DNA from: an uncultured virus (IMG/VR IMGVR_UViG_3300027770_000003)
Lineage: Duplodnaviria; Heunggongvirae; Uroviricota; Caudoviricetes
Length of the DNA: 36,582 nucleotides
IMG/VR virus record: IMGVR_UViG_3300027770_000003
Direction: 5' to 3' (one strand)
Shown: positions 1 through 36,582 of the stretch, in pieces
How the letters are laid out: every line of letters starts with the position of its first letter
Position numbering within the stretch: position 1 is the first letter of the stretch
The notes under the pieces: model-generated
What the model was told of the DNA's origin: nothing
What the model saw: the letters and a program-made list of their open reading frames with translations, nothing else
Database searches by the model: none
Translations under genes and position numbers: made by a program

Positions 1-672
1 TGGACGAAGCATTCTATTCATTGTTTCTTTTGTGTAATTGGTGTGCGTAAGTAAAGGATGTGTTTTTGCTAAACCAATTGCTCCCATATCTGCTGATCCT
101 GGTTGATCAAAGTCAGCAACCCAAGGACCAGCAAGAGTTGTGCGGTGCCACGGAACATCTGACCACATGTTTGATCTAATTGCAGGAATTAATCCTAGTT
201 CTCTAGAAGCCCGTGCACCAGAACGAGTTTGTTGCACAGCCAAAGCCCCAGCAAACTGTGGATTTTCAGCCCAGTACGCAGACCTCGTTTGCTTTGCTAA
301 TTCCGCAGCACTGTTTGGGCGAGCCATGTGTCCACCAGTTGCATTACATAGTTTTGTACACTCTGGTGTTCGGCAACCAGCACAAGCGTCAAACGAACCG
401 CTGCTGGTTGCTTGTGCCAAAGACATACCCATTTGATGAGTATGCGATACCAGTAACTCAGAGTGTGATGCGTTCTTAGCAATTTTTCTATTTGCGCTTG
501 TTTTCCTAGGATCCATATCAGAGATCATGGTAAGACCTGCGCCAGACCCCCTAGACTTTTTAAAGTCATTCCAATCTTTTTCAACCTTAAGAGGGTTTTC
601 CATTGCCGATCTGTATTCTGACTCGCTGACGGAGTTAACAATGTCAGTTAATGAAGGAAGTTTCTTTGCCAC
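1..672 (-). CDS. GP88-like Cys-motif protein (possible Fe-S/radical-SAM-like fold), 3' end outside window
   Basis: Not in the ORF track. Hand translation from GTG at 672 is open to the window edge: MAKKLPSLTD...NRKIAKN...SLAQATSSGSFDACAGCRTPECTKLCNATGG...PAIRSNMWSDVPW...THTNYTK, resembling the phage GP88 pattern (NxK, C..CxxxC, RxNxxSD, YTK). Confidence 0.65.
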   Translation of the reverse strand, partial: MAKKLPSLTDIVNSVSESEYRSAMENPLKVEKDWNDFKKSRGSGAGLTMISDMDPRKTSANRKIAKNASHSELLVSHTHQMGMSLAQATSSGSFDACAGCRTPECTKLCNATGGHMARPNSAAELAKQTRSAYWAENPQFAGALAVQQTRSGARASRELGLIPAIRSNMWSDVPWHRTTLAGPWVADFDQPGSADMGAIGLAKTHPLLTHTNYTKETMNRMLRP

Positions 673-675
673 AAA

Positions 676-1212
676 TTACCCCTGATAGTCGTACTGGTCT
701 TTGCGACCTTTGTTAACATGGATTGAACGCCTACGCATATCTACTGCCTTGAGGAGTCGCCCTTCCTCTTCAGGTTGCACAGTGTCTTTTGCCTTGCGGT
801 CAAGTGCAGGTTCTTGACTTGAAAAAGCAGCATCAACAGGGTCACCTTCTTGAGCAGTTGGTGTGTAGGCAAATTGAGATTCTTGTAATGTCTCCATACC
901 GACAAGGTTTTTAGGAACGGCATACCCTGTTGGCTGGAATGTATTTACAGCACCACTACTCTTTAAGTAACTACTGAGGATAAATGGGTGTCGCCGTTCA
1001 CGGATTGTTGGTGGGGGTGCGGCACGAAAAGATGCTTGGAATTCACCCAGACGACTTGGGAACATATATTGTCCCTGTGCTGACAGTCCATAATTTTGGG
1101 CAATGCCTACTGCTAGATCATCGGTTGATGTTAGGGCAGACGAAGTAGAAGTATCACTACCTACATCGCTATCTGATCCGTAATCAACAGAGGCATCACC
1201 ACTGTCGGACAT
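676..1212 (-). CDS. hypothetical protein with Ser/Asp-rich N-terminus
   Basis: 178 aa ORF packed within 2-3 nt of its neighbours in the terminase operon. Confidence 0.7.
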   Translation of the reverse strand: MSDSGDASVDYGSDSDVGSDTSTSSALTSTDDLAVGIAQNYGLSAQGQYMFPSRLGEFQASFRAAPPPTIRERRHPFILSSYLKSSGAVNTFQPTGYAVPKNLVGMETLQESQFAYTPTAQEGDPVDAAFSSQEPALDRKAKDTVQPEEEGRLLKAVDMRRRSIHVNKGRKDQYDYQG

Positions 1213-1214
1213 GA

Positions 1215-1616
1215 TTAGTCGTTAACAACCGTCACGTTAGGGCGGTTCATATGACCACCCGAGTTGTAGGAGTATTCCCACTTAGGCATGTCATCGCCAG
1301 CCATTGCACCTTCAACAAACTCTGAAAGTACGGATGGGGCTTCAACCCATGATGCCGAGCCAACATGTGCTCGCTCACGCATGGTGTCTGCTGCATGCTT
1401 GTAAAACATTTCAGGGTTGTTATGGTTCATTCGCATTGGCGAAGGAGCGGTGTCCTCGTATGCGCCTTGACCAAAGTCGTTTGGAACGTCAGTGTCAGTT
1501 GCTACACCTTCTTCAAAACGCAAAGGTCCTTTATTGCCTGGAATGCTTGGAGCCATCGTGCGCTCAAACATTGATCCGTCCCGCTCTGGGAACATAGGTG
1601 ATGGTGCTACTGTCAT
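1215..1616 (-). CDS. hypothetical phage protein downstream of terminase
   Basis: 133 aa ORF with GAGGAG SD upstream; function not recognised. Confidence 0.8.
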   Translation of the reverse strand: MTVAPSPMFPERDGSMFERTMAPSIPGNKGPLRFEEGVATDTDVPNDFGQGAYEDTAPSPMRMNHNNPEMFYKHAADTMRERAHVGSASWVEAPSVLSEFVEGAMAGDDMPKWEYSYNSGGHMNRPNVTVVND

Positions 1617-1657
1617 GAGTTACTCCTCATAGATAAGGGTTTCCTTAAAGAATATCA

Positions 1658-3223
1658 CTAATTGAAGAACGGATTCTCACCAACTTGAATAGTAGGCATA
1701 GTATCATGAACTGTCATAGCGCAGGCAAGGGCCAAGGAATCTGGGTAGTCATCAAAAGCGCCCTTTTCATTAGGGGCTTCTGCCAACATATAAGGACCCC
1801 GATACACCTTTTCAAGATCGTTCATTTGTTGATTAAATCTTTTCCAATTTCTTGTCCTACGGGCCTTGGAGTGACCAGGGATGACTAATTGTTCTCGCTG
1901 AATAAGTTCAGTTAAATGAATCCATCTTTCGTTCTGAGCCTTAGAGTCAGAACTCATTGCTATAACTTCCCTGTCGGGCATAAGTATCTTTAGGCGCTCT
2001 GCGACTGCTCCACCCACTCCCTGAGAATCCACCCCAATTCTAAAGACATCATAGTTTCTCAGAAAGTCAATAATTTGGAAGTATTGCTGTTCCCATTCTT
2101 CGTTGTTTATTTCTAGCCAATTAAGAATACGGTGTTCGTAAAAGCCAAAAGGATCGGCATGATCCCAATCCACCCAAACTACCGTGACAACAGTAGAGTC
2201 ATTAGATCGGGCAACGTCAATACCAACTACTACAGGTGTTCTCCACCACTGCTTGACCATAGGCATGGATGAGTCATATAACCGCTCCATTCGTTCTTCA
2301 GTAACGAACATACCCTTTTCAAGCATCCAACGATTGCAGTAGGACATCTGGAACTCATCAGAGTCCTCACCAATACGAAGTTTTTCTTTAGATATAAACT
2401 TTCCGTAGTTAGAGTTATATTTGGAAGCAACACGATGGTCGTACTCAAAGTGGCATTCTCGGATGCCCTTCTTACTTTGAGTTGTCCTTCTCTTGTTGTA
2501 CTGAATCATCTTGTAGAAATAAGACTTAGTTCTGGAAGCAGTTCCAGTAAGCATGATGCTTCCGTTGTTAAACGCCAACATAGGTTTGATTGACTTGGTA
2601 ATCATAAACTCATCGGCTTCTTGAGCCTCGTCAATAAGTACGAAGTGATAGGTCTTAGATTCAATCTTTGCCTTTGGGTTACAAGTTTGCATTCGGCAAA
2701 GTGAGCCAGAGCGCTTCATCGTAATGATCTTTCCCTTACCACGAGTACCACCAGATGCTGCTTTGTCATCAATCTCTGGATCAAGTAAGAAACTCATTGC
2801 GTGGTCACTGGTTAGGCGATTAACAATACGCCCAAAGACCGTATCTGCCTGATCTTCGGTAGGCGCAAATACTCCAACCCAAAATCCCTTATCAAACTTA
2901 GACAACCATGTTGGGTAGACCTTGGCAAGTTTAGGAAGGATAACCATTTGCGCTGCAAGCACGTTAGACAGCACTTCTGATTTACCACTTTGACGAGTTG
3001 CGATAAGCGTAATTTCCTCACCGTCACCAAGAACTATAGATTCAATGATTCGGTAGGCAATAGGTATTTGATACGGAAAGAACTCAACATCACAAAATTG
3101 TTCAGTAAATAACACTAACTTGGTAACTAACTGGTCTACAAATTCAGCAGAGGTTTCATCAAGTTCTTCGCCTATATCCTCGGGTAGTAACTCAGATTCT
3201 TCTTCAGTTAGTGTTTCAGCCAT
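1658..3223 (-). CDS. terL: terminase large subunit
   Basis: Walker A ATRQSGKS, Walker B VLIDEAQ, motif III LTGT, RNase H-like nuclease acidic motifs GIDVARSND and DDYPDSLA. Confidence 0.95.
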   Translation of the reverse strand: MAETLTEEESELLPEDIGEELDETSAEFVDQLVTKLVLFTEQFCDVEFFPYQIPIAYRIIESIVLGDGEEITLIATRQSGKSEVLSNVLAAQMVILPKLAKVYPTWLSKFDKGFWVGVFAPTEDQADTVFGRIVNRLTSDHAMSFLLDPEIDDKAASGGTRGKGKIITMKRSGSLCRMQTCNPKAKIESKTYHFVLIDEAQEADEFMITKSIKPMLAFNNGSIMLTGTASRTKSYFYKMIQYNKRRTTQSKKGIRECHFEYDHRVASKYNSNYGKFISKEKLRIGEDSDEFQMSYCNRWMLEKGMFVTEERMERLYDSSMPMVKQWWRTPVVVGIDVARSNDSTVVTVVWVDWDHADPFGFYEHRILNWLEINNEEWEQQYFQIIDFLRNYDVFRIGVDSQGVGGAVAERLKILMPDREVIAMSSDSKAQNERWIHLTELIQREQLVIPGHSKARRTRNWKRFNQQMNDLEKVYRGPYMLAEAPNEKGAFDDYPDSLALACAMTVHDTMPTIQVGENPFFN

Positions 3224-3225
3224 AC

Positions 3226-3489
3226 TTAATAGGCTACACCATCTCCAAAATCAAACTGTAGTTGATCTGGATTGGGCAACTTTGGCTGATATATAGCCTT
3301 CATTTCCGCTAGTTCGTCAGCAAGGTTTTCCACCTGTAGGATAAAATCGTACATGTCCTCAGTGTTTGCTACTAGTTGATAATCTATTCTTTTTATTAGT
3401 CCGTTATGTGGAAACGCATTAATCCTATTGGCTATGTTTCTAGCGAGGACAATTGTCTTATCCATCTTTAGTTCTTCAGGCATTCTCAT
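3226..3489 (-). CDS. hypothetical protein
   Basis: ORF 3226..3543; start moved to the ATG at 3489, which overlaps the upstream stop (ATGA). Confidence 0.65.
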   Translation of the reverse strand: MRMPEELKMDKTIVLARNIANRINAFPHNGLIKRIDYQLVANTEDMYDFILQVENLADELAEMKAIYQPKLPNPDQLQFDFGDGVAY

Positions 3490-3731
3490 TTTGTAATCCT
3501 GCTTTCCAGTTCGGTCCAAATTATCTGTAATGCCTCCACACAATCACGTACTTCACTGGATGGAGAACTCTTATATCGCCAACCATCAAAGGTTGATCCA
3601 AGAGACATGATGGTGGTATCCATCCATGTGTAGAGCGATGGTGTATCTAGGCGAGATGCTCGCTGTTGCGCTTTACTTAGGGGCAGATCTTTAAGACTTT
3701 TTGGATTCTTTTTAAAAAAACCTATCTCCAT
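3486..3731 (-). CDS. hypothetical protein
   Basis: 81 aa ORF overlapping both neighbours. Confidence 0.7.
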   Translation of the reverse strand: MEIGFFKKNPKSLKDLPLSKAQQRASRLDTPSLYTWMDTTIMSLGSTFDGWRYKSSPSSEVRDCVEALQIIWTELESRITK

Positions 3732-3997
3732 ATTGATATCTCCGCTGTAGTTGTGTCTAGTATTCGCCCCTCAACTGCCATGAGGATACCATCCATTTCG
3801 TTACCCACCTCATGCTTTGTACAAAAACCAAATTGAAATATGAATTTGCCAAACTTGATTTGTGGACCTCTTCCTGTTCTCCAATATCCACCAAGTTCTT
3901 TAGTCCAACCGATACACATGCGTGGTGTATGGGTTGTAGCCGTATCCCTAACTATCCAGTAGATACGACCAAATCCGTGAACAATGTTTAAACGCAT
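3722..3997 (-). CDS. hypothetical protein
   Basis: 91 aa ORF with TAGACT -10 box 6 nt before the ATG. Confidence 0.7.
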   Translation of the reverse strand: MRLNIVHGFGRIYWIVRDTATTHTPRMCIGWTKELGGYWRTGRGPQIKFGKFIFQFGFCTKHEVGNEMDGILMAVEGRILDTTTAEISIWR

Positions 3998-4003
3998 GCT
4001 TGC

Positions 4004-4009
4004 AGTCTA
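4004..4009 (-). promoter_or_regulatory. -10 box of leaderless promoter for the terminase operon
   Basis: TAGACT-GCAAGC-ATG(3997). Confidence 0.55.
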
Positions 4010-4017
4010 GTCAGACT

Positions 4018-4584
4018 TTAAGAACCCCAGTCAAACGGAAGTTGCATATTATCTTTATCTTGTTTTTCAATTTTGGGAAATGTGGGGTCTGTTGCCTGCT
4101 GTTGGCTAAATGCTCCGTGCTGAAACTTTGCACCAAGCGGAGTTGCTGCTGGTTGTGAGAAGTGTTTAGCGTCCCCTTTAACGTACCCCCCACTCATTCC
4201 TCCAGTATTGAAAGTCTTACCTTTGGAGAGTGCTTCATAAAAACCTATGGCTTGGTACACAGGGACATTATTAAATACATACTGTGTTGGGTTTTTCCTG
4301 CCCGCTTTTCCACGAAAGTCCATATAGATGTCACCAGTAAGCGTGTCTGGATTAAAGAAGTACTGGACAAATGTAAAGCGGGTACTATCTTGTCCGTTAG
4401 TGTTTTCGCCCAACATTGAGTCGGTAGCGTTATCTGTTCCCCCAGATGTAGCAGTCCAAGGATCAAAGTTTTCTTCTTTATTAAAGAGTGCTTCTTTTGT
4501 TTTATCGTCAGCATAGACAAAAGCCTGTAATGAGTCTTGAATGCGAGTTCTTCCTGCGCTACCTAGTCCTCGTGCTTTTGCCAT
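4018..4584 (-). CDS. KTSC-like domain protein
   Basis: STRFTFVQYF...IYMDF...QYVFNNVPVYQAIGFYEALSKGKTFN matches the KTSC pattern (YxYxxVP...SKGxxFN). Confidence 0.65.
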   Translation of the reverse strand: MAKARGLGSAGRTRIQDSLQAFVYADDKTKEALFNKEENFDPWTATSGGTDNATDSMLGENTNGQDSTRFTFVQYFFNPDTLTGDIYMDFRGKAGRKNPTQYVFNNVPVYQAIGFYEALSKGKTFNTGGMSGGYVKGDAKHFSQPAATPLGAKFQHGAFSQQQATDPTFPKIEKQDKDNMQLPFDWGS

Positions 4585-4590
4585 GCCCTA

Positions 4591-4596
4591 ATTATA
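4591..4596 (-). promoter_or_regulatory. -10 box of leaderless promoter
   Basis: TATAAT-TAGGGC-ATG(4584). Confidence 0.65.
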
Positions 4597-4621
4597 GATT
4601 ACTTCCCTAAGAAGTAGTTTA

Positions 4622-5488
4622 TTACCTTTGTGCCCGTACAGCCCTTGCAATTCCTTCTTCAAGGGATATCTTTGGGGTGTAGAAAGAAAGCATTTTTGTA
4701 GGGTCGCAAACGCGATATTGGACACCTTCTGGTGCTCCAATTATTCTTTCAAACTCAGGAGAGTAACCGCATTCAGTTGTTACTAAAGTTGCCAAGTCAT
4801 TAAATGAGGTAACTCGCCCAAGCCCTAAATTTACTGGACCTTGTATGTCTTGTTGTACGGCTTCTAGTGTTGCCGCAACAACGTCTTCCATGTGTATAAA
4901 ATCTCTTACTTGATTTCCTGAACCCCAAATTTTAAATGGATTTGCTTTTTCAACACCACGTTTAATAAATGACGGGAAAGGGTAGTCAAGCGACTGGTCC
5001 TGCCCATACCCAGAAAACGGACGGAATACATGGACTCTCAGCCCTTCATTTTCTGCATAACTTGCAAGCATCTCTCCAGTTAGTTTTGCCCAACCGTATG
5101 TGTAGTCAGGAGATTGAATGTTGTTTAAATCAATATCCGACTCAGTTAGGTGGTGCGTAGAGCCATAATCTTGTAATTTTATTGGATAAGCAGCCGAAGA
5201 AGAATAATAAATAATCTTTCCTGGTTTTGTTCTTAACGCCCACTGAAACAATTCAGAATCAATTGCGAGGTCTACTGCGACAGACAATGGCTCACCCTCT
5301 ATGGTTGCTCGTCCTCCAACAATTGCCGCTAAGTGAACAACAAGGTCAAAGTGTGTTTCATCTGTTGCAAAAAACTTACGAGCATCTATTCCGTTTTTTA
5401 TGTCTACACCTGTGATGTCATGACCATCAAGCGCTTTGTGGAAATATCCCCCAACAAACCCTGCATTGCCAGTAATAAGAATTTTCAT
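4622..5488 (-). CDS. NAD-dependent NDP-sugar epimerase/dehydratase (extended SDR)
   Basis: ILITGNAGFVG Rossmann motif, HLAA, SSSAAY, catalytic YGWAK (YxxxK), RDFIH. Confidence 0.93.
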   Translation of the reverse strand: MKILITGNAGFVGGYFHKALDGHDITGVDIKNGIDARKFFATDETHFDLVVHLAAIVGGRATIEGEPLSVAVDLAIDSELFQWALRTKPGKIIYYSSSAAYPIKLQDYGSTHHLTESDIDLNNIQSPDYTYGWAKLTGEMLASYAENEGLRVHVFRPFSGYGQDQSLDYPFPSFIKRGVEKANPFKIWGSGNQVRDFIHMEDVVAATLEAVQQDIQGPVNLGLGRVTSFNDLATLVTTECGYSPEFERIIGAPEGVQYRVCDPTKMLSFYTPKISLEEGIARAVRAQR

Positions 5489-6045
5489 TTACATCCCCAC
5501 ATTCCATATATGTATGGTTCGTCAAATACTGTCGTGTCCAGCATAACAAAAACATCTGGAGTCCAACCAGCATTCTTCAGAAGCATCTCAACATCTTGCT
5601 TACCCCAAGCCCAGTAGTGCTCATCGTTCGTGTCATACCAAGCATCAATTGGGGTTGAAAGGATTAGTGTTTGTGATTTACTTCTTATTAGTTTTAGGAC
5701 TGAACTTGGGTCTTCAACATGCTCAATGCTTTCTGAACAAATATACAAGTCTACGTTTTCAATATTTTTTAAATTAACTTCAAGCGGACCAGAGTATTCA
5801 TATCCTTCTGCATAATCGCCAAGTATGGTCTTCTCAACATCCAATGCTTTGGCAATTGCACCATTACCACAACTCAGGTCAGCAACTGATTTTGCTTCTG
5901 CTTGATAGGCCATATCCTTAGCAAGTTGTATTGTCATGTTTACACGAATGCCATGCCCTCGCCCATAGATTACATGGTCGTGTGGTGTAGCGTATATTTC
6001 TGCTAATTCTTCAGCAGTGTAAAACTCCCGTAACTTCTTTATCAC
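5485..6045 (-). CDS. class I SAM-dependent methyltransferase
   Basis: VADLSCGNG motif I, ESIEHVEDP, LILSTP. Confidence 0.8.
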   Translation of the reverse strand: MIKKLREFYTAEELAEIYATPHDHVIYGRGHGIRVNMTIQLAKDMAYQAEAKSVADLSCGNGAIAKALDVEKTILGDYAEGYEYSGPLEVNLKNIENVDLYICSESIEHVEDPSSVLKLIRSKSQTLILSTPIDAWYDTNDEHYWAWGKQDVEMLLKNAGWTPDVFVMLDTTVFDEPYIYGMWGCK

Positions 6046-6752
6046 CTATGGACCGTCATGTCATGACCACGGGTTTCAATTGCGCCGACTGCTACAGGGT
6101 AATGTACTGCTTCACAATCTTCCCGTACATACGTTGGAATGTGTAGGTAGTTAAGAGCATCGTGGTGGAAACACGGGTCATCTGACATGTTTGCATCAAA
6201 ATCCCATCGCCAGCGAATACCAGAAAACACAGACCTTGCTATAAAGATTGCAGCGGCGGAAGCCATTGCATTCATTACTGGGTATGGGTATGCCTCAACA
6301 TACGGACCACGTAAGCCGTATGTTGAAATGTACGGAGCGCACAATGGGTGATCCATTTCAAGCATCCTTGGAAGAATGTCATCAGGTGGCATACAATCGG
6401 CAGCCATAAACAAAAGGTGTGTGCACCTTGGGTCTGACATTGCAAAATCGTTGACGAGACTCTGTCCCGCAGTGATATGTCGTACACGATTTTTGGTGGT
6501 AACTTCAGTCCTCTTGTCATCTAGTGAGTACGTCCAGTATGTTCCACCAATGGCTTCAAGGCGTTCAACAAACGGTTTAAAAGGTTCTAAACCACGAGCG
6601 TCTACTTGGATCGCTGCAAAGTATGTAACATCAGTCCAATTTCCAAACTGTTGGTATTTTTCTTTTACCTGTTCTGCATTTTTCATCCAAGAACCCCAAT
6701 GGTCCTCATTGTCCATTACAAATGCTGCAAGTGTTGTTCCTACGACTATCAT
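6042..6752 (-). CDS. GT-A fold (family 2-like) glycosyltransferase
   Basis: THLLFMAADC (degenerate DxD), SDDPCF; start set at MIVVG, an ATGA overlap with the upstream stop. Confidence 0.55.
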   Translation of the reverse strand: MIVVGTTLAAFVMDNEDHWGSWMKNAEQVKEKYQQFGNWTDVTYFAAIQVDARGLEPFKPFVERLEAIGGTYWTYSLDDKRTEVTTKNRVRHITAGQSLVNDFAMSDPRCTHLLFMAADCMPPDDILPRMLEMDHPLCAPYISTYGLRGPYVEAYPYPVMNAMASAAAIFIARSVFSGIRWRWDFDANMSDDPCFHHDALNYLHIPTYVREDCEAVHYPVAVGAIETRGHDMTVHR

Positions 6753-7831
6753 AACTCCAGTATCCTTTCCATAACATTGTTCCAATCTGATCCACGAACT
6801 TTTATAGAAAACGTATCTCTTACAATTTCATAGTTCAACATTGCTTCATCTTTCCTCATCTGTGGACTAATGAGTTCTCCAATATGGTATTCCCATTCTT
6901 CCGCAGTTCTTGCAATCCTACCCACACCCTTACTTGCGAGGTACTCATACTCTGGTGAGGGTGACGATATAAAAGGAACACCCGATCCTGCGTACTCTAA
7001 ACCTTTAATAAAGGATTTTGCATTATTAAACGGGATAGAACTTAAGGGAACTATACCGATATCAATTGGTACAAATATTTTGGGGTAATCAAGGATTGGA
7101 ACTAACGGCATGATTGTACATATGTCTTTTGCAACTCCTAGTTGCTCATATGCAAATGGGGCATTAGGGGTATGTCCTGAATGATGAAATTTAAGATTAT
7201 GTTTCTTAAATATGTTTTTCATAAATGGGCGCAGTTCCTCTAGATCACCAGATCTCCAAGGAGTTGCTCCAACCCACCCGACTACTGGTTTATGTTTGGA
7301 ATTATCTGTTCGCTTTTTCCAGCGTTCCATATCTAACCCATTACGAACTAGGAATACATTTTTACGTTTTGCTGCATAATAATCGTGTAGGAATGGGGTA
7401 GAAGTGATGACAGCGTCTGCTTCCATAATCATCTGGAAGTAATGATCTCGGTTATTCTCTTCATTTCTTCTAGGGTCAGTAGCATCAAAAGCACGATTAC
7501 TGGGGTCAAGCCCTTCAAAAAAGTCATCAATATCAACAACTATTTTCTGCCCTTTAGCCTGTGCTTCTCGTACATGCTGAGTAATGCTCTTACGCATTAC
7601 CAATTTAAATACAAGAATATCCCAACCATGTATGGATTGATCTTCATTTAATAATTGCCCGTACCCGTACTCGTCGCTCCAGCAGGGGAATCCCATCCCC
7701 ACCTTCCAGCCAAACTTCTCTAATTCACGCATGGGCAATAAGCATCGGTACCATGCACAGCCATTTGGTTGTAAAGGTTTTGTTCCAGTTGCCCAGTCGT
7801 ATGTTAAGAAACTAATCGTTTTTGTAGCCAT
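6749..7831 (-). CDS. GT-B fold (family 4-like) glycosyltransferase
   Basis: GCAWYRCLLP, VVDIDD, VGWVG, DIGIVPL...FNNAKSFIKGLEY...GVPFISS. Confidence 0.85.
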   Translation of the reverse strand: MATKTISFLTYDWATGTKPLQPNGCAWYRCLLPMRELEKFGWKVGMGFPCWSDEYGYGQLLNEDQSIHGWDILVFKLVMRKSITQHVREAQAKGQKIVVDIDDFFEGLDPSNRAFDATDPRRNEENNRDHYFQMIMEADAVITSTPFLHDYYAAKRKNVFLVRNGLDMERWKKRTDNSKHKPVVGWVGATPWRSGDLEELRPFMKNIFKKHNLKFHHSGHTPNAPFAYEQLGVAKDICTIMPLVPILDYPKIFVPIDIGIVPLSSIPFNNAKSFIKGLEYAGSGVPFISSPSPEYEYLASKGVGRIARTAEEWEYHIGELISPQMRKDEAMLNYEIVRDTFSIKVRGSDWNNVMERILEL

Positions 7832-7840
7832 TTTAACTTT

Positions 7841-8011
7841 CTACTCGTTGTCGTCATCCTTACCAATCAACCCACCGAAGTGTAGCGCAAGACCAACGAT
7901 GGTAATCCACACACCCATAGTTCTTGTTTCACCAGACAAGGTAATCAAGACTAAGCCAGTACCAGCCAAAGTCCAAGTCAACGCATGAAATTCATTCCAT
8001 AGTTTTTTCAC
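7841..8011 (-). CDS. small two-TM membrane protein (56 aa)
   Basis: Not in track. AAGGAG SD then GTG: MKKLWNEFHALTWTLAGTGLVLITLSGETRTMGVWITIVGLALHFGGLIGKDDDNE. Confidence 0.75.
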   Translation of the reverse strand: MKKLWNEFHALTWTLAGTGLVLITLSGETRTMGVWITIVGLALHFGGLIGKDDDNE

Positions 8012-8107
8012 AAACGCTCCTTAAAGCCTTAGTTAGTATTTATGCTGCTGGGATACCAAAAGGTAGTTTTCGCTTGTCTGAGAGGCTCCTAGAGGCCTCT
8101 GAGAGGA

Positions 8108-10153
8108 CTATCGGATACTCCTACGTGATACGACTGGTGCGGGCAATATAAATGATACCGTAGTTACGGCGATGATAACTCTGCGTCCACTGACAGGTAT
8201 CACCGATCCAATAGCGGTATAGGTGTCAAAAACACCCTCGTAGATATTTAATTCCTTTTCAAAAGATTTCTTAACGGCTTTAGGGGCATCCTGCACAGCA
8301 TTAACAATGGCAAGACCATCCTCTGGGGTTACAGCCGAAGCCACGATTGCATCAAAGACCTCAGTTGCTTGCTCTCCTGAAACGCTTTCCAGAACTTTAG
8401 CGCTCATTGCCAGTTCGGTGGCTTGCCCTTCACTGACTCCACCTTCTTGGGAAATGACCAAATCCACTACTTGAGCAACCTGATCGGTTGTAATGGTGGC
8501 GTTTTCAAGAACATTTACCACTTCAGCAAACTTGTTGTCGGAAAGTTCTGGTGTCAATATTGCTTCAAAAGTTTGTGTCAAAACCTCATCAGACACCTTT
8601 TCGTCAAAGATGGCGTTAATAACCGTGCCGAACTCTTTGTCATCAAGAGGACTTTCAAGAATCTGGGTGGCAAGGGCAACTGTTTCTGCGTCAGACAAGT
8701 CACTGTCAAAAGCAGCCGTAAAGACCGCTTCTAGTTCTGCTGCTGAAAGGTCAGAGTCCAAAAGGTTACCTACGATTGCGCTCATTTCTTCTACGCTTGC
8801 TTCTGCACTAAAGACGGTATCCATTACAATTGTAAGTTCTTCCCCTGAAAGATTAGAACTCAGCAAAGAAACTAAGATTTCAGACACTTGCTCGGTATCA
8901 GATGTATCGGCAAGTACGGCATCCATTACAGCAGTAAATTGTTCTGTAGAAAGGTTTGCGTTCAAAATGGTATCAAGTGCAGCCGTTATCTCTTCTGTTG
9001 AAGCATCAGGGGTAAAAGCGTTATCAAGAATGTCAATTAATACCGCATCCGATATAACCTCACTGACAGACGGTAGCGTTTGATCTGGACAAACAGTAGC
9101 GTTTGACCCGTTACACAAGTCTTCCGAAGTCGGAATAGTAGTGTAATCAGGTAGCGTGGTCGGTAGTGTTTGGTCTGTGTCAACGGTAGTGTCTGGGTAT
9201 GTTTCATCTGGTATTGAGTCTGTTGTCTCAGTTGGTATCTCTTCGGGGATTAGTATTGGTGTTTCTTCAGGAATCAACTCTGGGATGGTTACTTCTGGCA
9301 TGGTTGTGGATGTCGTCCCCGTTGGTACTTCTATTATTGGAGAAATATAGACGGGAACAGTAGATGTCGGAATTTCTGGTGTTGTTGACGTGGTCGTTGT
9401 TGATTGGGGCAATGTTGTTTGGGGTACGAAAGAAGTAGTTGTAGATATTGGAATATCTATTGTGGTCGTAACCGATACTGTAGTATCGGGAGAAATAGTA
9501 GTCGTGGTTGTTGTGGTAGTTGGAACAGTTGTTGTAGTCGTAGTACTTGTTGTTGTTGTTGTAGTGGTGGTTGTGGAAGTGGTAGAAGTGGTAGAAGTGG
9601 TAGTTGTAGAAGTGGTAGTTGTAGAAGTGGAACTGGTAGAAGTGGAAGTGGTAGAAGTAGTCGTCGTTGCTTCAACAAAGCCATTCCAAAGCGACAAATT
9701 ACTGATTGTTAAATGACCAGGTTGACAGCAAGTATCTATTGAATATTGTCGGAATGTAAAGATGTCACCCACTTGAACGGGTATTGATTTAGTTCCTGTT
9801 GCAGTATTTGCATAAGTCAACTGAACATAGACACCATTTACTGCGTACTGAGGGGGATCGTAGTAAGCACCATCAAGGGTTTGGTAGGCCCAAGTAAAGT
9901 CCACTGTGCTTACACCTTGAGGAATGGTTGCTTCTATTTTTACCCAATGAGCAGCACCGCTACATCCGTTATAGTCAGGACCGTGTAAAGTGATCGCATC
10001 ACCGATTAACTCAACAGATCCACCGCATGCTTGTGATTGGCTGTATGTCCACTCACCAAGTGTGTCTGCCTTAACAGAAGTAGTAAAAGGAGTGATCCAA
10101 GCAAATATCGCTACAGGAAGGTATATCCAGAATCCTTTACGTAGTTTAGGCAC
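8108..10153 (-). CDS. secreted/membrane-anchored mucin-like protein with Thr-rich stalk and acidic helical repeats
   Basis: Signal-peptide-like N-terminus ending VKA|D, Cys-containing globular domain, poly-Thr/Ser tract, Pro/Glu region, about 17-aa acidic repeats, hydrophobic C-terminus followed by Arg residues; TATAAT-N5-GTG start. Confidence 0.8.
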   Translation of the reverse strand: MPKLRKGFWIYLPVAIFAWITPFTTSVKADTLGEWTYSQSQACGGSVELIGDAITLHGPDYNGCSGAAHWVKIEATIPQGVSTVDFTWAYQTLDGAYYDPPQYAVNGVYVQLTYANTATGTKSIPVQVGDIFTFRQYSIDTCCQPGHLTISNLSLWNGFVEATTTTSTTSTSTSSTSTTTTSTTTTSTTSTTSTTTTTTTTTSTTTTTTVPTTTTTTTTISPDTTVSVTTTIDIPISTTTSFVPQTTLPQSTTTTSTTPEIPTSTVPVYISPIIEVPTGTTSTTMPEVTIPELIPEETPILIPEEIPTETTDSIPDETYPDTTVDTDQTLPTTLPDYTTIPTSEDLCNGSNATVCPDQTLPSVSEVISDAVLIDILDNAFTPDASTEEITAALDTILNANLSTEQFTAVMDAVLADTSDTEQVSEILVSLLSSNLSGEELTIVMDTVFSAEASVEEMSAIVGNLLDSDLSAAELEAVFTAAFDSDLSDAETVALATQILESPLDDKEFGTVINAIFDEKVSDEVLTQTFEAILTPELSDNKFAEVVNVLENATITTDQVAQVVDLVISQEGGVSEGQATELAMSAKVLESVSGEQATEVFDAIVASAVTPEDGLAIVNAVQDAPKAVKKSFEKELNIYEGVFDTYTAIGSVIPVSGRRVIIAVTTVSFILPAPVVSRRSIR
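9490..9670. repeat. low-complexity GTAGAAGTG/GTT tandem repeats encoding the poly-Thr/Ser tract
   Basis: Directly visible GTAGAAGTG iterations. Confidence 0.85.
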
Positions 10154-10159
10154 GAACCA

Positions 10160-10483
10160 TTATAGTTGAGGATTACCTTGCGCTTGTTTTAACTGTTGCT
10201 GATACTGAGGCCATGTCTGAAAAGCAAATGACTGATAGAGGTTAATAGCATTCAAGTACGGATAAAGTTTGGTACTTACAAAGGGATACCCAAACTCAAA
10301 GGCTTGCTGAGCCTCATCATGTGCATCATGTAATGATTTTCTAATGTGCACTTTCATGGCATCAATGAACCCTTCGTTCTCTTCTTGAACCATCAGCAAG
10401 TCTTGAGTGTCTTGCAGAGTTAAATGCTTACCGTCATATTTAACAATTGGTCCATAGTTTGTTGTGACAATTTCGTATTCCAT
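10160..10483 (-). CDS. hypothetical protein
   Basis: ORF 10160..10501; start moved to MEYEIV (10483), just after the stop of the upstream microprotein. Confidence 0.7.
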   Translation of the reverse strand: MEYEIVTTNYGPIVKYDGKHLTLQDTQDLLMVQEENEGFIDAMKVHIRKSLHDAHDEAQQAFEFGYPFVSTKLYPYLNAINLYQSFAFQTWPQYQQQLKQAQGNPQL

Positions 10484-10487
10484 GTTG

Positions 10488-10637
10488 TTACCACTTTCCA
10501 ATAGGGCAAGTTTGCGATGACATTTTAGTCTTGATTAACATAAAGCATCCACACTTTTTGCATTGCTTTGTAGGGGTAAAAAAGTGTGGGCAAACTTTAC
10601 AGATATCCATACGTGTTTTTGCTAGTTCAGTTGTCAT
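10488..10637 (-). CDS. Cys-rich microprotein, DUF6171-like (49 aa)
   Basis: Not in track. MTTELAKTRMDICKVCPHFFTPTKQCKKCGCFMLIKTKMSSQTCPIGKW; ATGA overlap with the upstream gene. Confidence 0.8.
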   Translation of the reverse strand: MTTELAKTRMDICKVCPHFFTPTKQCKKCGCFMLIKTKMSSQTCPIGKW

Positions 10638-11695
10638 ACAGGAGAGTATACAAAACTTTCAATGGTTGATGCCTGCGCCCCAGTAGCGGTAGTTTTGACA
10701 ATTATTCCGTGCTTTGTTGCTCTTGTGGCTGTAGGGGTTTGTTGGATTTGGGCAACAGCACCGCCTGTACTTAGTTGTGCTGTAGCCGTAATTTGCCCAG
10801 CCTCATTGGTAACTACTTGAACAAAACCAATACCACCAGGAGTGGTTGCATTTGTGCCCACATCCACAGAACCCATTTCCGTCACAGTACCATTTACAGA
10901 CTTAATTAGTTTGAGTTTGTGCGTGTAATACGTAGTTGCATTGTAGGAGTTTCCCCCACCTGAAGCCGTACAAGTCTGTTGAACATAGGTAGTACCCGAA
11001 GTTGCTGGGTGGTACACAAACCAGTTATTGTTTACAGTCATGCAAGCAAAATACCCACCATAACATCCATCTCCGTGCCGATCTCCACCAGTGAAGAAAC
11101 AACCATATTGCCAGTTTGCATATCCAAGAAAAGTATCGTAAGCACAACACCCATTGACACCACAGACGTAACAAGACACTGGAGAACCATCCGCCCTATT
11201 AGCGCAGTTTAAACCTCCTGCAACTGCAAGAGCGCACACTCCGTTATTTGTTTCTGAATAATCCCCACCACTACCACAATAAGCAGCAGTGCTATATGGA
11301 GCATTATAACTACAGTCATAGTTATATGAGTACGCTGGAACAGTGCAAGTACCATTACCATTATTAGTATCACCAGCATTGCAACCAAAGTATTGAGTTC
11401 TTTCAGTAACAGCCGCCCACCAAGTATTGGAACTAGTTACCCAAAAAGCAGTTCCCCATCCTTGATTAAGTTCCCCAGCGTTAGCACGAACGCTTACATT
11501 CTTAGTGTTTGCAGTAAAAGTTGCAAGTGGATTTAATGCTGGCGATGAATACGTAGTTGCTTTATTAATTTGAATTTCCCATGCACCATTAATGTTGGAC
11601 CATTTAGATGCTAAAGAAGCGCCGTTTGTTCCCGTAAACTCATCGGTAAATGCGGGAAGAATGCCAGATGTAGAGGCAATGATGCCAGTAAGCAT
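10634..11695 (-). CDS. Cys-rich putative tail fibre/receptor-binding protein
   Basis: Beta-rich ends (FTDEF...W...W) flanking a Cys/Gly/Tyr-rich insert; start set at MLTGIIAS. Confidence 0.6.
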   Translation of the reverse strand: MLTGIIASTSGILPAFTDEFTGTNGASLASKWSNINGAWEIQINKATTYSSPALNPLATFTANTKNVSVRANAGELNQGWGTAFWVTSSNTWWAAVTERTQYFGCNAGDTNNGNGTCTVPAYSYNYDCSYNAPYSTAAYCGSGGDYSETNNGVCALAVAGGLNCANRADGSPVSCYVCGVNGCCAYDTFLGYANWQYGCFFTGGDRHGDGCYGGYFACMTVNNNWFVYHPATSGTTYVQQTCTASGGGNSYNATTYYTHKLKLIKSVNGTVTEMGSVDVGTNATTPGGIGFVQVVTNEAGQITATAQLSTGGAVAQIQQTPTATRATKHGIIVKTTATGAQASTIESFVYSPV

Positions 11696-11697
11696 AA

Positions 11698-12060
11698 CTA
11701 ACTCGTAAGGTTTCCGATAAGTACCCAAGTGCTAGCGGCGGTCTTGATAAGGGTAGCGGCGGCGTACTGACCATTCAGTTTATACTTATTGCTTTCCGCA
11801 TAAAGCGTGGCATTACCCGCACCAACAGTAACTACGTTTGCAGTTGATCCAGTCTGCAAGATGTCCACCCGATCACCGATGCTAAAGTTTGCTTCGGAGT
11901 CGTTAGGCACTAACAAAGAAAATGCTCCAGAGTTATTAATTAGGAGTACCTTCCCTAAGTCGTCAAGAGTCAAGGTACGCCCAGCAGTAATTGTATCTAC
12001 TTGTGAGTTAAACCCAGTCAAGTTTCTACTAGCGGCGTTTTCAGAAAGGCGAGAAATCAC
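11698..12060 (-). CDS. tail fibre-associated beta-sandwich protein
   Basis: TLTLDDLGKVL...FSIGDRVDILQ...AATLIK...WVLIGNL pattern of phage fibre connector domains. Confidence 0.65.
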   Translation of the reverse strand: MISRLSENAASRNLTGFNSQVDTITAGRTLTLDDLGKVLLINNSGAFSLLVPNDSEANFSIGDRVDILQTGSTANVVTVGAGNATLYAESNKYKLNGQYAAATLIKTAASTWVLIGNLTS

Positions 12061-12386
12061 GAAATCTCTGCCCCAAACAACGAGAACGAGAAGTTAGCAC
12101 TTGAAGCATAAACCGTGACCACATCTGTAGCCGCCAAAGTCAAACCAATACTAAGAGTTACAGTGTCCTTAGCCAGAATGTTGGCATCAAAAATAATGTA
12201 ATGCAGGTTGGCAAGTGTTGCCCCAGCAGGTCGGACAGCCACTCGGTAAGTAGCCGAAGTTGTGCCTCGGTTGCACACGGAGAGAGTTGATGCAACTACT
12301 GACTTGCCAGCACCAATTGTCAAAATATCCGTAGCAATAGTTGCTGACGGGGCAGATTGGGCTAATACTTTATATACTTGGGCCAC
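12057..12386 (-). CDS. tail fibre adaptor-like protein (about 110 aa family)
   Basis: AAGGAG SD; similar in size and pattern to 13827, 19088 and 23614 (VCN...YRVAV...L.L...D.V). Confidence 0.7.
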   Translation of the reverse strand: MAQVYKVLAQSAPSATIATDILTIGAGKSVVASTLSVCNRGTTSATYRVAVRPAGATLANLHYIIFDANILAKDTVTLSIGLTLAATDVVTVYASSANFSFSLFGAEIS

Positions 12387-12455
12387 GGGCGCTCCTTAGA
12401 AGTCTGTAATGCCCTAGTTTACACTACCTTGTGGAGGGTGGGATTGGGGCAAATA

Positions 12456-12623
12456 TTAGCCAACGGGAATAGCGGACCACAACCCAATAGGACATTCTGA
12501 ATTTCGTAATTTTACTTTAACCTTCATAAAACAACCACATTGCTTACAAGTTGCTGTTGGTTTAAATAGGTGATCACAATCCTGACAGATTGCAAACCGT
12601 TCTTTAGGAGTATTGGCTTCCAT
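12456..12623 (-). CDS. Cys-rich microprotein, DUF6171-like (55 aa)
   Basis: Not in track. MEANTPKERFAICQDCDHLFKPTATCKQCGCFMKVKVKLRNSECPIGLWSAIPVG; paralogue of 10488..10637. Confidence 0.8.
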   Translation of the reverse strand: MEANTPKERFAICQDCDHLFKPTATCKQCGCFMKVKVKLRNSECPIGLWSAIPVG

Positions 12624-12625
12624 GA

Positions 12626-13021
12626 TTAGTCAGCAAATTCGTCTGTAATCTCACCAGTCAGAACAGAAACCAATACCCATGTTGTAGAACTTTCAACCCA
12701 GTCATACTCTTTACCATCGTTTGGTTTAGGGGTTGGAGATTCCCAATCATTACTAGAGTTCAAAATCCATGATGGAAATGGGCTTGGGTTGATGAAAATA
12801 TCTTTAGTTGAATCATATTTAGCACCAATCATTGGGTATTGCTTTCTAAATGAACCGTTATAGGAAGCCTGTACCCAAGTTGTGTCAGGATGCAACGAAA
12901 CTAAAAAGTCTTTACCAAGTTGCTCTTGTTCGTTACCATTAGCATCTCTAATAACATCATTGTTTATAACAGCGACGTTTACAACAATATTGTTTTCATT
13001 TGTTTGAGCAAAGTGTGCCAT
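12626..13021 (-). CDS. tail fibre assembly/chaperone-like protein (MAHFA family)
   Basis: MAHFA...WVQASYNG..R..Y..IG..YD...PFPSW; paralogue of 22344..22712; follows a Gly-rich gene. Confidence 0.7.
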   Translation of the reverse strand: MAHFAQTNENNIVVNVAVINNDVIRDANGNEQEQLGKDFLVSLHPDTTWVQASYNGSFRKQYPMIGAKYDSTKDIFINPSPFPSWILNSSNDWESPTPKPNDGKEYDWVESSTTWVLVSVLTGEITDEFAD

Positions 13022-13022
13022 A

Positions 13023-13817
13023 TTAAATAGTTACCGTTCCAGTTCCATTGAATCGGTAAACATGGTATCCGCTTTCAATTGCATATGATGGTGATCCCGT
13101 CGTTGCACTTGCTGCTGCAAAAGTTGCAGGCCAACGCACACCACAGAATCCTGAACCGCCAGAACTGTTGCTGGATGCTCCTCCGTTACCAGTGTTTGCT
13201 CCACCGCTACCACCAGTTACAGCACCTTCAGAAACGTAACGACCCCCACCACCATATCCATAGTTATTTCCTGCAAAACCTTTTATACCGCTACCACCAG
13301 CACCAGCGTATTGGAAACCAGAACAGCCACGGTTTACACCGCAACCATTTTGACCATTAGAACCTTGAGCGCTATCAACGGTTGCACCGAAGTCTCCACA
13401 AGTTCCACCACCATCGCATGAACCGCCTCCACCAGAACCACCAGCGCCAGCGTTTCCATTACAGTAACCACCTCCACCGCCACCGCTTACACCCGTGTAA
13501 CCAGTCCAACCCGTTCCACTAGCATATGAAGCACCACCAGCACCAGCAACAGTAAAGGTATATGTTGCCCCAGGAACAACCGTTGAAGAACCACCGTATG
13601 TTCCTCCAGCACCACCACCACCTGAAGTAGCACCACAACCATAACTAGGAGAACCGCCACCACCAGCAACAAGTAGGTATTCAACACTTACTGGAGAAGG
13701 AAGGCTACCAAGAAAGAAAGTTGCGACAGATCCAGTGGAGTTTCTACTTGAACGTGGGGCTAAAACCCCACCAGATATTGCACGACCTCCAGCAGTAGTC
13801 CCTAAAAAAGTGGGCAT
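13023..13817 (-). CDS. glycine-rich putative tail/receptor-binding protein
   Basis: VEYLLVAGGGG ... GGSGFCGVRW ... YHVYRFNGTGTV. Confidence 0.75.
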   Translation of the reverse strand: MPTFLGTTAGGRAISGGVLAPRSSRNSTGSVATFFLGSLPSPVSVEYLLVAGGGGSPSYGCGATSGGGGAGGTYGGSSTVVPGATYTFTVAGAGGASYASGTGWTGYTGVSGGGGGGYCNGNAGAGGSGGGGSCDGGGTCGDFGATVDSAQGSNGQNGCGVNRGCSGFQYAGAGGSGIKGFAGNNYGYGGGGRYVSEGAVTGGSGGANTGNGGASSNSSGGSGFCGVRWPATFAAASATTGSPSYAIESGYHVYRFNGTGTVTI

Positions 13818-13826
13818 AATAACCCC

Positions 13827-14186
13827 TTAGGCAATTACGTTGACGTATCCGTGAACAACAATTACGTTTGTTGTAGCAGCAAAAGCCTTTACGGTTAGTG
13901 CCGTAGCATTACCTTTAAGCAATAAGCCTGGGACAATTAGGTATAGACCGTTCTCAGCCTTAACTGTATATTCAATGTTTCCGTTAGGTGCAGTTGCTTC
14001 GCCCCACTCAATTGTCAACTTAACATCAGTTGCCGAAGAGTTTACGGCGTACAACCAAACCTCATGTAATTGAGCAGTGTTAGTTGGACCAGTATGGACT
14101 AAGGTTCCTGCTGTTGCAGTTGCTGCAACAAGAACACCCTTACCATCGGTTGAGTTACTAAGAACTGTTTTGCTAAATGTTGCCAT
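13827..14186 (-). CDS. tail fibre adaptor-like protein
   Basis: 119 aa beta-rich ORF with AGGAG SD. Confidence 0.7.
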   Translation of the reverse strand: MATFSKTVLSNSTDGKGVLVAATATAGTLVHTGPTNTAQLHEVWLYAVNSSATDVKLTIEWGEATAPNGNIEYTVKAENGLYLIVPGLLLKGNATALTVKAFAATTNVIVVHGYVNVIA

Positions 14187-14194
14187 GATGTCTC

Positions 14195-14719
14195 CTAATT
14201 AAATATTCTGTTGTTTAAAACAACTTGGTCGTTTTCCCAATTGGTCACTTTGGTTGAGTCAATAGCCGCTGAAGCATTGATGTCTGCGTTGACAATGGTA
14301 CCATCAGTGATCATAGTGCTAGTTATTGTTCCTGAGGGGGCGCTAAATGTTCCCGTAAATGAAGCATTATTTATTGGGGCTTTAGCATCTAATTGAGTTT
14401 GGATAGCAGAGGTGACCCCGTCCACGTACCCGATTTCCGTTGAGGAAACGGTGCCAATAGAGGTAGTGGAAGGAAGAACAACTGTCCCAGTAAAAGTTGG
14501 TCCCGCAGTGGGAGCAAGTCCTGTAACTGCGCCAGTGTTACCGTTGATAGAAGTAACACCGCCTTGGTAGGCAAGGCTATTCCACGCCGTAGAACCATTT
14601 CCAAGTTTGAGTTTTCCCGTGTCGGTTTCTCCGCCCAGTTCGCCAGACGCAAGGGTTGGGTTAGCCGCAGTCCAAGCCGCCGCCGTGTCCCTACGAATCA
14701 ATATTCGTCTAGTTGTCAT
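14195..14719 (-). CDS. tail fibre protein with Mtd_N (major tropism determinant N-terminal) domain
   Basis: RRDTAAAWTAANPTLASGELGGETDTGKLKLGNG. Confidence 0.8.
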   Translation of the reverse strand: MTTRRILIRRDTAAAWTAANPTLASGELGGETDTGKLKLGNGSTAWNSLAYQGGVTSINGNTGAVTGLAPTAGPTFTGTVVLPSTTSIGTVSSTEIGYVDGVTSAIQTQLDAKAPINNASFTGTFSAPSGTITSTMITDGTIVNADINASAAIDSTKVTNWENDQVVLNNRIFN

Positions 14720-14738
14720 GAAGCATCTCCAATTAGGG

Positions 14739-15587
14739 TCACGTTGGGATTAAACGTATAACTACAATACCATCCGCACCACGGCTTGGTGCTGCTGTTC
14801 CAGATGCGCCACTTCCACTATTTGCTGCTGGATCTGGACCACCATCACTATTATTGTACTTTCCATAACCACCAACACAGTAAGTAACCGAAGAACCAGT
14901 GCGTATAGAGTTTGCACGACCAGCGCCACCAGTTTGTCCTGCATCACTACCTGCTCCACCTGCTCCACCACCACCACCACCTGCATGGTACTGTCCTGGG
15001 CTATGGACACCATAACCGCCAGCATTTGTGTTTGGACCAGAAGCACTACCACCTGAGTCAGTTCCACCTCCACCACGGCTTCCGCCACCACCACCAGAGC
15101 CACCAGGTCTTCCACCTGTTGATGCAAAACCGTTCGGGTAACCACCACCTCCACCGCCTTGCGCCGAATACAAAGAACCAAAACTGCTAGGGCTTCCGTC
15201 TGATAGGGAACCATACCCACCGCCACCAACAGTTACTGCGTATGTTCCTGCCGCCAACACATAAGAAGATACCTCGTTCATAGCCCCAGCACCACCGCCA
15301 CCGCTACCGTAGTTGTTGCCCATGTCTTGACCTCCACGACCACCTCCACCACCCACTACAAGCATATCTACGATTTTTGGTTCAGATATTGTAAAAACTC
15401 CAGATGATGTGAATGAGTGCACTTTATAAGTTGAATACAATGTAATAACACCACCAGTAGATTCAAAGGCACCACCGCCCGCCCAATAGGTTGCAGCCTG
15501 ACTTGTATTTCCACGATTGTGTCGTGGGTTGAGAGAACCACCAGAAACAGACCTGCCACCAGAAGTGATCTTGTTTAAACTATGCAT
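14739..15587 (-). CDS. glycine-rich putative tail/receptor-binding protein (permuted)
   Basis: TGGVIT...YKVHSFTSSG precedes VDMLVVGGGG; ends GADGIVVIRL. Confidence 0.75.
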   Translation of the reverse strand: MHSLNKITSGGRSVSGGSLNPRHNRGNTSQAATYWAGGGAFESTGGVITLYSTYKVHSFTSSGVFTISEPKIVDMLVVGGGGGRGGQDMGNNYGSGGGGAGAMNEVSSYVLAAGTYAVTVGGGGYGSLSDGSPSSFGSLYSAQGGGGGGYPNGFASTGGRPGGSGGGGGSRGGGGTDSGGSASGPNTNAGGYGVHSPGQYHAGGGGGGAGGAGSDAGQTGGAGRANSIRTGSSVTYCVGGYGKYNNSDGGPDPAANSGSGASGTAAPSRGADGIVVIRLIPT

Positions 15588-15602
15588 GTATGTATCCTTT
15601 GA

Positions 15603-16040
15603 TTAAAGGAATACCTGAGCAGCCAAAATGATTTGGGCATCTTCAACAAAACCATTGGGCATTGTAACAGTGCCTGTAAAGGTGGGGGAAGCAAGTGGTG
15701 CTTTGGTGTCAATCTGTGTTTGAATGGCAGAAGTAACACCGTCCACGTAGCCGATTTCGGTTGATGTGACAGTTCCAATGGATGTTGTTGCAGGCAAAAC
15801 TACGGTTCCCGTAAATGTAGGACCAGCAGTTGGGGCAAGACCCGTAACTGCACCTGTAGAACCATTTACAGAAGTAACATTACTTTGATAACCAAGGCTA
15901 GTCCATGCTGTGGATCCATTACCAAGTTTAAGTTTGCCTGTATCAGTCTCGTGCCCGAACTCACCAGCAGCAAGCGTTGGGTTGTTCGCTGTCCAGTTAG
16001 CAGCCGTGTCACGGCGAATAAGAATGCGGCGATATGCCAT
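15603..16040 (-). CDS. tail fibre protein with Mtd_N domain
   Basis: RRDTAANWTANNPTLAAGEFGHETDTGKLKLGNG; close paralogue of 14195..14719. Confidence 0.8.
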   Translation of the reverse strand: MAYRRILIRRDTAANWTANNPTLAAGEFGHETDTGKLKLGNGSTAWTSLGYQSNVTSVNGSTGAVTGLAPTAGPTFTGTVVLPATTSIGTVTSTEIGYVDGVTSAIQTQIDTKAPLASPTFTGTVTMPNGFVEDAQIILAAQVFL

Positions 16041-16219
16041 TATGCGCCTCCACCATCATCTACAAAATAAGCGTTGAGAGGTGTATCAGAAAAACCGCTA
16101 TCAGAAACAGTTTGTGGGAAGCGCTTCCAAACACCGTTAAGATAGCGCCAAACCATACCTCCAGCCACGTATTCATCTCCAGAAGATGGGGAGTTAGGGA
16201 AATCAATTGGTGCGGGCAT
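16040..16219 (-). CDS. small tail-module protein with IDFPNSP N-terminal domain (59 aa)
   Basis: Not in track. MPAPIDFPNSPSSGDEYVAGGMVWRYLNGVWKRFPQTVSDSGFSDTPLNAYFVDDGGGA; TAATG overlaps at both ends. Confidence 0.8.
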   Translation of the reverse strand: MPAPIDFPNSPSSGDEYVAGGMVWRYLNGVWKRFPQTVSDSGFSDTPLNAYFVDDGGGA

Positions 16220-17205
16220 TATGCGATAACCAAACTTCCTGAGGATGTAAACGTGTGAACTGTGTAAGAACCAGAAGTTGTGATGGTTCCACCCGTAGCG
16301 GAACCAGCACTAGTTAAATACCTAACAATAACAATGCCCGAACCTCCAGCACCACCGCCAGCACCACCCGTGTCACCACCACCACCACCACCGCCACCAG
16401 TATTGGCTGTACCAGCCGTACCTACACCACCGTTTCCACCAGCACCACCACCACCCGTAACAGAACCAACAGTTCCCGCTGAATACAAACCTCCCGAACC
16501 GCCACCAGCACGGGCAACCGAAGTACCAGTAATAGATGAAGAAACACCCGAACCACCAGCACCAGACACACCACTACCTACAGTCGCCGCACCAACACCA
16601 CCAGCACCACCGCCACCAGCACCAGCGTTGTTTCCTAATGCGCCTGTTCCTGTTCCGCCGCCATACCCCTCATTTGCTGTTCCGTTTCCTGCTGTTGTGC
16701 CACCAACCTGTCCACTACCACCACCACCCGAACCACCATTAGCACCATTGGCAGCACTACCGCCACCACCACCACCACCCGAAGCAGTCACCGTTCCAAA
16801 AACACTATTTGAGCCAGTTCCCCCAACACCAGCACTTCCATTCACCGAACCACCCGCACCAACTGTGACCGTATAAGAAGTTCCAATGGTAAGAGAAATC
16901 ATAGACTCTGCGCTAGCACCACGACCAGAAGATTCACCAACAACAGACGAACGATACCCACCAGCACCACCACCACCCGCTCTGTTTGTGCCACCAGCAC
17001 CACCACCTGCGACAACTAGGTACTCAACAGAAATAGCGGTGCTATGTGTTACTACTGACCACGCAGAACCATTCCACAAACGCAACCTATTTGTATCACT
17101 CTCATAAATCATTTGACCTGTATAAGGAGACGCAGGTCTAGTAGTAGATGTGCAGACACCAGGTTTGAGCATTGACTGTGCGCCGATAACAGAAGAGAGG
17201 GGCAT
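16219..17205 (-). CDS. glycine-rich putative tail/receptor-binding protein
   Basis: KPGVCTSTTRPASPY...ESDT, VEYLVVAGGG, GGSGIVIVRY, HTFTSSGSLVIA. Confidence 0.8.
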   Translation of the reverse strand: MPLSSVIGAQSMLKPGVCTSTTRPASPYTGQMIYESDTNRLRLWNGSAWSVVTHSTAISVEYLVVAGGGAGGTNRAGGGGAGGYRSSVVGESSGRGASAESMISLTIGTSYTVTVGAGGSVNGSAGVGGTGSNSVFGTVTASGGGGGGGSAANGANGGSGGGGSGQVGGTTAGNGTANEGYGGGTGTGALGNNAGAGGGGAGGVGAATVGSGVSGAGGSGVSSSITGTSVARAGGGSGGLYSAGTVGSVTGGGGAGGNGGVGTAGTANTGGGGGGGGDTGGAGGGAGGSGIVIVRYLTSAGSATGGTITTSGSYTVHTFTSSGSLVIA

Positions 17206-18137
17206 TATGCAATCACCAAACTGCCTGAGGCTGTAAAAGTACGAATTGTGTAATCTTGAAAAGTTGTAGAAGTGCCGCCAGTAACAGTACGACCAGATGC
17301 AGCATAAGTTAAGTACCTGACAACGACAATGCCCGAACCTCCAGCACCACCGTTTGCGTAGTCACCACCGCCACCACCGCCTCCGCCAGTGTTTGCCGTA
17401 GCAGCACCGCCAGCACCAGAGTTAACGCCGTCTCCTCCCCCGCCAACGCCACCAAAGCCAGGTATTGTTCCACCGCCACCAGAACCTCCGCCAGCATAAT
17501 GCGTGGCAGTACCAGAAATGTTTGAAACAATACCAGGACCACCAAAACCAGCGCCAGTATCAAGACCACCAAATCCTGGTCCGCCTGCGCCGCCACCTCC
17601 ACCACCTGGGGCTTGCAAAGAATGTCCACCACGGTTTCCTTGACCTGCGGTTCCCGCACCACCACGAACCAAATATCCGCCACCACCACCTGAACCACCC
17701 GAAGCACCAACACCCTGCAAACCACCACCAGCACCACCGCCAGTAGCAGTAACAGAAGAAAATACAGAGTTTGAACCATTCACAGCGGTAGACCCACCAG
17801 AGTTTCCAGCACCACCACCAGTTCCACCTGCACCTCCAGGACCGATAGTAACCGTATATGTTCCTACTGGACAAGGGAGCGTTCCAAACAAAACACCGCC
17901 ACCACCACCACCACCACCAACTCGCCAACCTGCGCCACCGCCTCCAGCGACAACTAAATACTCAACCGACAACACAGGGATATTTATAATTCCGTTAGAC
18001 CATCCAGTGGATAAATAGGTTCTTATAAAATTTGTATCTGTCTCAAAGATAATCATACCTATGTATGGGTTCGCAGGACGATTAGATGAAGTACACACGC
18101 CAGGCTTCAGTCCTTTAGAAGTTGCTGAGATTGTCAT
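17205..18137 (-). CDS. glycine-rich putative tail/receptor-binding protein
   Basis: Same architecture as 16219..17205. Confidence 0.8.
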   Translation of the reverse strand: MTISATSKGLKPGVCTSSNRPANPYIGMIIFETDTNFIRTYLSTGWSNGIINIPVLSVEYLVVAGGGGAGWRVGGGGGGGGVLFGTLPCPVGTYTVTIGPGGAGGTGGGAGNSGGSTAVNGSNSVFSSVTATGGGAGGGLQGVGASGGSGGGGGYLVRGGAGTAGQGNRGGHSLQAPGGGGGGAGGPGFGGLDTGAGFGGPGIVSNISGTATHYAGGGSGGGGTIPGFGGVGGGGDGVNSGAGGAATANTGGGGGGGGDYANGGAGGSGIVVVRYLTYAASGRTVTGGTSTTFQDYTIRTFTASGSLVIA

Positions 18138-19084
18138 GCTATTACCAAACTACCAGAGGCTGTGAAAGTATGGATTCTATAAGAACCTGATGTGGTGATG
18201 GTCCCCCCTGTTGCAGAACCATCTGCCGTTAAATAGCGAACAATAACGACACCTGAACCACCGCTCCCCAATGAACCACCACCGCCACCACCAGTGTTCG
18301 CCGTACCCGCAACACCACTACCATTATATAAAGCGGCTCCACCACCGCCAGATCCACCACTTCCTTGGGTTCCACTGATGGTTGCACCGCCGCCGCCACC
18401 AGCACGAGTTACTGCTGTACCTGTGATTGAACTTGCTAAACCAACACCGCCAGTGCCTCCAGTAAGGGAAGAAGCATTTCCACCAACAGCGCCTGCGCCA
18501 CCTCCACCGCCAGCAGGACCATACCCATCTTGTGGGAATTCTTGACCACCAGCAAAACCTTGATTTGCAGTGCCCGATCCAGAGTCTTTAGTGCCGCTGT
18601 TCCCTGTTCCTCCCGCACCACCGCCAGAACCTCCAGTAAGGCCATTATTTTCGGATGGGCCTCCATAGCCACCACCGAGTGCTGTAATCGTAGAAAAAAC
18701 CGAATTAGAACCACTTGTGGCATTACCTACTCCACCAGCACCGATAGTTACCGTATATGTGCCAGTAACAAGCCTCATTGCCGCTTCGGCACTAGCGCCA
18801 CCACCAGAGGTAGCACCTACAACATTTGTACGGTAGCCTCCAGCACCACCGCCACCTCCGTAACTAGTACCACCCGATCCACCACCCGCAATAACAAGAT
18901 ACTCAACGGATAGAGATCGGCTATGTGTTGTACCGTCAGACCAACCAGTAGATAAATATACTTTCATTAAATTCGTGTCAGTCTCAAAGATGGTTTGACC
19001 AACATAAGGTGCGGCAGGGCGAGTAGAACTGGTACATACACCTGGCTTTAAAGAGCCAATGCCGAGACCTTCAGAGAATCCCAT
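18134..19084 (-). CDS. glycine-rich putative tail/receptor-binding protein
   Basis: Same architecture as 16219..17205. Confidence 0.8.
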   Translation of the reverse strand: MGFSEGLGIGSLKPGVCTSSTRPAAPYVGQTIFETDTNLMKVYLSTGWSDGTTHSRSLSVEYLVIAGGGSGGTSYGGGGGAGGYRTNVVGATSGGGASAEAAMRLVTGTYTVTIGAGGVGNATSGSNSVFSTITALGGGYGGPSENNGLTGGSGGGAGGTGNSGTKDSGSGTANQGFAGGQEFPQDGYGPAGGGGGAGAVGGNASSLTGGTGGVGLASSITGTAVTRAGGGGGATISGTQGSGGSGGGGAALYNGSGVAGTANTGGGGGGSLGSGGSGVVIVRYLTADGSATGGTITTSGSYRIHTFTASGSLVIA

Positions 19085-19087
19085 AAA

Positions 19088-19423
19088 TTAGTTTGTCTTA
19101 TCCCAGCCGACTACCGTGACCGTAACTTTAGATGCTGTATCTGATAAACCTTGTAATGTCTCCGTTGTGTTAAGAACGAGGGCGGTATCCCATACCATGA
19201 GATCGTTTGCGCCAATAGGTAGCGCTGACATGATTTGGTTTGCACCTGTAGCCGCCGAACCAATAGCCAAAGTCACATTACGATCCACAGTATCTGTATT
19301 AGAAATGATGATCTGTTTCACTACATAGGTATGACCCGCTGTTACGGTGCATAAGGTAGTGGTGGATGTACCTAACTGTGTTGGGCCGCCTAAACGTGCT
19401 TCTGCTCTGTCGCCTGATGCCAT
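19088..19423 (-). CDS. tail fibre adaptor-like protein
   Basis: Beta-rich; start set at MASGDR, just after the upstream stop. Confidence 0.7.
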   Translation of the reverse strand: MASGDRAEARLGGPTQLGTSTTTLCTVTAGHTYVVKQIIISNTDTVDRNVTLAIGSAATGANQIMSALPIGANDLMVWDTALVLNTTETLQGLSDTASKVTVTVVGWDKTN

Positions 19424-19424
19424 A

Positions 19425-19739
19425 TTACGCTCCAATACTCATTGTCATTATGGCACCTTCTGTGCTGGTAGATAAACCACCTGATGGTGGAATAAATGCC
19501 CATTTAACGCCTGCTGTGGTGGTGGAATCCGCCGTTAACACATAAGCATTAGTTGCACCTGTTGCCAATTTTGCCGCCGTTATAGCGTTAGTAGCAATTT
19601 TATCAGTAGTTACTGCACCCGTAGCAATTGAGGATTCGCCCAAGACGATAACCCATGCTGTGCCATTGTATTTCCACGTAGTAGTACCAACAGTGAATTG
19701 GTCGTTGGTGGATGGTGAGTTAGGGAAATCTATAGCCAT
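19425..19739 (-). CDS. short tail fibre protein with IDFPNSP N-terminus
   Basis: MAIDFPNSP..., AVTTDKIA repeats, VLTADS..GVKW. Confidence 0.75.
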   Translation of the reverse strand: MAIDFPNSPSTNDQFTVGTTTWKYNGTAWVIVLGESSIATGAVTTDKIATNAITAAKLATGATNAYVLTADSTTTAGVKWAFIPPSGGLSTSTEGAIMTMSIGA

Positions 19740-21160
19740 TATGCAATCACCAAACTTCCTGAAGCAGTGAATGTACGAACCGTGTATAAACCATCAGTAG
19801 TAACAGTTCCACCTGTAACAGTTTTAGTAGACAGAGAAGAAGTAAGATAGCGCATAATAAAAATACCTGACCCTCCAGCACCTCCAGAACCGCCAGCGTA
19901 TGTCCAACCGCCACCGCCACCGCCACCAGTGTTGGCTGTACCAGCACCACCACCGTTGTAACCACCAGCACCTCCGCCACCCGCACCACCAGAGCCGCCA
20001 CCAGAGCCGTATCCGCCGCCTCCGCCGCCAGCATACGTAACGGATGTTCCTGTTATTGAAGATGCTGCACCAGTTCCGCCGTCGTAGCCACTGCCAACAG
20101 CGCCTGCACCACCACCACCACCGCCACCATTACCATTACCATTTGCTCCATTGTAACCCTGTCTTGGTGGACCCACTGTCCCAAGACCACCGTCAAAACT
20201 TCCCGCCACATAGTTTTGACCACCACCACCAGAGCCACCATTACCTGCGGCTGTGACTGGGTTGCTACATGCACCACGTCCTCCACCGATTGCGGTTAAA
20301 CCAAAAGCGGTAGAGTTTACTCCACTATTTCCAGCACTTGTTACACCCACACCAGCACCACCAGCACCAATAACTATGGAATAAGTATTATTTGAAGTAA
20401 TCATGGCTGTAGAAGCAAGAAGCCCACCTGCACCTCCACCGCCAGCAGTTCCACCAGAACCACTACCGCCACCTGCAACCAATAGGTAATCATAAGAAAT
20501 ACCTGCCGTATTAAAAGAAACAGCGACTGACTCGGAAGCCCCCGTTCCCAAAGCATTTATTGCTTTAAGTTTTACATAATAAGCATTGGCTGCGCCAAGC
20601 CCTGTAATTGTTATCGGGCTTGATGGGTCGGCTGGAGATAACGTCGTATATGAACCATATGTTGTGCCTCCATCCGTGGAAAGCGCATACGCATAATTTA
20701 TAATGTCTGAGCCACCGTCAGCACCTGCTGTAAAAGTAAAAGTAGCCGTAGTGGTTGTGGGAGAGCCTGATACCGCCACAGAGGAAGGGGCGGCTGTTGG
20801 TACTGTCGTAATGGCAGAAACCCACGCACTTCCGTTCCATCGCTGTAAAGCGGTTGTATCAGTAAGAAAAATGAATTGACCGTTAAAAGGTGACGGGATA
20901 ACAGCCGAACGGTTAGCAGTAGTGGTGACTGTAATTCCTGATAGCCCAGAAGCAAGTTTTGCTTGAGTTACTGCGCCATCGTTAATCTTTGCCTCAGTTA
21001 CAGCATTAGAAGCAATCTTTGCCGCTGTTACTTCACTTGTAGGAATAGTATAAGAGTTAGCAGTAATGAGGTTCCAAGTGGTGCCGTTAAAGATCCACTT
21101 TTTTCCACCTGACGTGAAAGAATCATTTGTGGCTGGTGAGTTAGGGAAATCTATAGCCAT
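19739..21160 (-). CDS. glycine-rich tail protein with FN3-like domain
   Basis: IDFPNSP N-terminus, VTxAKI repeats, FN3-like DGGSDIINY...ITGL...YYVKLKAINALG, Gly-rich C-terminal domain. Confidence 0.8.
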   Translation of the reverse strand: MAIDFPNSPATNDSFTSGGKKWIFNGTTWNLITANSYTIPTSEVTAAKIASNAVTEAKINDGAVTQAKLASGLSGITVTTTANRSAVIPSPFNGQFIFLTDTTALQRWNGSAWVSAITTVPTAAPSSVAVSGSPTTTTATFTFTAGADGGSDIINYAYALSTDGGTTYGSYTTLSPADPSSPITITGLGAANAYYVKLKAINALGTGASESVAVSFNTAGISYDYLLVAGGGSGSGGTAGGGGAGGLLASTAMITSNNTYSIVIGAGGAGVGVTSAGNSGVNSTAFGLTAIGGGRGACSNPVTAAGNGGSGGGGQNYVAGSFDGGLGTVGPPRQGYNGANGNGNGGGGGGGAGAVGSGYDGGTGAASSITGTSVTYAGGGGGGYGSGGGSGGAGGGGAGGYNGGGAGTANTGGGGGGGWTYAGGSGGAGGSGIFIMRYLTSSLSTKTVTGGTVTTDGLYTVRTFTASGSLVIA

Positions 21161-21161
21161 A

Positions 21162-22340
21162 CTAAGATATTACTAGGCTTCCTGTTGCAGTAAATGTACG
21201 AACGGTATATGAGCCTGATGTAGTAGCAGTGCCACCAGTAATTGTGTAGCCACTTGCGGATGCAGTTAGGTATTGCAAAATGACTACACCAGAGCCACCA
21301 CTACCTGCTGCTACTTCACTACCGCCACCGCCACCGCCTGTGTTCGCTGTACCAGAAGCGCCACCTGTACTAAGAGCACCACCAGCACCGCCACCACCTT
21401 TTCCACCAGCACCAGCAGTATAGCAATAAGCATACCCAGCAACAGTACCGCCTCCGCCTCCACCACCAGCAAGCCAGTATGCACCACTAGATAATTGTCC
21501 TGTTGTGGAACCAGTTATTGGGTTTTCTCTACCAATACCTCCTGCGCCTGCGACGTTGCCAGTGCGTGAAGCATTCCCACCTACTCCTCCCGCACCACCT
21601 CCACCACCTCCACCACCATTTCCGCTTTCATCAAGGTCGGTTGCTGTCCCTCCTGCGTAACCTTCAACTGGGCTATAACCACCAAGGTTGCCAGAACCAC
21701 CCGTAAGTGACTGTCTAATACTTCCGCCAGCACCAGAACCACCAGCGCTACCAACCGCAAAGAAATTTGCTTTTCCTCCACCAGATGCATAAATGGTATT
21801 AAACCTAGAGTCAGATCCATTGCCACTTCCTGTACCACCACTACCGCCATTACCACCTGCACCTACAGTTACTGTGTATGTGCCTGCGAGTAGGTCAGTT
21901 GTGCTAGTCCTAAAGCCTCCAGCACCTCCACCACCGCCACGAGTGTCAATAGCCCCACCACCACCAGCGACAACAACGTATTGAACGGAAACGGCAACTA
22001 CATGGCTTGTCCCTGTGCTCCAACTAGTCCCCAACCAAAACTTCTGTTTGTTGGTATCAGTTTCAAAAATGGTTTGCCCTGTAAAAGGTGAAGCAGGTTT
22101 TGTTGACGAGGTACAAACCGTAACTACAGGAACTGTAGAAGCAAGTTTTGCTGAAGTTATTGTACTGTCGGCAATTTTAGCGGCTGTTACAGCACTAGCC
22201 GCTAACTCGGTTGTACCGACAGAACCAGCCGCCGCAACCGTTCCAGTAATTTCCCAAATCGTTCCTGACCATGACCAAGTACGTGCACCTACCGTGTAGG
22301 TATCACCAACGCTTGGAGAGGCGGGAAAAGTAAGGGACAT
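21162..22340 (-). CDS. glycine-rich putative tail/receptor-binding protein
   Basis: LTFPASP N-terminus, VCTSSTKPASP module, Gly-rich domain. Confidence 0.8.
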   Translation of the reverse strand: MSLTFPASPSVGDTYTVGARTWSWSGTIWEITGTVAAAGSVGTTELAASAVTAAKIADSTITSAKLASTVPVVTVCTSSTKPASPFTGQTIFETDTNKQKFWLGTSWSTGTSHVVAVSVQYVVVAGGGGAIDTRGGGGGAGGFRTSTTDLLAGTYTVTVGAGGNGGSGGTGSGNGSDSRFNTIYASGGGKANFFAVGSAGGSGAGGSIRQSLTGGSGNLGGYSPVEGYAGGTATDLDESGNGGGGGGGGAGGVGGNASRTGNVAGAGGIGRENPITGSTTGQLSSGAYWLAGGGGGGGTVAGYAYCYTAGAGGKGGGGAGGALSTGGASGTANTGGGGGGSEVAAGSGGSGVVILQYLTASASGYTITGGTATTSGSYTVRTFTATGSLVIS

Positions 22341-22343
22341 CTA

Positions 22344-22712
22344 TTATTCCGAAGGAATAACGATTTCCACCCACTCTTGCTCTTCTTCATCCCAACTGTA
22401 CATACCCTCTGCTGGGCGGGCAACTGGTGCTTCCCATTCAGTGGTTTCTGTATTAAGCGTCCAAGAAGGGAAAGGTTTAGGGGCGATGTATGCATTTAGA
22501 GCGGAATCATATTTGTAACCAATACCTGCATAGCGGGCACGCATGTTGCCGTTGTACGAGGTTTGCTTCCATGTTCCACCCAGCAGATTGCGACAGAATT
22601 CAGCGCCTACAGCCTCTGATTCGCTTCCTGCGCCATCTTTGCAATCATCATTGGATACCACGATGACTCGCAATACAATGTTGTCTTCGCCAATTTCAGC
22701 AAAATGTGCCAT
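22344..22712 (-). CDS. tail fibre assembly/chaperone-like protein (MAHFA family)
   Basis: AAGGAG SD; paralogue of 12626..13021. Confidence 0.7.
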   Translation of the reverse strand: MAHFAEIGEDNIVLRVIVVSNDDCKDGAGSESEAVGAEFCRNLLGGTWKQTSYNGNMRARYAGIGYKYDSALNAYIAPKPFPSWTLNTETTEWEAPVARPAEGMYSWDEEEQEWVEIVIPSE

Positions 22713-22724
22713 GTTTATTTCTCC

Positions 22725-23612
22725 TTAGAAGGTTATGCTGCCTGATGCAGTAAAAGTATATATCCTGTAGCCACCTGTTGTTGTTATGGTTGGGGAGCCT
22801 GTTGTTGATGTTGCAACAAGGTATGCGTCTGGATAACGAACAATTACAATTCCAGAACCGCCACTGCCAGCGTTTACCCCGCAATTACCCGTTATTCCTC
22901 CTGCACCACCGCCACCACCACCAGTGTTCGTGGATCCTGCGCTTGCGCTGCTGCATCCAGAGTTGGCATTACCACCACCTCCGTTGCCCCCAGCGCCACC
23001 AACACCAGTACTATGTCCTCCACCACCACCACCGCCTGCACGAAATACGGCAGAACCAGTTATGGAGGAAGAAACTCCCGATCCACCATCTCCACCTGCA
23101 CTACCATTGCCTCCCGCTCCGCTCGCTCCAGCACCACCACCTCCGCCAGCATTCATACCTGAAGCAGTACCACCGCTATTCCCTTCTCCTGCTGTTCCAC
23201 CCGCACCACCACCACCAGAACGCCCTCCACCTCCGCCAGAACCTCCACCCCCTGCTGCACCATTATCTCCACCACCATTACCACCACCAGTGCTACTAAT
23301 ACCAAACGCCGAAGATGCTGTTCCTGCACCTGCGCCACCACCTCCACCGCCAACCGTGACAGTGTAAGTGGAAGTACCTGTACTAACAGTTCCTGATTTC
23401 AGACCGCCAGCGCCACCACCACCTCCTCCAGCCCATGTGCCACCACCACCTCCTCCAGCAATTATGAGATATTCAAATGTTGGTGGCTTCATTGTGGCCC
23501 AGTTACCCGCTTGTACTTCCCTTTGTACGTCAGAGGTAGACCAAATACCAGATGCAGAAAGGGGGCCAACAGCCTTCTTTGCTCCTAGCATCCCACCATT
23601 ACCTCTAGGCAT
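22725..23612 (-). CDS. glycine-rich putative tail/receptor-binding protein
   Basis: FEYLIIAGGGG ... GGSGIVIVRY ... YRIYTFTASGSI. Confidence 0.8.
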   Translation of the reverse strand: MPRGNGGMLGAKKAVGPLSASGIWSTSDVQREVQAGNWATMKPPTFEYLIIAGGGGGGTWAGGGGGGAGGLKSGTVSTGTSTYTVTVGGGGGGAGAGTASSAFGISSTGGGNGGGDNGAAGGGGSGGGGGRSGGGGAGGTAGEGNSGGTASGMNAGGGGGAGASGAGGNGSAGGDGGSGVSSSITGSAVFRAGGGGGGGHSTGVGGAGGNGGGGNANSGCSSASAGSTNTGGGGGGAGGITGNCGVNAGSGGSGIVIVRYPDAYLVATSTTGSPTITTTGGYRIYTFTASGSITF

Positions 23613-23613
23613 A

Positions 23614-23967
23614 TTAGGAAATTACCTCGTAGGAACATATTGCTTCTAGTTTAAGAGTTGTGCTACCAAGTGCCCTAATAGAGTCGCCTTCTTCAAGGTA
23701 AATGGCTTTGGACAAAATGTCTAGGGTTGCACCCGCAGGAACAACGACTTGGTAAGCAAGACGGTAAGCAGTAGAAGAACGGAATAAATCAAGTGTCACC
23801 GTGAAAGCAGTAGCACCATCTACGTTAGCAACATACAACGAGTTGACTTTGTAGACTTGTCCACTGGCTGCTGAGTTTGTAACAATTGCAACTGCCGAAG
23901 CGGTAAGTGCAAGAACTGCTGTCTTGCCTGTAATCGTTGTTACTCCTACGATGTTTGGTGCTGCCAT
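23614..23967 (-). CDS. tail fibre adaptor-like protein
   Basis: 117 aa beta-rich ORF with GGAGG SD. Confidence 0.7.
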   Translation of the reverse strand: MAAPNIVGVTTITGKTAVLALTASAVAIVTNSAASGQVYKVNSLYVANVDGATAFTVTLDLFRSSTAYRLAYQVVVPAGATLDILSKAIYLEEGDSIRALGSTTLKLEAICSYEVIS

Positions 23968-23970
23968 AAT

Positions 23971-25227
23971 CTATCCTCCGAATACAATTGCCATTGCAAT
24001 TGCCTTTCCTGTTGTTGCGTATGTTGTTGGGGTAGCCCATTTTAGACCAGTTGCTGTGGATGAATCTACAGTAAGAACTTGGTTTGCCGAACCCGCCGTA
24101 AGACCACCAAGTGTGTTATCAGCAGTTCCGACAAGCAGGTCGCCCTTGGCATTAATAGTGTTTACGAGAGCGCTAAAAGGTGATGCGCCAACTTCAATCC
24201 AGTTTGTTCCGTAATAGACATAAGTTCCACCCGTGAGGGAGTTAAACCAGATTTGTCCAGAAACAGGTGATGCTGGGGCGGAATCTTGCACACTGGCAGT
24301 TACACCTGATGCACCGATTTCAATCCACGAAGAATCGTAATAAACAAATGTTTGAGCAGTATCGGTATTAAACCACATACTTCCTTCAAGAGGTGACGCT
24401 GGTGCGGAAGAACTGGATACCATTCGTGCGCCCGTACCAACACCGCCGACTTCAATCCAAGATGAGTCATAGTAAACAAATGTTTTACCATTAGTTGATT
24501 GGAACCATAATTGACCTGCCAAAGGTGATGCTGGGGCTGTATCAGAGATAGTTGCGCCACCAATAATGGTTTCAGCAACCCAAGCACTACCGTTCCACTT
24601 TAAGAATTGCCCAGACGATGGTGATGCTACAGAAACATCACCAATGTCATCCAAGGTGTTAATAGTTGGAATAGTTCCGTTAATCCAGCGAGTTCCATCA
24701 AACTTTAAGAATTGACCATTAACTGGAGTTGTAAGAACAACATCAGAAAGATCAGTTAAGTCTTCTACGAGGTCTGGCACACCACTTGCTTGTAGCCAAC
24801 TGCTGTCGTAATAGATGTACGTTTCTAGTGTTGTTGAGTTAAACCAAAGGTCTCCCTCTGATGGAGAAGCGGGTGCGGTGGCAGAAACTTCTAGACTTGC
24901 TCCTCCACCAAAAGATGCTGAGGCAGATCCAAATTTAGTACCATTAAATACTAAGATGTCATTGAGGGCTGCACCTGTGGTATCAATCTCAATGTTGTCT
25001 ACAAAAAGTGTTGGAGTCTTAAAAGTGTCATCAGTACGAAGAACATCGGCAGCATCACGATAAAGGTTTACATCACCAGTAGCCCCACCTGAACCCCAAA
25101 CAAGGCGACCACCTGCTTCAACTTTTAAACGAGCATAGGTATCGGCATTAACATAGACGGTTACGGCATCAGAACCAGCAGAAACAAGTTGCTTGACAGT
25201 AATAGGTACTGTAAATTTCTGTGCCAC
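23971..25227 (-). CDS. tail fibre protein with internal repeats
   Basis: Four APASP..G..WF....T..YY...W repeats and two L.D..DV...P..GQFLK..G..W repeats. Confidence 0.8.
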   Translation of the reverse strand: MAQKFTVPITVKQLVSAGSDAVTVYVNADTYARLKVEAGGRLVWGSGGATGDVNLYRDAADVLRTDDTFKTPTLFVDNIEIDTTGAALNDILVFNGTKFGSASASFGGGASLEVSATAPASPSEGDLWFNSTTLETYIYYDSSWLQASGVPDLVEDLTDLSDVVLTTPVNGQFLKFDGTRWINGTIPTINTLDDIGDVSVASPSSGQFLKWNGSAWVAETIIGGATISDTAPASPLAGQLWFQSTNGKTFVYYDSSWIEVGGVGTGARMVSSSSAPASPLEGSMWFNTDTAQTFVYYDSSWIEIGASGVTASVQDSAPASPVSGQIWFNSLTGGTYVYYGTNWIEVGASPFSALVNTINAKGDLLVGTADNTLGGLTAGSANQVLTVDSSTATGLKWATPTTYATTGKAIAMAIVFGG

Positions 25228-25275
25228 GACCTCAATCGCTTCCTATGTTGTGACCCCGCAAGGTCTATTTAATTC

Positions 25276-26568
25276 TTAACCTACTACAACAATGGTGTAG
25301 TCGTTAGCGGCAATAGTCCCATAAAGCACCACTGAGAGTGTGTTGCTATTAGAACGGGTTACATCACCAATAACGGTTGCACCAGTTGATACTTCATAAA
25401 TTCCTACGTTTACATCAGTTGTACTAAAGTTGTGAGTAACAGTGGTAGTTGAAACTCCTGCAATGCTGGCGGCACAACCCTGTTTTGCTGTACGAGCAAG
25501 GGAAGGAGTGCTAGTTGTGCGACCTGATGCTTCACCTGAAGCCGATGCCAAGTTAGTGCGAGCAACCGCTTCAGTAGATGCACCAGTACCACCGTCTGTA
25601 ACAGCAACATCTGTACCGTTCCAAACACCTGTCGTAACTGTACCAAGAGTTGTAATGCTTGTTTGACCAACATATGATGCTGAGATGTCAATGCTGTCAG
25701 CGTTTGCTGTAATACGGTTAGTCGTACCAATAACATCAAGAGAGTTACCAGTCTTAGTAAGACCAGTACCTGCAATAACTTGACCAGCACCAGAAAATTG
25801 GGCAAACGCAAGGGCTGTAGTTCCAAGAACGATAGTATCGTTAGTTGTAAGTACCCAACCACTATCTGCGTATGCTGTACCCTCAGCAACAAATGTAAAA
25901 AATCCTGCTGTAACTTCAACAGAAGCATCACAGTCGGTTGCACGGGTTGGTGAGCCTGAAGCATTAACAGTGTAAATACCATTCTCAGAACCTGATACTT
26001 GATCCTTGATCAAGATACGGTCACCAGTTACTAGAGTTACACCATCAACAACAGAACCATTAACAAAACTTGAACTCAAAGTTCCAGCAACTGTGGTGGC
26101 TACTCTTACAGAGGCTTTAACATCAAGACCAGTACGGGCTGCATCTACATATAGTTTTGTTGCAGCATGGCTATCAGCCGTTGGGGCAGCAACACTGATG
26201 TTTCCGTTGCCATCACGTTTTGCCAATTTAGAAGCGGTTGCAGCATCAGTTGCATCTGTGAGCATCTGCCAGAAAGTAGTAGACAACAAACCTGCGTTGC
26301 TGGTGTCAGCAAGGTTAGGGGTAAGACTTACTGAACCATTAGATTCACTGACAGTAAGTGCGGTGGCGTAACTACCAGCAGCCGCAACAGAGTTAAGCAT
26401 TTTGCGCCAAGCGCTACCCGAGTACACCTTGATGGTGTCTTCGGTACTGTTATAGATGAGGCGGCCTTCAAAGTTATTACTTGATGGGTCAGTGCCCAAA
26501 ACCTCAAACTTGGCGTTAACCAGTTGATTCTGGTTGAGGTCAATGTTAGTTAGAAACTTTTGTGCCAT
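25276..26568 (-). CDS. tail fibre protein
   Basis: AATKLYVD, KASVRVATT...VDGVTLVTGDRILIKDQ..SENGIY, a common phage fibre domain. Confidence 0.8.
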   Translation of the reverse strand: MAQKFLTNIDLNQNQLVNAKFEVLGTDPSSNNFEGRLIYNSTEDTIKVYSGSAWRKMLNSVAAAGSYATALTVSESNGSVSLTPNLADTSNAGLLSTTFWQMLTDATDAATASKLAKRDGNGNISVAAPTADSHAATKLYVDAARTGLDVKASVRVATTVAGTLSSSFVNGSVVDGVTLVTGDRILIKDQVSGSENGIYTVNASGSPTRATDCDASVEVTAGFFTFVAEGTAYADSGWVLTTNDTIVLGTTALAFAQFSGAGQVIAGTGLTKTGNSLDVIGTTNRITANADSIDISASYVGQTSITTLGTVTTGVWNGTDVAVTDGGTGASTEAVARTNLASASGEASGRTTSTPSLARTAKQGCAASIAGVSTTTVTHNFSTTDVNVGIYEVSTGATVIGDVTRSNSNTLSVVLYGTIAANDYTIVVVG

Positions 26569-26577
26569 TAAACTTCC

Positions 26578-27033
26578 TTACGTGAGGTAAGCGAAACCAG
26601 AGAACGCTGTTGTAAAGTTTACTACAACTTGGGAGGTACTAGCATAGTTAACTTCCCCAAACACAACAGTTTTTGAACTATCTACAACTGAAACTGATGG
26701 ATACCCACCCAAAGCATGTGTGATCGTCCAAGTTGTGCCAGCAGTACCTTGAGTGTGGATGTGTCTAGCCGCTACAGGGTAAACAAGGTTAAGGATTTGG
26801 TTTGGGGCAATTCCTGTAATGTTTGCACTTGCCGTACCTGTGGTAACTGTCCCAATACTAAGAGTATTAGGAGGACCAGCAACACCTGGGTCACTAACGA
26901 GCAAATCTACAGTAGAGATTTCCCCAGTAACCAAAGACTCCTCAGAAACGGAATCTTGTAAAGTTACTGTGCTTTTTGCCGAAGTGACAATGACACTTGT
27001 GTCATCATCTAGAGTCAGGACATAATCAGCCAT
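26578..27033 (-). CDS. tail-module structural protein
   Basis: LSIGTVTTG...LNL, WTITHALGGYPSVSV; start set at MADYVL. Confidence 0.7.
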   Translation of the reverse strand: MADYVLTLDDDTSVIVTSAKSTVTLQDSVSEESLVTGEISTVDLLVSDPGVAGPPNTLSIGTVTTGTASANITGIAPNQILNLVYPVAARHIHTQGTAGTTWTITHALGGYPSVSVVDSSKTVVFGEVNYASTSQVVVNFTTAFSGFAYLT

Positions 27034-27736
27034 AAGGGTTTGTAGAGACTGAAGCATCTACTGAGATAGTGCCTGCGGCTAGTCGCTCCCAATCTCCTGC
27101 TGAATCTTGGACAAATAAATCAAAGGTGTGGACACCTGCTGGAATACTGTTTTTGTCTGAAATGTGCATTTCAAGAGTTACTCCTGACTTTGGAGCCAAA
27201 TACCCTCTGCGGTTTGCCGCAAGAGCAACAATTGTATTTTCTGCTGGAATAGATGAGTACCAGCGTAGATCCAGTACCGTAGTGCCAGCAGTATTCTTTG
27301 CTTGGAGATAGGCACTAGTAACTGCCTGCAATGTCCCAGTACTATCTTTCCACGTAAAGGTCTTACGGAAATCCTCGTATTGCTTCATTCGGAGTTCCAT
27401 TGATTGAGCCTCATCTCTATCGGTTACATTGTCTAATGCAGTGACAGTGATCTTACCTTTGGAAACTTGGTAGTAGATACTGTCGTATACTGCCAAAACA
27501 TCATACTCTAAGTCACCAATAGGCAATTCAAGTGTCTCTGCTGCTGTTAGACAAAGAAGCACTTCACCAGCACCTGTCACTGATGCAGTAATGTTCTTTT
27601 TAGAATCTACGGATGTTTGGATTTGCGCTTTTACAGCAGTGGGTACCATTAGTCGGTGTCTAGATTTACTTTTAACCCGAATAATTCTTTCCCAGGGTAA
27701 GCCACGAGAGGCTGTGTAGTTTACGGTGCGAGCCAT
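27026..27736 (-). CDS. tail/baseplate-associated protein with two tandem Ig-like (BppU_N-like) domains
   Basis: Two similar halves (LPIGDLEYDVL...GKITV; IPAGVHTFDLF...GTISV); TAAACT-N6-ATG start. Confidence 0.6.
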   Translation of the reverse strand: MARTVNYTASRGLPWERIIRVKSKSRHRLMVPTAVKAQIQTSVDSKKNITASVTGAGEVLLCLTAAETLELPIGDLEYDVLAVYDSIYYQVSKGKITVTALDNVTDRDEAQSMELRMKQYEDFRKTFTWKDSTGTLQAVTSAYLQAKNTAGTTVLDLRWYSSIPAENTIVALAANRRGYLAPKSGVTLEMHISDKNSIPAGVHTFDLFVQDSAGDWERLAAGTISVDASVSTNPYG

Positions 27737-27755
27737 TGCAACAGTTTACTACAGG

Positions 27756-28055
27756 CTACTGACCTTTTTTCCTTCTTGGAAAATCATGACCAATTTCAGT
27801 CATCTTCCTACGAACCAGACTTTCCATGTTTTTAACCGCACGGTGGTCTGAGGGCGTACTAGCCATATGAACAACTCCGTCACCTTTAATTCGCAACTGG
27901 ATATGCCCGCTACCAGTTTTATGCCCCATTACAGGAGTGCTGCCTTGACTTACTCTAGAAAGCATTTCACGAAAAGGCTTATCAGTAGTCAGCGACCTAA
28001 CATGGTCTTCAGTAAGGGAATGTTGCTCCCAGTTTAAGTTATCTTCGGTGCTCAC
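27756..28055 (-). CDS. HicA-like (dsRBD-fold) protein
   Basis: TGSGHIQLR...VVHMASTPSDHRAVKN resembles HicA-like phage proteins; TATCAT-N6-GTG start. Confidence 0.55.
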   Translation of the reverse strand: MSTEDNLNWEQHSLTEDHVRSLTTDKPFREMLSRVSQGSTPVMGHKTGSGHIQLRIKGDGVVHMASTPSDHRAVKNMESLVRRKMTEIGHDFPRRKKGQ

Positions 28056-28067
28056 TCACCTATGATA

Positions 28068-28331
28068 CTACGAAGTATATGGCATCCGATGGCGAAGGGT
28101 ATCGTGCATTCGTGCGTAGGCTTGGTCGTACTCTTCACGCTCTTCACTGGTAAAGAGGCGAATCACATGCATGCAGGGATCTCCGCCCTCTTCCATATCC
28201 TGCTCTTCTGCATCAGAGGTAGGAATACCATCGTGCATGTAGCAAGTTGGATACAGACACCACTTACTGTCAATTCCAATAGCCAACCAATCATCAAAAT
28301 CCATTGGTTCTTTTTGTTCTACCTCTGACAT
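28068..28331 (-). CDS. hypothetical protein, possibly metal binding
   Basis: AGGAG SD; CYMH...CMH motifs. Confidence 0.75.
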   Translation of the reverse strand: MSEVEQKEPMDFDDWLAIGIDSKWCLYPTCYMHDGIPTSDAEEQDMEEGGDPCMHVIRLFTSEEREEYDQAYARMHDTLRHRMPYTS

Positions 28332-28339
28332 ATTTTCTC

Positions 28340-28498
28340 CTATTTGTTGACGACTAGTGTTACTTGATATTCCCCATACTCAGGTTGGTCAATGGCTGTA
28401 ACCATTGCAGTTTTAAACCCTTGACTGTGGGCAAGTATAACAGCCTGTTCTTTTGCGTCAAGCATGTTAGGAGTGTGCATCAAATAGGTGATGTTCAT
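28340..28498 (-). CDS. hypothetical protein (52 aa)
   Basis: Not in track. MNITYLMHTP...YQVTLVVNK; TAAGAT-N6-ATG start. Confidence 0.6.
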   Translation of the reverse strand: MNITYLMHTPNMLDAKEQAVILAHSQGFKTAMVTAIDQPEYGEYQVTLVVNK

Positions 28499-28513
28499 AG
28501 GTACATCTTAACA

Positions 28514-28672
28514 TCAGTTGTCATATTTGGAGAACTTCCGTAATTGCTTCTTTTCCTGCCGATCATGGGAGGATTTACGATTGCCCTTACGAACATGGAA
28601 ATCTTTGTAATGTCCCTCTGGATCATCGTCCTCTTGAGGAAATTGATTACTTAGATTATTGTTTTGGTTCAT
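28514..28672 (-). CDS. small protein with NLSNQF N-terminal motif (52 aa)
   Basis: Not in track. MNQNNNLSNQFPQEDDDPEGHYKDFHVRKGNRKSSHDRQEKKQLRKFSKYDN. Confidence 0.65.
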   Translation of the reverse strand: MNQNNNLSNQFPQEDDDPEGHYKDFHVRKGNRKSSHDRQEKKQLRKFSKYDN

Positions 28673-28804
28673 TTTTGTTTAGAAGCAAGACTGACAACCT
28701 TTGTTCTAGTCTTTCGTCTTTTTGCACAAGGATCTGCCGAAAACGATCCTTACCATACTGACCTAATCCATATTGTTTTTTCATAACCTTAAGCATAGTA
28801 CAAG

Positions 28805-30091
28805 TTAGAACAACCTAATTGAGAGGCTTCCATCTTTTCCTCTTACAATTCCTGGCTTACTGTTCTTTGCTCGTTCTTTTCTTTCCTGTTGTCTTACTGC
28901 AACGGGATCGGTACGGGTAAACTTTGTACTCTTAGGCAATGGTGGTGCAGTTGGGGCAAGTTTCTCAAAACCAGGAAGGGTACTTTGTTCTTTTGGTGGC
29001 AAAGGTGCGGTGTAGTGTGCGTGGACAGCCCGAGAATACTCACCAACATCACCAAGACCCAGTTGTTTTAAACCTTCACGTACATGCGGATGGTCTTCCA
29101 TCATTTGACCCAAATAAAGGTGTCTGGCAGTATTTGCATATTTTGCGTTTGATGCTGCTGGTTTACCAGTTTTCTTAGCAAGATGTTCTTGCTTTAATGC
29201 TGTCAGGTGCTTGTCTGCAAGAGCATCCATGTCTGGAAGAGATTCAATACCAGCCCTGCCATGCATAGCAACATGTAACCTAGTTGCTGCGTATAGCGCT
29301 TGTTCGTGTTTATCTCGCCATCCTTTAAAATTTACACCGTACCCTTGAGCAGTGCTACCTTGTTCTGTAAAATCAAGATGTCGGTCAGCATTTTCAACAG
29401 GGTTCAAATATCTTTCGGTTACTTCGTCACCGCTATTATCTTCCTTTATTGTTCCAAATCTATCTTTGTACCCATCTGCAACACCCTCCATTACAGGAGA
29501 AGTAACAGTTGCACCCTTAGTGCTTGATTTAGCATTTTCTATTTCTCGGTACCCCAATAACTTACCTTTATACATTTGTGTTCTAGCACCTTGAGCAGTT
29601 AAGTTGTCTTGATCTTCTTTGTGCCCCCATTCATGTGTAAACGTAGATGCTATATCGTGGGCAGAAACATTATTCCCATACTGGTCCTGTCTATTTATCA
29701 CCAGTTTTTGTTCCCCAGGAGAAAAATAACCAGCCTTAACAGTGCTACGCATTCCTTCAATTTTTATTGGTTTATTTTTTAGCATAGGTGTTGAGAGATT
29801 GGTAGACGCTACTGCATTTGCTAAAACTATGTTGCCCCAATTCGCACTTTTGTTGGGATTGGATGAGACATCATCTGTCACTTCCCCTATATCTCTTACT
29901 CGTTGATCCATTGAGTACATTGGGTCATTACGAGATTGTGTTGCAGTGTCTGGGTGAAAGAGTAAACCTTGTGGGTGTTCCGAGCGGGTGTTCCGTGAAA
30001 CTTGTCCATATTGGTGATCATCTTCATATGGGGTTGTATTGTCATCACCTGCAAAGTAGGTGTTGTTAAACTGTTCTCCAAGGTTAGGCAT
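28805..30091 (-). CDS. zincin-like metallopeptidase domain protein
   Basis: AGYF...LVIN...TFTHEWGH (HExxH) and downstream MEGVAD third ligand; starts MPNLGEQF; TATAAT-N6-ATG start. Confidence 0.7.
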   Translation of the reverse strand: MPNLGEQFNNTYFAGDDNTTPYEDDHQYGQVSRNTRSEHPQGLLFHPDTATQSRNDPMYSMDQRVRDIGEVTDDVSSNPNKSANWGNIVLANAVASTNLSTPMLKNKPIKIEGMRSTVKAGYFSPGEQKLVINRQDQYGNNVSAHDIASTFTHEWGHKEDQDNLTAQGARTQMYKGKLLGYREIENAKSSTKGATVTSPVMEGVADGYKDRFGTIKEDNSGDEVTERYLNPVENADRHLDFTEQGSTAQGYGVNFKGWRDKHEQALYAATRLHVAMHGRAGIESLPDMDALADKHLTALKQEHLAKKTGKPAASNAKYANTARHLYLGQMMEDHPHVREGLKQLGLGDVGEYSRAVHAHYTAPLPPKEQSTLPGFEKLAPTAPPLPKSTKFTRTDPVAVRQQERKERAKNSKPGIVRGKDGSLSIRLF

Positions 30092-30108
30092 GGTCTAATT
30101 ATAAACTA

Positions 30109-30282
30109 TTATCCACCATTGGAATAAAAGCCTCTACCTACAAGATTGACAGCAGGTGAGAAGTAAACTGGGCGCAAATCTTCACCGCAGTCTGGGCATG
30201 ACAAATTGCTTGCATCTTCGTAGATACTTCGGAACTCTTCGTGTCGGTGGTCGTTTGAACACTTGTAGGCATAAGTAGGCAT
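30109..30282 (-). CDS. FmdB-family zinc ribbon protein (57 aa)
   Basis: Not in track. MPTYAYKCSNDH...CPDCG...GRGFYSNGG. Confidence 0.85.
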   Translation of the reverse strand: MPTYAYKCSNDHRHEEFRSIYEDASNLSCPDCGEDLRPVYFSPAVNLVGRGFYSNGG

Positions 30283-30284
30283 AG

Positions 30285-30860
30285 TTACAATCCTAACTCT
30301 TGTTTTGCCTCTGCGTGGTACCCGCCCTCATCTCGTTCTTCTGCCCCTGGATCAGTATTGAATTGTTGAGTACTAATATGCTTAACATGCCCTGATGTTA
30401 CTAACTGGTGTGGAATTACATAAGAAGTAGAACCTGGGTCTTCCCAACGGTTTCTATACTTGTTAATGCTAGTTTTACTTTTTTCCTTTACCTGCATGTT
30501 TTCTTGATAATCTTCGGGCGGTTTAGGTACGTTGTTGCTGTATCCCTCTTCGTGTGGATCTTCAAAGGTCATCATTGACGGACGCTTTTTAATTTGGTAA
30601 GTATGCAGATACGTTGTAAAATCAGGACCGTCATTATCTTCCTGTATTCCTTCTTCAGTCATTTGGCTGTAATACTGTTTTTCATGAGCATGTTGCATCA
30701 TTAATGATCGGTCTAAAGCGGCATTTATTGTCCCAGCGTGAAACCCACTCTTTTGATTACCTTTTCTGAAAGGCTCAGCATGACTGGCAAGCACATGAGG
30801 AGGTGTTGGGTCATTACTAGTGTGATACACCGTAATGTTAGTTGGATCTTTTCTAGCCAT
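30285..30860 (-). CDS. putative ADP-ribosyltransferase-like protein (His-type)
   Basis: VYHTS...FHAGT..AA.DR...Y.NRWEDPGSTSYVI; paralogue of 31514..31972. Confidence 0.5.
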   Translation of the reverse strand: MARKDPTNITVYHTSNDPTPPHVLASHAEPFRKGNQKSGFHAGTINAALDRSLMMQHAHEKQYYSQMTEEGIQEDNDGPDFTTYLHTYQIKKRPSMMTFEDPHEEGYSNNVPKPPEDYQENMQVKEKSKTSINKYRNRWEDPGSTSYVIPHQLVTSGHVKHISTQQFNTDPGAEERDEGGYHAEAKQELGL

Positions 30861-30863
30861 TAC

Positions 30864-31286
30864 TTAATCCTCATATTTAATAGTGTGGCCTTGGTTTCTG
30901 TGGAAATTTTCCCAACGAGAAGACGTATCTGCATACATTACGGAACCATCCGTACCACTAAGGCCAGCAGGAGTACCAGACCTATCTAACATAAAGTCCA
31001 TAGCGGCATTGTGTGCTTCTCTGGGTGAAGAGAATCCTGAATTGTTAGTTTTAGATTGGCGCATATTCCTTCTATCAATAACTTCTCTCCTAGCAGGGTT
31101 ATGCCATTCAAAAGTATACTTACCAGTTTTCTCTGTTGTTAGAGAATCGTGCACACGGTCACCTTCTCCACGCTTGTACATCTCTACCATCGTGTTCTCA
31201 GACATACCAGGAGCACCGTATGTCGCAGTCTCTTCATAGATGTGTGGTCGCCACTCATTGAATTGATACTGGTTAAGTGGTTTCAT
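30864..31286 (-). CDS. hypothetical protein with LNQYQF N-terminal motif
   Basis: Start moved to MKPLNQYQF, supported by TATACT-N6-ATG. Confidence 0.7.
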   Translation of the reverse strand: MKPLNQYQFNEWRPHIYEETATYGAPGMSENTMVEMYKRGEGDRVHDSLTTEKTGKYTFEWHNPARREVIDRRNMRQSKTNNSGFSSPREAHNAAMDFMLDRSGTPAGLSGTDGSVMYADTSSRWENFHRNQGHTIKYED

Positions 31287-31292
31287 AAAGCA

Positions 31293-31334
31293 AGTATACA
31301 TTGCCCTTCAGACAGCACTTTTTTCATTTATACT
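31293..31334. promoter_or_regulatory. back-to-back divergent leaderless promoters
   Basis: TATACT-N6-ATG on minus (31293-31298) and TATACT-N6-GTG on plus (31329-31334). Confidence 0.7.
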
Positions 31335-31340
31335 TAACAA

Positions 31341-31514
31341 GTGGACCCTAGACACGAAAGCCCCCAATTCCGTTGGAGAACCAATGAGAACCCTAAAGGG
31401 CATACTTATGTAGATGGCGAGGCTGTCAACATAGACGACCTACATCAAAGTGCGGGTTTTACTAAGCGTGACCCACAATACCTTTTAGAGAAGCGTAAAG
31501 CAAGGAAGAAGTAA
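31341..31514 (+). CDS. small basic-tailed protein with SPQF N-terminal motif (57 aa)
   Basis: Not in track. MDPRHESPQFRWRTNENPKGH...LLEKRKARKK; TAATG overlap with the next gene. Confidence 0.7.
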   Translation: MDPRHESPQFRWRTNENPKGHTYVDGEAVNIDDLHQSAGFTKRDPQYLLEKRKARKK

Positions 31515-31972
31515 TGGGCAAAATCGTTTATCACGGTACACACAGTGATGAAGCACCTCATGCGTATGGTGAACCCTTCCATGCTGGAACTCTTACAGCA
31601 GCATATGATCGTTTAGCCGATGAGCAGACAAACGGTATGTTAGAAGAACCAACTGCAAGAATTCATAAATATGAAATAACAGACAGCGCTCCGACTTCTC
31701 GTGGCACTTGGGCAGACCCTTTAGATGATTATCGTGACGGTCCGACAGTTGTCCCTGAATATAGCCAGAAACGTATCTACCCCTATAAAAACACCCGTGA
31801 GGATAGAGGATCAACTTCCTATGTAATTCCTTCTAAGTTTGTTGGCACACATGTAAAACACCTTGGAATACAGTTTCAGCACTTTACCAGTGGTGGGGAC
31901 GATGGGCATGAAATTGCTGTAAACGCTATGTCTACTATGGTTGGCGGCAAGAAAGCGTTTGAGGATAAGTAA
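31514..31972 (+). CDS. putative ADP-ribosyltransferase-like protein (His-type)
   Basis: VYHGT...FHAGTLTAAYDR...YKNTREDRGSTSYVI. Confidence 0.55.
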   Translation: MGKIVYHGTHSDEAPHAYGEPFHAGTLTAAYDRLADEQTNGMLEEPTARIHKYEITDSAPTSRGTWADPLDDYRDGPTVVPEYSQKRIYPYKNTREDRGSTSYVIPSKFVGTHVKHLGIQFQHFTSGGDDGHEIAVNAMSTMVGGKKAFEDK

Positions 31973-32352
31973 TGGCTGCTCATGATAATCTAAGTAACCA
32001 ATTTAAGGTAGTTCATCAAAAATTAGGTGAGGGTGTGGCTGCTGGTAGGGGTTGGCATTCTCTTACACTCACTGACCCAAAAAAAGGTACAGACCTTGCT
32101 CGTGTGTCTTTTGAGCACTACAACGACCCAGATTTTGAACCATCGTCAAGAATAGATATAGATTATCTAAAAAGCCATGTTGAGGGTCAAGGACATGCCC
32201 AGCGACTTATGGAACACATGTACAACCGATACCCAAAGTCGCATATTGACTGGGGTTTGACAATCAACCCAACATCTACACACATTGCTTCAAAGTTTGA
32301 AGACAAGTACTATGACAGAACTTCGTATCAACCAGAAGAGGACATGGATTAA
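31972..32352 (+). CDS. GNAT-like acetyltransferase with NLSNQF tag
   Basis: IDIDYLKSHVEGQGHAQRLMEHM resembles acetyl-CoA binding motif A. Confidence 0.6.
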   Translation: MAAHDNLSNQFKVVHQKLGEGVAAGRGWHSLTLTDPKKGTDLARVSFEHYNDPDFEPSSRIDIDYLKSHVEGQGHAQRLMEHMYNRYPKSHIDWGLTINPTSTHIASKFEDKYYDRTSYQPEEDMD

Positions 32353-32717
32353 TGGCTGCACACGAGAACTTAAGCGGGCAATTGTCCATGTTCATCCCTG
32401 CAAAGGAACTCATGAACTACACAGCAGGGGATGTTGAGAATTTTAGTGGTGATTATATGCCTTTGTCACAGTCCCCTAATGTGCGTAGGCGTAAATTACA
32501 AGAATCTAAAGAGTATGCAGGTTGGGATGCTAAACCAAAGCAAAAAGAATCCCTTTATGACGATATCAAAAAGAATGGTGTATCTACCGCTGTACACCTA
32601 AGATTACCTAGAAAAGATGGACTTAGCCCAAACACTCAAATTTGGGATGGTAATCATCGTGTAGTCGCAGCCAATGACATTGACCCTAATATGGAAGTAC
32701 CAGTAAGGTATTCTTGA
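32352..32717 (+). CDS. ParB/Sulfiredoxin-like domain protein with NLSGQL tag
   Basis: LYDDIKKNGV..AV.L...IWDGNHRVVAA...VPV. Confidence 0.75.
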   Translation: MAAHENLSGQLSMFIPAKELMNYTAGDVENFSGDYMPLSQSPNVRRRKLQESKEYAGWDAKPKQKESLYDDIKKNGVSTAVHLRLPRKDGLSPNTQIWDGNHRVVAANDIDPNMEVPVRYS

Positions 32718-32720
32718 GTA

Positions 32721-33017
32721 ATGGGTAAGCGACTTACTGCACAACAAATCATGGATAACTACCAACCTGGGGATATGTTGAGGAATGACACTCCCGAAAT
32801 TTTTTGGGCAGGGAAACTAGAGTCTGCTAAAACTACTAAAGTGTCCAAAGACAAGACCTTGTATCAAGACCTAGAAGAGCGTGGTCAACAAAAACCAATC
32901 ACTATTGGCTATAAGGGGTTTGGTTCGCCCTCTGTTTTAGATGGTCACCATCGTTTAGCAGCACTACACCATATGAACCCTGACCAGTTCGTTAAATACC
33001 GAAGGGTAACTCCATAA
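32721..33017 (+). CDS. ParB/Sulfiredoxin-like domain protein
   Basis: LYQDLEERGQQKPITI...VLDGHHRLAAL. Confidence 0.75.
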   Translation: MGKRLTAQQIMDNYQPGDMLRNDTPEIFWAGKLESAKTTKVSKDKTLYQDLEERGQQKPITIGYKGFGSPSVLDGHHRLAALHHMNPDQFVKYRRVTP

Positions 33018-33391
33018 TGCCAGCACATGAAAAAGTATCCGCAGAACAATTTGCAGAACAATTTGCAGACCGAGCAAATCGCCCAGAAATGATTGGTTCT
33101 TCTCAGCCATACCCAGATACAGGTGAACCTACCCCACATTACTACCGTTGGATGCACAAAGACGAATATGCAACCGCCGAGCGTTTGGGTCATTTTAGAA
33201 GCACTATAAATGTTAGTCCTGCATATGGACCATCTGACTCGTATAAATACGATAATGCTGTACATGTACGGTTCCCACACATGCAGGGAGTGTTTAAGTC
33301 TAAAGGAAGCAGTTATCGTGGTCCAGGTAGAGCAGCGTGGGCAGAAGCATCCATCCCATTCCACCTAGGTGAAAAGATTGACGAAACCTAA
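33017..33391 (+). CDS. hypothetical protein, weak ADP-ribosyltransferase-like pattern
   Basis: Starts MPAHEKVSAEQF; YYRWM..DEY....G. Confidence 0.5.
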   Translation: MPAHEKVSAEQFAEQFADRANRPEMIGSSQPYPDTGEPTPHYYRWMHKDEYATAERLGHFRSTINVSPAYGPSDSYKYDNAVHVRFPHMQGVFKSKGSSYRGPGRAAWAEASIPFHLGEKIDET

Positions 33392-33804
33392 TGGCTGCTC
33401 ACGAGAACCTCAGTAGGCAGTTTGTAACCCTCTACAGAGGTGTGACTGAACATCCAGATGATGTTAACTACAGCCGTTTAGGGGAGCATTGGACTACGGA
33501 TCTGGGAGTGGCAAAGGACTTTGCTACCCCGTTGTCATTTAAGGGCGCATACGACCCTAGTAAGGGGCATGGGACAGTATTTCAAACAACTGTGCATCCT
33601 TCTGAGATCATTCAACCAAATACTGAGGAATGGAAACAAAGAGGCGGTGGAGACTATGAAAGTGGTGTGGGCATCTTTGACCATAGCCATCCTGAGCAAG
33701 AACGTACTTTACGGTGGCAATCAAGGGTAAACCTGGATAAAGTCATGCATTTCCATAAGGGGAATCAAATAAACGAGTTTGAAAACAGAGAAGGAACCGT
33801 TTAA
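33391..33804 (+). CDS. putative ADP-ribosyltransferase (R-S-E-like) with NLSRQF tag
   Basis: VTLYRGV, HWTTDLGVAKDFA, EQE. Confidence 0.65.
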   Translation: MAAHENLSRQFVTLYRGVTEHPDDVNYSRLGEHWTTDLGVAKDFATPLSFKGAYDPSKGHGTVFQTTVHPSEIIQPNTEEWKQRGGGDYESGVGIFDHSHPEQERTLRWQSRVNLDKVMHFHKGNQINEFENREGTV

Positions 33805-33888
33805 GCCTATATAGGGCGGATTTGTGTGTGTGCAATTTTTTGGAATGGGTCTATCTGGTCATTTTGCATTCCTTGGGTTGTAGGCGCT

Positions 33889-34066
33889 CCCCCCAAGCCA
33901 ACCCTCAAGTCTCACTTAAGGGTGGGGGGTCTAACCCTCTACCATAGGTTTATGGTTAGACTTTGCCCACTGACAACCCTCAACCCTCTATGTAGACTCT
34001 ATAGTATGCAGGGTATGTTGAGACTTTGGGCGATTCCCTTGCCCAGCATGGAGCGAACCCTCAACC
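33889..34066. repeat. five AACCCTC heptamers plus two imperfect inverted repeats
   Basis: AACCCTC at 33900, 33933, 33975, 33982 and 34056; C6...ACCCTCAAGT/ACTTAAGGGT...G6; TCTAACC/GGTTAGA. Confidence 0.7.
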
Positions 34067-34632
34067 ACGCATTGTAAGGCTCTGAGAGCGTCTATATCGC
34101 CCATTCCTCATTCGCATATTGTTCTCTTATAGACCCACCTTAGAACGCCTGAGAAGGGGCAATCAGGGCATCGTAGAGGGTAAAGCAGCACTCATCCCCA
34201 GCAAACCCAATGCCAGCCTACAAATGGGTCTACTGGAATGGCATGAATAGACATCGGGGAGCGTGGGGAGCATTTGCACCACCACTCGCTCTCCGATCAT
34301 TGGTATTCACTGTCACATCGCAGTGAGTCATCAGTGGTACAGCGTTGCCACGAGTGTTCACATCTCGGTGTCATTCACTCATCATCACTCCATGATCTCC
34401 GATGACATTCACTCCATGTATCTCTATGCAATGCAGTGATGAAGTGATTCGCTGGGCGAAATAAATAACGTACTCATCCATTCACTTCGGAATGGTTTTG
34501 ATCGAGCCTGTCCGTTCTCAATCGCAGGTCATGTTCATACCAAGTCATTCATTCTGATCGCTCTCCGATGATCCAGTGATGCGTTATTCACGATGATCGG
34601 ATGACATTACAAACATTTGAGTGTGGGCGAAT

Positions 34633-34671
34633 AAAAAAAGATCCTCACGACATCTCGCCGTGAGGATCTTT
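34633..34671 (-). terminator. intrinsic terminator after the helicase
   Basis: AAAGATCCTCACG/CGTGAGGATCTTT stem ending in a T7 run on the minus strand. Confidence 0.85.
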
Positions 34672-34691
34672 GCTTCGCAGTGCTGGATGAT

Positions 34692-36197
34692 TTAGTAACT
34701 GTTCAAGATCGCCTGCACCATTGACTCATTGCTCTCACTGATCAAGTCATCAGCAGTTCCTTCAAGAACGCCGAGCATGATCTTGTGCTTCGCTTCAATG
34801 AGGGCGAGCATCTTCTCATCCATCGTTGTCATGCCATCAATGCCTGCGATCATGATGTGCGAAATTGTTTCACGCACCTGTCCAAAGCGATTGATGCGAT
34901 CTTCAACTTGAAGCAGTGATGCAGAATCCCAAGGCAATGAACACGACACATGATGTCGTGCTGAGTGCAATGTGATACCGACACCTGCACTGGCAACATT
35001 GCCAATCAACACTCGTGCCTCACCACTCTGAAATGCATCCACGCTCGCCTGCTTCGCCTTGTCATTCATTCCACCAACGATCTTGACAGTGTGAACAGAC
35101 TCAGAGAAATGATTGAAGTAAGCATCGGCTTCATCAGTGAAGTTGGTGCTCATGAATACCTGCTCACCATCGTCCAGCAAGTCCTGCACATATGCAGTCA
35201 CTGCTTTCACAGATCCCATTGCACAGATGTGGCGAAGTTCAGTGATGTATACAAGTGCTTCAGCGAGCATCGCCTTCTGAGCACGAGCCTCGCCTTTGGT
35301 ATTGCGAATCCACTGAATGAGATTCTCTTCGCAAGCGAGGTAGTTCGCTTCACGCTTCGCATCCATCTCAATCAACACTTGTGTACGACCACTGTTCGGA
35401 AGCGTGAGCACCTCATCACGAGTTCTGCGAATCATGAATGATCCAGCAAGCAGTTCATGCAGTTCTTTCAAGTGTGATGCACCACGAGTGCCGTAGGGAT
35501 CAATCTTCGGTGCGTAACGATTGATGAAGCCATTGATGCCACCAGTGAATGTTGCTCCACGATCCAGCATTTGGATCACTGGCAACAATTCCATCGGACG
35601 AGCAATCAACGGTGTACCACTCATGGCAACACGCACACCTGATGACGGAACAGTCTGTGCGATTTCAATCGTGGCTTGCGAACGCTTTGCTCGCTTGCCA
35701 CCTTTCATGTGATGACATTCATCAATGATGATTCCAGCAATATTGTTCTTCAACAATTCTTTCCATCCATGCACTGATGCTTCGCCAATGATCAACACAT
35801 CTGCTTCAGGCAATGCAGTGATCTTCAACTTGGTTGGGTTCGTGCCGAGAATGGTTGTAGTGCTCACTGATGGTGCAAACTTTGCGAACTCACGCTTCCA
35901 TGTCAATCGCATTGTGGCTGGCACGATCACGAGCACTGGAGTCATGCCAGCGATCACTGATGCTGTTGCGATTGCAATCGCAGTGGCTGTCTTACCGACA
36001 CCTTGCTCATCGGCAATCAACACTGTGCGTTCCTTCAATGCGAACTCTGCTCCAGTGATTTGATGTGCCAACAATGGTTGTGCCATTTGTGGCATTGACA
36101 ACGTAGTTTTTTCAATCGGTGCGTTGCTCATAAATTGCGTGAGGTTGGCGAGTGCTGACTGTTTCATATCTGTTCCCTTCGGTTGGTTGAATTGCAT
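34692..36197 (-). CDS. SNF2-family (SMARCAL1/HARP-like) helicase/ATPase
   Basis: LIADEQGVGKT, IIDECH, SGTP, GVGITL, QVEDRINRFGQ; TACCAT-N6-ATG at 36197, with an alternative start at MKQS. Confidence 0.92.
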   Translation of the reverse strand: MQFNQPKGTDMKQSALANLTQFMSNAPIEKTTLSMPQMAQPLLAHQITGAEFALKERTVLIADEQGVGKTATAIAIATASVIAGMTPVLVIVPATMRLTWKREFAKFAPSVSTTTILGTNPTKLKITALPEADVLIIGEASVHGWKELLKNNIAGIIIDECHHMKGGKRAKRSQATIEIAQTVPSSGVRVAMSGTPLIARPMELLPVIQMLDRGATFTGGINGFINRYAPKIDPYGTRGASHLKELHELLAGSFMIRRTRDEVLTLPNSGRTQVLIEMDAKREANYLACEENLIQWIRNTKGEARAQKAMLAEALVYITELRHICAMGSVKAVTAYVQDLLDDGEQVFMSTNFTDEADAYFNHFSESVHTVKIVGGMNDKAKQASVDAFQSGEARVLIGNVASAGVGITLHSARHHVSCSLPWDSASLLQVEDRINRFGQVRETISHIMIAGIDGMTTMDEKMLALIEAKHKIMLGVLEGTADDLISESNESMVQAILNSY

Positions 36198-36256
36198 GGG
36201 TCAATGGTATCGGTTTGGAATGGCTTTGCCGAGACATTACAGACTTTTATTTGGGC

Positions 36257-36302
36257 AAATAAAAGAGCCACCAGCGCATCGGGGGGGATGCACCAGTGGC
36301 TC
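36257..36302 (-). terminator. intrinsic terminator
   Basis: Minus strand GAGCCACTGGTGCATC-C5-GATGCGCTGGTGGCTC-TTTTATTT (16 bp stem with G-U pairs). Confidence 0.8.
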
Positions 36303-36322
36303 GTGGATGGGGCTGGTTGGGC

Positions 36323-36582
36323 TTAGTAAAGATCCAGCGATTCCTGACTGCCACCACCATATTTGGCTTCACAGACGCTCCCCATGCCCACCTCACGGCT
36401 GTGGTCATCGGTCAATGTCCTGCCACAGCAGAAGCACCTGCCGAGACTGCTGGCAAAGAGCATCTGTGCAGACTTCCAGTCATCGTGATTGAAATCGCCC
36501 ACAGTGGTGATCACACGCTTGGCTTCAGTGAGTGACATGACAGGTGAGTTGCCAGTGAGGTCACTGTCGCTCAATGAACCAC
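36323..36582 (-). CDS. DUF6011-like zinc-binding protein, 5' end probably outside window
   Basis: GRCFCCGRTLTDDHSREVGMGSVCEAKYG; the frame stays open to the window edge. Confidence 0.75.
   Translation of the reverse strand, partial: GSLSDSDLTGNSPVMSLTEAKRVITTVGDFNHDDWKSAQMLFASSLGRCFCCGRTLTDDHSREVGMGSVCEAKYGGGSQESLDLY

What the first reader, a model, noticed from the sequence alone, without database searches (positions are those of the whole stretch)
27756..33804. Unrelated effector-like proteins share a short N-terminal tag (MAAHxNLSxQF): candidate capsid-targeting system
Seen: N-termini are MAAHDNLSNQF (GNAT, 31972), MAAHENLSGQL (ParB-like, 32352), MAAHENLSRQF (ART-like, 33391), MPAHEKVSAEQF (33017), MNQNNNLSNQF (28672), MPNLGEQF (zincin, 30091), MKPLNQYQF (31286), MDPRHESPQF (31341), MSTEDNLNWEQH (HicA-like, 28055) and weakly MGKRLTAQQI (32721). 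Similarity stops after about 11 residues and the bodies have different folds. Codons differ synonymously between copies (CAT/CAC, AAT/AAC, CTA/TTA/CTC, AGT/AGC, CAA/CAG), pointing to selection on the peptide rather than on a DNA site. Known: T4 internal proteins use a 10-residue N-terminal capsid targeting sequence. Inference: this tag loads interchangeable cargo into the head (or marks it for a prohead protease or chaperone) for injection with the DNA.
Basis: partly seen in the sequence, partly recalled or inferred. Interest (0 to 1): 0.9.

Follow-up and report, generated by a model that had tools for sequence, protein, structure and literature searches.

The report
Shared N-terminal tag on phage enzymes
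A family of common lake phages starts many unrelated small enzymes with the same eight-to-eleven-residue peptide, which looks like an address label (perhaps for loading them into the virus particle), but what reads the label is still unknown.

Summary
Four window proteins start with M-[AP]-A-H-[DE]-x-[LV]-S-x(1-2)-Q-[FL] (31972, 32352, 33017, 33391). Four to five more carry weaker forms.

In related ~97-kb lake phage contigs and metagenomes I collected 63 different complete tagged proteins. Their bodies fall into 21 unrelated groups, including an ADP-ribosyltransferase fold, GNATs and weak Arr-like and ParB-like matches.

- Between groups the first 8 residues are 71% identical and the bodies 16%.
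- Third codon positions vary freely, so selection acts on the peptide.
- The tag sits at ORF starts, and 0 of 13 hits in cellular genomes look like it.
- Two structure models leave the first residues (1-8, 1-5) at low confidence, ahead of the first strand.
- One enzyme family occurs both with and without the tag.

What the tag does is not shown. Virion loading, as with the phage T4 capsid targeting sequence, is my best guess (0.4). In its favour are the injected-effector type of cargo and the fast gene turnover. Against it, the cassette lies far from the head genes, uses leaderless host-type promoters, and no classical prohead protease was found. A shared partner or degron inside the infected cell is a serious rival.

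This scan has reported comparable tags on other viral DNA.

The parts
33391..33804 (+). 137-aa tagged protein (MAAHENLSRQF) with an R-S-E ADP-ribosyltransferase-like body
   Evidence: In alignment A1 R16, G17 and E102-x-E104 are invariant. AF2 gives mean pLDDT 78.9, with residues 1-8 below 50 and the first strand at 12-18. Foldseek's best matches are cholera-toxin-A1-type and Rhs Tre ADP-ribosyltransferases (TM 0.41-0.48, best E 8e-4).
33017..33391 (+). 124-aa tagged protein (MPAHEKVSAEQF), body of unknown family
   Evidence: No Pfam or PHROG hit. It forms its own body cluster.
32721..33017 (+). 98-aa untagged ParB-like protein (MGKRLTAQQI; DGHHR motif)
   Evidence: PHROG 723 ParB-like, E 6e-4. 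Conserved in G3 and L005 without a tag.
32352..32717 (+). 121-aa tagged protein (MAAHENLSGQL) with a ParB/Srx-like body (DGNHR)
   Evidence: Alignment A3. AF2 gives pLDDT 69.9, with residues 1-5 below 50 and the first strand at 11-16. Relatives give weak ParB_N hits, E 0.017-0.035.
31972..32352 (+). 126-aa tagged protein (MAAHDNLSNQF), body unassigned
   Evidence: The only hit is a sub-threshold Pfam YunG-like match, E 0.0018. It forms its own body cluster.
31514..31972 (+). 152-aa untagged member of a family (YHGT...HAGT...GSTSYVIP) that carries the tag in relatives
   Evidence: BLASTP to tagged MAAHEHLNKILFHAS proteins gives E 1.6e-10. Residue 1 aligns to their residue 7. It is a paralogue of 30285-30860.
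31341..31514 (+). 57-aa ORF with a GTG start and weak tag (VDPRHESPQF), first gene of the + strand unit
   Evidence: TATACT lies 6 nt upstream of the start. 83.5% DNA identity to G3.
30864..31286 (-). 140-aa protein with a weak tag (MKPLNQYQF), first gene of the - strand unit
   Evidence: TATACT lies 6 nt upstream of the ATG at 31286. The G3 orthologue starts MKPLNEYQF.
30285..30860 (-). 191-aa untagged paralogue of 31514-31972
   Evidence: BLASTP to the tagged relatives gives E 6e-19.
30109..30282 (-). 57-aa zinc-ribbon protein, conserved in every cassette seen
   Evidence: Pfam Zn_ribbon_8, E 3e-10, above cut-off. Present in G2 and G3.
28805..30091 (-). 428-aa protein with an HEWGH (HExxH) motif and a weak tag (MPNLGEQF)
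   Evidence: TATAAT lies 6 nt upstream of the ATG. No family hit. G3 orthologue 69% identical.
28514..28672 (-). 52-aa protein with half of the tag (MNQNNNLSNQF)
   Evidence: The G3 orthologue starts MNQNNNLSKQF.
27756..28055 (-). 99-aa protein with a GTG start and weak tag (MSTEDNLNWEQH)
   Evidence: PHROG 2089, function unknown. The G3 orthologue starts MAGENNLNWEQH.
34692..36197 (-). SNF2-family helicase that flanks the cassette and served as anchor for fetching relatives
   Evidence: Pfam SNF2-rel_dom, E 1.8e-26. A weak PHROG DarB-like hit. Anchor search.

Best explanation
The peptide M-[AP]-A-[HS]-[ED]-x-[LIV]-[NS], followed after 1-2 residues by [QL]-[FLV], is a portable address tag. It sits in front of the first strand of many unrelated small enzymes.

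Shown: these ~97-kb lake myophages keep a fast-changing cassette of such enzymes between the replication genes and the tail-fibre genes.

Inferred: the tag docks each cargo onto one common partner. Most likely this happens during procapsid assembly, so that the set of enzymes travels in the virion and enters the next cell with the DNA. This would resemble phage T4 internal proteins, but possibly without proteolytic removal of the tag.
For: 1. Portability.
- 63 different complete tagged proteins fall into 21 body clusters (BLASTP 1e-3 on residues 14 to end).
- Between clusters the first 8 residues are 71% identical and the bodies 16% (210 pairs). Within clusters the figures are 79% and 44% (150 pairs).

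2. Selection on the peptide. In 37 distinct DNA contexts, codon positions 1 and 2 of codons 2-5 carry 1.3-2.0 bits and position 3 carries 0.5-0.6 bits. His uses only CAT/CAC and Glu only GAA/GAG.

3. Position.
- Of 63 pattern hits in metagenome loci, 48 are at ORF starts. 42 of the 45 hits that have the Q-F part are at ORF starts.
- 0 of 13 hits in 185,579 species genomes look like a tag.

4. Free add-on.
- AF2 leaves residues 1-8 and 1-5 below pLDDT 50. The first strand begins at residue 11-12.
- The YH[GT]/GSTSYVIP family occurs without the tag in the window and with it in relatives (E 6e-19).
- Decayed tags lie upstream of intact genes (L039 3451, L056 1334).

5. Cargo kind.
- ADP-ribosyltransferase fold.
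- GNAT (Pfam E 6.6e-8).
- Arr-like and ParB-like weak hits, an HExxH protein, and an SNF2 helicase next door.
- ART, ParB, zincin peptidase and SNF2 are hub domains of proteins delivered with phage DNA (PMC5512222, passages read).

6. Precedent. T4 internal proteins share only a 10-residue N-terminal capsid targeting sequence and lie in a variable hotspot (PMC9026906, PMC3012670, PMC12373910; passages read).

7. Cargo is small (median 124 aa, range 53-209), hydrophilic and mostly without cysteine (32 of 37).

8. The minus-strand half of the cassette runs straight into the tail-fibre genes with a 20-bp gap.
Against: - No tagged gene lies in the head module of the two complete relatives. All strict tags sit in the cassette, about 30 kb from portal, scaffold and capsid genes.
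- No HK97-type prohead protease (PF04586) in 0 of 5 near-complete relatives, with a working control. The T4-type family (PF03420) was also not found, but its control was silent. PHROGs named none among the 61 of 140 G3 ORFs scanned. So a T4-style 'load, then clip' cycle lacks its enzyme.
- 9 of 37 tags start 6 nt after TATAAT/TATACT, a leaderless host-type promoter layout. Structural genes use AGGAG ribosome sites. This fits early host-takeover genes at least as well as late virion genes.
- Tagged proteins are near neutral (median pI 6.2), not basic like DNA-associated internal proteins.
- The nearest isolates (Streptomyces phage BRock, capsid 60% identical) have no tag, so no virion proteome can be consulted.
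Confidence: 0.4

Rival explanations
1. The tag is read inside the infected cell, not in the particle. It docks the enzymes onto one common factor. That factor could be a host hub, a small conserved cassette protein such as the 57-aa zinc ribbon, or a protease that clears these potentially toxic enzymes on schedule. In the last case the tag is a phage-specific degron, perhaps read by the phage's own HslV/proteasome-like peptidase.
For: - Leaderless host-type promoter layout of many tagged genes, unlike the Shine-Dalgarno-led structural genes. This suggests early expression.
- The tag models as an exposed, low-confidence N-terminus, as docking peptides and degrons usually are.
- An HslV-like peptidase starting MTTIVGV, the usual start of HslV-type peptidases, lies next to the portal gene in G3. 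A matching frame is found in 4 of 5 near-complete relatives.
- A zinc-ribbon gene is conserved in all three cassettes compared.
Against: - No partner was identified.
- No unfoldase gene was seen among the 61 G3 ORFs scanned.
- The tag has no look-alike at the start of cellular proteins (0 of 13), so it does not copy a host signal in this form.
- The cargo set matches delivered effectors (PMC5512222).
Confidence: 0.3
2. The peptide is a 'starter module' for genes without a ribosome-binding site. On this view it is a good beginning for leaderless or stop-start coupled (TAATG) translation and for protein stability. It would be copied from gene to gene when new cargo is recombined into the cassette.
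For: - Most of the 37 tag contexts are either TAATG-coupled or leaderless.
- The cassette is rearranged between relatives.
- Decayed tags sit in front of genes that restart at their own ATG.
Against: - Untagged genes in the same operons use the same TAATG coupling (31514, 32721, 30860), so the tag is not needed for it.
- Conservation runs over 8-11 residues and is strictly at the amino-acid level. That is longer and more specific than known early-elongation effects.
- Paralogous tags share no long identical DNA, so they are poor recombination sites.
Confidence: 0.12
3. There is no common function. The second half ([LIV]-[NS]-x-x-Q-[FL]) would simply be a helix or strand start motif of each fold, and the first half a relic of gene duplication.
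For: - h-[STN]-x-x-[EQ]-h is a general helix-capping pattern (recalled). It also occurs inside the 681-aa protein 8108-10153.
- The last tag residue enters the first strand in both models.
Against: - Bodies of 21 clusters show no detectable relation, yet tags stay 71% identical.
- The tag is better kept than the bodies within families, 79% against 44%.
- MAAHE occurs only at ORF starts in these phages.
Confidence: 0.08
4. After removal of Met1 the free A-A-H end forms a copper/nickel-binding (ATCUN-type) site. The tag would then be a metal-binding N-terminus.
For: His at position 4 in 33 of 37 contexts, often with a second His at position 6. The ATCUN rule (free N-terminus, His third) is recalled.
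Against: - 4 of 37 contexts have Ser in place of His (MAAS[DE]H...), and the weak forms lack His altogether.
- It does not explain the conserved [LIV]-[NS]...Q-[FL] half.
- No reason is known why 21 unrelated enzymes should need it.
Confidence: 0.05

Closest known systems
Capsid targeting sequence (CTS) of phage T4 internal proteins IPI-III (PMC9026906, PMC3012670, PMC12373910; passages read)
   Same: A short (about 10-residue) N-terminal peptide is the only thing shared by small, otherwise unrelated proteins. These are encoded in a fast-changing hotspot. Different relatives carry different cargo behind the same leader.
   Different: - No sequence likeness to the T4 leader.
- A different phage lineage: N4-gp56-type capsid and a contractile tail. 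An actinobacterial host is inferred from a WhiB gene and from Streptomyces phage relatives.
- No T4- or HK97-type prohead protease found, and no fixed cleavage motif after the tag.
- Cargo are enzymes of near-neutral charge.
- The genes have leaderless host-type promoters.
- Packaging is not shown.
Polyvalent proteins and other early-phase effectors delivered with phage or plasmid DNA (Iyer et al. 2017, PMC5512222; passages read)
   Same: The same domain repertoire: ADP-ribosyltransferase, ParB-like, zincin-type HExxH peptidase and an SNF2 helicase next door, in a conflict-type, fast-evolving setting.
   Different: There, many domains are fused in one giant polypeptide and released by the peptidase. 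Here each domain is a separate 53-212-aa protein with its own copy of a short leader, an 'unbundled' layout.
N-terminal loading signals of payloads of contractile injection systems (PVC type), and cargo-loading peptides of encapsulins (both recalled, not read here)
   Same: A short terminal peptide makes unrelated enzymes cargo of one protein container. Encapsulin shells share the HK97 fold with phage capsids.
   Different: PVC signals are about 50 residues long and need a dedicated ATPase. Encapsulin peptides are usually C-terminal. Neither resembles this sequence, and no binding was tested successfully here.
Comparable N-terminal tags reported earlier by this scan on other viral DNA (e1-3084959, e1-6098713 and the magrovirus notes e1-6021604 and others)
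   Same: One short peptide at the start of many unrelated, fast-changing viral proteins, read as a capsid address.
   Different: Different peptides, viruses and gene neighbourhoods: those lie beside head or packaging genes, this one does not. All are untested notes.

Membership tests
T4-type capsid targeting sequence system | About 10 N-terminal residues shared by otherwise unrelated small proteins of a variable locus | tested here: met
   63 proteins in 21 body clusters. Tag identity 71% against body identity 16% between clusters. Cassette content differs between the window, G2 and G3.
T4-type capsid targeting sequence system | Sequence relation to the T4 leader | tested here: not met
   Compared by eye with the T4 leader, which I recalled and then found as a text string in PMC8442874 (search listing). 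No shared positions beyond a Q-x-F-like pair.
T4-type capsid targeting sequence system | Leader ends at a prohead-protease site, and the phage encodes that protease | tested here: inconclusive
   PF04586: 0 of 5 near-complete relatives, control valid. PF03420: 0 of 5, but the control was silent. PHROGs named no prohead protease among 61 of 140 G3 ORFs. No conserved residue follows the tag. An HslV-like peptidase lies beside the portal gene; its role is unknown.
T4-type capsid targeting sequence system | Tagged proteins are present in virions and injected | not testable with these tools
   No isolate of this clade is available. The nearest isolate, BRock, lacks the tag.
Polyvalent / DNA-co-delivered effector proteins | Domain repertoire of ART, ParB, zincin peptidase and SNF2 | tested here: met
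   ART fold. GNAT, Arr-like and ParB-like hits, the last two weak. HExxH by motif only. SNF2 by Pfam. Repertoire as listed in PMC5512222.
Polyvalent / DNA-co-delivered effector proteins | Several unrelated domains in one polypeptide | tested here: not met
   All tagged proteins are 53-212 aa. The two that were modelled each show one domain.
Encapsulin-type cargo-loading peptide | Peptide binds the inner face of an HK97-fold shell protein | not testable with these tools

The most novel reading that the evidence does not exclude
The tag is not a packaging label but a phage-private degron or timer. A set of toxic early enzymes (ADP-ribosyltransferases, acetyltransferases, ParB-like proteins, a peptidase) would be made at once from leaderless host-type promoters. 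Later they would be cleared through their common exposed N-terminus by the phage's own HslV/proteasome-like peptidase, which is encoded with the head genes. That would be a virus-encoded targeted-proteolysis circuit with its own tag.
Probability: 0.1. Interest if true: 0.85.

Novelty: new variant of a known kind. Interest (0 to 1): 0.65.

Why it matters
The capsid gene of this phage group has thousands of close relatives in lake metagenomes: 4350 proteins at E <= 1e-10, and the best 120 are 85-93% identical. The tag therefore marks the variable gene set of a very common freshwater virus. Its likely hosts, streamlined lake Actinobacteria, are hard to culture.

- A short, sequence-defined label gives a simple way to list that gene set in any metagenome.
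- If it is a loading signal, it shows that 'address tag plus swappable cargo' evolved outside T4-like phages and without the T4 protease. It would also offer a second natural handle for putting foreign proteins into phage particles.
- If it is read inside the cell, it points to an unknown hub or a timed-degradation step in infection.

Tried and rejected
- **Complex prediction.** Capsid protein (A2) with tagged protein 33391 (A1) scored 0.26 and 0.00 against a mark of 0.32. The verdict was 'no answer', so it counts neither for nor against binding.
- **Annotated phage collection.** The cassette gave no blastn match and a tail-fibre protein gave no tblastn match.
- **Own assembly.** It is not held. 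The nearest record, G001, is a 10-kb fragment without the region.
- **Zincin-anchored locus search.** It found only 3 close relatives.
- **Regex-free clustering of N-termini.**
  - The first script failed.
  - The rerun gave as many pairs above threshold as expected (G3 11 against 11.2).
  - In the window the threshold was inflated by tail-fibre paralogues, so the test is underpowered.
  - Even so, the largest G3 component (5 genes) was the tag group.
- **Generic sigma-70 scan.** It found 14 sites against 17.5 expected, so it is not informative.
- **Rfam and tRNA scans** of the window found nothing.
- **BRock.** No shared N-termini among 35 left-end genes and 0 pattern matches.
- **Scan notes.** Look-ups by sequence and by place returned nothing.
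- **Lake metatranscriptome contigs** (4 runs).
  - They lie on parts of 26.8-32.2 kb and on tail-fibre genes.
  - Contigs cannot rank genes, show strand or timing, or exclude DNA carry-over. Uncovered parts mean nothing.
- **Scaffold-mimicry idea.**
  - The scaffold's C-terminal NMTMDQYVKMRDRLL fits a strict tag-like pattern. That pattern has only 5 hits in the 30,432 aa of G3.
  - I wrote the pattern after seeing the scaffold, so it stays a lead only.
- **Considered and set aside.**
  - Secretion or lipoprotein signal: the peptide is too short and polar.
  - DNA recombination site: only synonymous positions vary.

Full report
**1. What is in the window**

The stretch 27756-33804 is a dense cassette of small genes. 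They are transcribed outward from a short gap at 31287-31340.

Four plus-strand genes begin with nearly the same peptide:
- MAAHDNLSNQF (31972)
- MAAHENLSGQL (32352)
- MPAHEKVSAEQF (33017)
- MAAHENLSRQF (33391)

Weaker forms start five other genes: 28672-, 30091-, 31286-, 31341+ and 28055-. MGKRLTAQQI (32721) does not belong.

Genes are joined by TAATG stop-start overlaps. Family searches on 19 window proteins were almost blank. The hits were:
- a zinc ribbon (30109-30282);
- the flanking SNF2 helicase;
- a weak ParB-like PHROG hit for 32721;
- a sub-threshold YunG-like hit for 31972.

**2. More than chance, and at the N-terminus**

- LSxQF-like motifs in the first ten start positions: 5 in the window against 0.58 expected from their internal frequency (p = 3e-4). 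In relative G3: 9 against 2.59 (p = 0.0014). In G2: 5 against 1.94 (p = 0.047).
- In loci fetched through the helicase, 14 M[AP][AP]H hits were found. 13 lie within 13 codons of an upstream stop. The fourteenth has an orthologue that does.
- The pattern for M-[AP]-A-H-[DE] occurs 9 times in five related records. The reversed control pattern occurs 0 times. All nine lie in the cassette.

**3. Relatives**

The window's own assembly is not held.

A strict back-translated pattern found 5 loci in viral contigs. A looser one found 22 loci on 20 contigs:
- two look like chance (L042, L043);
- one is a 67% G+C relative (L040);
- the other 17 contigs carry canonical tags.

The same pattern found 50 metagenome loci with 63 hits. 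48 are at ORF starts, and 42 of those also carry the Q-F part. 15 are internal.

In one genome for each of 185,579 prokaryote species it found 13 hits, none tag-like. So the peptide belongs to this phage group and is not a copied host signal in this form.

Two complete relatives were read whole: G2 (97,131 bp) and G3 (96,978 bp, collinear with the window). G3 has these features:
- a contractile tail;
- portal, coiled-coil scaffold and capsid genes in a row;
- a WhiB gene;
- almost all genes on one strand, except the small cluster that holds most tags.

The capsid protein is of the N4-gp56 family and extremely common: 4350 hits at E <= 1e-10, with the best 120 at 85-93% identity. The nearest isolates are Streptomyces phages such as BRock (60% identity). 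BRock lacks the tag. An actinobacterial host is therefore an inference.

**4. Anatomy of the tag**

Pooling all loci gives 63 different complete tagged proteins. By body they form 21 clusters.

| Comparison | Residues 1-8 | Body | Pairs |
|---|---|---|---|
| Between clusters | 71% identical | 16% | 210 |
| Within clusters | 79% identical | 44% | 150 |

In 37 distinct DNA contexts, third codon positions are nearly free (0.5-0.6 bits). First and second positions are fixed (1.3-2.0 bits). The variation stays within synonymous codons. This rules out a DNA site.

AlphaFold2 results:
- For 33391 (8-row alignment, mean pLDDT 78.9), residues 1-8 fall below pLDDT 50 and the fold starts at residue 12.
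- For 32352 (7 rows, pLDDT 69.9, only one of five models good), residues 1-5 fall below 50 and the first strand starts at 11.

The untagged window proteins 31514-31972 and 30285-30860 are homologous to tagged proteins of relatives (E 1.6e-10 and 6e-19). Residue 1 of 31514 aligns to residue 7 of the tagged form. The added part is thus about eight residues, and the final hydrophobic residue belongs to the first strand.

Decayed tags lie in front of intact genes in L039 and L056.

**5. Cargo**

- 33391 models as an R-S-E ADP-ribosyltransferase. Foldseek matches cholera-toxin-A1-type and Rhs Tre toxins (TM 0.41-0.48, best E 8e-4). An invariant Arg-Gly and E-x-E are seen in alignment A1.
- Tagged proteins of relatives include GNAT acetyltransferases (E 6.6e-8, above cut-off).
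- Others begin ...LFHG[ST] with weak Arr-type hits, or give weak ParB_N hits.
- Most clusters have no family.
- Tagged proteins are small (53-209 aa, median 124), hydrophilic, of median pI 6.2, and 32 of 37 have no cysteine.
- ART, ParB, zincin peptidase and SNF2 are the hub domains of proteins that phages and plasmids deliver with their DNA (PMC5512222, passages read).

**6. Regulation**

TATA[AC]T followed after exactly 6 nt by the start codon marks:
- 31341+, 31286- and 30091- in the window;
- five cassette genes in G3, out of nine such sites genome-wide;
- 9 of the 37 tag contexts.

Structural genes instead carry AGGAG sites. A strong terminator closes the helicase operon at 34637-34671. 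The cassette is thus a set of small leaderless units, distinct from the late structural operons. The minus-strand half nevertheless abuts the tail-fibre genes.

**7. Reading**

The data show a portable, exposed, protein-level-selected N-terminal label on swappable enzymes. They do not show who reads it.

The closest precedent is the T4 capsid targeting sequence. There, ten residues are the only thing shared by internal proteins of a variable hotspot (PMC9026906, PMC3012670, PMC12373910; passages read). I rank virion loading first (0.4).

Points against that reading:
- the distance from the head genes;
- the promoter and translation style of the cassette;
- the neutral charge of the cargo;
- the lack of a classical prohead protease.

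An HslV-like peptidase beside the portal gene and a conserved zinc-ribbon gene in the cassette are candidates for a reader in the rival 'intracellular address or degron' reading (0.3).

**8. Standing**

This is a new variant of a known kind of system. The scan has reported comparable tags on other viral DNA, so the type is not unique. This one is well populated, belongs to a very abundant phage lineage, and departs from the T4 model in several tested respects.

Noticed in passing
window 33805-34691: About 890 bp without a convincing gene lie between the end of the plus-strand cluster and the helicase. A 16-bp-stem terminator sits at 34637-34671 on the minus strand. Part of the stretch (33812-34041) is 72% identical to G3. 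Rfam finds nothing.
   Followed up: partly
window 12000-27700 (e.g. 19425-19739, 19739-21160): An array of about ten paralogous tail-fibre-like genes (PHROG 2295). Several start with the same peptide, MAIDFPNSPS.ND.F. This shared N-terminus belongs to true paralogues and is probably their attachment end.
   Followed up: partly
L028 5609-6244 (G3), beside the portal gene: A 211-aa HslV/proteasome-like peptidase starts MTTIVGV, the usual start of HslV-type peptidases. A matching frame is found in 4 of 5 near-complete relatives. Its role in a phage is unknown.
   Followed up: partly
window 31329-31341, 31286-31298, 30091-30103, 10153, 4584: TATAAT or TATACT lies exactly 6 nt before the start codon. 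This suggests leaderless transcripts, which are concentrated in the cassette. Structural genes have AGGAG sites.
   Followed up: partly
L028 2735-3523 (G3 scaffold), last 25 residues: The scaffold's C-terminus, NMTMDQYVKMRDRLL (kept in G2), fits a strict tag-like pattern that is rare in the proteome. It is a possible mimicry lead, but I found it after the fact.
   Followed up: partly
L040 3863-4024 (also L105, L116): A 67% G+C relative with the same portal family encodes a 53-aa highly charged mini-protein starting MAAHEHLSRGQF. It lies about 2.2 kb upstream of the portal gene. Near-identical genes occur on two high-G+C (about 67%) metagenome contigs.
   Followed up: partly
L039 3451 and L056 1334: Tag remnants of 14 and 8 codons end in a stop. 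The first lies just upstream of, and in frame with, an intact MGKIVYHGT gene. This shows tag loss by nonsense mutation.
   Followed up: no
window 30285-30860 and 31514-31972: Two paralogues of an unnamed family share the motifs YH[GT], HAGT and GSTSYVIP. The motifs recall NAD-using transferases (recalled), but no family or fold was assigned.
   Followed up: partly
window 8108-10153: A 681-aa protein with a hydrophobic N-terminus has its own TATAAT-N5-GTG start. It carries two internal tag-like motifs (LSTEQF, ITTDQV). It is conserved in G2 and G3.
   Followed up: no
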